Source: Candidatus Micrarchaeota archaeon
GTDB lineage: Archaea > Micrarchaeota > Micrarchaeia > Anstonellales > Anstonellaceae
Direction of reading: 5' to 3'
Length of the DNA: 64,000 nucleotides
Assembly: GCA_021814005.1 (NCBI GenBank)
Contig: JAKAJC010000004.1
Coordinates: 230-64,229 of the forward strand
Shown here: positions 1 through 64,000 of the stretch, in pieces
How positions within the stretch are numbered: the first letter of the stretch is position 1
Layout of the letters: each line of letters begins with the position of its first letter
The notes under the pieces: model-generated
Database searches by the model: none
The model's input: only the letters and a program-made list of their open reading frames with translations
Told to the model about the DNA's origin: nothing
Position numbers and translations under genes: made by a program

Positions 1-49
1 CCTGAGCAAGTAATTTTTCAAGCAGGCAAGGGATTTTTCAAGCAGGCAG

Positions 50-3000
50 CTATTCTTCGCCGAATCTCATTTTGAATCCCTTGCGCGCGGTTTCGAGCGT
101 GAGCGGCACCGTAACTATCCCGCTGGTCGCGGTCACACTGACCTCATATTCCTTTTCAGCCACAATCAGGCTCCTGAATTTCGGCTTGTTCTTATCCAGC
201 GTCTTTGTGTCAAGCTGCCCCAATTTTCCGTACATTTCGGTCGTAGCGTTAAGTATCACGCTATGCTCCCCCTTGTGCTCGTGGATTTCAACGTTGAGCT
301 TGGTCAGAAGGTCGTCCACCGTAACCAGCGCATTCTGGCTTGCGGGGTCTTTCTTCTTTTCCAGCGTTGTCTTGATTTCAGCCAGAGCTGCCGCATAGCC
401 AACCATGGCTTTTTCTGCAGTGGTAAGCTCGAGCGAAAGCCCGCGGCTGACTCCGGCCTTTACTTCGGCGTCGGCCTTGGCCTTTTCCTTTGCCTTGGCC
501 GTTTCCTCTGCCTCGCCAAGCTTGACCTTGCCCATCTTCTCGACGCCCTGGGTCAGCTTCTGCTCGATTCTCACGGTGAGCTTGTTCATGCGCTCCAGTG
601 AACTCTTGAGCGTCTTCTCCTCGGCCGGGCTCAGCTTCTGCCCGCTCGCGGCCTTGCCCTCCAACTGGGCAACAGTCTGCTGCTCCTTGGCGAACCGGTG
701 CACCAAATCTCGTCCTTCGGCGTCTCCGGCAAGTTTTCTTAGCGCCTGCTTGGTGTCCCTTACAACTGCATCCTCGCCCGGCGCCGGCCTGCTCAGGTCT
801 TTGGCATATTGCTCGTAATTCTCGAACCTCTTCTCCAGCAAATGCGCCCGTTTGCTGATGATTTTGTGGGTGACTATGAAAGTGCCGATAAACGCCAGCG
901 CGGCCATCTCCTGCGCGTTGAACTTGCCCTCCCTGACCAGCTCACTTACGAATTCAGTCGATTTCACTCCAAACAGCGCCTCGAGCATCTTGGTCGACAG
1001 CTGTTCGCTCACTTCCATAATCTCGTTTGTTGCCCCGACAACCTTGGCGCCGAATTTGGCATTGCTTGTGACGAGGTCAACTCCGGCCTGCTGGTATCCT
1101 GCCGCCTCAAGACTTGCCTGCTCGAAAAATGCACCGGCCTTGGTGCCGTTCAGGGCGCGGCCCATCATTTTCACCACGCTCGGCCCGCAGGCGCCTATGA
1201 TGGCGAGCGATATGCCGCCCTCCAGCAAAATTGAACCGGCGTTGCTTTGGGTGACTCCCTGCTTCTGCACCTCTTCATACAAGTTATACATTGTGTGGCC
1301 TGCGTCATATACGAAATAGACTGCCGCAATCGGCGCAACGACCGGAGCGGTGACCGGAACAATGGAGCCAATCATCAGCCCGCCCTGCAAAATAAGCGTG
1401 CCCCAGTCGTTCATGAACTGGCTGAACTCTATGCTCCCCTTGTGGTGCAGCGACTTGCCGGCCTCCCACTGTTTCTTGAGGTCTGTGCTGATTTCCTTCA
1501 CAGCCTCCTGATTTGCCTCGTGCTTGAGCGAGTATCTGATGCGGGCCAAATCGGCCGGGCTGGTCTCGGCCATCCTCTCCCTGCCGCCCGGGTAATAGTT
1601 GCCGTCCTTGTCACGGTGGCCGGTTGCTCCGTACCTCCCGTTAAAGTAGTCCTCGACGCTCTTGGCCTCTATCTTGAATCCTTGGGGGTGCGTCTTCTCA
1701 ACATAAACGCGGTATTTGCCGGTGCCGCTTCCCTCCTGCGGCACTAGAGTACCGTTCCCGTAATGGGCGTCCACCATGGCAGATGTGGCGTTCTCCAGCG
1801 TGGTGAATGCGTAGAACTGCCTTGTTCCTGTTTGGACATCAACATAATCGTCCATCATTTTGCGCCTTTGCATAATGCTCTCGGTGTTCTGTCCGAGCGG
1901 CGCCGGCTGGTCTTTCCACTCAATGGAGAAGCTGGTCATGTTGCTGGCGACTTTTTGCAGGCTCTTGCTCCGCTTGTCCTCTGCCCTGCTCAGCTCGTCC
2001 CAGAATTCCGGAGTTGCCTTGAGCCTGTCGATTGTCGCGCCTTTCAAATCCCCGTTGAAAATTCCGGGCGAGATGATGTCCATGACCGTGCTTGTAACCT
2101 GATTTACCTGCGCGCCTGTCGGGTTTTGCGCAAGCGTTGAGAGTGAAAGCCGCAGAGCCTGCAGTTTCATCCGCATGCCGCCTATCGAGCCTTCGGCCTC
2201 CTCGGCCAACTCAAGGCCCTCGCCGAAAAACATCCTGCGCTCGCGGTCTGTGTATTTGCGCAAAACGGCCGCCACGCCGTTCTCGTCAAATCCGCCGCCG
2301 GCCTTCTTGCTTTTGAGTTGCGCCTCAAGATATTCGATGTCTTTTTCCATCTGCGGAACAAGCTCTGCTCCAAGAGAAACAAGCGACTGCTGGAGCTGGC
2401 CGGCTGTTGATGGCGCAACCACTTTTGTCAAATCAACCTCTATGGGCCGCAGCAGCACTTCTGCGCCGCCCAAAATGTCCCTCTCCATGCTTCCAATCAA
2501 AAAGTCTGCCGGCAGCACTCCGTTGTTTTCCACGCAGGCCTCCAACGCTCTAATCGTAAGTTCAAGCGCCTCCGGAGTTTTGCCGCAATATTTCTGGACT
2601 ATGTCGGGATTGTATTTGTATTCTTCAACCAGCTTCTTGAGTTTGGTGATGCCAACCTCGAAATCCCCGTTGCCGATGGCTGCTTTTGCCACCTTCCAGT
2701 TGTTCGCCACCTCGTCGCTTATGCGGATGTAAGACTCCTCGAATATCTCCCGCTCGTCCTGGCTTTTGGCCTTGTTGAATTTTGCCCTGACACTGGTGCG
2801 GCCCTCCTTGATGCCTTCCTGTATTCTGATGTTCTCGTCCGTCTGCCGCTGCACAACCCCTTTCGGGCCGGTGTAATCGCTGGGCATGACATAAGGCATG
2901 GGGGCAATACCGCTGCCGGGCTTGTTCATTTCCTCGTGATTGTAATCCATCTGGCCTTTGAGGTCCTGCCTTAGCTTCTCAAGCAGGCCTTCCTGCCCTT

Positions 3001-4177
3001 TTGCTTTTTCATTGTCAACAAGTTGCGCCATTTTCGCAAGAGTTTCGATTTTGACAGCCACATTGAGGTCCGGGCTCATCACAATGTAATCCGCCTGTCC
3101 CGCAATGCTCTGGTCAATGGCATTGCGCTGTGTCTGGCCTTTGGTTTTTTCGTGCAAATCAAGAAGCGACTGCACCTTGTCAACGGAATTCTGCTCGGTA
3201 TTGACAATTGCGTCAATTTTTTTCTGAAATGCTGAACTGACCGGTTTGCCGGCCTTTTTCTCGCCTGTTTGCTTTTGTTTTTCCGCAATCTCGCGCACCA
3301 CTACTGCGCCGCCCTCGTTCGAGGCGAGCAAATTGTCAATTTCGTAATTATGCAAAATTCCTTTTTCGTCCTTGAGTGAAAACTTTCCTTTTTCATAATC
3401 ATCCATTGCAATCTGCACAAGCTGCCCGTTCGGCAAAGTTACCTGCGTTTTTTCATTTTCCCGCCTCATCTGCTCATACTGCTCGGGCGTGAGTCCGGCG
3501 TCCTCCTGCTGTTGCACGACTTTGCCCTGCTGCTGCACTATCTGGGCCGTTTCATGCAGGCTTTCGGCCTGCTGCGTTGTTTGCGCCAGAGGCATCTGTC
3601 CGGCGCCGGCCGGCACAATGCTCCCGTTCTCGCGAACCACCAGTTCGTATTTCTCGTACTCCGGGCCATTGACCTGATCCAAGACTGCCAGTATGTACTG
3701 TTTTGCATTTTCCTCGGTCAAGCCGAGGCCGATGACCGTGCTTGCAAGATGCGTGATGCTTTCCGGACCCTCTTGCCGGATTTTCTTGACCGCTTCTGTA
3801 AGGTCCATTCTCGTGCCGGCCGGCAGCGAAACAGGGGTGGAATTATCCATGGTCGCAATCATCGGGCTGTGCGCCGGCGCAGAAAGCGTGAGCTGGTTGC
3901 CGACAATCTGAAAAGCGTCTTTATTCATGTTGAGCGATTTGGCAGCGATGTCGATAATCTGCTCTTTTGGCAGGTTGATGAGGCTGATATCAATTGCCGC
4001 CATTATCGGCGCGCCTGTCGGATGCATGGATTCAAGATGCAGGATGGCCTGCCGGTTGTAATTTACCACCAAATCGCGCAGGCCGCATGAAAGCTTGTAG
4101 ATGTTTTCGCTCAGCTTCTGCACTGCGTCATCCGGCTTGGGGGCATATACCCCTCCCGTCAAGTCGAAAACAAACAT
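50..4177 (-). CDS. Giant hypothetical protein (1375 aa). Mostly hydrophilic with coiled-coil-like Lys/Glu/Gln-rich stretches and about three central transmembrane helices.
   Basis: Long uninterrupted ORF on the same strand, immediately downstream of rpoP. The AT-rich upstream region at 4180-4282 has a TATA-like 'aaaatattttta'. Central hydrophobic segments include WGTLILQGGLMIGSIVPVTAPVVAPIAAVYFVY, GSILLEGGISLAIIGACGPSVV and MAALAFIGTFIVTHKII. I recognise no family. Confidence 0.6.
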   Translation of the reverse strand: MFVFDLTGGVYAPKPDDAVQKLSENIYKLSCGLRDLVVNYNRQAILHLESMHPTGAPIMAAIDISLINLPKEQIIDIAAKSLNMNKDAFQIVGNQLTLSAPAHSPMIATMDNSTPVSLPAGTRMDLTEAVKKIRQEGPESITHLASTVIGLGLTEENAKQYILAVLDQVNGPEYEKYELVVRENGSIVPAGAGQMPLAQTTQQAESLHETAQIVQQQGKVVQQQEDAGLTPEQYEQMRRENEKTQVTLPNGQLVQIAMDDYEKGKFSLKDEKGILHNYEIDNLLASNEGGAVVVREIAEKQKQTGEKKAGKPVSSAFQKKIDAIVNTEQNSVDKVQSLLDLHEKTKGQTQRNAIDQSIAGQADYIVMSPDLNVAVKIETLAKMAQLVDNEKAKGQEGLLEKLRQDLKGQMDYNHEEMNKPGSGIAPMPYVMPSDYTGPKGVVQRQTDENIRIQEGIKEGRTSVRAKFNKAKSQDEREIFEESYIRISDEVANNWKVAKAAIGNGDFEVGITKLKKLVEEYKYNPDIVQKYCGKTPEALELTIRALEACVENNGVLPADFLIGSMERDILGGAEVLLRPIEVDLTKVVAPSTAGQLQQSLVSLGAELVPQMEKDIEYLEAQLKSKKAGGGFDENGVAAVLRKYTDRERRMFFGEGLELAEEAEGSIGGMRMKLQALRLSLSTLAQNPTGAQVNQVTSTVMDIISPGIFNGDLKGATIDRLKATPEFWDELSRAEDKRSKSLQKVASNMTSFSIEWKDQPAPLGQNTESIMQRRKMMDDYVDVQTGTRQFYAFTTLENATSAMVDAHYGNGTLVPQEGSGTGKYRVYVEKTHPQGFKIEAKSVEDYFNGRYGATGHRDKDGNYYPGGRERMAETSPADLARIRYSLKHEANQEAVKEISTDLKKQWEAGKSLHHKGSIEFSQFMNDWGTLILQGGLMIGSIVPVTAPVVAPIAAVYFVYDAGHTMYNLYEEVQKQGVTQSNAGSILLEGGISLAIIGACGPSVVKMMGRALNGTKAGAFFEQASLEAAGYQQAGVDLVTSNAKFGAKVVGATNEIMEVSEQLSTKMLEALFGVKSTEFVSELVREGKFNAQEMAALAFIGTFIVTHKIISKRAHLLEKRFENYEQYAKDLSRPAPGEDAVVRDTKQALRKLAGDAEGRDLVHRFAKEQQTVAQLEGKAASGQKLSPAEEKTLKSSLERMNKLTVRIEQKLTQGVEKMGKVKLGEAEETAKAKEKAKADAEVKAGVSRGLSLELTTAEKAMVGYAAALAEIKTTLEKKKDPASQNALVTVDDLLTKLNVEIHEHKGEHSVILNATTEMYGKLGQLDTKTLDKNKPKFRSLIVAEKEYEVSVTATSGIVTVPLTLETARKGFKMRFGEE

Positions 4178-4282
4178 GGCGGATGGACTCTCGCGAGCTT
4201 AATAAAACTGACTAGCCGGACAAAACTGACGATAAGAAGAACTTTTTGAAAAAGAGAATTTTTGGAAAAATAAAAATATTTT

Positions 4283-4414
4283 CTAATCTGTGCCGACTTC
4301 TTTGGCTATGGGCTGGCGCGCCTTGTAGAGCACCCTCCAGCCGCAGTGGGGGCAGCGGGTGAACTTGGCGTCAATTGCCTTGACGTCTTTTTTGCATTTT
4401 GCACAGCGGTACAT
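4283..4414 (-). CDS. rpoP: DNA-directed RNA polymerase subunit P (RpoP/Rpo12, Rpb12-like zinc ribbon), 43 aa. This ORF is not in the ORF track because it is under 60 aa.
   Basis: My translation of the minus strand gives MYRCAKCKKDVKAIDAKFTRCPHCGWRVLYKARQPIAKEVGTD. This is a CxxC...CxxC zinc ribbon of the right length, sitting directly downstream of L37ae as in the conserved archaeal superoperon. A GGGGT SD-like element lies about 8 nt upstream. Confidence 0.75.
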   Translation of the reverse strand: MYRCAKCKKDVKAIDAKFTRCPHCGWRVLYKARQPIAKEVGTD

Positions 4415-4438
4415 AGAGATACCCCTAATTTACCGATT

Positions 4439-4705
4439 CTAGGCGTTCTTCGCCTTTGCTTCCTTTTCGCGGCGGTCGAAGTCTGCCGTCAGGCGGCTGG
4501 CCACCTCTCCTGCCGGAGTGGTGAGCGCATATGTCGCACCCGCGAACTCCTTGCCGCAGGCGCGGCATTCCCACAAAGCGTTGCTCACGCGGTGAACCTG
4601 CACCTTGGAGCAGCGCGGGCAGGGGTATGCGGCGCGCCTTGTCTGCGCTGTCGCCGAGGCGCGTTTGCGCAATTCCATGCCGTATCGAACATTGAAGTCT
4701 GCCAT
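4439..4705 (-). CDS. rpl37ae: 50S ribosomal protein L37ae (eL43)
   Basis: The RYG...LRKR N-terminus and a C4 zinc finger (CPRC...CRAC) are present. Its position between Rrp42 and RpoP matches the superoperon. Confidence 0.85.
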   Translation of the reverse strand: MADFNVRYGMELRKRASATAQTRRAAYPCPRCSKVQVHRVSNALWECRACGKEFAGATYALTTPAGEVASRLTADFDRREKEAKAKNA

Positions 4706-4735
4706 TTGAGAATCACCATTAGTTCATTTCATCAA

Positions 4736-5524
4736 TTATTGCTGTATCAAGCGCCTAAGCTCGGCGCCTTTCTTAAAGGATATATCCACGAACTCCATTA
4801 TATCCTTTTGGGTGACCCCCTTCCAGCCCGTTTTCTGGGCCGCGCACACGAAATCGGGGGTGGTGGCGAGCGTGAAGCGCCCGTCCAGCCCCTTCTCCTC
4901 GTCAAGCGTGGGGTCGAGCAAATATGTGTTGCCCGCCATGCCGAATGTGCAGCTGACAGGCAGGCACGAAATGGGCAGATTGCCCTCGTACTCGCCGCGA
5001 ACAAGCTTCTCGCCCTCCATCTTGGGCATGCGCGTATTCGCAAGCGCGGCTACGGCCGCAAGCATGGCGGCGTCGAAAAGGTTGCCGTCGTGGTCCATAA
5101 TCCACAAATCCACGTAGACCGCCTTGACTTTTGTCACGCCCTCCACTTTGAGCGAAGACAAATCAATCATGTTGGCCGAGCGGATGCCGCGGTCAACCAC
5201 GCGGGCAAGCTCGATTGCCTCCACGCGGGGCGGGCCGGGCTCGAAAAGATGGCTGCCCAAAGGCGAGAATTCTGCGCCTGTGGAGAGCACGCCCTCTTCG
5301 GGGCGGTCTGGGAACGGGGTGGCCAAATCAATTTTCACGCCGGCCAGCACCTGAGTGCGGCCCAAATGGCACACTGCCGACCCTTCTGCATTTTGCAGCG
5401 GGTTTCTCTGCAGGCTGATGGAGCGGTATGTGAGCATGTCACGTCCGTCCTCGCGCTTGCCCGAGGCGAGCATCGAAAGCAGCTGGCTGTGCTTGAGTTC
5501 TTCCTGTACTTCCATGAACATCAC
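4736..5524 (-). CDS. rrp42: Exosome complex component Rrp42 (RNase PH-like, inactive subunit)
   Basis: RNase PH fold sequence, 262 aa, immediately downstream of Rrp41 in the conserved order. Confidence 0.85.
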   Translation of the reverse strand: MMFMEVQEELKHSQLLSMLASGKREDGRDMLTYRSISLQRNPLQNAEGSAVCHLGRTQVLAGVKIDLATPFPDRPEEGVLSTGAEFSPLGSHLFEPGPPRVEAIELARVVDRGIRSANMIDLSSLKVEGVTKVKAVYVDLWIMDHDGNLFDAAMLAAVAALANTRMPKMEGEKLVRGEYEGNLPISCLPVSCTFGMAGNTYLLDPTLDEEKGLDGRFTLATTPDFVCAAQKTGWKGVTQKDIMEFVDISFKKGAELRRLIQQ

Positions 5525-5525
5525 C

Positions 5526-6314
5526 TTATTGCCTGATTTCGCCGGGCGTGAGGTAGAGCGGCACGCTCACCTCGCCTCCGCGCTCATAGACGCGGCGCAG
5601 GGCCGCCGTCTGAATGGCATGCACTTTCTTCGAGGCCGCCATGCCCATTGTCATGGCCTGGTCAAGCTCCTCGCGTGTGAGCTGGCCGTCCATCTGGTAG
5701 AGCAAAACCTCGCCGTTGCGGCTTGCAAATGCGACGGGGTTGTCGGAGTCGCCCCAGTTGTCCTCCTCTTTGGACAGGTCGAGGGCGAGGTGGCCTTCCA
5801 CCTTGCCGACCGCAACTGCGGACACCATGTCTTTCATGGGAATGCCTGCGTCGGCCAGAGCAACTGCGGCCGCCGTTACTGCGGCGCAGCGCGTGCCGCC
5901 GTCAGACTGCAGCACGTCGATGAAAACATCAATGGCGCTCTTTGGGTAGGATTCGGCAATAACAACATTTTCGAAAGCCTCGGAAATTACCTTGGACAAC
6001 TCCTGGCTGCGGCGCGACGGGCCGGACCTTCCGTGCTCCTCAAGAGAGCAGAATGGAGCCATGTTGTAGCGGCACCGAATCACGGCGCGGTACGGGCTCT
6101 CGTCATGGCGGGGAATGCATTCGCGCGGGCCGAATACGCCTGCGAGAATTTTGTTCTTGCCCCAAATTACCAGCGCCGAGCCTGCGGCGTCGTTGAGCAC
6201 GCGGGCCTCTATGGAAAGAGGGCGCAGTTCGTCGAACGCGCGCCCGTCAAGGCGTTTGCCGTCCTCGCGAAGAAGAGGCGGTTTGCTTTTGGATGCACCA
6301 GTCATCATAGTCAC
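5526..6314 (-). CDS. rrp41: Exosome complex exonuclease Rrp41 (RNase PH)
   Basis: RNase PH-like sequence (GRxxDELR..., DGGTR motif region). It lies 2 nt from Rrp42 and downstream of Rrp4. Confidence 0.85.
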   Translation of the reverse strand: MTMMTGASKSKPPLLREDGKRLDGRAFDELRPLSIEARVLNDAAGSALVIWGKNKILAGVFGPRECIPRHDESPYRAVIRCRYNMAPFCSLEEHGRSGPSRRSQELSKVISEAFENVVIAESYPKSAIDVFIDVLQSDGGTRCAAVTAAAVALADAGIPMKDMVSAVAVGKVEGHLALDLSKEEDNWGDSDNPVAFASRNGEVLLYQMDGQLTREELDQAMTMGMAASKKVHAIQTAALRRVYERGGEVSVPLYLTPGEIRQ

Positions 6315-6353
6315 CTTTTACAAAAATTATCTAATTTCATCAGAATAATTCAA

Positions 6354-7082
6354 TCAAACTTGGGGCTGATTCGGATTCTGCGGCGCTCTTGCCGAGCGGG
6401 GCGAATAATCTGAATCAGCCGCCTCGTCTCCCTGTCCGCCCGATGAGTGCACCGGAGCTGCCGGCGCTTTGGGCATTGCTTTGCCGCCCTTCTCCCTCAA
6501 GAGCGCGGCCACGCGGTCTGTCAATCCAGTGGTGTGGGCCTGCGCCTCCACCATGCGAATCGCCTCGACCGCCAACGCATGATTGCCGCCGAATGAAACA
6601 AACACATAGCCGTTGCGCCCGACTATCACCTGACAGCCGGTCATCTGCGCGATTGTGTTAATCATGGAATTCCGCTTGCCGATAAGGCGCGGCACCTTGA
6701 CTGGGGAAATGCGCTCAAGCCAGCCGCCCTCCAATGGGCGCGCGTCGGCCAAATCAATCGACTTCACTTCGTCGACGTTGATTACCCTTGCCTGCACCAT
6801 GCTGCCGAGGCGGAAAGTGGCCCTCGAATCTCGGCTGGACAAAAAGCCGGAGAACGGCTCGCCCAGCTCGACATTGTAGCCTGTGAAGCGGATGTCTGTG
6901 ACATAACCGACCACAATATCCTCGACAAGGGGCTCGTAAGGCCCTTCAAGGGGCACAAGGTGGCCGTCATCGCTCAAAAGGCTGAGCGCGGTCGCATATG
7001 TCTTGTGGCCGTCTGAAAAAGTGTAGGCCATGCGCTGGGGCTGGTCTGAAACGACTTCGCCTGGAACGACGATTTTGGACAT
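6354..7082 (-). CDS. rrp4: Exosome complex RNA-binding protein Rrp4 (S1 + KH domains)
   Basis: S1/KH-type sequence. I chose the start at the ATG (MSKIVVPGE...) preceded by a strong AGGAGGG SD, rather than the TTG at 7112 used by the track. Confidence 0.8.
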   Translation of the reverse strand: MSKIVVPGEVVSDQPQRMAYTFSDGHKTYATALSLLSDDGHLVPLEGPYEPLVEDIVVGYVTDIRFTGYNVELGEPFSGFLSSRDSRATFRLGSMVQARVINVDEVKSIDLADARPLEGGWLERISPVKVPRLIGKRNSMINTIAQMTGCQVIVGRNGYVFVSFGGNHALAVEAIRMVEAQAHTTGLTDRVAALLREKGGKAMPKAPAAPVHSSGGQGDEAADSDYSPRSARAPQNPNQPQV

Positions 7083-7258
7083 AAGAATATCCCTCCTAAA
7101 TGCTTGGCCCAAACAGGGGCCATGGAACTACTAATCAGGTTCCGTTTTTGTTTCGAGTGTACGAGAGATAGTGGGGGCCCTATCTATAATAATATATATG
7201 GTTGGGCGGGCCCGCGAAAGCAGCCGGTTTGGCTCAAGCGGCCGGTTTGGCCAAATAT

Positions 7259-7969
7259 CTATTTTCCGGCATCCAGCATCTTGGTCTGGTTGTCGCCCGA
7301 TGTGGCCTTGTTCAGTTTGTCCAAAAATTCTCCAACCATGCCGGCCGGAATGGTGATGACGCCCATCAGACTTCCGTCCGAGCCCCATTCCTCGCGCTCC
7401 ATGTGCTGGCTTTTGAGCAAACCGAATGCGCGGTGCGCGTGAATTGCAGGAACCTTGATTGCAATGCGCTTTTTCTCCATCTTGATAGGCAGCTCAAGGC
7501 GCAATGCGGAAATGACTTTGTCCATTTGCGCGGCCGCATCCTGCATGGGGTCGATGTCAAGGCGCACCTTGTCCATGGACGCCTCTATGCGTGCAAGAGG
7601 ATGGGGCGCGCCCGTGCGCGGGTCTGTCGCCTCGCGCGCAATGAGCTGTGCAATCTGCTTTCTTTTCTGCTCCATCATCTTGTGCTTCTGGTCGGTGGTG
7701 AGGGCCAGCTCGCCGTCCTTGAGAATTTTCTCGGCAATAACGAAAACGTCCTGAGTGTGAAACGCTTTCTGCAATTCAGCCGCCTTGGCCCGCTCAGATG
7801 CCTTGGCGTCTGTGAAAATTTCCTCTACAACAAGAACATTGTTCAATTCTTTTTTCTGGCCCAAGCGATAGGCAAGTCCTGCGTCGGGGTCAACGTAGAT
7901 TTCGAACAGCTTGCCCTCTATCTTCATGTGCGCGATGATTGCCTTGTCAAGTGAAACCATGTTTATCAC
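7259..7969 (-). CDS. sdo1: SBDS/Sdo1 family ribosome maturation protein
   Basis: MVSLDKAIIA...FEIYVDPD N-terminus is typical of Shwachman-Bodian-Diamond proteins. Its position between the proteasome alpha subunit and Rrp4 is conserved in archaea. Confidence 0.85.
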   Translation of the reverse strand: MINMVSLDKAIIAHMKIEGKLFEIYVDPDAGLAYRLGQKKELNNVLVVEEIFTDAKASERAKAAELQKAFHTQDVFVIAEKILKDGELALTTDQKHKMMEQKRKQIAQLIAREATDPRTGAPHPLARIEASMDKVRLDIDPMQDAAAQMDKVISALRLELPIKMEKKRIAIKVPAIHAHRAFGLLKSQHMEREEWGSDGSLMGVITIPAGMVGEFLDKLNKATSGDNQTKMLDAGK

Positions 7970-8745
7970 GACACAATCGAATTTTCGCCGGCATCAACCA
8001 CGTTCGTGGTCGGCAGCACGAATTCATCGTCCCAATAAACCGGGGCCACATATACAATCGCTTCCTGCACGATGCCGTTCCCTCTGTCGAATGACAGCAG
8101 GGCCCCGTCTTTGGGGTTATAGCAGTAGGTGCCTGAATTGACCGTGAATTTTGTCTCAAAGCATTCGGTCTGGATTGTGCCCCATTTTTTGGATTCCACT
8201 TTCTGCACGCGAGTCATCGTCCGGTTTTTCAGTTCGCCCAGCAGTCCGTTGTCCGGGCTGTAGAGCACAGACCGCGGCTTGGACTGGTTGTAGCACACCC
8301 ATTCCCCCTCGCGCGCGCCGGCCGAGGTTGTCCCGCTGTCATCGCAAAGATAGTAAGCCGGCCCGTTGAGGGCGTAATAGCGGAAGGTGCCGTCGCTGGC
8401 GCGCCATTGGCTTTTTCCGTCGTATGAACGGTTGACGTATCCCATAACCTCTGTGCCGTTCCAAATGATTTTGTATTCGGCATGCCACGAATGATTGGTC
8501 TCCAGTTCAAGAAGGCGCATCATCTCGTTTCTCGCGTCGCCTGCCGCCGCGGGTGCGGGAGTTCCATTTTGCGGAAGAGCCGCGCCGGCCGAGTTGTTAG
8601 GTTTCACCGCGCCGACCGTATTTTTGTCTTCAACCGGGCCCGAGCCGCCCGCCGCAGGCTGCTGATTTTGCGCCTGGGTGCAGCCGATGAAAATAAAACC
8701 GACGAAAATAAGAGAAATTAAAAAAAGAAATTTCAGCATGTTCAA
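7966..8745 (-). CDS. Secreted lipoprotein-like hypothetical protein (259 aa)
   Basis: The N-terminal signal peptide has a lipobox-like FIGC. It is followed by a Gly/Pro/Ala-rich linker and then a Cys-containing domain with several N-x-S/T sequons. The 5' end uses AT-rich codons. The gene is inserted between psmA and SBDS. Confidence 0.6.
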   Translation of the reverse strand: MNMLKFLFLISLIFVGFIFIGCTQAQNQQPAAGGSGPVEDKNTVGAVKPNNSAGAALPQNGTPAPAAAGDARNEMMRLLELETNHSWHAEYKIIWNGTEVMGYVNRSYDGKSQWRASDGTFRYYALNGPAYYLCDDSGTTSAGAREGEWVCYNQSKPRSVLYSPDNGLLGELKNRTMTRVQKVESKKWGTIQTECFETKFTVNSGTYCYNPKDGALLSFDRGNGIVQEAIVYVAPVYWDDEFVLPTTNVVDAGENSIVS

Positions 8746-8753
8746 TCACTCAC

Positions 8754-9464
8754 TCAAGCCTTGAGGTGCTTCTCAATCTCCTTTGTCGAGAGCACTTCAA
8801 ACACCTTGGTCTTGCTCGGGCAGATGGCGATTTCGACGTTCTGCGCCTCCAGCTTCAAATCGCCGGATTTGCGCAGCGCCTTGAGAGCGAGCGAGATGCC
8901 GGCGTCGAGGGTGAGGGATTCCTTGTATTCTTTTTCAAAGAACTCCTCAACCTCTTTGCGGCCCGAGCCGATGGCGCAGGCCTTGTAGCCTGTGAGAGCG
9001 CCCGAGGGTTCTGCCTCGTAGAGGCGCGGCTTGTCGTCAACGCCTGCCACAAGCAGTGTAACCCCGAAGGGTCTTACGCCGCCGTATTGAGTATATACCT
9101 GCATCAAATCGCACATCTCTTTTGCCATTGCCTCCAGACTCATGCTTTCGGCATAGGCCATGCGGTGGCGCTGCGCCTCGAGGCGCGCGATGTCCACCAA
9201 ACGGCGCGCGTCGGCAATCAGGCCGGACGCGGTGGTTGCGATGTGAGTGTCAATCTCAAACACCTTCTTCATCGACTCGGGCACAAGCAGGCCGGAGCCG
9301 GCGTTTTTGTAGGCAACAAGCGCCACTCCGTCGGCGCACACTATTCCGATTGCGGTTGCGCCGCGCCTCACCGCCTCTTTGGCGTATTCCACCTGAAACA
9401 GGCGGCCGTCTGGCGAGAAAACCGTGCTGGCGCGGTCATATGCTTGGGGCGATACGGGGTACAT
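8754..9464 (-). CDS. psmA: Proteasome subunit alpha
   Basis: YDRASTVFSPDGRLFQVEYAKEAV is a canonical alpha-subunit N-terminus. I took the start at the Met 8 residues before YDR. The track's 9488 start is an alternative. Confidence 0.9.
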   Translation of the reverse strand: MYPVSPQAYDRASTVFSPDGRLFQVEYAKEAVRRGATAIGIVCADGVALVAYKNAGSGLLVPESMKKVFEIDTHIATTASGLIADARRLVDIARLEAQRHRMAYAESMSLEAMAKEMCDLMQVYTQYGGVRPFGVTLLVAGVDDKPRLYEAEPSGALTGYKACAIGSGRKEVEEFFEKEYKESLTLDAGISLALKALRKSGDLKLEAQNVEIAICPSKTKVFEVLSTKEIEKHLKA

Positions 9465-9614
9465 GAAGACACCTCGAAGATAATGCACTGCATAACCGAA
9501 GAAGATTTATAATTGGGGCGCAGCGGCCCCAGACTTGCGCGGGCGAGAAGCTAATTCTGTTTTTGATTTTTTTGTTTTCCGGCCTTTGCCACCTCTTTTC
9601 GCATTCGACGGGAG

Positions 9615-9623
9615 TTTTATAAA
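9615..9623 (+). promoter_or_regulatory. TATA box (TTTTATAAA) centred about 27 nt upstream of the G1 ATG, predicting a leaderless transcript
   Basis: AT-rich box in a divergent intergenic region shared with psmA. The spacing matches the archaeal TATA-to-TSS distance. Confidence 0.45.
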
Positions 9624-9645
9624 CGATATCAGTGTTGCATCGTCA

Positions 9646-12600
9646 ATGTCCCGCTCTAGGCCGCCTTCATATGCAGTATATGGCATAGCCCTCATTCTCA
9701 CCCTCTCATTCCTGCTTATTCTCATTCCGCCAGCGTCTGCCGGCGCAATCTGCTACGACTCGGCCAACACGACATATGTGCAGCTCAATTCAGACTGCAA
9801 CGCGCCGGGCCAGTTCTGCAATGTCGAGGCCTATGTCTACACCATGGTTTCGGCCCCGGGAGCCACCACTCCCAAATCGGAAGGAGTCAGCGGCGGGCTG
9901 GTAATCCTCAGCTGGGGGCAGGGCACAAGCAGGGCCTGCAAAATGGTCACCGGCTCCGACGGCAAGAACACGGCCAAACTGTCAGGCCCGAACTACCCTC
10001 CCGGCGCAACCTGCTGGAACGTGCGCGCAGTCTTCTGCCCGTTCACAAAAGACAACACAATAGAAAGCGGGCAGACCACGATGGCCGCCTGCGCCGGCCT
10101 GGTCGACGACGCCGGCAAATCCATCACTCGCATTGACTGGAATCAGGCGAGTCAGCTGCCAGACTGCGCCGCGCCTGCGCATGCGGTGAACAATTCAGCG
10201 ATGAATCAGGACCTCTCGCCATTTTTCCGCCCCTCGCAGGACTCGACAATGATATGCAACAGCGGCCCTTCTGCGGGGCAGGTGTCATTCTGCTGGGGCC
10301 TGGCCCTGGTGTTCGGGCTTCTCTTCTCGGCCTCTTTCCTCTCGGGCCGCAACCCGCTGATGTTCTTTGATTTCGGGGTGGCGCGCGGCGTGCGCATGAA
10401 CCGCGCGGCCGGCATATACACTCCAATCACCCAGAACGTGTCCATCAACCCGGTTGCCATTCTGCAGGCAATCGACAAGGCCGGCAGCATGGCTTCGACC
10501 GCGGTCGGCTCAGGCAGCAAGGACGACGAATACAACAAGAACTCGGACGGCACGGAAAAAAGCTTTGGCCAGAAGATGGATGCCGCCGGCCGGAAAGGAT
10601 TTATCACAAACGCGGTCGGCAAGACAATCAACGGCCTGTCGGACAGCTTGTTCGGCAAACTGACCGGCCAGTCGAGCGACGACTTGACCAAATCGCGGAA
10701 CGCGGCCTCGAAAGGTTTCACCTTGTCCAATGCGCTCAATTCGGTCGGGCAGAGGGCCATGGAAGGAATGGTGCTCGGCGCGCTCGGCACCCTGGCGGGC
10801 GGCAAGTTCGGCAAAATCGCGCTCGCCCACACTGGCAAGGAAGTTGCCAGCCAGATGTCGAAGGCGGCCGGTCACGGCATAGCGAGCGGGCTGGAAGCCG
10901 TCACTCCCAACGCCGACCTGGCCAAGAATGAAGGCAACAAAGGCCTTAGCGACAAAGACAGGGCCGAGCAGCTGAAAGTGCAGATTGCAGCCGCGCTTGA
11001 CAAGGATGTAAGCCTCTTCAACGTCGTGTCCGACGGCCGCGGCGGTTATTCAGTCAAGATGGGCGACGTGGTGGTCGGCGGCGTCACCCGGCCGAACGGC
11101 GCTGACGGGCCGCCGCTCTGCACATTCAACGACATCAGCTCCACGGGGCTGAGAGTGTCCAACGTGCTCCAAAATCTTGCCTTCGGCTCCAGCGCCGTGA
11201 CCTGGGTAATCCTCGATCCAGGCAAAGGTGTTGTAAAGGGGGCGGATGGCAAGTGGGCGCTTGCCGACCCCAATAACAACGGCATAACCGGGGCTTCCAA
11301 CATTTTCAACCGCGAGCAGATGATTGTTTCGGCTTCCAGCGGAGGCGTGAGAATACAGCTTCCCAACGGCCAGTGGGTGTCGATGAGCGGCAGCAGCGCC
11401 TTCTCCGACCATGTCGCCACCATACTGGATTCTATCGGGCTTTTCGTTCAGGGGCAACTCAACATCTTGGATTTGCTCAAGTCCATACTTTCGCCGGTGC
11501 TGTCCGTCGGGACGGTGGCCTCCAACGCCTTTGCCGCCCAGAACCACCCGACTGTGCAGGACGCAACCCGCATTATAGAGTTCAACAACCAGAATATTTT
11601 CATCAAGTCAAGCGGCGTCTATGAAAAAGACGAAACCACCGGCGAACTCAAGCCAATCGGCACCTATGACGTGAAAACAGAAACAATCAAATTCACCAAC
11701 GACATCCATGACCCCAAAAATCCGGCAAGCGAATCTTATCTGGAGGCCGGCGCCACCTACAAGCTCTCGCCCGACGGCACCATGACACTGGTGGACAAAG
11801 CGCATCCGCCAAAAGCACTTCCGGTTGTCATCACCACTGCCGCCAAAACCTCTGTAATCACAATAGATTCAGACAGCAACATCAAGAGCAAGGGGCTTGA
11901 CGGCGAAAAGGTCGCGCCGCCGGCCGCGCCGGCCGAAAAGGTCAATGTCGCGGTCAAACTCGCGAACGTGAACGGCGGCGGGGAGGAGAAGCTCGATTTC
12001 ACAATCACCCCGATGACATCAGACCACTCCGGCACGCGCGAGCTTGTCACCCTCTCGCACTTTGACCCGGTCGCGAAAGTCAACCTCCAGGTAATCGCCG
12101 AAGTGGACAACACCAAGAAGCCGACCGATACCGACTATATCGTGGGCGTGAAAGCCATTGTCAACCGCGCGCCTGAGACCGGCGGCCATGTTGTGGTCGG
12201 AGAGGTGCTGAGCATCGGTGACAGAAACGGCACGCCGTTGAAAGACGGCAAGTTCACATTTGACAACAACACATATGGCATCGGAAGCGCCACACTCTCA
12301 AGCGATGTCAAGATTGAACTCAAGTCCCCCGCCACTCAGACTGCGCCGGTGAAAGAGATATCAATCTCACCCACTACTCCGCCCGAAAAGATGACCGTTA
12401 TTCCGCTTGGCGCAACAGCCACGAGCGGTGATCCCGACGCCAAACTTGTGCTGGCCACCACGCTTAACACCAATACCCAGTACGTGATGGACAACACAAA
12501 CGAGGCCAATCCGAAAGTGCTGGCAGTAATCAAACGCGACGAGGACGGGCACGCGACAGCATACAAACCGAATGCCGACGGCACGGCCAGCTCGACCGAA

Positions 12601-13956
12601 ATCGACAAATTCGTTTTCCACGGCACGCAGCATGAAGTCGACATCACGACCAGGCACTATCCTCTCGGCAGCGAGCCGAGCACTGTTGTCATCTCCGACA
12701 CGCGCGTGGTGGACGGCGCAAGCGGCGACGCGTGGAAGGCGCAGCAAACCCTGCCCAGCGGCGAAAAGGTCATCTCATTCAACGGCACCACCTGCACTGT
12801 GCGCGAAACCGAAGTGGCATATGGCGCGGGTTCCAAGCCAGAAATGGTGGTATATGACGGCGGCCTGCCGGTCGGCACGGCTCAGTTCGATGACAAAGGC
12901 CATCTTCAAAGCGTGACAATAGACTACGACAATCAGGGCAGGAAGCTCTACGACCTGCCGCCCGTCGGTCCCAACCCCCCGTCAGTGCCTATTGCAGTGT
13001 TTGGCGACTATGCGCCCGGCACCGTGGTAAAGGCCAGCGGGCCGGAGGGCAAGGACCCCGAGCTCACAGAATATCTCAATTCTTCGCAAATGAACCGCCA
13101 CATGGTATTCGACGCAATCGGCGCGCAACTGGCCTCGGGCATAGACAGATTCGCCTCAGGCATGGACTACTTCGGCCTGTTCGGCAAGAAATTCTCTCCA
13201 GAAGGCGGCATGCAGTGGCTCACTGCATCGCTTTACAGCGAATATGTGAAATCTCCCATCGAAACAGCGCAACCTGGCCGGGGCTTTGACAGCATCAGGC
13301 GGGACGAGCTTAGGGAACTTTACGAAAAGTCGGGCGCAGAAGACTATGACGCCATGCGCCGTGAGGCAGAAGAGAAAAAGCAGCAGGAAGTTACGAAGTG
13401 GGTTCAGGATGTTGACAAGTTCAACAAGAGCGGCGCTGCCGGCCCTACTCCGCCCATGCCAGAGCCGCTGGAAAGAACCATGCCCTCGCGCTATGTCGAT
13501 TATCTGGTCAAACAGGTGGACGCTGGCATTGCCCCCGTCCTTTCCGCCCCGTTCACGGAAGGAATTCCCTATCGCGTTCAGGACAAAGAGGCGCGGCATG
13601 AGTCAGTTCTTTTCAAAAACCAGGCGGAGTTCGACGAGCTCAACTCAAACAATGACCCGAACAAGTATGCGATGAAAATAATCGAAAAAATAAATGCATA
13701 TGAAAACGACCTGCTCAAGCGCGTGAACAGCAGCGCGCAGAGCGGCGACCCCAACTACAAGCCGTTCACCAACTTGGGCGAGGCGCTCCTCGCTCACAGT
13801 TTCGCCACAACCGAGGACCCGAACATTGTCAAGCCCACGTGGGCCAAGAATCTTGACCCAGACCTTGTGAACGAGATGAGCAATTACATGAAAGTCTCAT
13901 CGTCTGTCAAGAAACTCGACAACCTGACGAAATACTATGAAAAGCAGGGCCAATGA
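9646..13956 (+). CDS. Giant membrane protein G1 (1437 aa). It has an N-terminal signal-anchor, a roughly 220-aa Cys-containing extracytoplasmic loop, a second TM, and then a roughly 1180-aa hydrophilic domain of unknown function.
   Basis: Start taken at the Met of MSRSRPPSYAVYGIALILTLSFLLILIPPASAGA. The second TM is VSFCWGLALVFGLLFSASFL. It is the first gene of a same-strand, tightly packed cluster. Confidence 0.7.
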   Translation: MSRSRPPSYAVYGIALILTLSFLLILIPPASAGAICYDSANTTYVQLNSDCNAPGQFCNVEAYVYTMVSAPGATTPKSEGVSGGLVILSWGQGTSRACKMVTGSDGKNTAKLSGPNYPPGATCWNVRAVFCPFTKDNTIESGQTTMAACAGLVDDAGKSITRIDWNQASQLPDCAAPAHAVNNSAMNQDLSPFFRPSQDSTMICNSGPSAGQVSFCWGLALVFGLLFSASFLSGRNPLMFFDFGVARGVRMNRAAGIYTPITQNVSINPVAILQAIDKAGSMASTAVGSGSKDDEYNKNSDGTEKSFGQKMDAAGRKGFITNAVGKTINGLSDSLFGKLTGQSSDDLTKSRNAASKGFTLSNALNSVGQRAMEGMVLGALGTLAGGKFGKIALAHTGKEVASQMSKAAGHGIASGLEAVTPNADLAKNEGNKGLSDKDRAEQLKVQIAAALDKDVSLFNVVSDGRGGYSVKMGDVVVGGVTRPNGADGPPLCTFNDISSTGLRVSNVLQNLAFGSSAVTWVILDPGKGVVKGADGKWALADPNNNGITGASNIFNREQMIVSASSGGVRIQLPNGQWVSMSGSSAFSDHVATILDSIGLFVQGQLNILDLLKSILSPVLSVGTVASNAFAAQNHPTVQDATRIIEFNNQNIFIKSSGVYEKDETTGELKPIGTYDVKTETIKFTNDIHDPKNPASESYLEAGATYKLSPDGTMTLVDKAHPPKALPVVITTAAKTSVITIDSDSNIKSKGLDGEKVAPPAAPAEKVNVAVKLANVNGGGEEKLDFTITPMTSDHSGTRELVTLSHFDPVAKVNLQVIAEVDNTKKPTDTDYIVGVKAIVNRAPETGGHVVVGEVLSIGDRNGTPLKDGKFTFDNNTYGIGSATLSSDVKIELKSPATQTAPVKEISISPTTPPEKMTVIPLGATATSGDPDAKLVLATTLNTNTQYVMDNTNEANPKVLAVIKRDEDGHATAYKPNADGTASSTEIDKFVFHGTQHEVDITTRHYPLGSEPSTVVISDTRVVDGASGDAWKAQQTLPSGEKVISFNGTTCTVRETEVAYGAGSKPEMVVYDGGLPVGTAQFDDKGHLQSVTIDYDNQGRKLYDLPPVGPNPPSVPIAVFGDYAPGTVVKASGPEGKDPELTEYLNSSQMNRHMVFDAIGAQLASGIDRFASGMDYFGLFGKKFSPEGGMQWLTASLYSEYVKSPIETAQPGRGFDSIRRDELRELYEKSGAEDYDAMRREAEEKKQQEVTKWVQDVDKFNKSGAAGPTPPMPEPLERTMPSRYVDYLVKQVDAGIAPVLSAPFTEGIPYRVQDKEARHESVLFKNQAEFDELNSNNDPNKYAMKIIEKINAYENDLLKRVNSSAQSGDPNYKPFTNLGEALLAHSFATTEDPNIVKPTWAKNLDPDLVNEMSNYMKVSSSVKKLDNLTKYYEKQGQ

Positions 13957-14000
13957 TGAAGCGAACAGATGAGAAAAACAAATGATGAAGCGAACAAATG
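13952..14000 (+). repeat. Two 20-bp direct repeats (aatgatgaagcgaacaRatg, one mismatch), the first overlapping the G1 stop codon. They lie upstream of a TATA-like AAATTTATTG at 14011-14020 and of the G2 ATG at 14033.
   Basis: Read directly from the sequence. The geometry fits transcription-factor sites upstream of an internal leaderless promoter. Confidence 0.5.
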
Positions 14001-14032
14001 GGATTTGCAAAAATTTATTGAAGTGATTTGAA

Positions 14033-14971
14033 ATGGCAGACGAACTCGAACCGCCCGTCAACCGCCTCGGCATGAGCGCGGCGGAATTCAGCGAACTGGC
14101 GATGCGCCTGCGCGCGAAGCAGCCGCAGCTGCGCGCCATTGCCCAGCGCCTGCTGGCCGCGCGGGTCGTTATCAATTCAGTCGAGGAGCCGCTGCGCGAC
14201 GCCACAAGCAAACTGCTGGAGGCCGGGGAAATCCCGCCGGCAAAACTCAAAGACCAGTTCCTGTCCATGCGCCGCGTCAAGGAGGATGCAGAGCGCACTG
14301 CCGACTTCTACAAAGCGGCCGGCAACGCCCTCTCGTCGCTCTTTCTCTCCCCGCTGCCGCAGCAAAAGCATGCGGACGCGGCCGGCAAGAGAATGATTGA
14401 GCTTGGAGACGAATGGGAAAAATGCCGCTCAACAAATAGGCCCCGCGCCGATTACATCCGCCTGCTGCTCCGCGATTTGAGTTACACGATATTCTCCCTG
14501 CCCCTCACCCCGCCCGCCGACGGCATGGGCGCGGACCAGCGGCGCGAACTGCTGATGAGCGAAGCGATGGGGCGCGCAAAAGTCCAGACTCTTCAAACGC
14601 AAATTCCATTCGACACCGGCAACGGCATCATCTACCGCTCGCTGGAGCAGGCGCAGGCCGAAGCCGCGCAGCAAGCCGGACAAAAACTGGCGCCAATGCC
14701 GGGCCAGCCTTCGCGCCGCCCGTTGTCGGCCGTGGTCTATTCCCCTCCTCCGTCCATCGCCTCCGCTCCCCGCTCCAGAGCAAGCGGCGCCGGCATAAAG
14801 CCGGACCGCGCGGAGATGGTGCGGCAGATGGCGGTGCAATCGGCCCGCACGCGGCGCATCACTCCCGCGATAAGGCCGATTCCCCCCGCCGGAAAAACAA
14901 AATCATCCAAATCAAAATCTTCAGCGCGAAAACCAGCGGCAAAGAAAAAGAAACCAGAGCGGGGTGCCTGA
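14033..14971 (+). CDS. Hypothetical soluble protein G2 (312 aa) with a Lys/Ser-rich basic C-terminal tail
   Basis: No TM segments. The C-terminus is KTKSSKSKSSARKPAAKKKKPERGA. It lies 3 nt upstream of the first membrane-module gene. Confidence 0.6.
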   Translation: MADELEPPVNRLGMSAAEFSELAMRLRAKQPQLRAIAQRLLAARVVINSVEEPLRDATSKLLEAGEIPPAKLKDQFLSMRRVKEDAERTADFYKAAGNALSSLFLSPLPQQKHADAAGKRMIELGDEWEKCRSTNRPRADYIRLLLRDLSYTIFSLPLTPPADGMGADQRRELLMSEAMGRAKVQTLQTQIPFDTGNGIIYRSLEQAQAEAAQQAGQKLAPMPGQPSRRPLSAVVYSPPPSIASAPRSRASGAGIKPDRAEMVRQMAVQSARTRRITPAIRPIPPAGKTKSSKSKSSARKPAAKKKKPERGA

Positions 14972-14974
14972 GCA

Positions 14975-16141
14975 ATGGTCGATTTTCTGGTGGCTGTCCC
15001 ATACGGCATAGCCATCGGCACCGGAATCGTCGCATTCGCCTACATGATAGGCTCGCTTCTGCAGTCGGACGCCATGAAATCGTGGAGCCGCCTTGAGCTT
15101 GGAGAGCTTGTGGTCTCGGCCATTCTTGTGGTGCTGGTTGCCGAGGCGCTCAGTCCGGCGGGGCAGGCCGGCATCATCAAGGCCTTCACCGGCGTGTCGA
15201 TGGGAATAGACGAGCTGCAGTCGAGGATGTATGTCTACATGGAGCTGCCGCTGGAAAAAGTGACAGAAGCCGTCGCAATAAGCAGCATGCATCTCAGCCG
15301 CATCATTTCCTACAATTACAACTACCAGCTGCCAATTCCCTACTTTTCGCCCACCGGCTCATCCAGCCCGGGCGCGGGAGCGGGGCCGCTGCAACTGTCG
15401 GTAATGATTGGCATGGATTCCACCGCTCTCAATCTCATGCTGGTCCATGCGGTCAAGCTGGTGTTTGTCTTCCTGATTTTCCTGCTGGGCACGTTCTTCA
15501 TGCCGCTCGGCATCATCCTGCGCTTCATCCCGCCTTTGCGGAAAATCGGAAGCATGCTGCTGGGCACGGGCCTGGCCGTCTATCTGGTGTTTCCCATCGC
15601 CATCTTCTGGGGCACGTCACTGCTGGCATTTTCGGTGAGCCCGCCCGATTACGACGCTGGCCGCCTGGTGCAGGACCCCGGCCGGCCTCCAACTTCCGGA
15701 TTCGTGTGCAGCACCGTCACGTCCGCCCTCTACAGCGCGGGCGAGCAGATTCCCGCATGGATAATCGGCGGAATAGTCTGCATCCCGACAATCATCACCG
15801 GCGGATACGTGGCCTGCGTCGGCACGCCCGGCTCGCCTCCGACATACGGGGGCGGAGTTGCCGGCATCGTTGCATACCTGATGTGGCTGTTCCAGTACGG
15901 CTTCCCCATCGCCACAACACAGTCGCTCAAGAGCGCGGGCGACACGCTGACGCCGGACTTCGTCTCCTCCGGCGTGTACCAGCCCATGGTGGGCTACCTT
16001 CTTCCATTGGCGGTGGTGCGAAATCTTGCGGTTCTTTTCATCGTAATCCTCGCGCTGGCGGCAACAATAATCCTGGCGCGCCAGTTCGCGCAGGTGCTGG
16101 GCGCGGAAGGGCAGTTCTACGGGCTGACAAAACTGGTGTAA
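14975..16141 (+). CDS. Polytopic membrane protein, paralogous module family member M1 (388 aa)
   Basis: Shares three motifs with five neighbours. The TM1 end is AYMIG, followed by KSWSRLEL. The central motif is FMPLGIILRFIPPLRKIGSMLLGTGLAVYLVFP. The C-terminal motif is YLLPLAVVRNL...LGAEGQFYGLTKLV. Confidence 0.7.
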   Translation: MVDFLVAVPYGIAIGTGIVAFAYMIGSLLQSDAMKSWSRLELGELVVSAILVVLVAEALSPAGQAGIIKAFTGVSMGIDELQSRMYVYMELPLEKVTEAVAISSMHLSRIISYNYNYQLPIPYFSPTGSSSPGAGAGPLQLSVMIGMDSTALNLMLVHAVKLVFVFLIFLLGTFFMPLGIILRFIPPLRKIGSMLLGTGLAVYLVFPIAIFWGTSLLAFSVSPPDYDAGRLVQDPGRPPTSGFVCSTVTSALYSAGEQIPAWIIGGIVCIPTIITGGYVACVGTPGSPPTYGGGVAGIVAYLMWLFQYGFPIATTQSLKSAGDTLTPDFVSSGVYQPMVGYLLPLAVVRNLAVLFIVILALAATIILARQFAQVLGAEGQFYGLTKLV

Positions 16142-16144
16142 TGG

Positions 16145-17197
16145 ATGGAAAACACGGCAGGAAAAATCGGTTCGGTTTCCCGTTTCGGGTTCGCCCCACT
16201 CGCAGTCCTCTCCCTGCTGTTTCTAGTCTCATCCTCTTCGGCCATCTTCGAGCCGCAGCTCTCGTGCTTCAACCAGACCTACAACATGGTGTATGATTTC
16301 GGCTCGCCAATCATCGCCGTCATTTTCATCATGGGCGTGCTCATCGCGATTGCGTACATGCTCGCGCAGCTTTTGGAAAAACCCGAGCTGTCGGTGTGGG
16401 CCAAGAGCGAAATAGTCACCCTGGGCTTTTCCATCCTTCTCATCGGCGCGGTGGTGGGCACGTTCGGACTTTCCTGCACAATCTCGAACTCGATGGTGTT
16501 TTCCGACTCGCGCGAATTCGCCAACAGCAGCGTGGTGGGGTCCGGCGCGCCGGCCAACGTTTTCACCAGCCCCGCGCAGAGGGCGGTGCAATATATCGAC
16601 AAGCTCACGCAGACCTACGGCCTGCGCCTCGCATCCGACCTCACCCGCCAGGCGGTGAACGACCAGCTCGGCGCGGTGGCATACGCGTACTGGTCCGTGC
16701 CGGTGCTTGACGGCGGCGGGCTTGCATACAAAGCCAACCAGCGCGCATGGGCGGCGCAGAAAGACATTCTCATCGACCTCTACATGCCGATGATGATTTC
16801 GCTGCAGGTGCAGAAATTCATGCTCAACCTGGCCATGGTCGGCGTGCTGAACATTCTTCTGCCGGCCGCGCTGCTTTTGCGCACGTTCTTCTTTTCGCGC
16901 GACATCGGCAACCTGCTCATCGCGCTCTCGTTTGCAATCTTCTTTGCCCTGCCGGTAGTCTATTCGTTCGGCTTCGAGGCGTCGGCAAATCTGCAGAAAC
17001 AGCTCTGTCCGTCGGGCTGCGACCCGCTCAATCCGTTCGGGCAGCTGAACATAGTCAAGGACCGCGTGGTTGGCGACAGCTATGCGAGAATCGGCTTCAT
17101 CTCCACACAAGCGATTTTAATCCCTAATCTCGCGCTGGTTGTGATGATAACCATGACCATGGCCCTAAACAAGGCCTTGAGAGGGTTCACAGGATGA
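16145..17197 (+). CDS. Polytopic membrane protein, paralogous module family member M2 (350 aa)
   Basis: The motifs are AYMLAQLLEKPELSVWAKSEI, LLPAALLLRTFFFSRDIGNLLIALSFAIFFALP and a C-terminal ILIPNLALVV...LRGFTG. It overlaps G5 by 4 nt (ATGA). Confidence 0.7.
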   Translation: MENTAGKIGSVSRFGFAPLAVLSLLFLVSSSSAIFEPQLSCFNQTYNMVYDFGSPIIAVIFIMGVLIAIAYMLAQLLEKPELSVWAKSEIVTLGFSILLIGAVVGTFGLSCTISNSMVFSDSREFANSSVVGSGAPANVFTSPAQRAVQYIDKLTQTYGLRLASDLTRQAVNDQLGAVAYAYWSVPVLDGGGLAYKANQRAWAAQKDILIDLYMPMMISLQVQKFMLNLAMVGVLNILLPAALLLRTFFFSRDIGNLLIALSFAIFFALPVVYSFGFEASANLQKQLCPSGCDPLNPFGQLNIVKDRVVGDSYARIGFISTQAILIPNLALVVMITMTMALNKALRGFTG

Positions 17198-20100
17198 GAA
17201 ATGAAAACGAAAACCCGGCGCGCCGCGAATCCGGCGTTTGCTTTGCGCCAGTCAATACGGCGCCAGCCGGCTTCCTGCCGCTGCACGCGCCGCATGTTTT
17301 CCTCTTCCTCCTCTGCCTTCTCTGTATCTCTCCAATAATTTTCTCCCAAAACACCACAATCCAGCCCGTGCTCACCGCCCAGAACGCGACTTTCGGGTTC
17401 GACAATTACGTGCGGGCAACCCTCGCGGCCGCCGCCCTCATGGCCGCAATCATGGCTCTGGTCTACATGGCAGGCATATTTTTCCAGAGCGAGGATGCCA
17501 AACAGCTGGCGCGCACTGAAATTCTGCAGACTGCTCTCAGCGTGATAATAGTCGCATTTCTTCTGGCCATTCTGCTCGGCGTCGACACCGGCCTTCGCCT
17601 TACCTCGGCCGAAATAGTCTCGCCCTGCGTGGGCCGCACCCTGCCCGCAAGCATCACGTCCGCCACTCTTCTCAACCAGTATGCATTCTGCTATGCGCAG
17701 GGCCTCAACGAAATGGCCATCGCGCAGGGCGACACCACAATCCGCAAGTCTGTCACATTTGCCAAGAAAGCGTATCGCATGGAAGGTTTCCAGACAGATT
17801 TGTGGTGGCTGCTCTACGGCGGCCTGACGCGCCGGCCCGATGCCAACCTGCGCCTTGACTCGGAAATCATGGGACAAGAGTTCACTCTTCTCACGTCATT
17901 CATGGTGAGCCTGCAGGGGCAGCTGGCATTTCTGCAATATATCGTGCCCGCGCTCGCGCCGGCGCTGCTTTTCCTTGGCGTCATCCTCCGCTCGCTTTTC
18001 TTCACCCGCAAACTTGGTGGCATGATGCTGGCAGCGGGAGCCGGATTATTGCTGGTGTGGCCGGCCACCTATCTGCTCTCATGGTTCACATTGCAGGTTG
18101 CGGTGTTCGGGCCGTCGGTGATGGGCGAGGAGCCGGGCTCGACCTGTCCAACCTCATGCAAAATCCTTCCCCCCGCCGGCTACAACATCTCAACAGCAAA
18201 TCCCGATTCATGGGGCAGTCCGCCTGCGGGTTCGCCTTATGCAACCGGCGCAATCAGCGCAAAGCAAATGGCAAGCGCCGGCGGCAGCTCGATTGCGCCT
18301 GACATCGGCGACGAGGCGGCCTGGAAACTGCGGGGCGTCCAGACCTGTTATCCGCAATACAATTACACTGAAGACAAGACAACCGGCACCCGCACATACA
18401 CTCTGCCGGCCGGCTATTCCAGCAGCGTGCCCGTGCAGTCTTCGGACAAGTGCCCCTCGGAGTGCCGCTTCCTTCCCACCCCGACGGATTTGAACTGCGA
18501 CCTGGCCGCCTGTGACAACATACCAATAGCCTGCAAGGCAATCAGGGCCATGAACCTTTCCACCTCGCCCCTGCCGAACCCGCCGGACAACTGCAACTCG
18601 TGCACCAGCTGCCCGGCGTTCTGCCGCACAATTTTGCCGCAGGTGAAATATGCAAACCCCGCAAACCCGGCCGCCGGAGTTGTGCCGACAACGAACGCGA
18701 ATTCATGCTCGGCCAATCCCGGCAATGCAACCCTATGCCCGCTCTACTGCCGCTCCTATTTGCACACGGACGCCAGCAACACGATTTCCTATTCCACTCC
18801 CGACTGCCAGGCCGCATGCCAAGCGACTCTTGACAACAAGAAAGACGCGGCAACGAGCCAGCCCGACTGCATGCTCGGCATTCCGGCCGCCATGATGGAG
18901 TGCAACACCCCCAACGTGTGCGGCCCTGCCATGAACCTTGAGGCTGCCATCGCCTCGGGCCGCACCGACCTCTGCCCGATTGAATGCCGCGTGAATTTCA
19001 ATTCATCTGGCACCGAGGACAGATACAAGGACCCGACATTCAACCAATACTGCACCGGCTCCGGCAAGTTCGGCACCGCGTGCGACACGCAATGCCCGAG
19101 CACGTGCAAGGTGAAAGCAAGCGCCGAGAACGCGGCGCTGCCAAATTCATTCTCGCTGGGCGTGCCCAACTCGTTCATAGTTTCGACCGGCGCAGGCAGT
19201 GTTCTTTGCGCGGCAGCCCCCACTTTCACAAACGGCCAGATGGACTCGAGCGTGAACGGGCAGTGCGCACGCTGCCCGCTCTCATGCCGCCTGCGCAACC
19301 CCTCCTCCATCCTCGACCTTGACAACAACCACAGCACTTACTTCTTCTCGCAGTCGCATTATGCCCTCACCTGCAATTACCGCAACACCACCCCAATCAT
19401 CCTGTACTCCGGCGCGTGCAGAAATTCCACATTCCCGCCCGGCTGGCTTGCGTTCGCTTCCGAAGATCCATCCGGCATTTCGTTGAGCCAAATCGGCCGC
19501 GGCCCGCCGGAATGCGCGCCAACCGCCCGCATTTACCTGCGCATGGATTCGTCAGACCCGCTCTGCCCGCTCTTTCTGGCCCCAATCCCGCCTTACATCA
19601 AGGACGGCACTCTTTCAAACGACCCTTCCAATTCCGCGGTGTCTGCCATCATTCCGCCAAACACCGACGTGTCGGCCGAATGCTCCACTCCCGATGCGCA
19701 GAAATACTGCCTCGGCAAAGACCCGCAGGGCCAGCCCTATTGCGACATTTCCTGCCAGCCAGACCGCGCCGTGAACGGGCCGTTCTACTGCCACTTGACC
19801 GACCTCTACAGCCCGCTCTCCAGCATTCCCGACAACACGCAGCGCTGCGGCGCCTGTTCGAGCCCGGCAGCAGACAATTCCAAGGGGCCGCAATGCCAAG
19901 TCATGCTGACAAGCGGCAGCACCCTCTATCTGCCCAAAGGCTGCGACCCGTCCTGCGCGCCCGGCTCGCTTGACACTGCGACCGGAATAATCCTCAACCC
20001 CGACACAGACCCCAAGTCGAGGGCTTCATGCGGCGGCTTCTGCTATCCGCGCCTGCCCATCCCCTCGTGCAGCGCATATGCCCCCGCCAGCACAACCAAT

Positions 20101-21423
20101 CCCAACGGCCGCGCGTTCGCCTCCTGTGCCGCCTGCCCAACCGACTGCCGCTATGATTATCTCACTGCCGCGGGCATCAGGCGCCCAAACAGCCAGGACA
20201 ACTACTGCGGCTGGAGCTTCACCGCGCCAACCGCATGCTTTTCCATCACGCTGGAGCGCCTGCGCGGCAGCGACATCCCAAGCGTGAACAACACCCGCTA
20301 TTATTCGTGCACGCAGACCGAAGCAGGCCAATACCACTGGGTGCGCACAAGCAGCGGCGTTGACAACAGAAGCGACAGCGGCTGCAACGCGGCCTGGTAT
20401 CCGATTGGCCACTTCACCAACCAAACCGTTGCCAACCTCGCGTGCGGCCCAGGCACTTTCAGCAACACCACGAGCGATGTCTACTCATGCACGCCGGTCC
20501 ACAAGTATCCGGCCCTCGACAGCCTTGTCACCTCTTCGGGCGGGCCTTCCGATTACCGCGAATGCGGAGACATAAGCGTCAACGGCCAGAATCCGAACAA
20601 CAACCTCTGCGGCGCGCGCACGTTCGGCGGCGCAAGCGTCCAGCTGTGCAAGAACGACCGCGCGGCAACAGATTCGTGCTTTGCCCACTTCAACGCGCTC
20701 GCGGTTGCCTGCCTGCCGATTACCGGCGTGGTGAATGATTACACAGACCCCGCCAACAATCCGACCAAGGCGGAGGAGAGCTGCCAGAACTGCCCGCTCT
20801 TCTGCCGCATAGACAACGGCGGCCAGATATGCTCGCCGTGGTCTGCCGGCGGCGAGCCTCCCAAATGTGATTTCCCCAACCAGTGCGACCGGCGCACTGC
20901 TCAGGGCAGCGGCTACTGCGGCATCCCGTCATCAGCATTCAAAATTGGCCAGGGCTGCGCGAATTACACCGGCGGCTCCGGCGTGGGCTGCCCCGCCCGC
21001 TGCCGCGTTTCACTGCCGTCCGGCAACGTGCCATACGGCTGCTCGGGCGGTGAAATCGGCAACGCATGCTCGCCCGGCAATCTTGATTCGGCATGCACCG
21101 CCACCCCGCCCGACAATCCGTGCGCAGGCTGCGGCGAATGCGACACCGACTGCCGCTCCACGCCTTATGTGCGGCAGAACTGCGACGACCTCTGCCTGCC
21201 GACAGACTTTGCCACCGGAGCCTCGCCCATCACGCCCAAGGACCTTTTGATGTCGTGGGAAGGCGCGTCGGGCAACCCCGACTGGCGCTCATTGGGCTCT
21301 TTGGGCATCGCCGCTTTCCTGCTGCCGATTCTCAACATCATACTCACTCTTGCATTCATCCGCAGCCTCTCGCCGGTGCTGGGCGGCGACATCGAGATTC
21401 CGGGAATACTCAAGGTGCTGTGA
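17194..21423 (+). CDS. Giant Cys-rich membrane glycoprotein G5 (1409 aa). An N-terminal paralogous membrane module is fused to a roughly 1000-aa Cys-rich ectodomain, followed by a C-terminal TM.
   Basis: The motifs are VYMAGIFFQSEDAKQLARTEI and LAPALLFLGVILRSLFFTRKLGGMMLAAG. The ectodomain has at least 13 copies of C-[PD]-x-x-C-[RKQ], for example CPSECRF, CPAFCRT, CPLYCRS, CPIECRV, CPLSCRL, CPTDCRY, CPLFCRI, CPARCRV and CDTDCRS. It also has many N-x-S/T sequons. The C-terminus is AFLLPILNIILTLAFIRSLSPVLGGDIEIPGILKVL. Confidence 0.75.
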   Translation: MRNENENPARRESGVCFAPVNTAPAGFLPLHAPHVFLFLLCLLCISPIIFSQNTTIQPVLTAQNATFGFDNYVRATLAAAALMAAIMALVYMAGIFFQSEDAKQLARTEILQTALSVIIVAFLLAILLGVDTGLRLTSAEIVSPCVGRTLPASITSATLLNQYAFCYAQGLNEMAIAQGDTTIRKSVTFAKKAYRMEGFQTDLWWLLYGGLTRRPDANLRLDSEIMGQEFTLLTSFMVSLQGQLAFLQYIVPALAPALLFLGVILRSLFFTRKLGGMMLAAGAGLLLVWPATYLLSWFTLQVAVFGPSVMGEEPGSTCPTSCKILPPAGYNISTANPDSWGSPPAGSPYATGAISAKQMASAGGSSIAPDIGDEAAWKLRGVQTCYPQYNYTEDKTTGTRTYTLPAGYSSSVPVQSSDKCPSECRFLPTPTDLNCDLAACDNIPIACKAIRAMNLSTSPLPNPPDNCNSCTSCPAFCRTILPQVKYANPANPAAGVVPTTNANSCSANPGNATLCPLYCRSYLHTDASNTISYSTPDCQAACQATLDNKKDAATSQPDCMLGIPAAMMECNTPNVCGPAMNLEAAIASGRTDLCPIECRVNFNSSGTEDRYKDPTFNQYCTGSGKFGTACDTQCPSTCKVKASAENAALPNSFSLGVPNSFIVSTGAGSVLCAAAPTFTNGQMDSSVNGQCARCPLSCRLRNPSSILDLDNNHSTYFFSQSHYALTCNYRNTTPIILYSGACRNSTFPPGWLAFASEDPSGISLSQIGRGPPECAPTARIYLRMDSSDPLCPLFLAPIPPYIKDGTLSNDPSNSAVSAIIPPNTDVSAECSTPDAQKYCLGKDPQGQPYCDISCQPDRAVNGPFYCHLTDLYSPLSSIPDNTQRCGACSSPAADNSKGPQCQVMLTSGSTLYLPKGCDPSCAPGSLDTATGIILNPDTDPKSRASCGGFCYPRLPIPSCSAYAPASTTNPNGRAFASCAACPTDCRYDYLTAAGIRRPNSQDNYCGWSFTAPTACFSITLERLRGSDIPSVNNTRYYSCTQTEAGQYHWVRTSSGVDNRSDSGCNAAWYPIGHFTNQTVANLACGPGTFSNTTSDVYSCTPVHKYPALDSLVTSSGGPSDYRECGDISVNGQNPNNNLCGARTFGGASVQLCKNDRAATDSCFAHFNALAVACLPITGVVNDYTDPANNPTKAEESCQNCPLFCRIDNGGQICSPWSAGGEPPKCDFPNQCDRRTAQGSGYCGIPSSAFKIGQGCANYTGGSGVGCPARCRVSLPSGNVPYGCSGGEIGNACSPGNLDSACTATPPDNPCAGCGECDTDCRSTPYVRQNCDDLCLPTDFATGASPITPKDLLMSWEGASGNPDWRSLGSLGIAAFLLPILNIILTLAFIRSLSPVLGGDIEIPGILKVL

Positions 21424-21428
21424 GAAAA

Positions 21429-22718
21429 ATGGCGCGAGCTCAAAAAACAAAAACAAAAAATGAAAAAGAAAACGGCTGCTCCCGTTTCGCGAGCATTGGC
21501 TTCGCGCGCGCCAGCCCTGCGCGCGCCAGCCCCGCGTTTTCTTCGGCGCGCTCGAGCGCGCTGCGGCATTTTGTTTTCTTGTTTATTACGGCCTCTCTGT
21601 TCCTTATCCCATCAATTCACGCGGCCGCCGCATGGCAGCCGGCAGTTTTCGCAGCCGTGCTCATCTCCGTCTCCGTGCTGGCAGTCGTTTACATGATTGT
21701 AACCGTGCTGAAATGGGACAGGTTCAAGGGCATCATAAAAGACGAGCTCGGCCAGACGTTCATCACATTTCTTCTGGTGGTCCTGCTTGTTGCAGGCATG
21801 TCCGAAGGCGAAACCCAAGCGTCGAAACTTGTGTGCGGCATTTCCGGCATGCCAGACTCCGGCTTCTGCCCGACTCCCGCGCGCGACACCATGATTTTCT
21901 GCAAAACTGCCGGAAGCAATCCCACCACATGCCCCATCACCGGCAGCCAGCCGCTCAACAACTGGGCCCTCTCGCTCAACACCAACGCGCAGTCTCTCCT
22001 GAGCACCAACCTGCTCGCCAAGGCGCTGGAGTTCAACCAAAAACTCGGCTATGTGAGCTCGGTGTCGGGCTTCTGCAACATGCTTGGCGTGGGCTTCTCC
22101 ATCGCCGGCTGCTCCACTTACGGCGTGCTGCGCGGACCCGTCGGCCAGCTGCTCAACGCAATCGGCATCGGATTGATGGATTTGCAGGCAGAGCGGATTC
22201 TGCTCCAGCTCAACACTGCCGGTTTCACGCTGAGCCTGCTTTTGCCGCTTGGCATCCTGCTCCGCGCGCTGCACTGGACCAGAAAGGCGGGCGGCACGCT
22301 CATCGCCCTCGCACTCTCGCTCTACTTCATTTTCCCCGCGTCGCTTTTGCTTGGGCAGGCGATGGCAGACCAGTTCATCAAGACGGGCAGCCCGTATCAG
22401 GCCCTCGCAGCCGGCCCGACGTTTCCGGCAATGAGCGGCAGCTACAATCCGCTCGACACATCTACCGTCGAATGCAATCCATTTGACCCAAGCACCGGCA
22501 AGATGGTCAACACCATGAACAGCTTCCTCACGCGCAGTCCTTCCGACCCCGCGAACGTCAAGAATCCATCCACCATCGACCAGATTCTTTTCGTTGTGAT
22601 GATACGCAACCTGATGATAACCATCGTGGCGCTCACAGTCACCCTCTCCGCCACGCGCGTGCTGGGCCACGCCCTTGGCGCGGAAATCGACGTGTGGGGC
22701 ATTGCGAGGCTGAGCTAA
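21429..22718 (+). CDS. Polytopic membrane protein, paralogous module family member M4 (430 aa)
   Basis: Start taken at MARAQKTK; the track's 21093 start overlaps G5 and is unlikely. The motifs are AVVYMIVTVLKWDRFKGIIKDEL, LLPLGILLRALHWTRKAGGTLIALALSLYFIFP and a C-terminal LGAEIDVWGIARLS. Confidence 0.7.
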   Translation: MARAQKTKTKNEKENGCSRFASIGFARASPARASPAFSSARSSALRHFVFLFITASLFLIPSIHAAAAWQPAVFAAVLISVSVLAVVYMIVTVLKWDRFKGIIKDELGQTFITFLLVVLLVAGMSEGETQASKLVCGISGMPDSGFCPTPARDTMIFCKTAGSNPTTCPITGSQPLNNWALSLNTNAQSLLSTNLLAKALEFNQKLGYVSSVSGFCNMLGVGFSIAGCSTYGVLRGPVGQLLNAIGIGLMDLQAERILLQLNTAGFTLSLLLPLGILLRALHWTRKAGGTLIALALSLYFIFPASLLLGQAMADQFIKTGSPYQALAAGPTFPAMSGSYNPLDTSTVECNPFDPSTGKMVNTMNSFLTRSPSDPANVKNPSTIDQILFVVMIRNLMITIVALTVTLSATRVLGHALGAEIDVWGIARLS

Positions 22719-25700
22719 ATGGAGAAAAAGAACCGGCCGCATTCACCGAAGTTCTCATCGCCATCGCCCATGCCGCACCTTGCGCTGTTATTTCTCTTGG
22801 CCGCAGTTCTGCTCGCTCCATTTGTTTCGGCAGACATAACCGCAACAATTGATTACAACAGCGCCCCTCCCCCGCCCGCCTCGCCCTGGCTCACCATAAC
22901 TCCGATGACTGTGGGCGTGAGCGCCGACTGCGGCACCATACCGCCCTGCGTGCCGCCGTTCAGAATCAATTTCCAGTTCGTCTGCGGCGGCACCCCTGTG
23001 CAGGAAACATTCACAAACGTCCCGCCGGCCTCCCGAACAGCATACACCTATTATCCAAACTCCGACCCCGCATGCCGCGAGCCGACGCCGCTGAATTCCA
23101 TAATCACAATCACCGACACTACTGGACAATCATTTTTCACGCAAAGTTTCCCCGTAGCTCTGGCAAATGGTACAGACACCACTCCGCCGGGCATCTCGTG
23201 GAATCCCGTGCCGCCGCCAGAATATGATGCGGGCGCAACCATCAGCTTCGGCTTCACAGTCACCGACCCTGACGACAACACCAACGCGATTCCGACATTG
23301 TATCCAAATGTCGCCACGGCCGAGGTGGAAATCACCGACTTGGGAAACGGCCAGGTCTATGGGCCATATGACATGGGCCCGTTCCCTCCACCGAACGGCT
23401 GGAGCACCCAAGTCTTTCATATAGAAGGCACCCCCAGCGCCGACCACACTGTTGAAATCAACTGCAGCCGCCTCAACTGCGTCGGAGATTTGCAAATAAA
23501 AGTCAGGTCCCACGACCCTGCGGGCCTTGGCATTACCCTGCCGCCAATGATTGTGCGCAGGCGCGGCGGCCTGGTTCTTCCCTCTCCCATATTGGGCATC
23601 ATCCCGCCCGCACCCGTCTGCCCCAACGCGGCCATCCGCGCCATGGCAAACCAGCCGTCTGGCTCCCCTGCAATAGACAGCCATGAATACAGCTGGTCCA
23701 TCACTCCAAATCCTCCGGTGCAGATAGATACTGTGCCCGACACCGCCAAAACGGGCGCCACTTCAGACACATTCGACTGCGCGGCGCGCAACTGCCAGAA
23801 CGGCCAGACCGTGTCAGTAAGCGTGCTCGCCATCGCCGGCGCCCAGCGCTCCCCTCCCAACGCCACCCTGATTCTCGTCGACGGCAGCAGCCTTGACTGC
23901 AGAATGCCGGCAGCCCCGCTTCTCACCAACCAGACAATATCCATCTCGCCCTTCAACGCGATAGTGCTGGCAAACCAGAGCAACAACGATCCGCGAGCCG
24001 TGCTCCACCGCTATGTCTGGACCATGGCCGACGGCACAGTCATCGAATCCCCGCTCATGCCCCTGCCAATCCAAAATGTCACATCAGCTCCCGTGCCCTG
24101 CGCCGCGAATCCAAACCTCTACTGCCCGTCGGGAGGAACCGTCCTTCTCACGGTCTATTCATACACTGCGCAGAATGTGCAATCCCAGCCAGCATTTATC
24201 TCCATCTTAATTCCGGCGCGCTCAGCCCTCAATCCGCCGGTGGTTGTCACCAAGCCCTTCAGCCCGTATGACAACGACACCATCGTGCTTGTTGCAAACA
24301 ACCAGAACGAAGAGGTGGACCGGCACCAGTACCGCCTGCTCATCATCAATGCGGACGGCACTATATACCAAGAAATCGATGCTCCAATCTACGACACTGT
24401 TTCCACAACCGCGGCAGACAAACACACCACCACATCCAAGCCATTCACCTGCACGACAAGCGTATGCAGGGGCCGCTTTGCCAACATAACCGCCCGCGCC
24501 TACAATTCCCTTGGCTGGTCAGACTGGTCTCCCTGGCTGAGCGTCCCATTCGGCCCGCCGCCGATTCCTGCGCCAATACTTGTGCGCATCGACCCGATTC
24601 CACCCGGCAATTCGATGCTGTCAGACATCAATTCCGGACTTGGCGCGCTCCTCAACACCTCGCTTGCCTACAGCTTCACAATAACCCCGCCCGCCGGCCA
24701 GCCGCCGTTCAACGACTATATTCCAACCCTCACAGTCAACGGCGCAGACGCGCCGGTTTCATCCAGCCGCTCGGGCAACAATCTCATCATCACTCTGGCC
24801 TGCACCCCGTCATCATGTCCGAACGGCTCAATCCTCACATACAAGGTAATCGGCGTGCAGGCGGGAGCGAATTCCACTCCCCTGTATTTCTCGCTTGTAG
24901 TTCCGCAGGCGAGCGGCATGCCCGCGCAGGTGGGCGTCATCTGTTCCGGCGCCGAACTGCAAAGATGGCTGCAGGTGATGGCCATCGGCATGATGGCCCT
25001 TCTCGCCCTTATCGCGCTCGTCTATATGATTGGCGAGGCGCTGCACCACCCGCAGCTTTTGGAATGGTCCAAATCAGAAATCGGGCACGTGGGCATGACC
25101 ATCATCCTCTTCTTCCTCATCGTATGGCTGATTCAGTTCCAGTGCAACCTGACGGTGGGCGAATTCCTCAACTGGTCTGGCTCGTCAAACCCCCTCTACT
25201 CGTCAGGCATGACGCTTTCACAGGCAGGTCTCAAATCGCTTGAATGGGGCATCACCCAGACGCGGCTCACCCTCGTGGCCATGCGCTACGAGATGGGAGT
25301 GCTCAACATGCGGGCCACCTATTCCTCCTACTCCACCCAGTTCCCCGGAATGGGCGGCAACGGCTACAGCTTCATGCCCTTCTCGGGCGATTACACCCTG
25401 CTCGGCTCGTTCGGCATGCTCACCAACCTCAACTCCACTTTCCTGCTCGCGCTCCTCTTCCAGCTATTCTCGCTGTTCTTCTTTTCCTCTTCCAGCGGGC
25501 TGTTCATATTCCTCGTGCCGGTCGGCCTCATACTGCGCTCGGTTCCGTTCATACGCGGATTCGGCGGCTCGCTGGTGGCCATCGGCATCGGCTTCTACAT
25601 ATTCTATCCGATTCTGCTTGCCTTCACCGGCCTTCTGCTCGCGCCGCTCTACTCGGGCATTGACTCCACCAGCCAGCTCGGCATCGCCGACGCCTCGCAG

Positions 25701-25991
25701 CTGGAGGCAAAAGAGCTTGCGATTCACACGCCATTCAGCAGCACCGGCCTTGCTGGCGACAACATTTTCAGCTACAATCCGGGCGACCCGTATCCGGGGC
25801 CGCTGATGCCCACCGCCGGCAAGGACTCGCCGCCGAAGCTGGGAATATATTTCAATCTAACTGCCCTGAATTTCCTGCGCGCCATCCTCATTCCGACCGC
25901 AGGGCTGATAGTGACCGTGTCATTTGTGCGCGACCTCGCGGCCATTTTCGGCGAAGAGGTGGACGCGTCGAAACTGATTGCCATGATTTAG
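22719..25991 (+). CDS. Giant surface glycoprotein G7 (1090 aa). It has a signal peptide, a roughly 700-aa sequon-rich ectodomain and a C-terminal paralogous membrane module.
   Basis: The signal peptide is LALLFLLAAVLLAPFVSADI. There are many N-x-S/T sites (NGT, NCS, NQT, NAT, NVT, NDT, NIT, NTS, NGS, NST). The module motifs are LVYMIGEALHHPQLLEWSKSEI, LVPVGLILRSVPFIRGFGGSLVAIGIGFYIFYP and a C-terminal ILIPTAGLIV...FGEEVDASKLIAMI. Its ATG abuts the stop of the upstream gene. Confidence 0.75.
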   Translation: MEKKNRPHSPKFSSPSPMPHLALLFLLAAVLLAPFVSADITATIDYNSAPPPPASPWLTITPMTVGVSADCGTIPPCVPPFRINFQFVCGGTPVQETFTNVPPASRTAYTYYPNSDPACREPTPLNSIITITDTTGQSFFTQSFPVALANGTDTTPPGISWNPVPPPEYDAGATISFGFTVTDPDDNTNAIPTLYPNVATAEVEITDLGNGQVYGPYDMGPFPPPNGWSTQVFHIEGTPSADHTVEINCSRLNCVGDLQIKVRSHDPAGLGITLPPMIVRRRGGLVLPSPILGIIPPAPVCPNAAIRAMANQPSGSPAIDSHEYSWSITPNPPVQIDTVPDTAKTGATSDTFDCAARNCQNGQTVSVSVLAIAGAQRSPPNATLILVDGSSLDCRMPAAPLLTNQTISISPFNAIVLANQSNNDPRAVLHRYVWTMADGTVIESPLMPLPIQNVTSAPVPCAANPNLYCPSGGTVLLTVYSYTAQNVQSQPAFISILIPARSALNPPVVVTKPFSPYDNDTIVLVANNQNEEVDRHQYRLLIINADGTIYQEIDAPIYDTVSTTAADKHTTTSKPFTCTTSVCRGRFANITARAYNSLGWSDWSPWLSVPFGPPPIPAPILVRIDPIPPGNSMLSDINSGLGALLNTSLAYSFTITPPAGQPPFNDYIPTLTVNGADAPVSSSRSGNNLIITLACTPSSCPNGSILTYKVIGVQAGANSTPLYFSLVVPQASGMPAQVGVICSGAELQRWLQVMAIGMMALLALIALVYMIGEALHHPQLLEWSKSEIGHVGMTIILFFLIVWLIQFQCNLTVGEFLNWSGSSNPLYSSGMTLSQAGLKSLEWGITQTRLTLVAMRYEMGVLNMRATYSSYSTQFPGMGGNGYSFMPFSGDYTLLGSFGMLTNLNSTFLLALLFQLFSLFFFSSSSGLFIFLVPVGLILRSVPFIRGFGGSLVAIGIGFYIFYPILLAFTGLLLAPLYSGIDSTSQLGIADASQLEAKELAIHTPFSSTGLAGDNIFSYNPGDPYPGPLMPTAGKDSPPKLGIYFNLTALNFLRAILIPTAGLIVTVSFVRDLAAIFGEEVDASKLIAMI

Positions 25992-26004
25992 GAGAGAACC
26001 TGCC

Positions 26005-27198
26005 ATGACAAAACAAAAAATAAAATCAAAAACAAATTCGGCCCCCATGTCGGGATTGCTTTCGGCCAGCCGCGCACGTTTCACCCTCTCCTCCTTCTTC
26101 CTCACATTCTTCTTCATCCTCTTCCTCTCGTCAATTCTCGCGGCTCTCGACCCCAACGCCCTCACATGGAGCAATCCCGACAAGCTCATGGTCCGCTCGG
26201 CCGGCTACTTCCAGCCAACCTCGCCCAACAGCTGGTACCGCATGGTCATTCCCGCTCTGGCCATCTGCATTTTTGCCAACACTCTTGTCTATGTGTTCGG
26301 GCGCGTTGCGAACGCGCCGCACGTGGTCCAGTTCGCGAAATCAGAATTCTACCAGGTCACGGCCTCGGCAGTCATGATATTCATTTTGGTGGCCGCGGGC
26401 GCGGAATCATTCCGCTATATTCAGGACAGCGGCCTGCTGCCCGCAGGCACCACGACTTTGTGCTACGGACAGGCGATGTCAGTTTGGGATGTGGGGCCGT
26501 TCGGCATAATCCGCTGCAAGCTGCAGGAGAAAATCGACTATGTTGAAGACCTCTACAATCAGGCATGGACTCTCAACGCCAATGTCGAGCCTCTCACCAC
26601 CTATTCGCTCTACCTCTTCAACATACCCGTCTATGTGTGGGACTGGAACACCGCCCTGCATTCGCAGATGGAGCAGGCCCACTTCATAGCCAACAAGCTC
26701 ACGCCAATCGGCATCAGCCTTCACGCGCAATTCATGTTTGCAGAATATCTTGCCCAGAACATGCTCAACGTATTTTTGCCGGTCGGCCTGCTGCTGCGCA
26801 TCTTCCCCATCCTGCGCGGCATCGGCTCTCTCATGGTGGCCATCTCAATCGGCTTCTTCTTCGTGTTCCCCATCGCATACATTTTGATGGACCCGACAAC
26901 CGTGCGGCCCGACCCTGCCACCCTCATACCGGCGGTCAATGACAACAAGGCCAACGTGTGCTACACTTCGTTCAGCGGCATGGTGACCACCTACACCCAA
27001 ATCGCCCCGAAGGTGGCGCAAAAGGCGGAGACGGCCGACATCACCCAAATAGGCTCGGAACTTGCCAAACTGCAGATAGAGGCGTTCTTCTATCCGCTTG
27101 CCGCGCTTGCCACCGCGCTGGTGTTCATCTCCATCGCCACGCCAATCTTGGGCGGCGACTCGGGGGAAATCATGCACTTCCTCACAAAGGTGATATGA
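26005..27198 (+). CDS. Polytopic membrane protein, paralogous module family member M6 (397 aa)
   Basis: The motifs are LVYVFGRVANAPHVVQFAKSEF, FLPVGLLLRIFPILRGIGSLMVAISIGFFFVFP and a C-terminal FFYPLAALATALVF...LGGDSGEIMHFLTKVI. Confidence 0.7.
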   Translation: MTKQKIKSKTNSAPMSGLLSASRARFTLSSFFLTFFFILFLSSILAALDPNALTWSNPDKLMVRSAGYFQPTSPNSWYRMVIPALAICIFANTLVYVFGRVANAPHVVQFAKSEFYQVTASAVMIFILVAAGAESFRYIQDSGLLPAGTTTLCYGQAMSVWDVGPFGIIRCKLQEKIDYVEDLYNQAWTLNANVEPLTTYSLYLFNIPVYVWDWNTALHSQMEQAHFIANKLTPIGISLHAQFMFAEYLAQNMLNVFLPVGLLLRIFPILRGIGSLMVAISIGFFFVFPIAYILMDPTTVRPDPATLIPAVNDNKANVCYTSFSGMVTTYTQIAPKVAQKAETADITQIGSELAKLQIEAFFYPLAALATALVFISIATPILGGDSGEIMHFLTKVI

Positions 27199-27199
27199 G

Positions 27200-30100
27200 T
27201 TGGGAAAAGAAAAAGAAATTGAGAGCATGCGCGCACAGGCGCCGCACCCGTCGCGGGAATCGGACAGTGGAACAAATATCAATCTGTTGTTTTTGGCCGC
27301 CATCTCCCTCTCCCTTCTCTCCCTCATTTTCCTCTCGGGCTGCGTGCAGCCCAACTCCAACCTCTCCTACGGCGCGTGCTGCATGCAGAGCAATTCGTTC
27401 TATACCTGCCAGGTGCGCACCGACGCCAACGGCACGCAGCAGCGGGATTCGAACGGCAACCTTCTCATCGACGGCTGCGGCCCCTGCATTGCCGTTGCCA
27501 AGAACGGCACGGTTTACAACTCGTCCGGCCCAACCGACGCCGCGCTCTGCACAAACAACTGCAACTTCAAGCAGTCCAACTGCACCAATTTCGACGGCAA
27601 AAACACCTGCTATCTTGTGGACAAGAACATGCAGACAACCAACGAATCGGTGGGCCCGATTTGCATGGCCGCAACCGACCCGTGCGTGCAGAACAACTGC
27701 ACTGCCATGGTTTACGGCAAGCCGCTTCCATCCCCCAAGCGCAGCATCAACTCCCAGTCGGTGCAGCAGTCCAACAACCCGGACGGCAACGCGTTCAAGC
27801 AGGACGCGGCCAACCAGAAGACCGGCCTTGTGGGCCGCATCATGCAGTTCAGCCAGTTCAACACCCGCCTTGCCCGCCTCTTGAAAAGTCCGGACTGGTC
27901 TGTGAACACTTTGCGCCTCGGCCTCCAAGGACAATTTTCCGACTACGACCGCGCGCGTTTCTATCTTCCGCCCTCGGATTACTTCTGCCCGCAAAACAAC
28001 CCCAACGCAATAGTTGACCGCTACACCGCCTATCTGGACGGGTTGAGCGCGCTCCCGCCTTTCCGCTCATACTACACTGTCAATTACGCAACAACCTGCA
28101 GCCCCGGCCACAAAAAACCCCCGTATGGCGGCTGGTATTCAACATGCACCTGCACTCCCTCCAGCCCTCCCGCCCCGCCGTGCGGCAAGGATTTCATGGG
28201 TTCTTCTGCCCTTGATGCAGAAGACATGTGCAACTCCTCCTGCACGAATTTCAGCCGTGTATACAGCACGCCCAATTTCAAGAATCCGCTCAGCCTCTGC
28301 CGCCTCGAGCCGGCATCAGGCGCCAATCTCTCCTACTTCTACTGCGATGTCAATCCCGGGCTCAAGTTCACCATCGCCGACCCGTCCGACCAGCTGCGCG
28401 CATATCTTTCCTGCCAGAAAGCATGCAGTTACAGCCAATACCGCACATGCAGCCAGAATCAGGACCTTCTGACCTACAACGCCAATCTCCACCCCAATAT
28501 TTATTCGCCCTCCAATTGGCCTCCACAAACACCTCCGGCCGGCTCAATCCAGCCGTTCATCGACATCGACCAATATGCCAAGGCGCTTGCGAACGCTTAT
28601 CCGACTCCGACCGGGCCGGCCTGGTGCCCCGCGCTTGTGGCGCTAAGACCCGACCCTGCCAAGGAGGCGGCGATGAAGAATGACCCGCGCAATTACTACA
28701 AATGCCTTCTGCCCGAACCCAACAGTGCCGGCGCCAACCAGACCATAGCCGCCTACGGCATCACGGCCGACCAGTACAACACCACCTATATGAGCGAGGG
28801 CATCAAGCCCGGGCCTGCCGGCGGCAAGGTGTTTGAGTGCACCGGCGGCGGCGACTGCCTCTCCGGCATCTGCGACAAATCCACCTATTCGCGCACCTCA
28901 TGCTTCCTCAAAGACGGCTCTGCGGTTGACTGCGCCTGCCGCTGGGTAACCAATTGCAAGCTCGCGTACCAATGCTCGGGTTACGAAGCCCGCAGCATCA
29001 GAAAAGACCAGTGCGAGGTGAACCTCAACAACTGCCAGGAGGCACAGGGAGGCTCGGACTATCCGGTGCTGATGTGCGAGTACCGCATCAATCCGCTCAC
29101 TCCCCAGACCGCCAATCCGCCCATCCATGGCCTGCGCACCCCCTACGCCTCCAGTGGCAACTATGTTTTCAACGACGGCCGCAACGGCTACGGCATTCTG
29201 CATATCGAGGAATTCAACAAATACATCGACGCTGCGGTCGCGGACGCCGAGCTTGCCACGGTGCAAAGGCCCTCCACTTCGCTCGAATTGTGCCCAAGCC
29301 GCGTGCGCCGGCCATGCGCCTCTTCAACAGAACAGGGCTGCTATGTGAGGAACACCAATCCTCCCGACGTGTCGGTGCTCTGGCAGCATGACGGCGACAG
29401 CGACGTATACCAGAACATACCGGCCTACACGCCCACCTACGACGCCTGCCCAAGCGGCGGCACGCTGTCCAATGTCTCTGGCTGGAAAGACACTCCCAAG
29501 GCATTTGGCGACTATTTGCGCGACAGTTCCTACCCCTCGCGCGAAACATTTGCTCTCGTGCCCACGCAGCAGGCGGTGGCCGGGCCGGGAGGCGCGCATT
29601 TCATCACCACCAGCCGCTATGTGACATGGCAGAATGACAACTGCTATTTCTCGCTCTCCGGCTACACTCTGAGCGGCTCAAAATGTCCGGCAGACCAGGT
29701 CCGCTTCCCGCTCTTTCAGGCCTGCAACATGAGCGTTAATTCCGAATATTTCAACAAAGCCGCAGGCAGCAGGAGCTATCCTTATCAGGACGCGTATCAG
29801 GCCGAAATATACAATGCCCGCGGGCAGGATGCGGCCGGCTCCGCGTTTGATGTGAAATATGTGGACGGCTATTCCTACGACCCAAACAACAACGACACCC
29901 TTTATTCCTACGGCGGCTCTGACCCCTACCGCATAGACAAGACGTGGGCAATCTACAGTTTCGGCGCCTGCCAGGTCCAGCCAAGCACCCCATCCGCTCC
30001 GGCGGTGTCGGGCAAGAGCCCGCCGCCGGTGGTGTTCAGCTACGGCATGTGCCGCTCGTGCGGCACCCTGCTGTCCATGGCTTACCAGCCGGTGAAGGAT

Positions 30101-31864
30101 TCGCCTCTGGCCTTCCCATACGACTTCAACGGCTACTGCCCCTCGGGCTGCAAAAAGTATATTTGGAACGGCTTTCTGAATATGGGGCCGAAATTCTCGT
30201 GGTGCGCCGAGTGCCCGTCCAGCTATCCTGCGCAGACTTTCAGCCAATTCGCAAGAGGCTCGCCGGCAATGTATCCTGATTTCGGATTTCTGGCCGACAA
30301 AATCAACGAATACCAGTCATCCAACATCCTGCCAGTTCTGGATGTGCGCAACTACCACTATGCCGACGGGGGCAGCACTGTTGTGAGAGTGCCGTTCTCA
30401 AATCTCTGCCAGACGCTCGGCGGCAAGAGGGGCGGCTCCGGCGCAATCAACCAAAACGGCGGCGTGTATCAGGGTTCTGCCTGGGACTGCACCCTTCCCG
30501 CACAGCCCGACTGGCTGCTTGCATATCTGAACAAGAACCACTCGGCCGCGGTTCTTATCGTGGCCAACCTGCCCCCCGCCGCAATCGACCCGGCTGTCGT
30601 GCAGGCGGAGGTGGACCGCTCTGCGAAGGCCTGCCCCAACTGCCTGCGGGCGCTCGAATACGTCCCGCTTCTCACGCCTTCCGACGTGACGGGGGCAGAC
30701 TACAATTATCCTTCAGCCCTCAACGACTCGGTGGCTTCATACACGAACGTGTCATTCAATCCCCTGCGCGTCAGCACGCCTCCCGAATGGCTGTCCAACC
30801 GCGGCAAGAAGCCCGACAACGTGCGGCAGGTGGACATGATAGTGCTTGAGCTTGACATGTCCGGCGTGGACATGACCAACGAGACGACCGTGGACAACGC
30901 AGTCCTCGCTTATGTCAACCTCTCGCGCCGCCTGCTGCAGCACGTGGGCTGGCCGACAATTTGGAAAATCAATTACAGATTCGGCATGTACCCCTCCGCG
31001 CTCACCAACGACGTCCTCTACCGCCGCATCATAGCGCACGAGCGCGAGATGACGCTGGCAGGGGTGAGCGGCGTGCTTATGCCGGCCATGGACAACGGCG
31101 ACCCGGACGGGCACATCACCGGCCCGCCCACCGAGCAGTTCGGCCGCCTTCTTCCCAACACCGGCGGCTTGAGCGGCTCGAGCCTTATCCGCGCATCCGG
31201 CACGCCTTTCTGCGCCCTGCAAAATGCCTCGGCCGAATTCCTGCATCCCAAGATGATGGTCGGCACCCAGAAAATTCTGGCCAAGAACAACTGCTCCTGC
31301 CTGCCGTGCAGCGACATGGACCTTCTGGCCGGCAACTGCAACAACAAGTGCTATGACGGGCTGGCCTGCGAGGCTCCCGGCGGCGGCACAAGCGCCGGCA
31401 GCAAGTGCGAGCCATACTGCGTGCGCAACAGCTTCTGCCAAAACAACCTGTGCAACGGCACCCAGATTGGAAGCAAGACAACAACCTGCACCGCCCTGCG
31501 CCCCACCAACCTGCCGCCTGTCTCCTGCGGCGCCAACAACGCCCTCTTCCCCAAGTGCGACGTGCTGGCCGATGCCGCGCTCAAAGACATAGCCGCATTG
31601 CCGCAGGCGCCGCAGCTTATCGGCGGATTGCCGCCGGGGCAGGGCTGCTGCCTGTCGCAGAATCGCACCTATTACACCTACCGCTCTGCCGGTTCTGCCG
31701 CCACTTCAGCAGAGCCGGTCATTTTCCCCGGCTACGGCGCCAACACCACAGACTGCGGGCGCGTGCCGGACCCGGGCGACCCCTATTCCGACCCGTCCGC
31801 AAACTGCGCCGTGCCGCCTGCTCCGCTAAGCAATGTGATGTGGACCTGCACCCCGCCGAGATGA
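27200..31864 (+). CDS. Giant Cys-rich secreted lipoprotein-like protein G9 (1554 aa) with no membrane module
   Basis: The track gives a TTG start; the ATG at MRAQAPH is an alternative. The signal peptide ends in the lipobox-like LSGC. It is extremely Cys-rich, with CxxC, CPxxCK and CPxC pairs. It has many sequons and a hydrophilic C-terminus. It is the last gene of the cluster. Confidence 0.75.
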   Translation: MGKEKEIESMRAQAPHPSRESDSGTNINLLFLAAISLSLLSLIFLSGCVQPNSNLSYGACCMQSNSFYTCQVRTDANGTQQRDSNGNLLIDGCGPCIAVAKNGTVYNSSGPTDAALCTNNCNFKQSNCTNFDGKNTCYLVDKNMQTTNESVGPICMAATDPCVQNNCTAMVYGKPLPSPKRSINSQSVQQSNNPDGNAFKQDAANQKTGLVGRIMQFSQFNTRLARLLKSPDWSVNTLRLGLQGQFSDYDRARFYLPPSDYFCPQNNPNAIVDRYTAYLDGLSALPPFRSYYTVNYATTCSPGHKKPPYGGWYSTCTCTPSSPPAPPCGKDFMGSSALDAEDMCNSSCTNFSRVYSTPNFKNPLSLCRLEPASGANLSYFYCDVNPGLKFTIADPSDQLRAYLSCQKACSYSQYRTCSQNQDLLTYNANLHPNIYSPSNWPPQTPPAGSIQPFIDIDQYAKALANAYPTPTGPAWCPALVALRPDPAKEAAMKNDPRNYYKCLLPEPNSAGANQTIAAYGITADQYNTTYMSEGIKPGPAGGKVFECTGGGDCLSGICDKSTYSRTSCFLKDGSAVDCACRWVTNCKLAYQCSGYEARSIRKDQCEVNLNNCQEAQGGSDYPVLMCEYRINPLTPQTANPPIHGLRTPYASSGNYVFNDGRNGYGILHIEEFNKYIDAAVADAELATVQRPSTSLELCPSRVRRPCASSTEQGCYVRNTNPPDVSVLWQHDGDSDVYQNIPAYTPTYDACPSGGTLSNVSGWKDTPKAFGDYLRDSSYPSRETFALVPTQQAVAGPGGAHFITTSRYVTWQNDNCYFSLSGYTLSGSKCPADQVRFPLFQACNMSVNSEYFNKAAGSRSYPYQDAYQAEIYNARGQDAAGSAFDVKYVDGYSYDPNNNDTLYSYGGSDPYRIDKTWAIYSFGACQVQPSTPSAPAVSGKSPPPVVFSYGMCRSCGTLLSMAYQPVKDSPLAFPYDFNGYCPSGCKKYIWNGFLNMGPKFSWCAECPSSYPAQTFSQFARGSPAMYPDFGFLADKINEYQSSNILPVLDVRNYHYADGGSTVVRVPFSNLCQTLGGKRGGSGAINQNGGVYQGSAWDCTLPAQPDWLLAYLNKNHSAAVLIVANLPPAAIDPAVVQAEVDRSAKACPNCLRALEYVPLLTPSDVTGADYNYPSALNDSVASYTNVSFNPLRVSTPPEWLSNRGKKPDNVRQVDMIVLELDMSGVDMTNETTVDNAVLAYVNLSRRLLQHVGWPTIWKINYRFGMYPSALTNDVLYRRIIAHEREMTLAGVSGVLMPAMDNGDPDGHITGPPTEQFGRLLPNTGGLSGSSLIRASGTPFCALQNASAEFLHPKMMVGTQKILAKNNCSCLPCSDMDLLAGNCNNKCYDGLACEAPGGGTSAGSKCEPYCVRNSFCQNNLCNGTQIGSKTTTCTALRPTNLPPVSCGANNALFPKCDVLADAALKDIAALPQAPQLIGGLPPGQGCCLSQNRTYYTYRSAGSAATSAEPVIFPGYGANTTDCGRVPDPGDPYSDPSANCAVPPAPLSNVMWTCTPPR

Positions 31865-31908
31865 GCGGGCATCAGCGCAATCGCCGTCTCGGCAGGTCCG
31901 ACCTCTTC

Positions 31909-31918
31909 GTTTATATTG
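31909..31918 (+). promoter_or_regulatory. TATA box (GTTTATATTG) about 30 nt upstream of tRNA-His
   Basis: AT-rich box at the appropriate distance from the tRNA 5' end. Confidence 0.4.
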
Positions 31919-31945
31919 TTACTTCGTCCCAGATTAATTTATCGT

Positions 31946-32058
31946 GGCCAAGGTGGTGTAGCCTGGTAGCACTGGGGATTGTGGAAACCCCTTGCCCGGA
32001 TTGTCGGGCAATTAGTTGCAGACCTCCCTTAGCCCGGGTTCAAATCCCGGCCTTGGCC
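31946..32058 (+). tRNA. tRNA-His (anticodon GUG) with an encoded G-1 and a roughly 39-nt intron in the anticodon loop
   Basis: Manual fold. Acceptor GCCAAGG/CCTTGGC. G-1 is opposite discriminator C. D-stem GTGT/GCAC. Anticodon stem GGGGA/TCCCT. Loop TTGTGGA gives anticodon GTG. T-arm CCGGG-TTCAAAT-CCCGG. An extra roughly 39 nt (AAACCCC...GCAGACC) lies 3' of the anticodon and contains a CCCGG...CGGG hairpin, as in bulge-helix-bulge introns. A T-tract follows the gene. Confidence 0.7.
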
Positions 32059-32060
32059 CA

Positions 32061-32070
32061 TTTTTTTATT
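32061..32070 (+). terminator. Oligo-T tract (TTTTTTTATT) immediately after tRNA-His. It overlaps the stop of the convergent Nmd3-like gene.
   Basis: Archaeal terminators are U-tracts. Read directly from the sequence. Confidence 0.4.
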
Positions 32071-32740
32071 CTCTGCGCCTGTCTTTTACCGGCTCTTCCT
32101 TTTCGCCTTTCTCAAGCCGAAGCAAAAACGTGGAGCGCAAAAGCGGCTTGCCGTTTTTCTCGCCGACCAGCTTTTCTGTTCGCACGAATTTGTAGCCCTC
32201 GAGGCGGATGATGTTTTCCACATCCTTTTTTTCGCCGACCTGAATGTCCATGCCGCCGTGCATGGGTGCAACATCCTGCAAAAACGTCCTGCGCTCGAGG
32301 CGGCGCACCAGCCTCTTTCTCGCGCTCTCCACACGCACCGGGTCTCCGCGAATCTGAATTATTGCCTCATGATAGCTGCTTCCAATGCGGCCGCAGTTGG
32401 GGCACATATGCTCCGTGTACTTGACTGTAAATGGATGCGTATATGCAATTTTCGCCCCCTCCTCGTTGAATATGCCCTCCCACTGCTGCGCCTCTATATT
32501 GTAATGGCCATTCAGCCCCTTTTTCTCGAACTGGTGAGACACCAAATCCGAAACCAGCTGCGCGTCGGGGTGTTTCCACTCCCTGTCCCGATAAACGCGC
32601 TTGCAGGTGGGGCACTGCTTGAGCTCAAGGCCGCTCGGCCAGTCCTTGCGGCTGCGGTCAAGCGTGCATTCCACGCACAGCTCGCCAACAAAAGGCCTCT
32701 CGTTGGATGACTTGCCGCAGACTGGGCATATTCTTTCCAT
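32066..32740 (-). CDS. Nmd3-like zinc-binding protein (ribosomal large-subunit export/maturation factor homolog), 224 aa
   Basis: The N-terminal cluster CPVCG...LCVEC...CPTCK...CPNCG resembles the Nmd3 N-terminal zinc-binding domain. The protein is shorter than eukaryotic Nmd3. Confidence 0.5.
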   Translation of the reverse strand: MERICPVCGKSSNERPFVGELCVECTLDRSRKDWPSGLELKQCPTCKRVYRDREWKHPDAQLVSDLVSHQFEKKGLNGHYNIEAQQWEGIFNEEGAKIAYTHPFTVKYTEHMCPNCGRIGSSYHEAIIQIRGDPVRVESARKRLVRRLERRTFLQDVAPMHGGMDIQVGEKKDVENIIRLEGYKFVRTEKLVGEKNGKPLLRSTFLLRLEKGEKEEPVKDRRRE

Positions 32741-32748
32741 GATGTCTT

Positions 32749-33012
32749 TTGGCGCGTCCGGACATTATAATATATACTTTTACTCGTCCACCCAATCCCA
32801 TGGAAGAAGAGAAGGCCAACGCCAATTCGGAGCTGCGCTATATCGCGCTCGAGCTGACCAAACTCGCCGAGAAGCGCAAAAAGCCGTTCAAAATCGTGGC
32901 TGCCGAATACATGCTCAATGTTTTCGAATTGGAAAGCATGCTGCGCGCAGCCCCGCCAGTTCCGCGCACAGGCCGCAAAACGCGCCACTCCATAAGCGAG
33001 CGCGAACAATAA
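32749..33012 (+). CDS. Small hypothetical protein (about 70-87 aa)
   Basis: The ORF is in an otherwise empty gap. It has a charged, helical composition and no recognisable motif. It may start at the internal Met (MEEEKANAN). Confidence 0.3.
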   Translation: MARPDIIIYTFTRPPNPMEEEKANANSELRYIALELTKLAEKRKKPFKIVAAEYMLNVFELESMLRAAPPVPRTGRKTRHSISEREQ

Positions 33013-33107
33013 TTTCATTTTCCTCTTTTTTCATTTTCTTGTTTTTGTGTTTTTCTTAATTTCAGCCAATCCCTCATCTTTTTAGCCCCTCGCGTTGTTC
33101 CTCTCCT

Positions 33108-34910
33108 ATGGAATCAGCCAAGACGGCGCTGGGGCTCACCCGCTATTTCGTGGCCCTGCCGCCCGCCAAGCACATGCTCGCCTTTCTCCTTCTCTCCACG
33201 CTCATAGGCGGCGCGCTGCTTGACTGGGCCCGCTCCGGCCGCCTTGACGGCGTTTCTCTTATGAGCGGCGCGGGCAGCGCGCTTATCACCATCGCCATTC
33301 CCTCCCTCATTGCCGCGGGCGCATTGGCGGTTTTGCGCAGGCGCGTAACCCCGCAGCGCGCCTTGGCGGTCGGCCTGATTTCAGGGCTGACCTATCTGTT
33401 CTTTTTCATCTGTGCCGCCGCCCTGAGCCACTTCTATCTTCCGGCATCCAACCTTGTCTTTGTGGGTTTTGGCGTCGCATTTCTTCTCTGGCTCACGGTT
33501 CTCAAATACGCGTTCGGCCTCACCCGCTCGGCATGGCTGTTTGCCATCGCCCAGCTTTTGGGCTACACTTTCTTCATGCTGGCCGGCTCCTCGCTCTATC
33601 TGGAGGCCCCCACCGACACCCTGATGCGCGTGGTGCTTGCAGCATCCGTGTTCGTGGCCGCCCTTTATGCAGTGCTCTCATTTGCCTCCGGCCCCCTCAA
33701 GCGCAATCTCGGGCTCAAATCAGGCGACATATTGTCAGGCTTTTCCAGCCAGTGGCTTTTTGGTGAAAACGATTTGGAGGAGGCGTTTGACGAAATCGGC
33801 GAAAACGTGCAAACCTATGTTGGCATGGCCGAGTGGCGCACAAAGCACGGCAATCTGCGGTGGGTGGTGCCCTATGTCCACTTCGGCCCGTTCGGCTCAT
33901 TGGGCGGCAGCCACTTTTCCTACAAAATGGCCGAGGCCCTCTCAAACCAGCGCACAATGGCAATGGTGTTTCACGGCACCTGCACCCACGACTTTGACCC
34001 GGTTTCATCCAAGCAAATCAACGCACTTCTGGCGGCCTGCCAGACCATGAGTTCAAAATTCTCTTTCAAACCCGCGCGCTTCACATACAAAGAGGGCAGT
34101 GCCGGCGCCAGCCGCTGCTACTTTCTGGCTGTAAACAATTCCGCCCTGCCAAGCTTTTCGCGCGCGCCACTTTCCACAGAAGACGTGAATTTCGGAGTGG
34201 GCCTTGCGCTTATGGCAAGGGCCGAAACAGCATATTCAAACGCCCTTGTCTTCGACTGCCACAATGCCGAGACGGGAGATTTGGATTATATCGAGCCCGG
34301 CTCGGCCGAGTCGTTTGAAATGATTGACTCTTTGGAGCACGCATTGTCGAGCATGGCCAAAAATACAAAATCCTCCCCAATGTGCGCAGGCTGGTCTGCA
34401 TCAGATGCAGAAGGCATAGGCGGCATCGGAGACGGCGGAATAAAGGTGAGCTGCTTTGCGCCCGCAGGCCGCGCAGACGAATCCCTTTTCTACATCCTCA
34501 TCGACTCCAACGGCATCACCGCCGGCGCGCGCGACCGGCTTATCGGCGCTGTGCGCACCTATTACCCGCGCTCATCGTTTATCGAAGTGCTCACAACCGA
34601 CACCCACCAGCTCAATTCAGTGCGCGGCGTGTTCAACCCCGCAGGCGCGACAGACGAGGCCGCGCTTGAGAAAATGGCGGTGCAATTGTGCGCGCAGGCG
34701 CACGGCCGCCTCTCGCCCGCCACATTCGCAATGGCAAAGCAGAGGGTAGAGGTGAAAGTGCTAGGGCCTTATCAGTCAGCCGAAATAGTCGCAACCCTAA
34801 ATTCGGTTGTCGCGGTGCTCAAATTCGCCCTGCCAATAATATTTTTGGCAGCCATCGCGCTGGTGCTGTTCATACTCGGCAAAATTCCGGGAAGCACGAT
34901 AGCATTATAA
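33108..34910 (+). CDS. Polytopic membrane protein (600 aa), possibly the archaeal DUF2070-type family
   Basis: It has about 6 N-terminal TM helices, a roughly 350-aa soluble domain and a final TM (VLKFALPIIFLAAIALVLFILG). The family call is from memory of the architecture only. Confidence 0.55.
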   Translation: MESAKTALGLTRYFVALPPAKHMLAFLLLSTLIGGALLDWARSGRLDGVSLMSGAGSALITIAIPSLIAAGALAVLRRRVTPQRALAVGLISGLTYLFFFICAAALSHFYLPASNLVFVGFGVAFLLWLTVLKYAFGLTRSAWLFAIAQLLGYTFFMLAGSSLYLEAPTDTLMRVVLAASVFVAALYAVLSFASGPLKRNLGLKSGDILSGFSSQWLFGENDLEEAFDEIGENVQTYVGMAEWRTKHGNLRWVVPYVHFGPFGSLGGSHFSYKMAEALSNQRTMAMVFHGTCTHDFDPVSSKQINALLAACQTMSSKFSFKPARFTYKEGSAGASRCYFLAVNNSALPSFSRAPLSTEDVNFGVGLALMARAETAYSNALVFDCHNAETGDLDYIEPGSAESFEMIDSLEHALSSMAKNTKSSPMCAGWSASDAEGIGGIGDGGIKVSCFAPAGRADESLFYILIDSNGITAGARDRLIGAVRTYYPRSSFIEVLTTDTHQLNSVRGVFNPAGATDEAALEKMAVQLCAQAHGRLSPATFAMAKQRVEVKVLGPYQSAEIVATLNSVVAVLKFALPIIFLAAIALVLFILGKIPGSTIAL

Positions 34911-34986
34911 ACTAAAACAACACTATCTATAACAAGCATATCATCCAATCTTCAGCGGCCAGCTTGAAGCTTAGAGGTGCATTTCG

Positions 34987-35460
34987 ATGAAAGACAAAAT
35001 ATTCATAGCCAAACTAATGAAGCTCCCGGTGCCCATAGTCAGCATCAGCGGCATCCCCACCCTGCCTGAGCTCAAGCAGCACATCCACCTTGCGAATGCC
35101 GGCTCCAAGCACATAGTGATAAGCGCCCACCACATCTTCAACGCCCGCCATGTTCCGTCAGATGAAAAAATCTCATGGGCTCAGGACAAGCTGAAAGCAA
35201 TCAAAACGTCTGAAAACGCCATTAACGGCTTTTCAGAGCTTTTGAATCAGGATTCGGCCCTGCTTGCCCACTGGTACAATGTCCGAATTTTTGATTTGGC
35301 CGACAGAAAAGACACCCTTATCAGCATGGTGTACAAGCTGCAATACTGGGATTTTGTCCAGGAGGAAACAAGGAACGGAAGGGAGCCCATAAACCTGCAT
35401 CTTCAGAAAACCGAAGACAAAATCGCCATCTTTGTGGACGGCAAACACATCAACCCTTAG
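34987..35460 (+). CDS. Hypothetical protein (157 aa) in a lower-GC segment
   Basis: ORF with AT-richer codon usage than its surroundings and no recognisable motif. Confidence 0.5.
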   Translation: MKDKIFIAKLMKLPVPIVSISGIPTLPELKQHIHLANAGSKHIVISAHHIFNARHVPSDEKISWAQDKLKAIKTSENAINGFSELLNQDSALLAHWYNVRIFDLADRKDTLISMVYKLQYWDFVQEETRNGREPINLHLQKTEDKIAIFVDGKHINP

Positions 35461-35509
35461 GCCGGCCAAGTATAATTCGAGAATAATGAAGATAATTAGT
35501 TTTCCAAGG

Positions 35510-35530
35510 TTTTTTGCCTCGAGCAAAAAA
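35510..35530. terminator. Bidirectional terminator-like hairpin TTTTTTGC-CTCGA-GCAAAAAA. It lies between the convergent 157-aa gene and tRNA-Phe.
   Basis: Perfect 8-bp inverted repeat with A/T tracts on both arms. Confidence 0.5.
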
Positions 35531-35533
35531 GCT

Positions 35534-35607
35534 TGCCAATGGCCGGATTTGAACCAGCAACACATCGGTCTTCAGCCGATTGCTCTCCCAGGTTGAGCTA
35601 CATTGGC
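35534..35607 (-). tRNA. tRNA-Phe (anticodon GAA)
   Basis: Manual fold of the reverse complement. Acceptor GCCAATG/CATTGGC. D-arm GCTC-AACCTGGGA-GAGC. Anticodon arm ATCGG-CTGAAGA-CCGAT. T-arm GCTGG-TTCAAAT-CCGGC. Discriminator A. A TATA-like TTTTTATTC lies about 27 nt upstream on the minus strand. Confidence 0.8.
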
Positions 35608-35660
35608 GCGAATGAACTAGGCACAAGCAAAGAATAAAAACAAGCGTTTGGGGGCAGACG

Positions 35661-36263
35661 TCATTTTCCGCCGCCTATCTTCGGCCTTGAGGTCAAAAGC
35701 TGCCTGCCAAGCTCTCGGTGCCCGTCCCGCATGGCGTCATTTTCCAAAAGCCGGCGGATGGCCTCCCAATCCCTGTTGCAGGCCATTTCAACCAGCACGC
35801 CGGGCACTATGTGCATGTTTTCAAAATTCTCGTGGGCCAGATTTACCAAAAGCTCCTTTTTCCCGCCCAGCGAGAGCAATTTGATTGAATTGGCAATAAG
35901 CGTCTTGCGCTGGCGCATGTCGAACTCCCCTTTAGTGGCTCCCACCACGCAGGCCTTGAGCAGGCCCTCGGTCACGCTCATCCCGACTTCGGGGTGGCTG
36001 ACCAGCAGGTGCGAGGACGGGTCTGATGCCAGCGCATTCACCAGCTGAAAAGTTTTGTCATAGCGGCCCACTTTTATTGACGGCATTATCCATTTGCCTA
36101 CGCTAAGTGTAATCTCGCCCAGCGGCACGCGGTCTTTGCCCTCCTTTTTGGCCTGCGTGATGCGGTGCTCCAAATCTTTTTTGAACAAATGAGGCCAGAA
36201 CCTTTTGTCGTTGGCCTTATTCGCCTGCGGATTAGCCCACCATCTGTTTTGCATACCCGTCAC
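35661..36263 (-). CDS. Hypothetical protein (200 aa)
   Basis: ORF in a lower-GC segment next to tRNA-Phe. No recognisable motif. Confidence 0.5.
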   Translation of the reverse strand: MTGMQNRWWANPQANKANDKRFWPHLFKKDLEHRITQAKKEGKDRVPLGEITLSVGKWIMPSIKVGRYDKTFQLVNALASDPSSHLLVSHPEVGMSVTEGLLKACVVGATKGEFDMRQRKTLIANSIKLLSLGGKKELLVNLAHENFENMHIVPGVLVEMACNRDWEAIRRLLENDAMRDGHRELGRQLLTSRPKIGGGK

Positions 36264-36320
36264 CTGTATTTTCAGCCCCCTTCTTGAGGCTAAGGCTGAG
36301 CTTTTGATATTCTATTTTTT

Positions 36321-36390
36321 TGCTGTTTTGCTGTTGCCTATTTTTGCTATTCTGTTACTGCCTATTGTTCGCTGTTCTGCTTTGCCTGCT
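36321..36390. repeat. Pyrimidine-rich low-complexity tract of degenerate short repeats (TGCTGTT, TGCCTATT, TGCTATT, CTGTTCTGC) in the promoter region of the Lon-like ATPase gene
   Basis: Read directly from the sequence. The track's 36320 start would translate this tract as Leu/Phe/Cys repeats, which is implausible. Confidence 0.5.
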
Positions 36391-36487
36391 TCAATTCGGG
36401 CATAAAAGAATATATACCCCAATCAGGGCACGGGGAGCGCATAAGCCAATCCATCTCCCTTTTATTCCTCCATGCCTTTATTTTTTT

Positions 36488-37924
36488 GTGGGAAACCCGT
36501 TTGATTTCGACGACACGTCGAGCGTAAAAGTGCCGTCCACTTTGCTCGAGCAGGTAATCGGGCAGGAGGAAGCCGTGCGCCTTGCCCGCGTCATCGCAAA
36601 GCAGCGCCGCCATCTTCTGCTGGTAGGCCCGCCCGGCACAGGCAAATCCATGGTGGCGCAGGCCATCTCCTCTATCTTGCCCAGGCCGACTCAGGAAGTT
36701 TCCGTGCTTCACAATCCTGCCAAACCAGAGCGCCCATTCCTAGAAGTACGCACCCGCCCCCAAATCGAGGAGCAGGTCCGCGGCAGGCCTCCCGCAGGCC
36801 TTCTAATGCCAATCGAGCAGGCGCCCCCCTTTGTGACCGAGCGCCTCGGCTACCGCTGCCACGCATGCAGCCGCAACTCATCTCCAGACGCGCCTCTCTG
36901 CCCGCATTGCGGCGCCGAGAAATTCCGCGGCGGCGCGGGCCCGTTCGATGATTTGGTTGTGGGCCTTGGCGCGCCCGAGCGCGAGGAATCTGTTTCCACC
37001 ACCCGCATAATGGGCGGCAAGGAAGAGCTTGTGGTGTTCGAGCGCTTTGACGACCGCTGCGTGCGCGCGCTTGACCAGAAAGAGCTTTCCAAGCTCGACC
37101 ATTCCGACACGCAGCTGCCGCGCAACATTCTTCTCAATCTTGAGCGCCCCTGCTTTGTGCAGGCGACAGGCGCGTCAGAAACAGAGCTTCTGGGCGATGT
37201 GCGCCACGACCCGTACGGAGGGCATTACCAAATCGGCACTCCGCCCTATTCGCGCGTGGTGGCTGGAGGCGTGCACGAGGCGCACGAGGGTGTGCTGTTT
37301 ATCGACGAGCTGGTCTCTCTGGGACGGCTGCAGCGCCACCTTCTCACCGCAATGCAGGAGCGAAAATTCCCAATCACCGGGCGCAACGCATCCTCAACCG
37401 GCGCGTCTGTGCGCGTGGATTCAGTGCCGTGCGAATTCATTCTTGTCGCGGCAGTAAACACATCCGACTTGCGCAAAATCCTGCCACCACTGCGCTCGCG
37501 CATAGGCGGCAACGGCTACGAGCTGCTCATCAACACCACCATGCCCGACACCGAGGCAAACGTGCAGAAGCTGGCCCAGTTCGCGGCTCAGGAAGTGCGG
37601 CGCGACGGCCGCATTCCGCACGCAAGCCGCGCGGCCGTGGAGGCGCTGGTGGGCGAGGCGCGCCGCCGCGCCAAATCTGTTGACCACGCGGCCGGCCTCA
37701 CGCTGCGCCTTCGCTCTTTGTCAGGCATTCTCAAAATGGCCGGAGACTGGGCGGTGTCAGACACTGCCCCGCTTATCGAGGAAAAGCATGTGAAGCTGGC
37801 GATTGAGCGCGGCAAGCCTGTTGAAGAGCAGATTATGGGCCGCTACGGCAGCGCATACAAGGCCGCCATGTCGGACTGGGGGCTTTCAAACCGCGTGCCC
37901 ACTGATGACAAAAACATCGGCTAG
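36488..37924 (+). CDS. LonB-like AAA+ ATPase lacking the C-terminal protease domain and the membrane insert, with a CxxC...CxxC zinc-ribbon insertion
   Basis: The N-terminus FDFDDTSSVKVPSTLLEQVIGQEEAV...LLLVGPPGTGKSMVAQAISSIL is typical of archaeal LonB. Walker B is VLFIDEL. The sensor-2 region is present. Between Walker A and Walker B lies a hydrophilic insert containing GYRCHACSRNSSPDAPLCPHCGAEKF instead of the LonB TM hairpin. The ORF ends about 40 aa after the AAA+ module. I chose the GTG start, preceded by TTTTATT about 25 nt upstream. Confidence 0.65.
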   Translation: MGNPFDFDDTSSVKVPSTLLEQVIGQEEAVRLARVIAKQRRHLLLVGPPGTGKSMVAQAISSILPRPTQEVSVLHNPAKPERPFLEVRTRPQIEEQVRGRPPAGLLMPIEQAPPFVTERLGYRCHACSRNSSPDAPLCPHCGAEKFRGGAGPFDDLVVGLGAPEREESVSTTRIMGGKEELVVFERFDDRCVRALDQKELSKLDHSDTQLPRNILLNLERPCFVQATGASETELLGDVRHDPYGGHYQIGTPPYSRVVAGGVHEAHEGVLFIDELVSLGRLQRHLLTAMQERKFPITGRNASSTGASVRVDSVPCEFILVAAVNTSDLRKILPPLRSRIGGNGYELLINTTMPDTEANVQKLAQFAAQEVRRDGRIPHASRAAVEALVGEARRRAKSVDHAAGLTLRLRSLSGILKMAGDWAVSDTAPLIEEKHVKLAIERGKPVEEQIMGRYGSAYKAAMSDWGLSNRVPTDDKNIG

Positions 37925-37947
37925 AAAAAGCCGATTAAGCATTCGGA

Positions 37948-38769
37948 CTAATTAGCCGCCTTTTTCATGCGCCCGGCCCAGGCAGTCTCGCGGGCGCGCT
38001 CTTCTCCGTAAATGTATATGTCCTCGAGCATTTTTTCGCCAGTTTTCACCCATTTCAAAAACGCGCGCTGCTCAGCCCCGTCCATGTACATCGCAGTCTT
38101 GTGCATTATTCCGGTCATGAAATAAATCAGTTCGGCCGCTTTCGGCTCTGGCGCATCAGGATTGTTTTTGAAATACCGCTGGCGGGAAATGGCATCTTCC
38201 AAATCATTGAACCGATAGACAAACCACTCAACCGAAATTGCGAACGCTATGGATTTCACCAGCGCAACCTGCTCCGCGCTCGCCTCTTTTCTCGGACCCG
38301 CTTCGGCGAAAAAGGCCTGATTCTCCTCAGGTGTTCTCTTCATGGCCCGCATGACTGAAGGGCCCCAAAGCACGAGATTCATATATGCCTCGAAGGGGCT
38401 TCCGCGCTTGTGATACAACACCTGAGGCGAGTCGGACAGCGCGCCAAGCCATTGCTTCATGGGGCCGGTGATTGATTCCGGCGCCTGCCCCTCAAACGGC
38501 TTTATTTCTTTAATCAATTCAAACCACTGGCTGGCTGCGGCGCCAAATTCGCGGATTTGCTGCATCCGATATTCTGAAACCGCTATGCCCATTTTTGATT
38601 TGTCTATCTCCGGCGCCAGCCGTTCTATCTTATGGCGTCCCCTGCGGTTGAGGCGAATCGGCACAATCTCCGGCGTCAGCCGTTCAATCTTATGGAGTCC
38701 ACTGCGGTTGAGGCGAATCGACGCAATGTCAAGCTTGCCGCTCGGCGTGGAGTTTATCGCTTTTCGCAT
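37948..38769 (-). CDS. Hypothetical protein (about 273 aa) with an N-terminal 2 x 20-aa tandem repeat
   Basis: I prefer the start at MRKAINSTPSG, with a TATA-like CTATTAAAAACAAC 16-28 nt upstream (leaderless). A start at 38592 (MGIAVSEY) is an alternative. The track's 39084 start adds a GC-driven Arg/Gly-rich extension that overlaps the HerA promoter, and I reject it. Confidence 0.5.
   Translation of the reverse strand: MRKAINSTPSGKLDIASIRLNRSGLHKIERLTPEIVPIRLNRRGRHKIERLAPEIDKSKMGIAVSEYRMQQIREFGAAASQWFELIKEIKPFEGQAPESITGPMKQWLGALSDSPQVLYHKRGSPFEAYMNLVLWGPSVMRAMKRTPEENQAFFAEAGPRKEASAEQVALVKSIAFAISVEWFVYRFNDLEDAISRQRYFKNNPDAPEPKAAELIYFMTGIMHKTAMYMDGAEQRAFLKWVKTGEKMLEDIYIYGEERARETAWAGRMKKAAN
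38608..38727. repeat. Two contiguous 60-bp tandem direct repeats, about 88% identical
   Basis: Unit 1 is ctccggcgccagccgttctatcttatggcgtcccctgcggttgaggcgaatcggcacaat. Unit 2 is ctccggcgtcagccgttcaatcttatggagtccactgcggttgaggcgaatcgacgcaat. The length is a multiple of 3 and in frame with the minus-strand ORF, where each unit encodes HKIERL(T/A)PEI(V)PIRLNR(S/R)G. Confidence 0.7.
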
Positions 38770-38809
38770 GTTGTTTACTATGGTTTTTGTTGTTTTTAAT
38801 AGCAGAGGG

Positions 38810-38935
38810 GCGGAAAAGCGCCTCCCATCTCTTTCCGAACCGCGGAGGGGGGCTTTGGCCCCCCTCCCCAGTTTGAGGTTCTTCCTGACCCTCCCCCCAC
38901 GAATATTTGAGCGGAAAAGCGCCTCCCATCTCTTT
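38810..38935. promoter_or_regulatory. Divergent-promoter element. It has two perfect 25-bp direct repeats (gcggaaaagcgcctcccatctcttt at 38810-38834 and 38911-38935) flanking a perfect 10-bp GC hairpin (GGAGGGGGGC-TTTG-GCCCCCCTCC at 38844-38867).
   Basis: Read directly from the sequence. Repeat B abuts the HerA TATA (CTTTTTATTG at 38931-38940, about 25 nt before the ATG). Repeat A lies about 13 nt from the TATA of the minus-strand gene. Confidence 0.55.
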
Positions 38936-38961
38936 TTATTGTTCACGACGTAAAGCGAGAC

Positions 38962-40506
38962 ATGGTTTCCGGCCCAACCACCTCCCCTCTTCCCGCTTCC
39001 GCGCTGGGCACTGTCATCTCCACTTTCGAGGGCACCCCCAACACGGCCGAATTTCATTTTGTCATCCAGTCGGGCGACGTGCACAAGGGCCAGTTCGTGC
39101 AGGTTGTCACCCCTTCCGGCCCTGTCCTTGGCTCGATAACCGAAATCTCGCGCGCCAACCGCTATTTCGAGCGCGCCGAATCTGTTGCAGAATACGAGCG
39201 CCTTGGCGTGCTATCATCGCAGTTCCCCACAACCGAATGGGAATACATGGTTGCGGTGGTGCGGGTGCAGGGCGTGCTCAACGGCGCGCACATGGGCCGC
39301 TGCTCCATCCCCGTCGCCCCCGGCGCGGCCGTTTCGGCAGCAACAGAGGAGCAGCTCAAATCTTTTCTTGGGTTTGACGATTCGGGCCTTCATGTGGGCA
39401 CAGTGGCCTATCATACGCTGCCAGTGCGCCTTGGTTTGGGCCGCCTTTTGCAAAAGCATCTGGCAATTCTGGCCATGTCTGGCGCAGGCAAATCCTATCT
39501 TGCCTCTGTTCTAATCGAGGAGCTGCTTGACCGGCCGGCAGCCAGCGGCCGCCTGGCCGTTGTTGCGCTTGACCAGCACGGAGAATATGTTGGCTTCAAA
39601 GATTCAATTTACCGCGACCGCGTCACCGTGGTGCCGGGCAAGAAAATCCGCATCGGCCTTCGCCATCTCTCAGCCTCCCATCTGGCCGAATGGTCTGAAA
39701 TGTCATCCACCGCGCGCCGCGCTCTTGACAAGCATGTGGCTGCCCTCAAGGCCGAGATAAAAGAAAAGCAGGAGCCGGTTGGCCTCTCCGAATTGATTGA
39801 GCGCGTGCGCGACGATGCCGACCTCAACAAAAAGGAAAATGTGCGCGGCCCCCTTCTTGCCGCGCTCGAAGAGCTTGAGCATCTGCACCTCATAGGCACA
39901 ACCGACACCCTCAAACTTTCCGAGCTGATAAAGCCCGGACATCTCATAGTGCTCGACCTTTCCGACATTGACGATTTGCGCAAAAAGCAGATGATTGTCG
40001 CATACTACGGCCGCAAACTGTTCCGCCAGCGCAAGAAAGGCCTTATCCCGCCCTATGTCATGCTGGTGGAAGAGGCGCACAATTTTGCGCGCGAAAAGGC
40101 CGAGCGGCGCAACGCGCTTTCAAAATCCATGATTGAAACCATTGCGCGCGAGGGAAGAAAATTCGGCGCAAGTCTTTGTCTCATCACCCAGCGCCCCGTC
40201 CAATTGTCCACAACCGCCCTCTCGCAATGCAATTCCAACATCATTTTGCGTGTAACAAATCCGTTCGACCTCAAGCACATCGGCGAATCATGCGAGGGCA
40301 TCGACTCGCACATGCTTGACTCCATCACCTCATTGCGCGTGGGCGAGGCCCTTGTGGTGGGCGAGGCCGTGGGCGCGCCCATCTTTGTCAAGGTGAGGCA
40401 GCGCAAAAGCAAAGTTGTGGCGCGCGGCGAGTCTTTGGAAAAGCTGGCAAAAGAATTTGAGGAAAAAGACAAAAGAAAAGAGGACGAGATTGAGGCATTT
40501 CTCTAA
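38962..40506 (+). CDS. HerA-like ATPase (HAS-barrel + DUF87/FtsK-HerA superfamily)
   Basis: The N-terminal HAS-barrel-like beta region is GTVISTFEGTPNTAEFHFVIQSG...GQFVQV. Walker A is LAMSGAGKSY. Walker B is YVMLVEEAH. LITQRP is the typical HerA motif. No NurA, Mre11 or Rad50 genes are nearby. Confidence 0.7.
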   Translation: MVSGPTTSPLPASALGTVISTFEGTPNTAEFHFVIQSGDVHKGQFVQVVTPSGPVLGSITEISRANRYFERAESVAEYERLGVLSSQFPTTEWEYMVAVVRVQGVLNGAHMGRCSIPVAPGAAVSAATEEQLKSFLGFDDSGLHVGTVAYHTLPVRLGLGRLLQKHLAILAMSGAGKSYLASVLIEELLDRPAASGRLAVVALDQHGEYVGFKDSIYRDRVTVVPGKKIRIGLRHLSASHLAEWSEMSSTARRALDKHVAALKAEIKEKQEPVGLSELIERVRDDADLNKKENVRGPLLAALEELEHLHLIGTTDTLKLSELIKPGHLIVLDLSDIDDLRKKQMIVAYYGRKLFRQRKKGLIPPYVMLVEEAHNFAREKAERRNALSKSMIETIAREGRKFGASLCLITQRPVQLSTTALSQCNSNIILRVTNPFDLKHIGESCEGIDSHMLDSITSLRVGEALVVGEAVGAPIFVKVRQRKSKVVARGESLEKLAKEFEEKDKRKEDEIEAFL

Positions 40507-41030
40507 GCCTTCTTTGACTTCCTGCCTCTTGCCGCCATTTCCTTTCTCTCTTTTTTGATATAATCATCCAAAAGCGCGTTTTCGGCCAGAGCGTAGAACT
40601 CTGTTTTTATGTTTTTCAGCATATGGCGCGCCTGGTCGTAAAATCCGGCGTCTCTCAGACCGGTGGAAATGTCAATCCACACGAAGTCGCGGTCGTACAC
40701 CGACATGGCGTCAGTTTCAACAACTTTTTGCGCCTGCAATATGGCATCCTCGAAAGTGTGGCTTGCCACCTTCCACATCCCGTGTTTGGCCTCCTCCACG
40801 GCGCACGACACCTTGTCTTTTATGTTAAAGGTGGCGAGCATGCCAAACTCGTTCAGTATGGCCTTTTTGTTGCGGTTGTGCCAGTAGATGTTGAAAACAT
40901 TGCGTTTTATCTGCGCCGGTATTTTTTTTATCTGGTTGAATTTTTCCGGCCTGCGCCAGTCTGGAAAAGGAGAAGGTTTCAATTCGGGGTTCGGGGCCAA
41001 TGTCTGTATCCTCAGTCCCTCCATATACAA
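40503..41030 (-). CDS. Hypothetical protein (175 aa), lower GC
   Basis: The ORF is convergent with HerA and overlaps it by 4 nt. No recognisable motifs. Confidence 0.5.
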   Translation of the reverse strand: MYMEGLRIQTLAPNPELKPSPFPDWRRPEKFNQIKKIPAQIKRNVFNIYWHNRNKKAILNEFGMLATFNIKDKVSCAVEEAKHGMWKVASHTFEDAILQAQKVVETDAMSVYDRDFVWIDISTGLRDAGFYDQARHMLKNIKTEFYALAENALLDDYIKKERKEMAARGRKSKKA

Positions 41031-41113
41031 TCAATACGCGTGGGAAAAGAATAAAAATCGGTGTTTTCGTCAATTCCCAAACCGATAAAACACAAGGCTG
41101 TGAGAACTTCATC

Positions 41114-42013
41114 ATGCGCAAAATCAACGCCGTGGCCAATCTTCCGCTGCAGTTGCGAAACTTCTGGCACGGCAAAATAGGCAATCAGCAGATGCAGTTC
41201 CACCTCTATACTGCCTCCGCGCGCGCCGCATTGCGAACCGAAGTAGAAAAAGCAGTAGAAAAATACGAAAATTCGGGCAATATGCTTTCCGCAGACAGGC
41301 TTTCGCGCTACTGGGAATATTTGTCTGCCTACATTGCGGCGCAAAACGAGAATAGCGGCGGCAAACCTGTCAGGCCCTCCTTCGATCTCTCGTCTTTTCT
41401 GCGCCTTCTTTACGCCGGCAAAAAACCTGCAAAATTCTGGCATGATTTTTCGCACACTTACAATTTGCGTGCGCCAATCGGCGGAATGTTCTGGGATTAT
41501 TTTGAGGAATTTCAAATCAGGCGGCTGGACATTGCCAATTGGCTTGCCGAAAATTCAAAAGGAAAAATCCTTGACATCGGTGCGGGCGCACATTCCTATA
41601 TTCCGGTCGATACGGCAGCCGACATTTCGAAAACTGCGCTGGCCGAAAATAAAAACGCAAAAAGAAAAATCGTGATAAATCCGCTGGACGAAATGACGGC
41701 CAATAACTGGCCGTTTGCGCGCCATTCGTTTGACACCGTCATGCTCAATTCAATTCTTTCTTATGTGAAAAATCACAAGCGTCTGCTGGCACTTATCCGC
41801 TCAACTCTGCGAAATGGCGGGGTTCTTCTCATCACAAATGCGCCGATTCTGCCGCACCATCCTGCCGCATTTTTTGTCAAAAAAGAAGTAAGCGCAAAAT
41901 CTCTTGCCCGTTCCCTCCATCAGGCAGGATTTGAGTTTGAAAACCACTCGCGCGGCGAAATTCTTCTAATCAAATCCACGCCACGCTCCACGCGCCGGCA
42001 TAAGCCAGCATGA
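41114..42013 (+). CDS. Class I SAM-dependent methyltransferase with an N-terminal roughly 150-aa domain of unknown function
   Basis: Motif I is KILDIGAGAHS. The C-terminal half has a Rossmann-fold MTase layout. Start taken at the first ATG (MRKINAV). Confidence 0.55.
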   Translation: MRKINAVANLPLQLRNFWHGKIGNQQMQFHLYTASARAALRTEVEKAVEKYENSGNMLSADRLSRYWEYLSAYIAAQNENSGGKPVRPSFDLSSFLRLLYAGKKPAKFWHDFSHTYNLRAPIGGMFWDYFEEFQIRRLDIANWLAENSKGKILDIGAGAHSYIPVDTAADISKTALAENKNAKRKIVINPLDEMTANNWPFARHSFDTVMLNSILSYVKNHKRLLALIRSTLRNGGVLLITNAPILPHHPAAFFVKKEVSAKSLARSLHQAGFEFENHSRGEILLIKSTPRSTRRHKPA

Positions 42014-42563
42014 TGAAGCGCACTATTCTTCCTGCAATGCACCAGAAAAGAAATTCATACCATTTCATCCCCATCAGGCCTGCCGCAATTCCTGCAAAAT
42101 CAAAGAACGGATTGGGCAGGGCCGAGAGAAGAAACACGCCCGCCCCCGCCCATCGCGTGAGAATTGATGACTGCAGTTTCAAAAGCCACTTCAAAGTTTT
42201 GTCTTTTGTTTTGAGAAGATGGGTGGAGCCCTGTCCGATGAAAAATCCTGACAATTCTCCAATGCCCGAGCCTATGCCTGCAACCAAACCGAGCAGAAGC
42301 GGGTCAAGCGTGCGGCCAAGGCCGACAATTGCAAATTGCAGCGGCCCTGCAGGCACGAAAACCGTTGCAGATGCAAGAAACGCGATAAGAAATGCGCCAA
42401 AATAGGAGTATCTGCCCAAGATGCGGGCCAGATGGGGCGCGGCAAGCCAGATAATGGCCGAAACCAGCAGCATTGCGGCTATTTCAAAAAGCCCGATGCG
42501 AAATTCCTTTCCTGACTTGGCGCGAGAGGCAATATTTGTTTTTTTCCCTCTGTTCTTGCCCAT
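41970..42563 (-). CDS. Small polytopic membrane protein, DedA/YqaA (VTT-domain)-like
   Basis: It has 4-5 TM helices and a proline-containing re-entrant-like segment (LSALPNPFFDFAGIAAG). The family assignment is tentative. Confidence 0.45.
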   Translation of the reverse strand: MGKNRGKKTNIASRAKSGKEFRIGLFEIAAMLLVSAIIWLAAPHLARILGRYSYFGAFLIAFLASATVFVPAGPLQFAIVGLGRTLDPLLLGLVAGIGSGIGELSGFFIGQGSTHLLKTKDKTLKWLLKLQSSILTRWAGAGVFLLSALPNPFFDFAGIAAGLMGMKWYEFLFWCIAGRIVRFIMLAYAGAWSVAWI

Positions 42564-42607
42564 ATGTCCAGTCGTTCGTCTTATCGTTTTAAATCCTCTG
42601 CCCTCAT

Positions 42608-43618
42608 TTGCCCATTGGCGTTTCTATGGCATCTCTTCCGAATTCAGAGCCTGAAGCCAACGAGCTTCGCACAGACTTCCTGGGCCGCAGCGTGGTGCTC
42701 ACCCCGCGCCGCGCATCCCGCCCCCATGATTTCGCCCCGGTAGTGCCGCAAAAGAGCGGCCTTCCCGCCCAATGTTTCTTCTGCCCAGGCAATGAAAGCA
42801 AAACTCCGCCCGAAATCGAGCGCGTGGCGGCCGACGGCTCATTCAAGCCGGCAGTCTCGCTCAATTCTCCCGACGTTTCCAAATGGCTTACGCGCGTTTT
42901 CCCAAACAAATTCCCAGCATTTGGCAAAAATTCCAAATCAGCATACGGCGCTCACGAGGTTATTGTGGAAACTTCCGACCACACCAAAACCCTTTCGCAA
43001 TTGGATGAGGCGGCTTTTGTGCGCTACTTGGGCATGATGGCCCGCCGCCTGCGCGCGCACGCAAAAGACCGCAAAATCAAATACACCTGCGTTTTCAAAA
43101 ACGAGTGGGCGGATGCGGGCGCATCTTTGGAGCACACCCACACCCAAATGGTTGCCATGAATGTGGTGCCTGACAACATCAAGAAGCAGAAGCGTTTGTG
43201 CGCATCCTCCTGCCCCTTCTGCCTTTTGGCTGTTGATGACAAATTTTCCAAAATCATAGACACTGGCCCGTTCCTTGTTGTTGCCCCCTATGCCCCGCGC
43301 TTTAACCACGAGGTCTGGATTGTGCCCCGCATGCACACTGCCAACATAGTTGATTTGGACGAGGAGGCTATCAAAGCCCTTGCGCGCACATTGCGCACAG
43401 TGCTGCGCGCGCAAGATTCCTATCTCAACTACCCAGCCTACAACATCCTCTTCTTCCTCGCCCCGCACCGCGAGAAGGCGTTCCACTTCCACATCGAAAT
43501 CTGCCCGCGCATGGCCAAATGGGCGGGCTTCGAGTACGGGGCCGAAACCGTGATGAATTCCATCAAGCCCGAATGGACTGCGGCCGAATACAAAGAGGAA
43601 ATTTCAAAGTTGAAATGA
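42608..43618 (+). CDS. HIT-superfamily nucleotidyltransferase of the galactose-1-phosphate uridylyltransferase (GalT) type
   Basis: The zinc-binding CFFCPGNE motif and the H-x-H-x-Q motif (HTHTQMV) are both present, and the length is typical. Confidence 0.6.
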   Translation: MPIGVSMASLPNSEPEANELRTDFLGRSVVLTPRRASRPHDFAPVVPQKSGLPAQCFFCPGNESKTPPEIERVAADGSFKPAVSLNSPDVSKWLTRVFPNKFPAFGKNSKSAYGAHEVIVETSDHTKTLSQLDEAAFVRYLGMMARRLRAHAKDRKIKYTCVFKNEWADAGASLEHTHTQMVAMNVVPDNIKKQKRLCASSCPFCLLAVDDKFSKIIDTGPFLVVAPYAPRFNHEVWIVPRMHTANIVDLDEEAIKALARTLRTVLRAQDSYLNYPAYNILFFLAPHREKAFHFHIEICPRMAKWAGFEYGAETVMNSIKPEWTAAEYKEEISKLK

Positions 43619-43666
43619 GGCTGCCTACCCCCACCTTTTTTTAGCTCTCCTCTCTATTGCTAGCCC

Positions 43667-45046
43667 GTGTACTCCAACCAGATAGAGCCGGTCCTCAAGT
43701 CGGCAGGAATCAAAATCGGTGAGCGCCTCCGCTATGAGCGCGAGGGCTGGTCAATCGAGGGACTTCTCATGCCGCGCCCCGATGTCGGCGACCCGGACTG
43801 CATTGTGCTCAAGCTGTCGTCAGGCTACAACATCGGCCTCTGCATGGAGGGCGCGAAAATAGAGAAAATCAAAGGCGAGGCGGTCAGCATTGCAGGCAGG
43901 GGCGGCTCAAAAGAGAGTGTTTCGGCACCCGCCCAATCCTCCCCATCACCTCATCGCCCCCATATTTTCCTTCTTTCAACCGGCGGCACCATCACATCCA
44001 AAGTCGACTATGTCACCGGCGCTGTTCATCCTGTCATGGATGCCGAGCAGCTGCTCTCCACCTACCCCCGCCTTGCACCCTTGGGCCCTTTCAAATCTGT
44101 TTCACTCATGCGCATCCTGTCCGAGGACATGCACCCGTTGCGCTGGACCACTCTGGCGCGCGGTGTTGCGGACGCGCTTCGCGATGGCTCGGAAGGCATT
44201 GTGATAACCCATGGCACAGACACCATGGGCTATTCTGCAGCCGCCCTCTCATTCGCCCTCCAAAATCTGCCAGTTCCTGTGCTGCTCACAGGCGCGCAGC
44301 GCTCGCCCGACCGAGGCTCGTCAGATGCGGGCGACAATTTATTCTGCGCAGCAGCCGCGGCCCGCGCCAATTTTGCCGGAGTGGGTTTGTGCATGCCCAC
44401 CGAACCTGCCGGCGGCCGCTGCAATCTTCATCTCGGCACGCGCGTGCGCAAATGCCACACATCAGCCCGCTGGGCTTTCCGCTCAATCGGCGCGCAGCCG
44501 TTCGGCACAGTGGATATGCGCACAGGCGATGTGCGCCTCGAGCCGAATTCACCCGTCGCGGCCCGCGACCATTCGCGCAGTCTTCACATGAGTGAGAAAT
44601 TCTCGGAAAATGTTCATCTTGCATGGGTGTATCCCGGCCTCACGCCCAAAACAGTTTCCTCGTGGGCTGATTATGATGGCGTGGTGCTGGCAGCCACCGG
44701 CCTTGGCAACGCTCCTGTTTCTGCAGACGAGCCAAACTCGCCCCGCTCCGTGCTTCCCGCCATTCGCGAGCTTGTAGAGTCCGGAGTTATAGTTGCCATT
44801 GCCCCGCAAACACTGGAGGGGCGCATCAACATGGATGTTTATTCGGCCGGCCGCCTGCTGCACGAGGCCGGTGTAATCGGACAGGGGGCCGACTGGCTGC
44901 CCGAAACAGCCTATGCCAAATTGTGCTGGGCTCTGGGGCAGGGCCATGATGCAGCACTTGTGAAAAAACTTATGATGACTCCAATCGCAGGCGACATCAC
45001 CCCGCGCTCGGGCGCGCCTGATGGCCTCGGGCAGCAGACAATCTGA
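43667..45046 (+). CDS. gatD: Glutamyl-tRNA(Gln) amidotransferase subunit D
   Basis: Asparaginase-like core with LSTGGTITSK and HGTDTM motifs plus the archaeal GatD N-terminal domain. GatE is directly downstream. Confidence 0.85.
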   Translation: MYSNQIEPVLKSAGIKIGERLRYEREGWSIEGLLMPRPDVGDPDCIVLKLSSGYNIGLCMEGAKIEKIKGEAVSIAGRGGSKESVSAPAQSSPSPHRPHIFLLSTGGTITSKVDYVTGAVHPVMDAEQLLSTYPRLAPLGPFKSVSLMRILSEDMHPLRWTTLARGVADALRDGSEGIVITHGTDTMGYSAAALSFALQNLPVPVLLTGAQRSPDRGSSDAGDNLFCAAAAARANFAGVGLCMPTEPAGGRCNLHLGTRVRKCHTSARWAFRSIGAQPFGTVDMRTGDVRLEPNSPVAARDHSRSLHMSEKFSENVHLAWVYPGLTPKTVSSWADYDGVVLAATGLGNAPVSADEPNSPRSVLPAIRELVESGVIVAIAPQTLEGRINMDVYSAGRLLHEAGVIGQGADWLPETAYAKLCWALGQGHDAALVKKLMMTPIAGDITPRSGAPDGLGQQTI

Positions 45047-45057
45047 TTTTTTGGGTT

Positions 45058-46905
45058 TTGTTTATGGAAGAACTCACCTGCGGACTGGAAATTCACCAGC
45101 GCCTGGCGGGGCGCAAACTGTTCTGCTCCTGCCCCTGCCCCTCTCCTGACGAGGCGGTGCCAGCAGACGCTCCCCATCTTGTCCGCCGCATGTCACTGGC
45201 TGTGGGCGAATTGGGCGGAGTGGACAAGGCGGCAGCATTTGCAGTGGCCCAAGGCCGTGAAATTGACTACACCCTTCCTCCGGCATTCACCTGCCTTGTT
45301 GATGCAGACGAGGAGCCGCCCCACGAAATCAACCCCCAGAGCCTTGCCGCCGTTCTTACTCTTGCGCGCGCCTGCGGCTCAAACATTTCAGGCGAAGTGC
45401 AGGTGATGCGCAAAACAATTTTGGACGGCTCGGCAGTCACCGGCTTTCAGCGCACCTCACTGGTCGCCCTCGGCGGCAGCATCCCCTCTCCTAAGGGCGG
45501 CAAGCCGATTGCATTGCAAACCATTTGCATTGAAGAGGAAAGCGCAGGCATTCTGCCACCAATCGCGGGGCGCACATCTTTCCGCCTCGACCGCCTCGGC
45601 ATTCCGCTCATTGAAATCGCAACCGACCCGGTCTTTCATTCCGCGCAAGAGGCATTGGAGGGCGCAGAAGCAATCGGCCTCTTTTTGCGCATGCTGCCCC
45701 AAGTGATGCGAGGCTTGGGCACCATCCGCCAAGACGTCAACATTTCAATTCCGCACGGCGCGCGCGTGGAAATCAAGGGCATGCAGGAATTGCGCATGCT
45801 GCCTGTTCTTATTGAAAATGAAGTGACAAGACAAAAGGCACTCTTGGAAATAATCTCGGAATTGAAGAAGAGGGGCATCGGATTTGGCGTGAGCGAAAAA
45901 GAGAAAAAAGAAAAAAATGCCGAACACTTGTGGCTCGACGTCACACCCATCTTCGCGCATTCCACCTGCAAGGTGGTGAGCCGCGCTCTTGCTTCTGGCG
46001 GAGTTGTTCTTGCTGCGCGCCTGGCAGGTTATGCCGGCCTTTTGGGCCGCGCAACAGGCCCCAACAAACGTTTTGGCACCGAATTGTCTGATTACGCGAA
46101 AATGGCCGGCGGCGTGCACGGGCTTATTCATTCTGACGAAGACATGCAGAAATATGGGTTTGCGCCCGAAGAGCTGGCAAACCTTCACAAGGCCCTTCAC
46201 CTCGAAAAAGAGGATGCGTTCATTCTCATCGCAGATGCGCGCCAAAAGGCCGAGCCAGCCATTGTCGCAGCCATATCGCGCGCGGGCCGCCTTGAAATTC
46301 CGGGCGAAACGCGCAGGGCGAACGAGGACGGCACCTCATCTTTCATGCGCCCTCTTGCAGGCGCGCACCGCATGTATCCCGAAACGGACGTGCGGCCCAT
46401 TCGCATTACTGAAGAAATGCTGGCAAACCTGCCAAAGCTGGAAACTCCCGCCGCCCGCCGCTCGCGTCTGGTTTCCATCCTCGGTCCAGAGCTTGGCGAG
46501 CAGATGATGGGTTCATCCAATTTCGCAGACTTTGAAAAATTGACTGCCGGCGGAAATGTTGATGCAAAGCTTGCCGCAGTAACATTGGAGCAGACAATTG
46601 TTTCGCTGCGAAGAGAAGGCGTTGCGGTGGAAAAAATTTCTCTCGATTCAATCTCTCAATTGCTCGAAATGGCCACTTTAGGCCAAATAACAAAGGCAGT
46701 AATTCCCGAAGTGCTCAAAGAACTGGCAAAAACTACTGGCGCCAAACCCGAAGCAGTCATCGCATCGCACAGCTGGAACCGCCTGTCCGGCCCAGCGCTC
46801 GCGCAGGCATGGGCAGCATCCGGGGGCGACATGCGCGCCTTCATGGCCAAAAACCGCCTTGTTGTCGACGGCTCGGACGTAGCGGCGCTTATGAAAAAGA
46901 AATAG
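45058..46905 (+). CDS. gatE: Glutamyl-tRNA(Gln) amidotransferase subunit E
   Basis: The N-terminus LTCGLEIHQRL...KLFCSC is typical of GatE. It is 615 aa and adjacent to gatD. Confidence 0.85.
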   Translation: MFMEELTCGLEIHQRLAGRKLFCSCPCPSPDEAVPADAPHLVRRMSLAVGELGGVDKAAAFAVAQGREIDYTLPPAFTCLVDADEEPPHEINPQSLAAVLTLARACGSNISGEVQVMRKTILDGSAVTGFQRTSLVALGGSIPSPKGGKPIALQTICIEEESAGILPPIAGRTSFRLDRLGIPLIEIATDPVFHSAQEALEGAEAIGLFLRMLPQVMRGLGTIRQDVNISIPHGARVEIKGMQELRMLPVLIENEVTRQKALLEIISELKKRGIGFGVSEKEKKEKNAEHLWLDVTPIFAHSTCKVVSRALASGGVVLAARLAGYAGLLGRATGPNKRFGTELSDYAKMAGGVHGLIHSDEDMQKYGFAPEELANLHKALHLEKEDAFILIADARQKAEPAIVAAISRAGRLEIPGETRRANEDGTSSFMRPLAGAHRMYPETDVRPIRITEEMLANLPKLETPAARRSRLVSILGPELGEQMMGSSNFADFEKLTAGGNVDAKLAAVTLEQTIVSLRREGVAVEKISLDSISQLLEMATLGQITKAVIPEVLKELAKTTGAKPEAVIASHSWNRLSGPALAQAWAASGGDMRAFMAKNRLVVDGSDVAALMKKK

Positions 46906-46991
46906 ACGCTTTTTGAAATCCGACTTCCCGCCATTTTGTCAAAACCTCTTTTATCGGAACCTTTTTCTTCTTCGCCGCCCGAATTCATTTC

Positions 46992-48506
46992 GTGCCAGAA
47001 GAGCTGCTTTCCCCCGTTTCCTTGGCCGGCGCCGCCCAATTCAAGCTTGGGCTTGAGCATTTCCCGCACACCTCTCTCGACCCGCAAGTGAGCGCCAAGC
47101 TTTCCGAGCTATTGCCTCTCGTGCACGGAAAAGACGCCCAGTATCAGCAATACTTCCAGCGCCAGATGGAGCGTTACCTGAATTCAACAAATTCGGCTCC
47201 GGTCTCTGAGCAGCTTCGCGCGCTTTCGGAAATCCAGCAGATATGCGCGAAGCAGCCCTCTCTGGAACTCGGGGCTGTTCTCGCGCTCTATCAGGCGGTG
47301 TCCGGCGCCCCGGCAGGACCGTCTCTCGGCCCAGAGCAGAAGGCCGAAAAGATTTTGCAGATGCAGGCGGTCCTCGGCCAAAATTACGGCATCAACGGCG
47401 CCCGCTGGTGCTCCATTCCGCCCGAATACCTCGCTTCCACCTACGAGAATCATTTCAAGCCAGACAAGAAGGGGCTCACACTGGTGATAGTCTCCCCCGA
47501 GGCGGGCGACATCCAATCAACCGACATGGTCGGCATGGGCCTTTTCGGCATCCTGCGCCCGTCACTGGCCGCATCTGATGTCATAGTGTGCGTGGCGCAT
47601 GACGACTCGGAAGTCGGCCGCCGCGTGCTGGGCCGCGGGACGCTCACCGAGGTTCCCGACGCGCAGAAAGCGGGGGCATATTCGGACGCCTTCGTAGTCT
47701 CGCATGCGCGGGCGGAAGGCCTGCTCATCGGCCAGCTGCCCGACTCATATTCCCCCGAGCAGTTCGGCTCGGCATATTCCTCCATCGACAGCAAGGTGTT
47801 CGACCCGGGCGATTACACAAAATTCCCGGCAACCCGTGCGCGTGCGTGGTCCGGCATGTTCAGCCCGGACGCCGGCATCTATCTCATCGCCTGCTCGGCC
47901 GGAGGCATTGCGAACACCCCGATTCCGCACATCGAGTCATTCGGCAACGTTGCGCGCTTTCTCGCCGCCCTCTCAGACCGGCCGGTTCATGCCTCCGCCA
48001 TTCCAATGGACGCCACCACAAAAGTGACGCGCCGGCCCGACGGCCACTATGCAATGTCCTTTGTCAAGGACGGCATCGAACGCGTCGCGGTCTTCACGGC
48101 GCCCCATCTCGAAGCATTCCCTATCAAAAACGAAATGCTTATGGCGGACAACAGCCAGACAAAAACCGGCCCGTTCATTGGCATCGAGCAGGAATATTCG
48201 AAGATAAAGTCGGCCATCTCAGACCTGCTGGCATATCGGAACTTCGGCCTTCACGTGTCAAAGAACGGCATCGCCCGGGCATATGCGTCTTCCCGAACGC
48301 GGGAAATCCGCTTATGCGACCCGCAGGGGGCCGTCCTCTCGTCAGAAACTGTCAAGTCCGAAGGCGGCATCCTCGCCGTGCCGGCTGGCCTGCCGGACGG
48401 CGTCTATCGGCTGGTGTTCGAGCCGAAGAATCCATCCGCCAAAACACCCACTCTGGATTTCGCAATAATCGACGGCAAATTCTATGCGGGAGGCAAGAGG
48501 AAATAG
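46992..48506 (+). CDS. Hypothetical protein (504 aa)
   Basis: Long ORF starting at GTG. No TM segments and no motif I can name. Confidence 0.5.
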   Translation: MPEELLSPVSLAGAAQFKLGLEHFPHTSLDPQVSAKLSELLPLVHGKDAQYQQYFQRQMERYLNSTNSAPVSEQLRALSEIQQICAKQPSLELGAVLALYQAVSGAPAGPSLGPEQKAEKILQMQAVLGQNYGINGARWCSIPPEYLASTYENHFKPDKKGLTLVIVSPEAGDIQSTDMVGMGLFGILRPSLAASDVIVCVAHDDSEVGRRVLGRGTLTEVPDAQKAGAYSDAFVVSHARAEGLLIGQLPDSYSPEQFGSAYSSIDSKVFDPGDYTKFPATRARAWSGMFSPDAGIYLIACSAGGIANTPIPHIESFGNVARFLAALSDRPVHASAIPMDATTKVTRRPDGHYAMSFVKDGIERVAVFTAPHLEAFPIKNEMLMADNSQTKTGPFIGIEQEYSKIKSAISDLLAYRNFGLHVSKNGIARAYASSRTREIRLCDPQGAVLSSETVKSEGGILAVPAGLPDGVYRLVFEPKNPSAKTPTLDFAIIDGKFYAGGKRK

Positions 48507-48567
48507 CTGGCAGCGGAAAGCAGCCCCCTCCAAAATCAGTTAAGGCCCGCCCGCCCTCTTTCTCCCT

Positions 48568-48792
48568 ATGGTTCTTTTGCTCAAGCACCACGCGCTTCTC
48601 TGCCCCTCCTGCGGGCAGGTGCAGTCCAGTTCAGCCAAAACGCGGGCGAAATGCCTCTCATGCAACCATTCATGGGCTCTTTCGCAAAAAGGCATGTCTA
48701 TCGGCGTGCTGGGCTCCTATTGGCGGCCGGCAGAAGCCGGCGCGCATGTAAAAATGGCAAAAGAAGCAAGAGCCGGCGCGCAGTGCGGATAA
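48568..48792 (+). CDS. Small zinc-ribbon protein (74 aa)
   Basis: CPSCG...CLSCNH is a two-CxxC zinc ribbon. It is isolated and has a basic C-terminus. Confidence 0.4.
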   Translation: MVLLLKHHALLCPSCGQVQSSSAKTRAKCLSCNHSWALSQKGMSIGVLGSYWRPAEAGAHVKMAKEARAGAQCG

Positions 48793-48828
48793 TTGGTCGG
48801 GAGCGTGCCGAGGCGCACGGCTGATTAA

Positions 48829-49650
48829 TTATTCTTTTCTGCTCGGCTGCAAATAGTTCTGGTCTTCAAGATGCTTTTTCTTTCCATGCCACAAAATGTC
48901 AAGCCGCTGCCTTGAATATTCCAGATAGTGCCTGTCTTCGGAATGCACTTCCAAAGTGATTGTGCCGTCGTATTTCTCCTTTAGCGCGGCAACTGTTTTC
49001 TCCACATCAATCTTGCCGGCGCCAAGAGGCAGATGGTCATCGGTCTGCCCCATGTTGTCGTGCAGATGCACGTGCCTTATGCGGGGGGCGAAATGCTTGA
49101 GATAGGTTTCCAGCCCCTCGCCTTTTGCCGTGTTGGCATGGCCGACGTCAAACGTCATGCCCATGTCAACTTCGGAAAAGAGGCGGGTGAATTCGCGCAC
49201 TGAAAATGACTTGGAATCCAGATTCTCAATCAGCAGGTCAAGCCCCATGTTCATTGCTTCCTTGTGCAAAGTCTTGAGGCTGCGAATGGTTCCGTCCACG
49301 TGTGACTCGCGGCTCTGAATCGAGGGCGAAAGCGTCTCGGTGTGAAGCGTGATTTTCTTTGCGCCCAAAAGCGCGGCAATGCGGAAAGCGGAAATGAATT
49401 CTGTGTGGGTGGCCTTCTCAATGCGCTCGTAGGGGTTGGCAAGCGAAAAATACCACGGCAAATGCGTGACAATCCCCAAATTGTAGGTGGAAAGCGCGTC
49501 CAGTATGTCTTTCTTGTTTTTCTCGATAAATTCGGGCCGCGCATGCGGATGTTCAATCGTTATCTCGGCATAATCAAAATTCATTTCGCCGAAAAGCATG
49601 AGCTCCTCGATAAGCTTCTTGTGTGGGTTGTTCATTGCGCCGATAATCAT
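48829..49650 (-). CDS. Sugar phosphate isomerase/epimerase (xylose isomerase-like TIM barrel) family protein
   Basis: The pattern of His/Asp/Glu metal ligands (HxH...D...E...H...D...E) fits the AP-endonuclease-2/xylose-isomerase TIM-barrel fold. Start taken at MIIGAMNN; the track's N-terminal extension is rejected. Confidence 0.55.
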   Translation of the reverse strand: MIIGAMNNPHKKLIEELMLFGEMNFDYAEITIEHPHARPEFIEKNKKDILDALSTYNLGIVTHLPWYFSLANPYERIEKATHTEFISAFRIAALLGAKKITLHTETLSPSIQSRESHVDGTIRSLKTLHKEAMNMGLDLLIENLDSKSFSVREFTRLFSEVDMGMTFDVGHANTAKGEGLETYLKHFAPRIRHVHLHDNMGQTDDHLPLGAGKIDVEKTVAALKEKYDGTITLEVHSEDRHYLEYSRQRLDILWHGKKKHLEDQNYLQPSRKE

Positions 49651-49867
49651 GAACAGAGTTGGCCTACAAGAGGATAAAAAGAAGACGGGTAAGGGGGGCG
49701 GGCGGCTCTTCTTTTCCAAACCCGCCCGTTTCTTGGCCGCCTTATTCGCCATATTTAAATAGTTGTTTAGAAATGTAAAAACGTGAAGCGCATCCCCTAT
49801 ACTTTAAATACACTCATTCTCAATTATCCACTTACTTTCGTTCTAATCCATTGAACATATAGGTGAC

Positions 49868-50266
49868 TTGATGTCTGGCGAGAAACTGTTCTCAGAAGCC
49901 AAAGAGCTCAAAGAAGGAAAATACATCCTTATCGACGACATACCCTGCCGCGTGGTGGGCATCGACACGTCGAAACCCGGCAAGCACGGCGCAGCCAAGA
50001 TGCGCGTGACGGCCATCGGCGTGTTCGACGGCCAGAAGAAGCAGTGGCTGGGCCCGTCCGACCAGGATGTCGAGGTTCCGGTCATCGACCGCGGCAACGC
50101 GCAAATCGTGTCGCTCAACGGCAAGGTCGCGCAGCTGATGGACACCGTCACATTCGAAACATTCGAGCTTGAAGTGCCCGAAGAAATGCTGAAGGATGCG
50201 GCGCCCGGCAAGGAAGTCGAGCTGCTGTCCGCAATGGGCCGCCGCGCGATTCAGCGCATCCGCTAA
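49868..50266 (+). CDS. eif5a: Translation initiation factor 5A (aIF-5A)
   Basis: The hypusination loop is STSKPGKHGAAK. It is 132 aa. An AGGTGA SD lies upstream. Confidence 0.85.
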   Translation: MMSGEKLFSEAKELKEGKYILIDDIPCRVVGIDTSKPGKHGAAKMRVTAIGVFDGQKKQWLGPSDQDVEVPVIDRGNAQIVSLNGKVAQLMDTVTFETFELEVPEEMLKDAAPGKEVELLSAMGRRAIQRIR

Positions 50267-50303
50267 ACAAAAAATCTGTTCCGTTCTTTAGGAGGTAATA
50301 TTT

Positions 50304-50633
50304 GTGAACATCTCAATTGATTCCAAAAACACCAACGCGCTCTTAGGCCGCACCGACGTGAAGTTCTCCATCGAGTTCGAGGGCGGCGTTCCGTCGCGAA
50401 AAGCAGTGCGCGAGGCGCTCGCAGCCGCGCTCTCGGTTCCGGCTGAGCGCATAGTCGTGGTTCGCCTGGACAGCTCGTTCGGCGTGCACACCTTGAGAGG
50501 CATTTCCCACCTTTATCAGACTCCCGAGGCCGCGCTCAAAAACGAGAAAAAGCACCTTCTCATCCGCGACGGCCTTGCTGTCAAGGAAGAGAAAAAGAAA
50601 GAGGAGAAAAAGGCCGCTCCGGCCAAGAAGTAG
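50304..50633 (+). CDS. rps24e: 30S ribosomal protein S24e
   Basis: The N-terminus NALLGRTDVKFSIEFEG resembles S24e. It has a Lys-rich tail and a GGAGGT SD. It is adjacent to S27ae as in many archaea. Confidence 0.8.
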   Translation: MNISIDSKNTNALLGRTDVKFSIEFEGGVPSRKAVREALAAALSVPAERIVVVRLDSSFGVHTLRGISHLYQTPEAALKNEKKHLLIRDGLAVKEEKKKEEKKAAPAKK

Positions 50634-50664
50634 GTAAAAACCAAATTATTTTGATGTGATTTTC

Positions 50665-50817
50665 ATGGCAGACGAAAAGAAAGCACCCGCAAAAAAGAAA
50701 TCGTTCAAGCCCTACAAGGCCGGCAAGTCCTGCCCCAAGTGCGGCTCAGGCATCCGCCTCGCCGACCACAAGGACCGCCGCTCCTGCGGCAAGTGCGGCT
50801 ACTTCGAGAAAAAATAA
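50665..50817 (+). CDS. rps27ae: 30S ribosomal protein S27ae (zinc-binding), 50 aa. It is not in the ORF track because it is under 60 aa.
   Basis: My translation is [50 protein letters not shown]. This is a C4 zinc ribbon directly after S24e. Confidence 0.8.
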
Positions 50818-50889
50818 ATTAAAAAGAAATAAAATAAAAAGAAAAATAAAATAAAAATACTTTTTGTCTTTTTTCGTTCTCTATTTTTT

Positions 50890-51153
50890 CTACGCCTTGT
50901 TATACGCCCAGGCGAAGACATAGGCAGCCGCGGCTCCGGCAACCGCGCCCCAGAGCAGGCCCGACACCCATGCCAGCGGGGTGAAGCCGTAGCCATAATA
51001 GCGGCCCATCATCCCATATCCCCAGCCGCCCATCATGGCGCCAAAGCCCATCAGGCCCATGCATATTGCGCCAATCAGCGCGCCGGCAAGCGCCATCTTG
51101 CGCTCATCAAGGCGCATTGCCGTCTTTGCGGGCATGTTTTGTTTTTTAGCCAT
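50890..51153 (-). CDS. Small Gly/Met/Tyr-rich membrane protein (87 aa)
   Basis: Two hydrophobic helices with a GMMGGWGYGMMGRYYGYG linker. The ORF fills the gap before kae1. Confidence 0.4.
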   Translation of the reverse strand: MAKKQNMPAKTAMRLDERKMALAGALIGAICMGLMGFGAMMGGWGYGMMGRYYGYGFTPLAWVSGLLWGAVAGAAAAYVFAWAYNKA

Positions 51154-51174
51154 TTTCTCACCCCTCTTTCCATC

Positions 51175-52173
51175 TCAAACAATCTGGTCTATTCTCCATT
51201 TCTGTTCATACCACATTTTTTCCGGCAGAATAGCGGCCTCTTTGCCTTTGCGCTCCATTTCGCGCGCGCCTAAAAGCGCAATCATGCCGCCGTTGTCTGC
51301 ATTATACTGGTTTTCACACGTCGAGCATTTTGCATTGTGCAAACCAGCCATTGCCTTCATCTTGTCCATAAGCACGGTGTTCTGCGCCACGCCGCCGCAG
51401 ACAACAACCTCTTCCTTGTTTGTCATCAACAGCGCCCTCTCGCTCGCCTCACACAATTCCGCGAAAGCGGTTTCCATCAATGAATAGCACAAGTCATTTG
51501 CCTCGATTTTTCCAACTCTTTTCGAGGCATAAGTCAAGAGGCCAGAAAAGGCGAAATTCATCCCCTTCACGGTGTAGGGCAGCTCATGATAATTTTTGCC
51601 CACCATCGCCATTTTTGCCACAACCGAGCCGTGGGCAAATTCCAAGCCCAGCTCGCGGGCAAACGCGTCAAACAAATTTCCGATGCCTATGTCCAGAGTT
51701 TCGCCAAGAACAGTAAATGGCGGGCCGTAAATTTTGCCTTTTTTCGTGCCTGTCAATATTTGTGTGTTCCCGCCGCTGACATAAAGCACGAGCGGGTCAT
51801 CAAATCCAGACTGCCAGCGCGCGGCCTCAATGTGCGCAGGCCCGTGATGCACTGGGATAAGCGGCTTGTGGTGCAGTCCTGCCAAAAAGGCGGCCGAACT
51901 CGCTCCAATCTGCAGGCAGGGGCCCAAGCCCGGACCTGCTGCATAAGAAATCGCATCAATGTCTTGCCAGCTGCTTTTGCTTTGCTCAAGCGCCTGTCTG
52001 ATTATTTCCTGCGCATGCTCCCGATGATGCTCTGCCGCCACAATAGGAACAATGCCCTGCCCTGCAGGCGATTTGTAAAATGCCTTCGGGTTTGCGAGCA
52101 TGGCGTCTGCTGTCGAATCAAATACGCCAACCCCGAATGTGTGGGCAGTGGATTCTATTCCAAGCACTCGCAT
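51175..52173 (-). CDS. kae1: tRNA N6-adenosine threonylcarbamoyltransferase Kae1 (KEOPS catalytic subunit)
   Basis: The N-terminus MRVLGIESTAHTFGVGV is a canonical Kae1/TsaD sequence. Confidence 0.85.
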   Translation of the reverse strand: MRVLGIESTAHTFGVGVFDSTADAMLANPKAFYKSPAGQGIVPIVAAEHHREHAQEIIRQALEQSKSSWQDIDAISYAAGPGLGPCLQIGASSAAFLAGLHHKPLIPVHHGPAHIEAARWQSGFDDPLVLYVSGGNTQILTGTKKGKIYGPPFTVLGETLDIGIGNLFDAFARELGLEFAHGSVVAKMAMVGKNYHELPYTVKGMNFAFSGLLTYASKRVGKIEANDLCYSLMETAFAELCEASERALLMTNKEEVVVCGGVAQNTVLMDKMKAMAGLHNAKCSTCENQYNADNGGMIALLGAREMERKGKEAAILPEKMWYEQKWRIDQIV

Positions 52174-52203
52174 AATCAATTTTGGCCAAAGGGGGCTTAT
52201 TAA

Positions 52204-52740
52204 TCAATTCGCAAACGAGCCGAGGCAGCCGCCCTGCGAGATAGTGTTGTTTATTTTGCCGCATGCCGTCCGGCAGGCGTCCTTGTCCAAAACAAGGATA
52301 TTTTCATTGCACGTCTTGACGCACTCCTGTCCGAACTTGTCTCCCAAATCGGGCGCAGCGCCGATTATGCGCCGCTCTCCGACAAGAGAAGCGTAAATCA
52401 CAATATTTTGCTCATCTAAAGGCAGGCCGTAGCGTATGGTGGAGTTGGCAAAATAGGCCCACCCCTCGCGCCTCACCGAGCGCACCGCTATTTCGGTTTT
52501 GTTTATGCCGCGAATAAGATAAGATGAAATCAGTTTCGCATATGTATCTGACTGGTTCGGGGCGTCATATGGCGCGAGCCGGTCAATGAGGCAGTTTTTT
52601 GTTTTGTTGAATTCGCCTTTCACTCCCGCGCGCAGCGCATCTTCACTAAAGGCAGTGTACATCAAAACTTCGGCAACAAGAAAAACTAAGACTAGAATTA
52701 TGGTCAAAACAACAAGCCAGCGGGGGATATGTTCAAGCAT
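52204..52740 (-). CDS. Hypothetical N-terminally membrane-anchored protein (178 aa) with a Cys-containing extracytoplasmic domain
   Basis: One N-terminal TM (WLVVLTIILVLVFLVAEVLMY), then a domain with 6 Cys and N-x-S/T sites. Confidence 0.45.
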   Translation of the reverse strand: MLEHIPRWLVVLTIILVLVFLVAEVLMYTAFSEDALRAGVKGEFNKTKNCLIDRLAPYDAPNQSDTYAKLISSYLIRGINKTEIAVRSVRREGWAYFANSTIRYGLPLDEQNIVIYASLVGERRIIGAAPDLGDKFGQECVKTCNENILVLDKDACRTACGKINNTISQGGCLGSFAN

Positions 52741-52757
52741 GCCGTCCCCCCGCGTCT

Positions 52758-53777
52758 TTACATCAAATTGATTTTTTTGCCGGCCTGCACAAGCGTCACG
52801 CCCTCCTCTTTGACCACGCGGCCGATTTGCCGGCTTTCCATTCCGCTCTTTTTCACGATTTTCATCACGCTTTCCGCCGCCGCCGGCTCGCAGGCAATCA
52901 CCATGCCGATGCCCATGTTGAATGTGCGGTAAGCTTCGCGCGCGTCTCCCATCTTTTTGTAAAGCTCTGCCATTACCCCCTGCGGCTTTGGCATATTGTC
53001 AAGCTCAAAACCGACAGAGGCGTGCGCGCCTATTCTTGCAAGCTTGGAAAACGCCCCGCCGGTTATGTGGGCAATGCCGTGAACAGAAGACGGGTGCGCC
53101 TTGAGCATTTCCAGCACCGGCTTGACATAAAGCGCGGTCGGCTCAAGCATCTCCTCGCCCCACTCGTCTGTTGAGAGAAGCTTTCGCGCGAGCGTGTATC
53201 CGTTTGAATGCAAACCCGAAGAGGCAAGGCCGACAAGCGCGTCCCCAGCCTTCATCTTCGCGCCAGTAATCGGCTCGCCGTTCAGCGTGCCGACAACAGT
53301 CATAGCCAAATCATAATCTGCGCGGGCCGGATTTTTCTTCACGTCCCCCTTTATCATGTCGGGCAATATTGCCGTCTCGCCGCCGATGAGCGCCACTCCG
53401 CTCTCGCGGCAGCCGGCCACGAGCCCGCGCATCACCTGCTCCACAAGAGCGTCGTCCAGCTTTGAGAGGGCCAGATAATCCACGCCCACAATTGGCGTCG
53501 AGCCCACGCAAACAATGTCGTTGGCGTTCATTGCCAGCGCGTCAATTCCAATCGTGTCATGCTTGTCAAGCGCCTGCGCAACAAGGATTTTCGAGCCCAC
53601 GCCGTCGCAGTGCATTGTCATCTTCTGCCCGCCCGCCTCAAACACTCCGGCATAATGGCCTGCCAGAAAGTGCGGGGTGTGCTTGTTGGATGTGGAGCCG
53701 ATGAGGGCGTTTATGCGCGCCTGAACCGCCTTGACCGCCCGAACATCCACTCCGCTGTCCGCATAAGTAGCTTTCAT
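52758..53777 (-). CDS. purM: Phosphoribosylformylglycinamidine cyclo-ligase (AIR synthase)
   Basis: ATYADSGVD..., the GLHSNGYTL region and the PurM-like N- and C-domains are present. Confidence 0.85.
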   Translation of the reverse strand: MKATYADSGVDVRAVKAVQARINALIGSTSNKHTPHFLAGHYAGVFEAGGQKMTMHCDGVGSKILVAQALDKHDTIGIDALAMNANDIVCVGSTPIVGVDYLALSKLDDALVEQVMRGLVAGCRESGVALIGGETAILPDMIKGDVKKNPARADYDLAMTVVGTLNGEPITGAKMKAGDALVGLASSGLHSNGYTLARKLLSTDEWGEEMLEPTALYVKPVLEMLKAHPSSVHGIAHITGGAFSKLARIGAHASVGFELDNMPKPQGVMAELYKKMGDAREAYRTFNMGIGMVIACEPAAAESVMKIVKKSGMESRQIGRVVKEEGVTLVQAGKKINLM

Positions 53778-53868
53778 GCATCTCACATGTAAGCAATCTT
53801 TAAAAACTCTAGACGGATGTGCTCTCTATCAGGACCTTTTACCTTAGGTTAGGTCTTGGGGTGAATCA

Positions 53869-54423
53869 ATGACTCTTGAATTAGGTGTGGTTTTGGGCGA
53901 GGTCGTCATCGGCCTGCTGTCCGGCGTGCTCCAGCTCTTGATTGGCCTCGGCCTTGCCATGAGCTCGGTGTATCTGGGCCTGCGCATGTTCGACCGCATG
54001 ACCAGCGGCATCAACGAAATGGCGGAGCTGAAGAAAGGGAACGTGGCTGTCGGCATTCTCATGGCCGCCGTCATCTTCTCCATCGCCAACGTGATACAGG
54101 GCGGCGTGGCGCGCCTCACGGCTGTCATCCACCCGGGTGCGCCAATGGCTGTGGTCGTCATCGGCCTGCTGTTCGGCATCCTGCAGCTCCTCATCACAAT
54201 CGCGGCTGCGGCTTTCTCCATCAACCTTGCGCTCAAGGTGTGGGACAAGATAACAACCGAGATTGACGAGACCAAGGAGCTCAAGCGCGGCAACGTGGCG
54301 GTCGCCATCGTTATGGCCGGCGTGCTTCTGGCGGTTTCGGTGATTGTCGCCTCAGGCGTTGTGGGCCTTGCGTCAGCCGTTGACCCGGTCCGCCTTGCCT
54401 CAGCACTCGGCCTTCTGGCCTAA
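53869..54423 (+). CDS. DUF350-type membrane protein (tandem repeat of the KGNVAV-containing module)
   Basis: The ELKKGNVAVGILMA and ELKRGNVAVAIVMA motifs are each followed by hydrophobic helices. Confidence 0.55.
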   Translation: MTLELGVVLGEVVIGLLSGVLQLLIGLGLAMSSVYLGLRMFDRMTSGINEMAELKKGNVAVGILMAAVIFSIANVIQGGVARLTAVIHPGAPMAVVVIGLLFGILQLLITIAAAAFSINLALKVWDKITTEIDETKELKRGNVAVAIVMAGVLLAVSVIVASGVVGLASAVDPVRLASALGLLA

Positions 54424-54545
54424 ACCCAGCTCAAAATCCATTTTTTCTTTTTTCGGGGCTCCGGAGCGGGCCCCACCTATATCTATTATATACATGATTA
54501 AACCAACCTTTCTTTAGCTCATTCAATTAGAGTCGAGGTTTTCAC

Positions 54546-54842
54546 ATGACCAATGTATCAGAAATACGCCCCGGCACCGGCAATGTTACGGTTGAGGGCG
54601 AAATCTCAGCAAAAGACGAGCCCCGCGACGTTGTGTCGAAATTCGGCAAGCGCCTGCGCGTCTGCTCCGCCACCCTCAAGGACGAGAGCGGCGAAATCAC
54701 CCTGTCTTTGTGGAACGATGACATCGACCGCATCAACGTGGGCGACAAGGTCAAGATTGAGAACGGCTGGGTGTCCGACTTCAAGGGTCAGGCCCAGATT
54801 TCAGCCGGCAAATACGGCAAAATCACGGTGATGGGCAAGTAG
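54546..54842 (+). CDS. Small OB-fold nucleic-acid-binding protein (SSB/RPA-like single OB domain), 98 aa
   Basis: The pattern NVTVEGEI...LRVCSATLKDESGEITLSLWNDD...GDKVKIENGWVSDFKG is typical of anticodon-binding/SSB-type OB folds. Confidence 0.4.
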   Translation: MTNVSEIRPGTGNVTVEGEISAKDEPRDVVSKFGKRLRVCSATLKDESGEITLSLWNDDIDRINVGDKVKIENGWVSDFKGQAQISAGKYGKITVMGK

Positions 54843-55007
54843 AAAATAAGGGTGGCCGCCCATCGAGCGGCCCCGGCCCGCGCCAATCAACATAAATTTT
54901 TTATTTTTTCACAACAATAATTGGCTTGAAACGCATTTAGGGGACATCTTCTCTCCCAAGTGCATATTCTCTTGCAAAACAAACGCGATTTATCGAGGTG
55001 TTTTAAT

Positions 55008-56648
55008 ATGGCAGACAGAATGCAGAACCAGAACGGCCTGCCTGAGGGCAGCCAGCGCGTTTTGGGCCGCGACGCTCAGCGCACCAACATCATGGTGGGC
55101 TATGCAGTGGCCAACATCGTGCGCACCACGCTCGGGCCCAAGGGCATGGACAAAATGCTTGTGTCCGACCTTGGAGACATCATCATCACAAACGACGGCG
55201 CCACCATCTTGGAGGAAATGAACGTCGAGCACCCGGCCGCCAAAATCATGGTCGAGATTGCCAAGACGCAGGACAAGGAGGTCGGCGACGGCACCACGAC
55301 AGCGGTCGTCATTGCAGGCGCTCTCTTGAAGAACGCGGGCGATTTGCTTGACCAGGACATCCATGCCTCCACCATTGTCAAGGGCTACATGGACGCGGCC
55401 GCGCGCTGCGAAGAGTTTTTGGGCAACATCAGCCAGCCCGTCAGCCTCAACGACACGGCCAACCTCGAGAAAATGGCCTCCATCTCAATGGGCTCCAAGT
55501 CTATTGCGGGCGGCGCTGTCAAGGACGAGCTTGCCAAGCTGGTTGTCAAGGCGGTCACGCAGGTGGCCGAGAAGAAGGGCAACAAATATTTTGTTGACGA
55601 CGAGCTCATCAAGATTGAAAAGAAGTCTGGCGGCGACATCCACGACACCAAGCTGATTCAGGGAGTATTGGTGGACAAGGAGGTCGTGCACTCGGGAATG
55701 CCCAAGACGCTGAACAAGGCCAAAATCGCCCTCGTTGACTCGGCCCTCGAAATCGAGAAGACCGAAATCGACGCCAAGATTGACATCAAGTCCCCCGACC
55801 AGATGCAGTCTTTCCTCGATCAGGAGGAGAAGATGCTCAAGGACATGGTGGACAAAATCGCCAAATCGGGCGCCACTGCCGTCTTCTGCCAGAAGGGCAT
55901 CGACGACATGGCCCAGCATTTCCTGGCCAAGAAGAATATTATGGCGGTTAGGCGCGTGAAGAAGTCCGACATGGAGAAGCTTGCCCGCGCAACAGGCGCG
56001 CGCATAGTCTCCTCGCTCGACGACCTCGCGTCCAAGGATTTGGGCGACGCGGGAACGGTGGAGGAGCGCTCCATCTCCGGCGAGAAGATGGTCTTTGTCG
56101 AGAACTGCAAAGACCCCAAGTCGGTCACGCTCTTTGTGCGCGCATCAACCGAGCACGTGGTTGCCGAGGCCGAGAGGGCCATTGTGGACGCAATCGGCGC
56201 GGTTTCAGCCGCAATCGAGGAAGGCCACTATGTCTATGGCGGCGGCTCTGCCGAAATGGAGCTGGCTGCGCGCCTGGGCGAGTATGCCAAAAAGGTGGGC
56301 GGCCGCGAACAGCTGGCCATCAACGCCTTTGCCGAAGCGCTCGAGTTCATCCCCCGCACGCTGGCGGAGAACACGGGCATGGACGCCATCGACACGCTGG
56401 TGTCCCTGCGCTCCAAGCACAGCTCTTCGGGCAACGCCTCATGGGGCATTGACGTCTATGCGGCCAAGGTGGCCGACGTCAAGACCACTGGTGTTCTCGA
56501 GCCGGCCAAGGTCAAGAGGCAGGCAATCCAGTCGGCCTCAGAGGCCGCGCGCATGATTTTGCGCATCGACGACATGATTTCCTCCAAGGCCAAGGCGCCA
56601 CAGGGCGGCCCCGGCGGCATGGGAGGCATGGGCGGCGACGACTACTAA
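55008..56648 (+). CDS. ths: Thermosome subunit (group II chaperonin)
   Basis: The N-terminus [35 protein letters not shown], the GDGTTT motif and the GGM C-terminal tail are present. Start taken at MADRMQ, with GAGGTG 7 nt upstream. Confidence 0.9.
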
Positions 56649-56814
56649 GTTTTTTTCTTTTTATTTTTCATTTTTTCCTAATATTATACAATACATGCAA
56701 TTCCGCCTTTTCCACCGAACATTAAACAAAGCAGCTATAACCAGATTTTGCCAATTTTCTCTCGTATTCAACAGCCGTTTTTGGGCCTTCTCCAAAGCCC
56801 CGTATAGTTTCGAA

Positions 56815-56826
56815 ACCTATATAAAC
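56815..56826 (+). promoter_or_regulatory. TATA box (CCTATATAAAC) in a roughly 260-nt AT-rich region upstream of the secreted beta-rich protein gene
   Basis: Canonical TATA. The ATG at 56911 is preceded by GGTGA. The box implies a roughly 60-nt leader. Confidence 0.4.
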
Positions 56827-56910
56827 ATGTAAGTTTATACTCATGTCAATATGTGGTAATGCACATAATGCATTGCTGAATTCACCTTTTGGAAAGGTGT
56901 GGGTGATTAG

Positions 56911-57984
56911 ATGAAAATGAACACTGTTGGTAAACTTGTTGTTGGAGCGGGCATCGGCGTCAGCTCCATCGCCGGCGTTAATGCTGCCAAGGCGCAGGAA
57001 GTCGGCCAGATGTCGATTAATGACATCAAGGCCGCGCATGCGCGCACTCTCGATTCCTTGAAAACTGTCATCAAGACAACCAAGGCAATCAACGAGGCCA
57101 AGCTTGACTACAAGCTCGACAGCCTTTCCTATCAGAAAGAGCTCAATGCAGCGCAGAAAGCGTATCTCCGGGAAATGAACGCCCTGTTGGCTGACACGAC
57201 CGGCGAGCTTTCGGCTTCGACCAAGGTCAAAATCACAGCAGAAGGCGGCATGCTTACAGCGACCGACATGAACAGCAACGTGCCACTTTCAGGCAAGTAC
57301 TTTGGCACAACCATTGACTGGAATGCCTCAAAGACATTGCAGCCCTATGCGCGCGTGCAGGGCAACTTCGGCATGACCACGCCCAACACAACGGCCGGTC
57401 AGACCGTAACGCAGGCGATTGCGGGCGCAAAAATCAACCTTGAGCCCGTCAATCTCGACATCGCAGGTTTCTATGCCGACCGCCCCTCTCCGGGCGTGCG
57501 CGGAGCCGGCGGTGTTATCGGGGAGGCAAAAGTGAGCGTGCCCCAGAGTTCTGACAGCCCGATTGGTTTCAGCATGACAGCCGGCGGCGCAGGCCAGTAC
57601 TCCAAAGAGGGATTCTTTCCGGTCTACCGTTTTGACTCCAAGCTGCAGTTGGCGCTTGAGGACTCGCAAATCCTTTCCTCAATCTTTGGCCTGCCGATTT
57701 CAGCCGAGGTCAATTACTCGCCCATCCACAACATCAACACCCTCTTGAAAACAAACGGCTTGTATGCCCCGCTCACGACCAGCACAATCGGCGGCAAACT
57801 CAAGTTCAATACCTTGAGCGGTCTGGTGTTCAGCGGTGATGTCGAAGGCGGCTCCAGCCTGTTCCGCATGAATGCCGGCGTCGGCACCAACAGCTGGCAG
57901 CTCAACTTCAACCTTGAGCAGTACAACAACCGGGACCTGAACGTGCGCAAAGTCGGCGTTAAGGGCAGCGTGAATATCCGCTAG
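56911..57984 (+). CDS. Secreted Gly/Thr/Ser/Asn-rich beta-type protein with a Sec signal peptide
   Basis: The signal peptide is MKMNTVGKLVVGAGIGVSSIAGVNAAKA-QE. The mature part shows alternating polar/hydrophobic beta-strand periodicity with no Cys. Confidence 0.6.
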   Translation: MKMNTVGKLVVGAGIGVSSIAGVNAAKAQEVGQMSINDIKAAHARTLDSLKTVIKTTKAINEAKLDYKLDSLSYQKELNAAQKAYLREMNALLADTTGELSASTKVKITAEGGMLTATDMNSNVPLSGKYFGTTIDWNASKTLQPYARVQGNFGMTTPNTTAGQTVTQAIAGAKINLEPVNLDIAGFYADRPSPGVRGAGGVIGEAKVSVPQSSDSPIGFSMTAGGAGQYSKEGFFPVYRFDSKLQLALEDSQILSSIFGLPISAEVNYSPIHNINTLLKTNGLYAPLTTSTIGGKLKFNTLSGLVFSGDVEGGSSLFRMNAGVGTNSWQLNFNLEQYNNRDLNVRKVGVKGSVNIR

Positions 57985-58011
57985 TTGGGATTTTGGGCAA
58001 TGAACGGAACT

Positions 58012-58030
58012 GGCCGGTCAGACACCGGCC
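58012..58030 (+). terminator. Hairpin GGCCGGT-CAGAC-ACCGGCC downstream of the 56911-57984 gene (coordinates are within a few nt)
   Basis: Perfect 7-bp GC-rich inverted repeat about 27 nt after the stop. Confidence 0.35.
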
Positions 58031-58319
58031 AGTCCGCAAGCCCTTTTCCGTTTCTTCAGCCACCGCTCGGTGGGGAAGTTCGGTCTCTTGGTGAATGGAT
58101 GCGGCCGGGGCGCTTTTGCGTCTTGTACGCACGGGCGTCCCGTCGCAGGGACACACCATTCCCATAAAATCACCCCAACTTTCCAGCCCGGACCCCATGA
58201 CCGGCCGGAGGTTCTTTTTTCATTTTTAATTTTATTTTCGTCATACGCCGGATTTTGGGCCGCTTTTACATCGCTTATATAATGTTTCTTGTCCATGCTC
58301 TAACCAGTGTGGGATTGCC

Positions 58320-58721
58320 ATGAAACAGATTACTCTTGTAGTCGACGACAAGGTTGGCCTTCTGGCCGACGTCTCATATCTTTTGGGCCGCTCCAAAATC
58401 AACATTGAGGCCATCAGCGCCGCAATGGTGGGCGGCAAGTCAATCGTCACTCTTACAATCAAGGACAGCCGCCGCGCCCTCGAGGTTCTGGCGGCCAACG
58501 GCTACCACTGCCTTGAGGCGGACAGCCTTGTGGCAAAGCTCGACAACAAGGCGGGCGAGCTGGCCAAGATGTCACGCCTTCTGGCGGACAACAATGTCAA
58601 CATCGAGAGCGTCACCATGATAAGCCAGGACGACCGCGTCTCGATATACTCCCTGCGCGTGGACAAGCCGAGCAAGGCCGAGAAAATCCTCGGGCCTTAC
58701 CTGAGCGTAGAGAACATTTGA
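58320..58721 (+). CDS. ACT-domain protein (tandem ACT), paralog 1
   Basis: Two beta-alpha-beta-beta-alpha-beta repeats, each with a Gly-containing loop (VDDKVGLLADVS..., LDNKAGELAKMS...). Confidence 0.6.
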   Translation: MKQITLVVDDKVGLLADVSYLLGRSKINIEAISAAMVGGKSIVTLTIKDSRRALEVLAANGYHCLEADSLVAKLDNKAGELAKMSRLLADNNVNIESVTMISQDDRVSIYSLRVDKPSKAEKILGPYLSVENI

Positions 58722-58746
58722 TTTCCTAAAATTCGGGGGTTTTATC

Positions 58747-59145
58747 ATGAAGCAGCTCACTATTGTAGCCGATGACAAGGTAGGCCTTCTGGCCGACATC
58801 TCATACCTTTTGGGCCACGCCAAGGTCAACATCGAGTCGATTTCGGTGAGCGTGGCGGGCGGCAAGGCGTTCATCAACCTGGGCGTGCGCGACGACTCGC
58901 GCGTGCTGCAGGTGCTCAAAGCCAACGGCTACGACGTCATCGCGTCAGACCTTCTTGTGGTCAAGCTGGCCGACAAGCCCGGCGAGCTGGCCCGCATCGC
59001 CAAACTGCTCTCGGACGGGGGCGTCTCGATTGAGAACGTGGTGATTCTGGCCAAGATGGAGGGCATGGTGTTCGACTGCATCAAAGTCGACAAGCTGGAA
59101 AAGGCGCGCAAGCTTTTGGGCCCCTATTTGGATTTGGAGCGCTAG
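58747..59145 (+). CDS. ACT-domain protein (tandem ACT), paralog 2
   Basis: Collinear with paralog 1 at about 50% identity (MKQLTIVADDKVGLLADISYLLG... vs MKQITLVVDDKVGLLADVSYLLG...). Confidence 0.6.
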   Translation: MKQLTIVADDKVGLLADISYLLGHAKVNIESISVSVAGGKAFINLGVRDDSRVLQVLKANGYDVIASDLLVVKLADKPGELARIAKLLSDGGVSIENVVILAKMEGMVFDCIKVDKLEKARKLLGPYLDLER

Positions 59146-59192
59146 CCCGCATCCGTTCGGGTTTTTAACCCCGCCACACAAAATAATATCAT

Positions 59193-59264
59193 AGCCCCTT
59201 CGTCTAGCGGCAAGGACATCAGGCTCTGAACCTGAGGACATCGGTTCGAATCCGGTAGGGGCTA
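59193..59264 (+). tRNA. tRNA-Gln (anticodon CUG) with an archaeal-type A1:U72 first pair
   Basis: Manual fold. Acceptor AGCCCCT/AGGGGCT. D-arm GTCT-AGCGGCAA-GGAC. Anticodon arm TCAGG-CTCTGAA-CCTGA. T-arm ATCGG-TTCGAAT-CCGGT. Discriminator A. A T-tract follows. Confidence 0.75.
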
Positions 59265-59360
59265 AGCTTTTTTCTTTCTCTTTCTGCGGAAAGAGGAAAG
59301 AAAAAACCTTGGAAAAAAGAAAGAGAAAGACAAACTCCTTCTCAGTCAAAGCTCGCCAAA

Positions 59361-60431
59361 CTAACCTCTTCGCGCGGCCAAAACCGCGAACAATGCCACG
59401 ACCGAGAGGGCAAACATGCTCAGCGGGCAGGCGGCCGGCTTTGCGCCGCCGGAAGAAGCGGCCGCCGAAGCTGCCTTTTGCAGCGCGGCTGTCGAGGCGA
59501 TGTAGGCATCTTGAATCTCGTCTTGCGCGCTTCCGGCCTCCTGCGTTGAATTTTCAAACAGCGAATTACGTGCATCCCACTGCTCTTGCGTGAGCTGTGT
59601 GATATTCACCACTCCGCGCGCATCCACCACAGCCAATTGGCCGGCTTCCACAGTTTTTTTCAAATCTGTGCGGTTCACCCCGCCGACTATGGGCGTGACG
59701 TCAACAAGCCCCTCGTGCAGATAAAGCGTCGTGATGTTCTCGTTCTGTTCCAGAATAAATTCTGTTCCGCGCGGCGCAATGACCGCATTCGGGGTAAGAA
59801 TATAGAAATTAAACCATGACTTGGACATTCTCTCCGCCAGTTTCAAATCCCCATCAAGCAGGACGGGCGCAAGATTTTTCATCAGCGTCAAGATGGTGCC
59901 CCTGCCGGTTTTGTACATGTGGCCGTCCGGCATTGTCACCCATGCCAGCCCCCGCACGGTGTAGCTGTCTTCTTTCATGGTAACGCTTGTGCCTGAATAC
60001 ACATGAAGCCTTGTTCCGTCGCTGAGTTTGAGCGCGACATCACCTTTTGCAACGCGCAGGGTGTCGCCGGCCCTAAGATTATTGTCGCCCGGCGGCGCTA
60101 TCGTGCCGTCTGCATGAAAAATCCTAAAACTGCTGTTTTCACTCTCGATTGTGCCGGTGAGATTGGTCGGCGTGCCGGTAGTCTGGCCGGTTGAACCAGT
60201 TGTCTGGCCCCCCGTTGCGGCCGAACAGCCGGCATTGTTTTTGAAAGCCTCATACTGGCAGCACTCGGCGCCCTGGCAGCAGCCGCCCTGCTCTTTTGGA
60301 ATGTATTCTCCGCTGGCGGTGAATCCGCCGGCGCAAACTGCATCCGGAACCTCGGGCACCTGGGCCTGGATAATTCCGGCCGACAGCAAAAGGGCCATCG
60401 CCATGCACAGCATCACAAAGAGTCTGGCCAT
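59361..60431 (-). CDS. Secreted protein with an N-terminal Cys-knot-like segment, a Thr/Gly-rich linker and a C-terminal TM + Arg-Arg anchor
   Basis: The signal peptide is MARLFVMLCMAMALLLSAGIIQA. The Cys-rich segment is CAGG...CCQGAECCQ...GCS. The linker is TTGSTGQTTGTPTNLTG. The C-terminus is PAACPLSMFALSVVALFAVLAARRG. Confidence 0.6.
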   Translation of the reverse strand: MARLFVMLCMAMALLLSAGIIQAQVPEVPDAVCAGGFTASGEYIPKEQGGCCQGAECCQYEAFKNNAGCSAATGGQTTGSTGQTTGTPTNLTGTIESENSSFRIFHADGTIAPPGDNNLRAGDTLRVAKGDVALKLSDGTRLHVYSGTSVTMKEDSYTVRGLAWVTMPDGHMYKTGRGTILTLMKNLAPVLLDGDLKLAERMSKSWFNFYILTPNAVIAPRGTEFILEQNENITTLYLHEGLVDVTPIVGGVNRTDLKKTVEAGQLAVVDARGVVNITQLTQEQWDARNSLFENSTQEAGSAQDEIQDAYIASTAALQKAASAAASSGGAKPAACPLSMFALSVVALFAVLAARRG

Positions 60432-60471
60432 GGCGGCAGTTATGGGCAGGAGATATTTAACACAAACAGCT

Positions 60472-60544
60472 TGGACCCGGAGCGAATCGAACGCTCAGTC
60501 TTCTGCGTGTAAGGCAGACGTGTTAACCATTCCACCACGGGTCC
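60472..60544 (-). tRNA. tRNA-Val (anticodon UAC)
   Basis: Manual fold of the reverse complement. Acceptor GGACCCG/CGGGTCC. Anticodon arm TCTGC-CTTACAC-GCAGA. T-arm GAGCG-TTCGATT-CGCTC. Discriminator A. The D-stem has an imperfect fourth pair. Confidence 0.7.
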
Positions 60545-60604
60545 GATGGTTCCGAATTAGATTGAGCCGCCAATGATTAAAAAGCGGCTCCGGCATTTGG
60601 TTTT

Positions 60605-60907
60605 ATGCATCTCGTCTTCACCTCGGTTGCGAAAAAGGCGCAAGCGGCGAAAATGGCCAAATCCCTTGTCCGCTCGTCTCTTGCGGCCTGCGTGTCCTTG
60701 AGCCCCATTGAATCTGTCTATTCATGGAAAAACGAAATGATTCATGCGCGCGAATATTTGCTTGAAATCAAGACAGCAAATCCGGCCGCGGTCCGCGCAT
60801 GGCTGGCCAAACACCACCCCTACCGCCTCCCGATGATTTATTCTCAAAAAACAACGGCAGTGGAATCACGCTATGCCAAATGGGTAAAAAGCGCGCACAA
60901 GAGGTAA
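60605..60907 (+). CDS. cutA: Divalent-cation tolerance protein CutA
   Basis: LAACVSLSPIESVYSWKNEM...EIKT...HPYRLPMI matches the conserved CutA1 pattern. It is 100 aa. Confidence 0.75.
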   Translation: MHLVFTSVAKKAQAAKMAKSLVRSSLAACVSLSPIESVYSWKNEMIHAREYLLEIKTANPAAVRAWLAKHHPYRLPMIYSQKTTAVESRYAKWVKSAHKR

Positions 60908-60911
60908 GCAC

Positions 60912-61259
60912 ATGCCAAACCAGAAAGCTGCAAAACCGGCATCAAATTCCTCACTAATCCGTTTCCGGCTGCACAAGCAGGGGGACGAATTGGTGCTGGC
61001 TGCGGCAGATGAGGATGCTCTTGGCCTGCGCCACGAAGGCAATGGCCGCGTGCTCGACTTGGTCAAATTCGCGTCATTTTACGGGGAGGAAACCATCGAG
61101 GCAGCAGACTTGGCGCCCCACCTCTCTGCCTGCACTTCAGCCAATCTGGTCGGCGAAAAAGCGGTCGGCGCGGCCCTCTCAATGGGGCTGGCCGAAAAGG
61201 GGGCGGTGGTGCGAATCGGGGCCGTGCCCCATCTGCAGCTCTACCGCGCCCGCCCCTAA
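60912..61259 (+). CDS. Hypothetical small protein (115 aa)
   Basis: The ORF lies 5 nt after cutA, likely co-transcribed. No motif recognised. Confidence 0.45.
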   Translation: MPNQKAAKPASNSSLIRFRLHKQGDELVLAAADEDALGLRHEGNGRVLDLVKFASFYGEETIEAADLAPHLSACTSANLVGEKAVGAALSMGLAEKGAVVRIGAVPHLQLYRARP

Positions 61260-61338
61260 TCTGCTACCTTTTCACGTCGAGAGCGGGCAAAGCTATTTAA
61301 AATAAAAGGTGGTAGCGCAAGACAGAGTGAAAAGATAG

Positions 61339-61602
61339 GTGATACTCATGACGAAGATCGTCATCGCCAAGCAATTAGCAGGCAAGAAAATCATTACCAA
61401 CGACGGTGAGGAGCTCGGCAAGCTCATCGATTTGAACGTCCACGATGTGAGCGGGAAAATCGAGAGCATGCTGGTGGAGCCCAATCTGGACAACGCATTG
61501 GCGCGCGCGCTCAACAAGGAGGAAGGGCTCATCAACATCCCCTACTCCTCGGTGCTTGCGTCATCCGACCACATCATCGTCGACAAGAAAGCGATTCACT
61601 AA
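61339..61602 (+). CDS. PRC-barrel domain protein
   Basis: GKKIITNDGEELGKLIDLNVHDVSGKIESMLVEP is the typical PRC-barrel pattern. It is 87 aa. Confidence 0.55.
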   Translation: MILMTKIVIAKQLAGKKIITNDGEELGKLIDLNVHDVSGKIESMLVEPNLDNALARALNKEEGLINIPYSSVLASSDHIIVDKKAIH

Positions 61603-61664
61603 GTTTTTTCTATTTTAGTTTTTCATTTTTACTTTTAGTTTTTATCATTTCTTTGGGAGTTTGA

Positions 61665-62507
61665 ATGCTGATGGACCCTCTTTCTATTCTTATTCTGGGT
61701 GCCGTGCAGGGCATAGCAGAATGGCTGCCAATATCCTCCAAAACCCTTGACACCGCCGTCTTTCTCCAGATGCTGGGCGGCTCGCGCGAGGCGGTCGTTC
61801 CCCTCCTGCTCTACCTCCATCTGGGCACATTTCTCGCAGCCCTCGTCTACTTCCGCTCCCAGCTAATCGAGCTGATTCGCGCCGGATGGCAAATCGTGCG
61901 CAGCGCCGGCAAAAACAAGGAGCGGGGGAGCGAACTCCTCTTCTTTGTCTTTGCCCTCTTTGGCACAGGCCTAATCGCCTTGCCATTGCTGTGGCTGTCG
62001 AAAAACTTTCTTGCCAACCTTGATTTGGGCTTTTTGTTTGCCTTTATGGGCGCGGGGCTCATCATCACCGCGCTGCTTCTTCATTCGCAAAAAGGGCGGC
62101 GCCAGTACAGAACCACTTCAGCTGCCGGCCCTCTCGATGGCCTGACAGTCGGGTTGATGCAGGGCCTCAGCGTGCTGCCCGGCCTCTCCCGCTCCGGCGT
62201 GAGCACAACCGCCCTCATCTGGCGCGGCTTTGACGCCTACTCGGCCTTCGAGCTGAGCTTCATTCTATCCATTCCGACCGTGCTCTGTGCTGAGATGGTG
62301 CTGTGGGGCTACCAGCTTTTCGCCGACCGCTCGCTTTTGGGCGCGCTGGCAGTGGGAGACGGGCTCATGCTGGCCGCATCCAGCGCAGTCTTCGGTTATC
62401 TCACAATAGGCGCCCTTCTCAGGCTGGCCCGCAAGCTCGACTTCTCAGTCATTGCGGGCGCATTTGGCCTTCTCATGCTCATCGCGGGCCTTGTACGGCT
62501 GACCTGA
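61665..62507 (+). CDS. uppP: Undecaprenyl-diphosphatase (UppP/BacA family)
   Basis: AVQGIAEWLPISS and GLSVLPGLSRSGVSTT are conserved BacA motifs. It is an 8-TM protein. Confidence 0.8.
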   Translation: MLMDPLSILILGAVQGIAEWLPISSKTLDTAVFLQMLGGSREAVVPLLLYLHLGTFLAALVYFRSQLIELIRAGWQIVRSAGKNKERGSELLFFVFALFGTGLIALPLLWLSKNFLANLDLGFLFAFMGAGLIITALLLHSQKGRRQYRTTSAAGPLDGLTVGLMQGLSVLPGLSRSGVSTTALIWRGFDAYSAFELSFILSIPTVLCAEMVLWGYQLFADRSLLGALAVGDGLMLAASSAVFGYLTIGALLRLARKLDFSVIAGAFGLLMLIAGLVRLT

Positions 62508-62690
62508 TTTTGCAGATATTGTGCGGCTTGGCCTATCCAGTGCGGCAGGCCTGTTTTCCCTCATTTTGCCTGCGCGGGCGCGGGCATTTAAATCTCTTTT
62601 TCCCTATCTCTGTGCAATGATGAAATCGAGGTATTCCTGACGCCCGAACCTCAGAGCTTTGGGCGGCCATGAGGAAGATCTTGAGTACTG

Positions 62691-63752
62691 ATGCAAACTA
62701 CTGGTCATTTTATGCCACGGCATGCACGCGCAAAGCGCCATCAGCCAAAAAGCCAGCCCGCCCGCCCCAAACTTCTTGTTGCAGTGGCAGGCGCGTCGGG
62801 CCGATTGGGCCTTCACGTGCTGCGCAAGCTCCGCTCGCACAGATGGCGCTGCGTTGCGCTTGTGCGCTCGCGCGCGGCCGCGCAGAAGCTGCCAAAAGGA
62901 ATCAATTGGCGGCTGGTGGACTATTCCGACGTCGACGCGCTTGCGCTCACGCTGGCCGATGTCACCCACATAGTGAACTGCACCGGCAGGCCGGACCAGA
63001 ATTCCTCCCTGCACGAAATGATGGCTGCCAACGTGCTGCCCACCCGCGCCCTCCTGATTGCATCCCCGGCTGCCTTGCAGAAATTCGTGCACATCAGCTC
63101 CATTTCAGTCTATGGCTGGAATCCAAAAAGCGGGGCAGACGAATTCTCGCCCCGCCGGCCGGACACGCCGTATGCGCACAGCAAGCTGGAGGCGGAAAAA
63201 CTCGTGCTGGCGCAGGCCCACAAGCGGCCAGTCGTGGTGCTGCAGCCGGGCATGATATTTGGCACAGATTTTCACGAAGGATTCTGGCCCGCCCTGCGCA
63301 TGATTATGCAGGGGCAGATGAGAATTCTTGGAAGCGGAAAGAACCGCCTGCCCCTTGTGCATGTTGACGATGTTGCGAGAGGAATAATTTGCGCCCTTCG
63401 CGCCCCCGTCATTTCCGGCTCGGTATTTTTGCTTGTCGGCCCCGAACAAATCACGCAGGAAAAGGCAATCTCTTCAGCCGCCGTCGAGCTTGGCGTCATG
63501 GCACCGCAAAGCCATCTTTCTCTTCACCTTGCCAATCTTATGTCTCACAGCCATTCATTTGTGCGAAGTTTGCAGGGCCGCCAGTCATCCCTTAGCCCTG
63601 AAATGGTGCGCCAGATGTCGTCAGACCGTTTCTTCGACTGCTCGCGCGCGCGCACGCTTTTGCACTGGCGGCCTTCCGTACCATTTAAAATAGGTCTAAG
63701 GCAAGTCGTATCACAGTTCGAATCATCGCAGCGAGGCGAATCCTATGGCTGA
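62691..63752 (+). CDS. NAD(P)-dependent epimerase/dehydratase family protein (extended SDR)
   Basis: The Rossmann motif is VAVAGASGRLG and the catalytic motif is YAHSK. The true start may be internal. Confidence 0.7.
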   Translation: MQTTGHFMPRHARAKRHQPKSQPARPKLLVAVAGASGRLGLHVLRKLRSHRWRCVALVRSRAAAQKLPKGINWRLVDYSDVDALALTLADVTHIVNCTGRPDQNSSLHEMMAANVLPTRALLIASPAALQKFVHISSISVYGWNPKSGADEFSPRRPDTPYAHSKLEAEKLVLAQAHKRPVVVLQPGMIFGTDFHEGFWPALRMIMQGQMRILGSGKNRLPLVHVDDVARGIICALRAPVISGSVFLLVGPEQITQEKAISSAAVELGVMAPQSHLSLHLANLMSHSHSFVRSLQGRQSSLSPEMVRQMSSDRFFDCSRARTLLHWRPSVPFKIGLRQVVSQFESSQRGESYG

Positions 63753-64000
63753 CAAAACCTACCAATATCTTCTCGAGTCACTCTCGGCGCGCGGCGCATT
63801 GCTGGCCGCCCTAATCGACCCCCTCGACCACCCAAGCCCTGCCGCGGCAGTGAAGGCCGGCGTGTCGGCAGCCAATGCTGGCGCAGACTATGTGCTTATC
63901 GGCGGCTCCACCGGGGTGGGCGGAGAGCTCCTTGATGGAGTTGCAAAAGACATCAAATCCCAAATTTCGGTGCCGCTCGTTCTTTTCCCCGGCAATGTGA
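63745..64000 (+). CDS. Geranylgeranylglyceryl phosphate synthase (GGGPS/PcrB family). The 5' part of the gene continues beyond the window.
   Basis: ALIDPLD...YVLIGGSTGV...PLVLFPGN are characteristic GGGPS motifs. The ATG overlaps the upstream stop (ATGGCTGA). Confidence 0.7.
   Translation, partial: MADKTYQYLLESLSARGALLAALIDPLDHPSPAAAVKAGVSAANAGADYVLIGGSTGVGGELLDGVAKDIKSQISVPLVLFPGNV

Follow-up and report, generated by a model that had tools for sequence, protein, structure and literature searches.

SusG, from the Bacteroides Sus-like systems, is a surface lipoprotein glycosidase that is found beside membrane partners from the same locus. Clan GH-A glycosidases feature a (beta/alpha)8 barrel with two catalytic Glu residues, an acid/base at the end of strand 4 within an N-E-P motif and a nucleophile at the end of strand 7, and include GH79 heparanase/beta-glucuronidase and the GH10 xylanases. 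Archaeal lipobox lipoproteins, characterized as AliA/AliB substrates in Haloferax volcanii, carry a signal peptide with an n-region and an h-region that ends in [L/V/I]-[A/S/T/V/I]-[G/A/S]-C (PMC12462473). The same survey predicted a prevalence of lipoproteins in DPANN and Euryarchaeota alike and reported the AliA lipidation enzyme family (AliA/AliB are arCOG02177/02178) as present in DPANN "with some gaps". SLP_Mh (Micr_00292; bioRxiv 10.1101/2021.04.28.441871) is a large exported Micrarchaeota envelope protein that is probably glycosylated; it features PF05123, has a mass of about 101 kDa and contains almost no sulfur-containing residues. The DPANN archaea in cultivation cannot do without contact with host cells (PMC11329633).

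G9 is the product of the terminal protein gene in a nine-gene operon that lies within the window, a stretch of 64,000 nucleotides from a Candidatus Micrarchaeota archaeon (Table 1). The best explanation, to which a probability of about 0.55 is assigned, is that G9 is an exported, lipid-anchored, disulfide-stabilised ectodomain subunit of an undescribed Micrarchaeota-wide envelope complex, with a tentative glycan-directed role. G9 shares the signal and lipobox of the H. volcanii lipoproteins, whereas it is ~1550 aa long with 4.8% Cys and without a known domain, and its gene comes last in an operon with six paralogous membrane proteins; for Micrarchaeota, lipidation is a prediction. The likeness to SusG is a functional analogy only, that of a lipid-anchored, glycan-directed barrel (predicted in G9) encoded with membrane partners; there is no homology, the membranes are not alike, and the partners are TonB-dependent barrels in Sus but five-TM paralogs beside the archaeal G9. 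Like SLP_Mh, G9 is a large exported envelope protein and probably glycosylated; unlike SLP_Mh it has 75 Cys and no PF05123 match, and an S-layer identity was rejected. No description of the G9 family or of the operon was found in the literature on DPANN and Micrarchaeota.

Table 1. Features of the operon and of the G9 protein, with positions in the window
Feature	Position	Strand	Remarks
G1, 1473 aa with two TM segments; G2, a soluble protein of 312 aa with a basic tail	9535..14971	+	co-directional first genes
G3, G4, G5, G6 and G7, the other five module paralogs	14975..25991	+	G5 has a Cys-rich giant insert, 85 Cys
G8, membrane-module paralog directly upstream of G9	26005..27198	+	public call starts at 26047
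G9 coding sequence	27200..31864	+	TTG start, 1554 aa; ATG alternative at 27227 gives the annotated 1545 aa
Predicted Sec-type signal peptide (n-region, h-region) and lipobox L45-S46-G47-C48	27200..27343, lipobox nt 27332-27343	+	G47/C48 invariant 14/14
N-terminal Cys-rich region, residues 49-200	27344..27799	+	begins V-x-P-N-S-N-L-S-Y-x-x-C-C (conserved); 12 conserved Cys columns
Most conserved block of the superfamily, residues 209-289	27824..28066	+	short beta-alpha segment, pLDDT 68-94
Dense invariant Cys cluster, residues 540-630	28817..29089	+	'GPAGxKVFEC...', 11 invariant Cys, pLDDT 73-91
Beta-rich region, residues 780-1000	29537..30199	+	conserved C842, C924, C951, C980, C984
Alpha/beta domain, residues 1019-1310	30254..31129	+	six beta-alpha units; D1048 conserved; Glu pair absent
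C-terminal Cys-rich region, residues 1338-1554	31211..31864	+	16 conserved Cys columns; ends W-x-C-T-x-P; no C-terminal anchor

G9 is confirmed as a real, conserved gene in a Micrarchaeota genome. The public gene call, P0001, places its start at ATG 27227 (1545 aa). The upstream TTG is a plausible start because it lies 1 nt from the G8 stop, the corresponding junction measures only -4 to +2 nt in five other loci, and the N-terminus that it adds, MGKEKE, resembles the MEKEK of P0006. The initial annotation had G9 as the last gene of the operon, which agrees with the tRNA at 31947-32058 and the convergent NMD3 gene that come next; an intrinsic-terminator-like site was sought 3' of G9 and none was found.

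The membrane module is common to G3-G8 (phmmer and blastp, E 1e-5 to 1e-13). The same searches did not link these proteins to G9, as expected from the earlier statement that G9 lacks the module motifs. All 14 distinct loci that have upstream sequence show a G9-like gene directly after 3-6 module genes, and the 12 loci that reach far enough upstream all have one module gene with a Cys-rich giant insert. This synteny extends to relatives with E values of about 1e-30 to 1e-39 and down to ~20-25% identity, and the downstream neighbours differ among the loci. In L006, the single remote locus followed that far upstream, no G1/G2 counterparts were seen ahead of the first module gene, so G1 and G2 may lie outside the conserved core. 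Translation of the G9-like gene is apparently coupled to that of the module genes. The earlier proposal that the module proteins hold G9 at the surface gained support from the strict gene order and this apparent coupling, which suggest an association, and no homolog without module genes was present among the 14 informative loci.

The G9 family is nearly confined to one phylum. An exhaustive profile search retrieved 207 cluster representatives, and all but one of the informative organism labels are Micrarchaeota. A word-indexed protein search with the family profile returned the same 14 proteins only, and the superfamily became visible only by the exhaustive search. Scans of all nine operon proteins against Pfam, NCBIfam, PADLOC and PHROGs gave nothing significant. 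G9, its 13 close homologs and 7 remote homologs have no Pfam or NCBIfam match even at E<=1, and no GH family appears among them. When Pfam was searched member by member (E<=1 for the G9 family, E<=5 for the module set), no family recurred in more than one member. PDB sequences searched with G9 alone, with 14- and 36-sequence profiles and with the module profile returned no match. It follows from these searches that G9 matches no surface-layer or protease family in Pfam, NCBIfam or PDB sequences; such a match would have counted against the initial annotation. The nine proteins also gave no profile match to the parts of an ABC importer (SBP, permease or ATPase), G9 gave no SBP-like fold match, and in profile scans the conserved core revealed neither an ATPase nor another energy source.

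G9 has a single N-terminal hydrophobic stretch, residues 24-52, which is preceded by a K/R/E-rich charged n-region and ends in L45-S-G-C48; a twin-arginine (RR) motif is absent from the signal peptide. The h-region thus closes with a lipobox of the pattern [L/V/I]-3 [A/S/T/V/I]-2 [G/A/S]-1 C+1. The signal peptide with an LSGC lipobox that had been read from the sequence is borne out by the close homologs, in which [LIMV]-x-G-C is kept in 14/14 and the Cys at +1 is invariant while the residues that flank L-x-G-C vary. A lipobox-like motif is found in 132/153 superfamily members (86%), where it usually ends at residues 11-31; some of the 21 members without a recognisable lipobox are fragments or have mis-called starts. 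Among the operon proteins, only G9 features a lipobox. G9 is probably lipid-anchored. Lipid modification as the means of holding G9 at the surface was strengthened by the family-wide lipobox and by the parity of the cysteines, described below. The term "secreted" stands insofar as G9 would be exported, but is better replaced by exported and lipid-anchored.

G9 contains 75 Cys (4.8%), whereas ten other genes of the window have 0.3-3.6% and G5 has 6.0%, and 55 alignment columns are conserved as Cys in 12 or more of the 14 sequences. From the lipobox Cys onward, 100 of 126 members have an odd number of Cys (P=1e-11), namely 14/14 close and 86/112 remote homologs. This odd parity fits one lipidated Cys, that of the lipobox, unpaired beside ~27 predicted disulfides. 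The many CxxC pairs of the initial annotation did not survive comparison with shuffled sequences (5 seen vs 3.6 ± 1.8, P=0.28, no enrichment); two pairs, C1145/C1148 and C1367/C1370, are invariant. The abundance of sequons in G9 is real and modest (25 vs 15.3 ± 3.6, P=0.008), but the homologs have 4-22 and the sequons are not conserved. Likewise, the description of G9 as being as Cys-rich as the G5 ectodomain is valid for composition only. Kinship of the two has no sequence-level support, the profile-profile probability between the G9 and G5 families being 0.2%, and the possibility that G9 arose as a separate copy of the G5 head was rejected since blastp, phmmer and hhalign show no homology. 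A 'YCPxGC' within residues 780-1000 of G9 is a single copy of the CPxxC motif, which recurs many times in G5. His is scarce, at 0.8% in G9 and a family mean of 0.96%.

A first AF2 model, built from a 14-sequence MSA, had a mean pLDDT of only 58.6 and was therefore replaced by one from a 36-sequence MSA (pLDDT 73.5, pTM 0.74). Residues 1019-1310 form a confidently modelled alpha/beta domain, with a pLDDT of 58-96 in 10-residue blocks, mostly 80-96. Foldseek against the PDB returned mostly TIM barrels, with clan GH-A glycosidases (GH79, GH10, GH2) at the top at E 1.4e-4 to 1e-3, a probability of about 1.0 and TMt up to 0.43, and the TIM-barrel matches were reproduced with two independent G9 models. 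GH79 (7pr9, 5bwi, 5g0m) and GH10 xylanases (1w32, 6wqw, 8bbi) represent the best, and the only, class of structural match to residues ~1019-1310. The fold match is a weak one (rmsd 5-15 Å, TMt <= 0.43) that covers ~20% of G9, and the remaining ~80% is Cys-rich elaboration without an enzyme-like match. In the model, residues 1019-1310 bear only a distant likeness to the clan GH-A barrels, with which G9 shares no sequence similarity. A likeness to viral glycoproteins or fusogens was rejected, the best BFVD Foldseek match having E = 0.017.

The block at residues 209-289, in which N236, R239, G241, D248, D250, P257, D260, D273, R274 and Y278 are conserved, may supply the first strands of the barrel. 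From the order of secondary-structure elements in the model, the core would be a barrel that is apparently split by a ~740-residue Cys-rich insertion, predicted to be stitched with disulfides, in contrast to the GH-A enzymes. No invariant or near-invariant Glu is located at the strand ends in residues 1019-1310, and G9 has no conserved counterparts of the two catalytic Glu; the barrel could therefore lack catalytic activity or have nothing to do with sugars. Conservation of acidic residues falls instead on D1048, D248, D250, D260 and D273. D248 and D250 are in a loop after a strand and D1048 is inside a strand, which are positions of barrel active sites. The five Asp form a putative ligand site, their clustering being suggested by the same order of elements. 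In the model, a second hydrophobic stretch, residues 1116-1135, forms a buried beta strand and no TM helix. Variable insertions separate the conserved blocks in the family, and the C-terminus is hydrophilic, as noted earlier, and conserved.

The absence of the GH-A Glu pair, the ~80% of the protein that has no enzyme-like match and the variable insertions, which fit a surface under diversifying pressure, also suit a structural or adhesive surface protein. G9 would then be a lipid-anchored, disulfide-hardened spike or host-recognition adhesin, its barrel a degenerate scaffold comparable to that of the inactive chitinase-like lectins, and its binding may be to protein and not to glycan. The need of cultivated DPANN archaea for host cell contact (PMC11329633) is in keeping with such a role. 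However, the best-conserved residues of the superfamily (D248, D250, D260, D273, R239 and R274) are charged and adjoin barrel strands, a pattern more usual in ligand or catalytic sites than in scaffolds, and G9 shows no likeness to known adhesin folds, so that this reading is a serious but rather doubtful one. Membership in a complex with the module proteins is more probable than independent work of G9 with mere co-expression of unrelated envelope genes. The latter would agree with the lack of detectable homology or shared domains between G9 and G3-G8, but it is quite improbable given that relatives down to ~20-25% identity retain the gene order and a junction that overlaps or abuts, while the downstream neighbours change.

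G9 has no TM segment beyond its signal, its C-terminus is hydrophilic and its gene is the terminal one, all of which would also be expected of a freely secreted enzyme or toxin that is cleaved by signal peptidase I and merely exported or processed by the module proteins. A conserved lipobox would be superfluous in a released protein, and the Cys at +1 after L-x-G is invariant amid varying neighbours and is counted as unpaired in the parity statistic, which makes free secretion improbable. Finally, the high Cys content and the invariant pairs C1145/C1148 and C1367/C1370 could point to metal or cluster ligands in an extracellular metal-binding or redox protein. This is the case with least in its favour, since CxxC occurs at chance level, His is scarce, the parity fits pairing in an extracytoplasmic location, and Pfam, NCBIfam and PDB sequences yield no match to a metalloprotein family.

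For the preferred reading, that of a lipid-anchored ectodomain subunit, the following sequence of events can be proposed. G9 would be made together with G8, the last module protein, by translational coupling and would cross the membrane unfolded via Sec. The lipobox Cys48 would be lipidated and the signal peptide removed, and the protein would fold outside the cell into a compact multidomain body with ~27 disulfide bonds. Its core would be a glycosidase-like (beta/alpha) barrel, split by the large Cys-rich insertion and without the classical Glu pair. Tethered to the membrane, G9 would work beside the ectodomains of G3-G8, above all that of the Cys-rich G5, and its likeliest job would be to bind or cut a glycan of its own envelope or of a host surface. 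The glycan-directed role is tentative and is the weakest step. A bolder and more speculative version is that the conserved core is a new Micrarchaeota-specific envelope machine, in which a non-canonical, Asp-based split barrel of G9 cuts or grips glycan to engage or breach a host cell surface in symbiosis. Such a machine could be a hetero-oligomeric membrane platform of five to six five-TM paralogs, one of which has a giant CPxxC[RK]-repeat ectodomain, with a disulfide-armoured head outside the cell.

Micrarchaeota are tiny symbiotic archaea; their genomes measure about 1 Mb and the cultivated members are host-dependent. The operon, at 15-22 kb, takes up about 2% of such a genome, and its phylum-wide occurrence together with the lack of a match to any curated family marks it strongly as a candidate for envelope biology that defines the lineage. 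The most tractable part of this kept operon is G9, the only member without membrane helices, which offers handles in its predicted lipid anchor, its disulfide architecture and its putative ligand site. Few predicted archaeal lipoproteins would be larger, and with G9 the biology of lipoboxes would reach into DPANN. Always accompanied by unexplained membrane proteins, G9 is a candidate player in the way these cells deal with their surface or host.

G9, the last gene of the nine-gene operon (G1–G9), would encode a surface protein that is anchored by lipid and contains a barrel resembling those of glycosidases. As initially annotated, G9 closes the co-directional run, and beyond it lie a tRNA gene and a convergent NMD3 gene. 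The ORF is uninterrupted. The public call for the identical protein (P0001) begins at ATG 27227, nine codons downstream of the TTG, and gives 1545 aa. The sequence context favours TTG because it lies 1 nt beyond the G8 stop, the equivalent junctions in five other loci are -4 to +2 nt, and the N-terminus of one homolog, MEKEK-, resembles MGKEKE- of G9. Longest-ORF and public starts, the latter derived from the coordinates of a relative's locus (L005), also differ for G6 (21093 vs 21429), G7 (22719 vs 22770), and G8 (26005 vs 26047); the 541-aa G6 ORF, sharing 330 nt with the end of G5, is probably overlong. The flanking archaeal genes include NMD3, DUF2070, GatD/GatE, a Lon-like AAA protein, HerA, and proteasome alpha. 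GC skew is strongly negative, -0.14 to -0.20, over ~18000-30000 (G5–G9) and about -0.02 to -0.10 in most other parts of the window. The tRNA gene was missed by ARAGORN and by the whole-window Rfam gathering scan. It has a 42-nt insertion starting after anticodon position 35, and a by-eye reading gives GUG as the anticodon and an additional 5' G (31946) opposite C73, two hallmarks of tRNA-His.

Features of the window and of the G9 model
Feature	Coordinates	Strand	Remark
Nine-gene run closed by G9	9535-31864	+	co-directional
G1 and G2	9535-14971	+	
G3–G8	14975-27198	+	six tandem module paralogs
G5 ectodomain	17194-21423	+	
G9 ORF	27200-31864	+	1554 codons, TTG start
Intron-containing tRNA gene	31946-32058	+	sensitive cmscan RF00005, 47.5 bits
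ORF, 1375 aa	50-4177	-	
Strands in G9 residues 1019-1310	1044-1051, 1118-1123, 1149-1158, 1213-1218, 1253-1257, 1289-1294		residue numbers

G9 has a single N-terminal hydrophobic segment that terminates at L-S-G-C48; a second hydrophobic stretch (1116-1135) forms a buried beta strand in the model rather than a TM helix. The lipobox-like ending of the signal, which had been proposed from the sequence, is borne out by the homologs. The canonical lipobox is kept, G47 and C48 without exception, in 14/14 close homologs, which are 1351-1603 aa long at 26-46% identity; a conserved V-x-P-N-S-N-L-S-Y-x-x-C-C comes after it. Among the wider superfamily, 132/153 members have x-x-[GAS]-C, mostly ending at residues 11-31, and none of G1–G8 has a lipobox. 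By its sequence, G9 qualifies as a putative lipobox lipoprotein. G9 has no twin-arginine motif, therefore its export would be via Sec.

The membrane module of ~five TM segments is common to G3–G8 and is missing from G1, G2, and, as had been claimed, G9. The module has the pattern Y...E...LR.....R..G...P with invariant Y96, E114, L264, R265, R271, G274, and P289 (G8 numbering) and a C-terminal tail 'LGxE...L.K(L/V)I'; Pfam, PDB, PADLOC, and PHROGs gave no match to it. Only certain paralogs and lineages carry giant ectodomains, either within the module (G5) or in front of it (G7). In all 14 distinct loci that extend upstream, a run of three to six module genes immediately precedes the G9-like gene, and in 12/12 loci that reach far enough one module gene bears a giant insert rich in Cys (39-100 Cys); the contigs of L009 and L017 end before that gene. 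This synteny extends to relatives with E values of about 1e-30 to 1e-39 (L006, L007, L020). Downstream neighbours vary (proteasome alpha, NMD3, or a 2469-aa ORF), the last being an ORF without Pfam domains at 14124-21533 (+) immediately after the remote G9-like gene of L020. The conserved core encodes no ATPase. G1 and G2 may lie outside this core because the remote locus L006 has an opposite-strand gene upstream of its first module gene and showed no counterpart of either at that place. In G1 (1473 aa), a ~1200-residue tail with abundant G, S, A, and K comes after two TM segments, whereas G2 (312 aa) is soluble and its C-terminal tail is very basic (…SSKSKSSARKPAAKKKKPERGA).

With G9 residues 200-1399 as query, an exhaustive HMM search yielded 207 cluster representatives at E <= 1e-3, 175 of them at E <= 1e-10; a word-indexed search, even with a profile, found 14 proteins alone. 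Nearly all 207 are 1100-1800 aa and match over several separate stretches. Close relatives with an informative organism label are all Micrarchaeota. The labels across the family are Micrarchaeota, Micrarchaeia, Anstonellales, and Anstonellaceae, and one 'Methanosarcinales archaeon' MAG (NCBI), which holds a full operon (P0051, RLG25807.1, L007). The 11-kb contig of L007 may be mis-binned, since all other informatively labelled members are Micrarchaeota. A scan of GTDB species genomes gave 12 loci; eleven bear the label Micrarchaeota or Micrarchaeia, and two from one assembly are labelled just 'uncultured archaeon'. Seven remote members scanned have no Pfam domains, and no description of the family or operon was found in the searchable literature.

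An AF2 model of residues 200-1399 from 14 sequences was poor (pLDDT 58.6); a 36-sequence alignment including remote members gave mean pLDDT 73.5, pTM 0.74, and 301 residues with pLDDT >= 90. The best-modelled part is an alpha/beta region (residues 1019-1310; 10-residue-block pLDDT mostly 80-96) with six regular beta-alpha units. Against PDB, Foldseek matched both models mostly to TIM barrels, clan GH-A glycosidases first (GH79 heparanase and beta-glucuronidase, GH10 xylanases, GH2; E 1.4e-4 to 1e-3, probability about 1.0, TMt up to 0.43, rmsd 5-15 A); the Cys-rich parts had no PDB match, and BFVD gave nothing significant. The most conserved superfamily block, residues 209-289 (N236, R239, G241, D248, D250, P257, D260, D273, R274, Y278), forms a short beta-alpha segment in the model (pLDDT 68-94) and would supply the barrel's missing first two strands, in which case a ~740-residue insertion would split the barrel. 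Nothing conserved corresponds to the catalytic Glu pair of GH-A. The acidic residues that are conserved are all Asp, with D248 and D250 in a loop that follows a strand and D1048 inside the 1044-1051 strand. Barrel enzymes and lectins bind their ligands at such positions. For this reason G9 is glycosidase-like in its predicted fold yet outside clan GH-A.

G9 has 75 Cys (4.8%), and 55 alignment columns have Cys in at least 12/14 sequences. Many CxxC pairs had been described, but their number is not above that in shuffled sequence (5 vs 3.6 +/- 1.8, P = 0.28); C1145/C1148 and C1367/C1370 are invariant. Sequons were also called numerous, which holds in part: N-x-S/T is modestly enriched in G9 (25 vs 15.3 +/- 3.6 expected, P = 0.008), but homologs have just 4-22. 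The suggested kinship with the G5 ectodomain is not supported by sequence: profile-profile comparison of the families detects no homology (probability 0.2%). The CPxxC[RK] motif has about a dozen copies in that ectodomain, conserved across 8 orthologs (for example NCPxECRF, VCPxECRV, RCPLxCRF, GCPARCRISLP), which suggests a repeated small disulfide module; such copies are few in G9 (YCPSGCKKY, KCEPYCVRN).

In the proposed mechanism, G9 would be co-translated with G8, to which it is apparently coupled at the gene junction, exported, and lipidated at Cys48, for which motif and parity are observed and the chemistry is presumed; lipoproteins and an AliA family have been predicted for DPANN (PMC12462473). 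Oxidative folding would then form ~27 disulfides, as conservation and parity suggest, and strict synteny points to residence at the membrane surface beside the G3–G8 ectodomains. In the weakest step, the barrel would act as a ligand binder or hydrolase, probably on a glycan. The whole chain is given a probability of about 0.55. That G9 is an anchored ectodomain partner is well favoured, while the glycan role is tentative.

Among the alternatives, a non-catalytic adhesin or structural spike, with which the absence of the Glu pair agrees, is rather unlikely. A released secreted protein would have no use for the lipobox and is improbable; slightly more so is a G9 that acts independently of the module proteins, given the gene order kept in remote relatives. 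No homolog was found without module genes in loci that extend upstream; the three module-less loci start within the G9 gene itself. A metal or redox protein would account for abundant Cys, but is the least credible. Counted from the lipobox Cys onward, Cys number is odd in 100/126 full-length lipobox-bearing members (binomial P = 1e-11; 14/14 close and 86/112 remote relatives), the pattern given by one unpaired, lipidated Cys and a disulfide-paired remainder and not expected under metal-ligand clusters; His is also scarce (0.8% in G9, 0.96% family mean).

Judged by the catalytic and sequence features that define these groups, G9 belongs neither to the GH-A enzymes nor to the S-layer proteins or substrate-binding lipoproteins. 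The 1375-aa ORF of the window has no Pfam match and 0.29% Cys, a composition opposite to that of G9, and is closer in composition to S-layer proteins as described than G9 is. That the whole operon is a new kind of envelope machine is a speculative idea. The G9 family is large, phylum-wide, and unannotated, and with its presumed function it would bear on the least understood side of DPANN host interaction.

Follow-up and report, generated by a model that had tools for sequence, protein, structure and literature searches.

A predicted Micrarchaeota member of the LonH family, a putative soluble paralogue of the archaeal membrane protease LonB with a zinc ribbon at the site of the membrane anchor

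What is a Lon-type ATPase that has neither a protease domain nor a membrane anchor, and what might it do? The question is raised by a gene on a 64,000-nucleotide stretch of DNA (hereafter the window) from a Candidatus Micrarchaeota archaeon. We find that the gene is intact and conserved in archaea; its product is an ATPase that descends from the membrane Lon protease but has lost both the protease and the anchor and has gained a zinc-binding domain. Sequence comparison places it, as a Micrarchaeota representative, in the family catalogued as 'putative Lon protease homolog' (LonH), whose members are soluble paralogues of LonB, the membrane protease of archaea. The architecture had been proposed for this gene in an earlier, sequence-only reading; it is not new, since LonH is an old family that is already catalogued and uncharacterised. 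LonH genes have been on record in the genomes of the model archaea Thermoplasma and Methanothermobacter for 25 years, misleadingly named 'Lon protease' and with no function assigned.

The open reading frame (ORF) and its translation give a product of 478 residues from a GTG codon (Table 1). Orthologues begin MGNPFDF, MASPFDF or MGFSFDF, in agreement with a start at 36488, and this start is therefore favoured over a longer ORF from a TTG codon at 36320.

Table 1. Position of the lonH-type gene and of its features in the window
Feature	Residues	Nucleotides	Strand	Remarks
lonH-type gene, protease-less and TM-less LonB paralogue	1-478	36488-37924	+	GTG start; TGA/TAA stop included
LonB-type AAA+ alpha/beta subdomain, N-terminal part	1-99	36488-36784	+	Aligned to 3k1j 26-108
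Walker A, GPPGTGKS	47-54	36626-36649	+	
Inserted hydrophilic domain	100-208	36785-37111	+	At LonB membrane-hairpin position; gap in LonB alignments
Cys4 zinc ribbon, C124-x2-C127-x10-C138-x2-C141	124-141	36857-36910	+	Weak Pfam Zn_ribbon_3/DZR matches
LonB-type pore-loop motif, GDVRHDPYGGH	236-246	37193-37225	+	TonLonB counterpart GDVRHDPFQSG
Walker B, VLFIDE	269-274	37292-37309	+	D273 and E274 invariant
LRSRI, presumed arginine-finger region	335-339	37490-37504	+	R336 and R338 invariant
AAA+ lid (alpha-helical) subdomain	378-453	37619-37846	+	PF20436 LonB_AAA-LID at 378-441
Sensor-2 motif, LTLRLR	404-409	37697-37714	+	
Flexible C-terminal tail, ending ...TDDKNIG	454-478	37847-37921	+	Place of LonB linker to protease domain

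The protein keeps a complete LonB-type AAA+ module, with Walker A and B motifs, the LRSRI arginine region, sensor-2 and a pore loop with an invariant aromatic residue. The NCBIfam model for LonB, TIGR00764, matches with an E-value of 1.1e-103 and a score of 348 bits, below its equivalog cut-off of 516.6 bits, and the match extends no further than about position 406 of the model's 608. The TonLonB structure in the PDB (3k1j) matches at E 2.6e-86, query residues 6-89 aligning with chain positions 26-108 and residues 209-453 with positions 143-386; RuvB is the next-best PDB match. The description of the protein as a LonB-like AAA+ ATPase is borne out by these scores. Orthologue alignments show that G47, P49, G50, G52, K53 and S54 of Walker A and Tyr243 of the pore loop are invariant; LRSRI is presumed, by analogy with LonB, to be the arginine-finger region. 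A better match to ComM/Mg-chelatase, which would have contradicted that description, was sought and not found, the LonB match being some 90 orders of magnitude better. TIGR00368 reaches E 5.6e-14 and 51.6 bits against a cut-off of 362.4, and PF01078 matches residues 20-70 only; because these models cover only the Walker A region, assignment to ComM, YifB or Mg-chelatase was rejected. A full-length AF2 model was set aside since its ATPase core was too poor (pLDDT below 50 for residues 207-316); its AAA+ lid had a pLDDT of 87-93 and its tail one of 43-65.

At the site of the LonB hairpin there is indeed a hydrophilic insert (GRAVY -0.48), as the earlier reading held, although it measures 109 residues and not about 150. 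The Kyte-Doolittle mean over 19 residues peaks at 0.37 within the insert and at 1.31 across the entire protein; on these values no transmembrane (TM) segment is predicted, and the reported lack of a TM hairpin stands. The zinc ribbon was also placed correctly within the insert, but its spacing is CxxC-x10-CxxC instead of the 14 residues first given. All four of its cysteines are invariant in 22 Micrarchaeota orthologues and 14 more distant members. Among 150 representatives, a zinc ribbon is strictly paired with a short protein and no TM segment, and a TM hairpin with the absence of the ribbon; 87 of 87 related loci possess the ribbon and no protease domain. An AF2 model of the insert by itself (pLDDT 80.8) predicts the order strand, helix, zinc ribbon, three-stranded sheet, helix. 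Foldseek returned no PDB fold match to this model better than E 0.2 and TM 0.2, and hence the insert can be assigned only as 'zinc ribbon plus small sheet'.

The ORF stops early, as had been observed, 55 residues past the sensor-2 motif LTLRLR and about 25 past the lid. When 15 full-length LonB proteins were compared with the window by tblastn, only 36485-37864 was matched and their protease domains matched nowhere in any frame; a protease-domain HMM likewise gave zero matches in the 64 kb. Both searches agree with the claim that no Ser-Lys protease domain is encoded, and the frameshifted remnant that might have lain downstream is absent from all frames of the window. Downstream follows a gene on the minus strand, as previously described, and its C-terminal 210 or so residues are conserved at the equivalent place in a related contig (L008). 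It could still be supposed that we are looking at an artefact of assembly or at a lonB pseudogene, either truncated or in decay. The Micrarchaeota C-terminal E-V/I-G is similar to [EK][VI]G, which stands just ahead of RVNGL where the protease domain of LonB begins, a likeness that fits an ancient origin by truncation. Set against decay or artefact are the conservation of length and of all functional motifs in hundreds of genomes from several phyla, the occurrence of a 100% identical protein on two independent contigs (P0001) and the absence of a protease remnant downstream of the gene; we give this explanation a negligible probability. A frameshift or pseudogene is ruled out by the blank protease search in all frames together with the conserved length.

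A protease might instead be supplied in trans, LonH being the ATPase of a two-component Lon whose S16 protease domain is encoded as a separate protein. Stand-alone S16 proteins are encoded less than 10 kb from lonH at two Micrarchaeota loci, L022 (where the distance is 2.2 kb, downstream) and L029, but about 39 Micrarchaeota loci were covered, and both the window and the Thermoplasmatota loci are without such a protein. Moreover, the L022 protein has a TM segment at its C-terminus and, at its N-terminus, a basic stretch followed by a signal or TM segment, a topology which suggests that its protease domain is extracytoplasmic and beyond the reach of a cytosolic ATPase, and the Lon_C family was not seen beside lonH in the Pfam neighbourhood tables that we inspected. 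We consider such a division of labour very improbable. Adjacent partner proteases were rejected as candidates, the sole S16 proteins nearby being a LonA in L058 and the apparently secreted or membrane-bound proteins in L022 and L029.

The conservation of the gene is apparent well beyond Micrarchaeota. Swiss-Prot entry Q9HLX6 from T. acidophilum ('Putative lon protease homolog') is 51% identical to the window protein over residues 6-469 (E 3e-167), and Thermoplasmatota and Methanobacteriaceae loci are 50-55% identical over the same residues. There are more than 120 Micrarchaeota orthologues of uniform length (465-483 residues), and the GTDB species genomes, among them those of Thermoplasmatota and Methanobacteriaceae, contain at least 594 related loci, with additional relatives in Korarchaeota and Thorarchaeota. 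The window protein displays the traits of LonH, being collinear with the family including the insert, carrying the Cys4 ribbon, lacking a protease and falling within about 450-510 residues. Given the same-length orthologues and the known relatives, the window gene is a new member of a known, uncharacterised family, and purifying selection acts on LonH in several phyla of archaea. The searchable literature yielded nothing on the family, including the biochemistry of any member. Lon-like-Ms of Methanobrevibacter smithii was dismissed as a characterised relative, being a different protein of 77 kDa that has a C-terminal domain and is bacterial-like in origin (PMC4864567). A defence-system Lon (BrxL-like) was also discarded; PADLOC gave generic P-loop matches only and there is no Lon-like C-terminal domain.

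What the protein does must be argued from homology and context. Our preferred explanation, held tentatively and with rather less than even confidence, is that the Micrarchaeota copy is a soluble hexameric unfoldase or remodeller that acts with separate partners and independently of a protease, in a family tied to DnaG. The earlier suggestion of a substrate-remodelling ATPase or regulator derived from Lon is compatible with the intact ATPase site and pore loop. That the protein forms hexamers, hydrolyses ATP and binds zinc is inferred, as is the kind of substrate on which it acts. LonH would form a LonB-like hexameric ring, and ATP would drive the pulling of polypeptide through its central pore by way of Tyr243. 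Six zinc-ribbon domains would occupy the entry face, at the position of the LonB anchor, and choose a client or adaptor; six flexible C-terminal tails would leave the exit face, where LonB has its protease ring, and touch a separate partner. The Micrarchaeota copy would be expected to serve as a protease-independent unfoldase or disassembly ATPase, while in other lineages the tail looks like a possible docking peptide for the 20S proteasome.

This last resemblance supports a different reading, in which LonH would join PAN, Cdc48 and AMA among the ATPases that regulate the 20S proteasome of archaea. Having lost its own protease ring, it would dock with its exit-face tails in alpha-ring pockets and feed substrates to the 20S particle. 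All 47 of the 47 complete proteins from Thermoplasmatota and Methanobacteriaceae end in a small or hydrophobic residue, Tyr or Phe, and any residue (GYQ, SYE, SYM, AYQ, TYQ, MFH), for example ...DDRSYE in T. acidophilum and ...IDRSYM in M. thermautotrophicus, and the Korarchaeota-like and Thor-like members end YFA and YFF. Tails outside Micrarchaeota fit the HbYX definition used by Forouzan et al. 2012 (PMC3493965). If the architecture of LonB is a guide, the flexible tail would exit the ring on the protease face. A gene for a proteasome alpha subunit is present in the window (8757-9488), and its product is normally gated, with a YDR motif and pocket Lys. Micrarchaeota tails end E-V/I-G/A, however, with E-V/I-G as the consensus, and the N-I-G of the window protein departs from the HbYX pattern of a small or hydrophobic residue at -3 and Tyr or Phe at -2; the penultimate residue is Val or Ile in 103 of 117 Micrarchaeota orthologues. 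The -3 residue is often Gly or Ser instead of hydrophobic, the published HbYX surveys consulted (among them PMC3493965) are limited to classical AAA proteins, and the conserved tail could instead bind DnaG, PCNA or the zinc-ribbon domain of LonH itself. A role at the proteasome seems to us unlikely. Loss of the proteasome was discarded as the cause of the non-aromatic Micrarchaeota tail, given the normal gated alpha subunit in the window, and a PIP-box reading of the Thermoplasmatota tail (SQ..Y.YW) was rejected since, judged by eye, it misfits the Qxx[LIVM]xx[FY][FY] register.

The second contextual clue is the gene next door. Archaeal dnaG lies directly upstream of lonH on the same strand in 45 of 48 non-Micrarchaeota loci (41/44 in Thermoplasmatota and 4/4 in Methanobacteriaceae), and in 4 of 31 Micrarchaeota loci. 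The upstream gene was confirmed as archaeal DnaG by NF003108 (455-558 bits), the stop and start codons of the pair often overlap (-4 to -19 nt), and on a Thor-like contig DnaG is one gene from lonH, with Pelota downstream. The 64-kb window contains no DnaG-like ORF and so has none beside the lonH gene; as the window copy also lacks the aromatic tail residue, both clues derive from its orthologues only. Archaeal DnaG is a cap subunit of the exosome as well as a Toprim primase, and we would expect the LonH family as a whole to be functionally tied to it, as our preferred explanation holds.

A rival explanation makes LonH a nucleic-acid-directed motor working with DnaG. Its ribbon and hexameric ring would provide archaeal DnaG with what its bacterial counterpart draws from a zinc-binding domain of its own and from DnaB, or else the ring would be an ATP-driven remodeller of ribonucleoproteins (RNPs), or an RNA feeder, of the DnaG-capped exosome. 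The dnaG-lonH operon, conserved in Thermoplasmatota, Methanobacteriaceae and some Micrarchaeota, and the closeness of the two genes in the Thor-like genome point this way, as does the grouping of Lon with the DNA motor RuvB, the second-ranked PDB hit, in one AAA+ clade. Zinc ribbons commonly bind nucleic acids, and a non-protein substrate is therefore possible for LonH. Conversely, the LonB-specific pore-loop motif GDVRHDP(Y/F) is kept without change, and this speaks for polypeptide as the substrate; Pfam, NCBIfam and Foldseek revealed no nucleic-acid-binding domain in the window protein; and the dnaG linkage is lost in most Micrarchaeota, the window included. We judge this explanation unlikely, about on a par with the proteasomal one.

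The two clues could be combined. LonH would then represent a class of archaeal degradation-machine ATPase not recognised before, namely an unfoldase of the Lon clade, its own protease lost, that docks on the 20S proteasome by an HbYX-type tail and is co-transcribed with the exosome subunit DnaG, physically linking RNA and protein degradation; to this combination we attach a still smaller probability than to either explanation separately. Under it, LonH might for example strip and destroy proteins from RNPs handed to the exosome, and the copy in Micrarchaeota, its tail re-tuned, would be a derived form.

The adjacency to dnaG and the HbYX-like tail are features of LonH that we did not find in the searchable literature, and outside Micrarchaeota the near-universal dnaG-lonH operon and the HbYX-like C-terminus represent two testable regularities. 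If the link to the proteasome is true, a non-classical AAA+ protein joins the archaeal proteasome network; if the link to DnaG is true, LonH is an ATP-dependent cofactor not known for the archaeal exosome/DnaG complex. For annotation, LonH proteins are not proteases and should be excluded from counts of Lon in metabolic reconstructions of DPANN.

Among known systems, LonB (TonLonB 3k1j/4zpx, T. acidophilum Lon, MEROPS S16, TIGR00764) is homologous throughout the AAA+ module, sharing the N-terminal strand-helix unit, GDVRHDP(F/Y), Walker B, LRSRI, sensor-2 and the PF20436 lid, with about 45-50% identity over residues 209-453. It differs in having a TM hairpin where the window protein has its 109-residue zinc-ribbon domain, and a C-terminal S16 Ser-Lys protease domain that is absent from the soluble window protein. 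LonC of Meiothermus taiwanensis, like LonH, has a soluble Lon-insertion domain between Walker A and B in place of the LonB membrane anchor, but it keeps the protease domain, its ATPase motifs are degenerate and its insert is helical without a zinc ribbon. A likeness to ClpX may be drawn by analogy: both would be unfoldases of the HCLR clade that have no protease domain themselves, with a Cys4 zinc module on the entry side and docking to a partner through flexible peptide elements, the partner of ClpX being the separate protease ClpP. However, the zinc module of ClpX is N-terminal and not between Walker A and B, the zinc domains are unrelated in sequence, and ClpX docks by IGF loops where LonH would use its putative C-terminal tail. 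ClpP is not known from archaea. PAN, Cdc48/VAT and AMA (PMC3493965) resemble non-Micrarchaeota LonH in the small/hydrophobic-Tyr/Phe-X tail on the flexible end of an AAA+ protein predicted to be hexameric; they are classical AAA proteins and carry the tail aromatic that the window copy lacks, whereas LonH belongs to the Lon clade and is without an OB or N-domain. Finally there are the proteins catalogued as LonH, Q9HLX6 (T. acidophilum), P58275 (T. volcanium) and AAB85390.1 (M. thermautotrophicus), together with WP_008084136.1 of A. boonei, which differ from the window protein in their HbYX-like x-Y/F-x end and in a gene directly downstream of dnaG, and share with it the insert, the Cys4 ribbon, the lid and the tail from end to end.

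The gene for LonH, as we call the 'putative Lon protease homolog', encodes an ATPase of LonB type whose catalytic and pore-loop residues are intact and which is soluble, bears a zinc ribbon, lacks a protease and is under selection. Its 478-aa ORF begins with GTG; this start was preferred to the TTG at 36320 because the N-terminus (MGNPFDFDDTSS...) aligns with those of orthologues, while the residues added by the mechanically called TTG ORF are hydrophobic and unconserved. The LonB kinship proposed in the sequence-only reading is borne out by the NCBIfam LonB model TIGR00764 (E 1.1e-103; 348 bits, under the equivalog cut-off of 516.6, covering the model up to position ~406 of 608), by the top solved structure, Thermococcus onnurineus LonB (3k1j, E 2.6e-86; query 6-89 aligned with chain 26-108 and 209-453 with 143-386), and by the LonB-specific lid domain PF20436 (Pfam) at residues 378-441. 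A better match to ComM/YifB/Mg-chelatase, raised there as a possible objection, was rejected, since those Pfam and NCBIfam models match at the Walker A region only.

The protease domain is absent, as had been claimed: LonH terminates ~25 residues past the lid, 15 full-length LonBs used as tblastn queries matched the window only at 36485-37864, with their protease domains unmatched in all frames, and a protease-domain HMM had no match in the window, so that no frameshifted protease lies downstream there. The following gene is indeed on the minus strand; only the C-terminal ~210 aa of its product are conserved in a related contig (L008), and it contains a 60-bp tandem repeat that duplicates a protein segment (...IRLNR.G.HKIERL.PEI...).

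Residues ~100-208 have no LonB counterpart and stand in place of the membrane hairpin. This insert is hydrophilic, as previously described (GRAVY -0.48; 19-residue hydropathy mean <=0.37 in every window), yet measures 109 aa and not ~150; its zinc ribbon also stands, with the motif C124-x2-C127-x10-C138-x2-C141, that is, 10 residues between the CxxC pairs and not 14. When the insert alone was modelled with AlphaFold from 29 sequences (mean pLDDT 80.8), the predicted order was short strand, helix, zinc knuckles, three-stranded sheet, helix. The best Foldseek match to the PDB reached only E 0.2 and TM 0.21; past 'zinc ribbon', no solved structure is recognisably related to the insert as modelled.

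Among 5.8 billion proteins searched there were more than 120 orthologues (55-100% identity, almost all of 465-483 aa), which carry the names Micrarchaeota, Anstonellaceae, Gugararchaeum or Burarchaeum; one of them, P0001, is 100% identical and present on two contigs. Across 22 Micrarchaeota sequences and a set of 14 reaching down to 31% identity, little or no variation is seen in the four cysteines, Walker A, Walker B (D273, E274), R336, R338, the sensor-2 motif LTLRLR and GDVRHDPYGGH, the pore-loop motif of LonB. Conservation of the family and uniform orthologue length exclude a pseudogene. The best 150 of the 50%-identity representatives divide cleanly: zinc-ribbon proteins do not exceed ~540 aa and carry no TM segment, and TM-hairpin proteins are without the zinc ribbon and mostly full-length LonBs. 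Exact-sequence look-up added Q9HLX6 of T. acidophilum (51% identical across residues 6-469, insert within) and P58275 of T. volcanium, both 'Putative lon protease homolog' in Swiss-Prot, with M. thermautotrophicus AAB85390.1, Acidiplasma, Aciduliprofundum boonei WP_008084136.1 and MAG proteins labelled Korarchaeota and Thorarchaeota. GTDB species genomes yielded at least 594 related loci, of which 80 were retained, from Micrarchaeota, many Thermoplasmatota (Methanomassiliicoccales, Thermoplasma, Acidiplasma, DHVE2) and Methanobacteriaceae; a zinc ribbon is encoded and the protease domain absent in 87 of 87 loci examined. The architecture is thus real, yet was catalogued before, and the window's LonH joins an old, known but uncharacterised family. 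The searchable literature held no publication on its function, and 'Lon-like-Ms' of M. smithii, which has been characterised, is another protein, of 77 kDa. Thermoplasma and Methanothermobacter also have canonical LonB, and LonH is therefore a paralogue, not a replacement. Two divergent, LonH-like zinc-ribbon paralogues of ~442 aa (P0133, P0135; loci L094/L095) have degenerate Walker B motifs (VLYISDL, ALYLPDL), have lost the pore-loop motif and, from these residues, are probably ATPase-dead; a phage-type integrase lies ~2 kb from the L094 gene.

By analogy with LonB, LonH would form a hexameric ring, with the zinc ribbons at the entry face, where LonB has its membrane anchor, and the tails at the exit face, in the position of the protease ring. 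The retained pore-loop motif favours polypeptide threading, and our preferred, tentative reading of LonH is a soluble protein unfoldase or remodeller working with separate partners. That such a partner is a separate S16 protein, making a two-component Lon, is unlikely: the sole S16 proteins nearby, stand-alone and encoded <10 kb from lonH in two Micrarchaeota genomes, look extracytoplasmic. Each carries a signal/TM segment at the N-terminus and a TM at the C-terminus, besides a long helical C-terminal region.

The last ~25 residues have low confidence in the structure model, and LonH tails vary in sequence, yet within each lineage their terminal residues are conserved. In Thermoplasmatota and Methanobacteriaceae the terminus is small/hydrophobic-Tyr/Phe-X in all 47 complete proteins (e.g. 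GYQ, SYE, SYM, AYQ, TYQ, MFH), exactly the operational definition of the proteasome-docking HbYX motif (Forouzan et al. 2012, PMC3493965); Korarchaeota-like and Thor-like members terminate YFA and YFF. For the family, delivery of substrate to the 20S proteasome through this tail is a more specific but less likely reading. Micrarchaeota proteins end E-V/I-G/A (of 117, 63 have Val and 40 have Ile at the penultimate position); the window's copy ends NIG, without an HbYX-like tail. Proteasome loss does not explain this altered tail, since the window encodes an alpha subunit at the head of a classical archaeal exosome superoperon, which places both proteasome and exosome in this genome. Micrarchaeota tails end similarly to the [EK][VI]G that leads into RVNGL where the protease domain of LonB begins, weak evidence, with spacing off by ~7 residues, that LonH may have arisen by truncation at the domain border.

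When the ORFs of 88 loci were clustered, a single neighbour dominated, a same-strand gene immediately upstream, whose product NCBIfam assigns in five lineages to archaeal DnaG (NF003108, cut-off 300 bits, scores of 455-558). An HMM of this cluster, applied from -200 to +700 nt upstream in loci with enough sequence, placed dnaG directly upstream in 41/44 Thermoplasmatota, 4/4 Methanobacteriaceae and 4/31 Micrarchaeota loci. Co-translation is suggested by the gap between the genes, often -4 to -19 nt. One Thor-like contig reads DnaG-OsmC-LonH-Pelota. Action on nucleic acid or RNP together with DnaG would account for this linkage and is, like delivery to the proteasome and to the same degree, less likely than the preferred reading; the HMM found no DnaG in the entire 64-kb window. 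The dnaG operon and HbYX-like tail make LonH function directly testable in the wider family; both are missing from the window's copy.

None of the window's neighbours (DUF2070, two small conserved ORFs, DUF87 ATPase) points to a protease partner. DUF2070 and NMD3 genes each occur near lonH in 9 loci, adjoining each other in L001 and L002, and this looks like lineage-specific synteny. The DUF87 gene lies immediately downstream of lonH in L001 and L024, and in A. boonei adjoins PAN, 6 kb from lonH; the window's copy matches PADLOC HerA models (E 9e-45), probably through generic HerA similarity. T-rich repeats between lonH and a divergent 200-aa gene may serve both genes as promoter or regulatory region. 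No Pfam family at E<=1e-5 matches any of five very large ORFs (1090-1554 aa), which together take up about one third of the window.

Coordinates of lonH, its neighbours and related features (window unless a locus is named)
Feature	Position	Strand	Remark
lonH	36488-37924	+	
ORF 3' of lonH	37948-39084	-	
60-bp unit	38606-38727		two copies, 90% match, within preceding ORF
24-bp unit TTTTTGCTGTTCTGCTTTGCCTA	36317-36387		three copies, immediately upstream of lonH
DUF2070 membrane protein	33108-34910	+	E 2e-102
HerA-like DUF87 ATPase	38962-40506	+	HAS barrel; ~1 kb downstream of lonH
Exosome superoperon	4739-9488	-	
psmA, proteasome alpha subunit	8757-9488	-	YDR gate motif, pocket lysine
Unknown 259-aa ORF	7969-8745	-	superoperon
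SBDS/Sdo1	7262-7969	-	superoperon
KH-domain Rrp4-like	6357-7112	-	superoperon
RNase PH, Rrp41/Rrp42	5529-6314, 4739-5524	-	superoperon
Very large ORF	50-4177	-	
Very large ORFs	9535-13956, 17194-21423, 22719-25991, 27200-31864	+	
S16 protein, L022	13597-15393	+	
S16 protein, L029	3-1520	+	
Second-type ATPase, L088/L089	5001-6224		
Second-type ATPase, L090/L091	5001-6326		

A second type of protease-less LonB-like AAA+ protein is represented by P0143 (407 aa, labelled Micrarchaeota) and P0139 (441 aa). Their genes lie within cobalt/cobalamin clusters, one locus pair reading CbtB ... ATPase-CbiM-CbiN-CbiQ-CbiO and the other CobS-CobT-CbtB-unknown-ATPase-CbiX-CbiD-CbiC, and the type may handle cobalt as a membrane-bound AAA+ protein. 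Unlike LonH, these proteins keep the TM hairpin and have no zinc ribbon.
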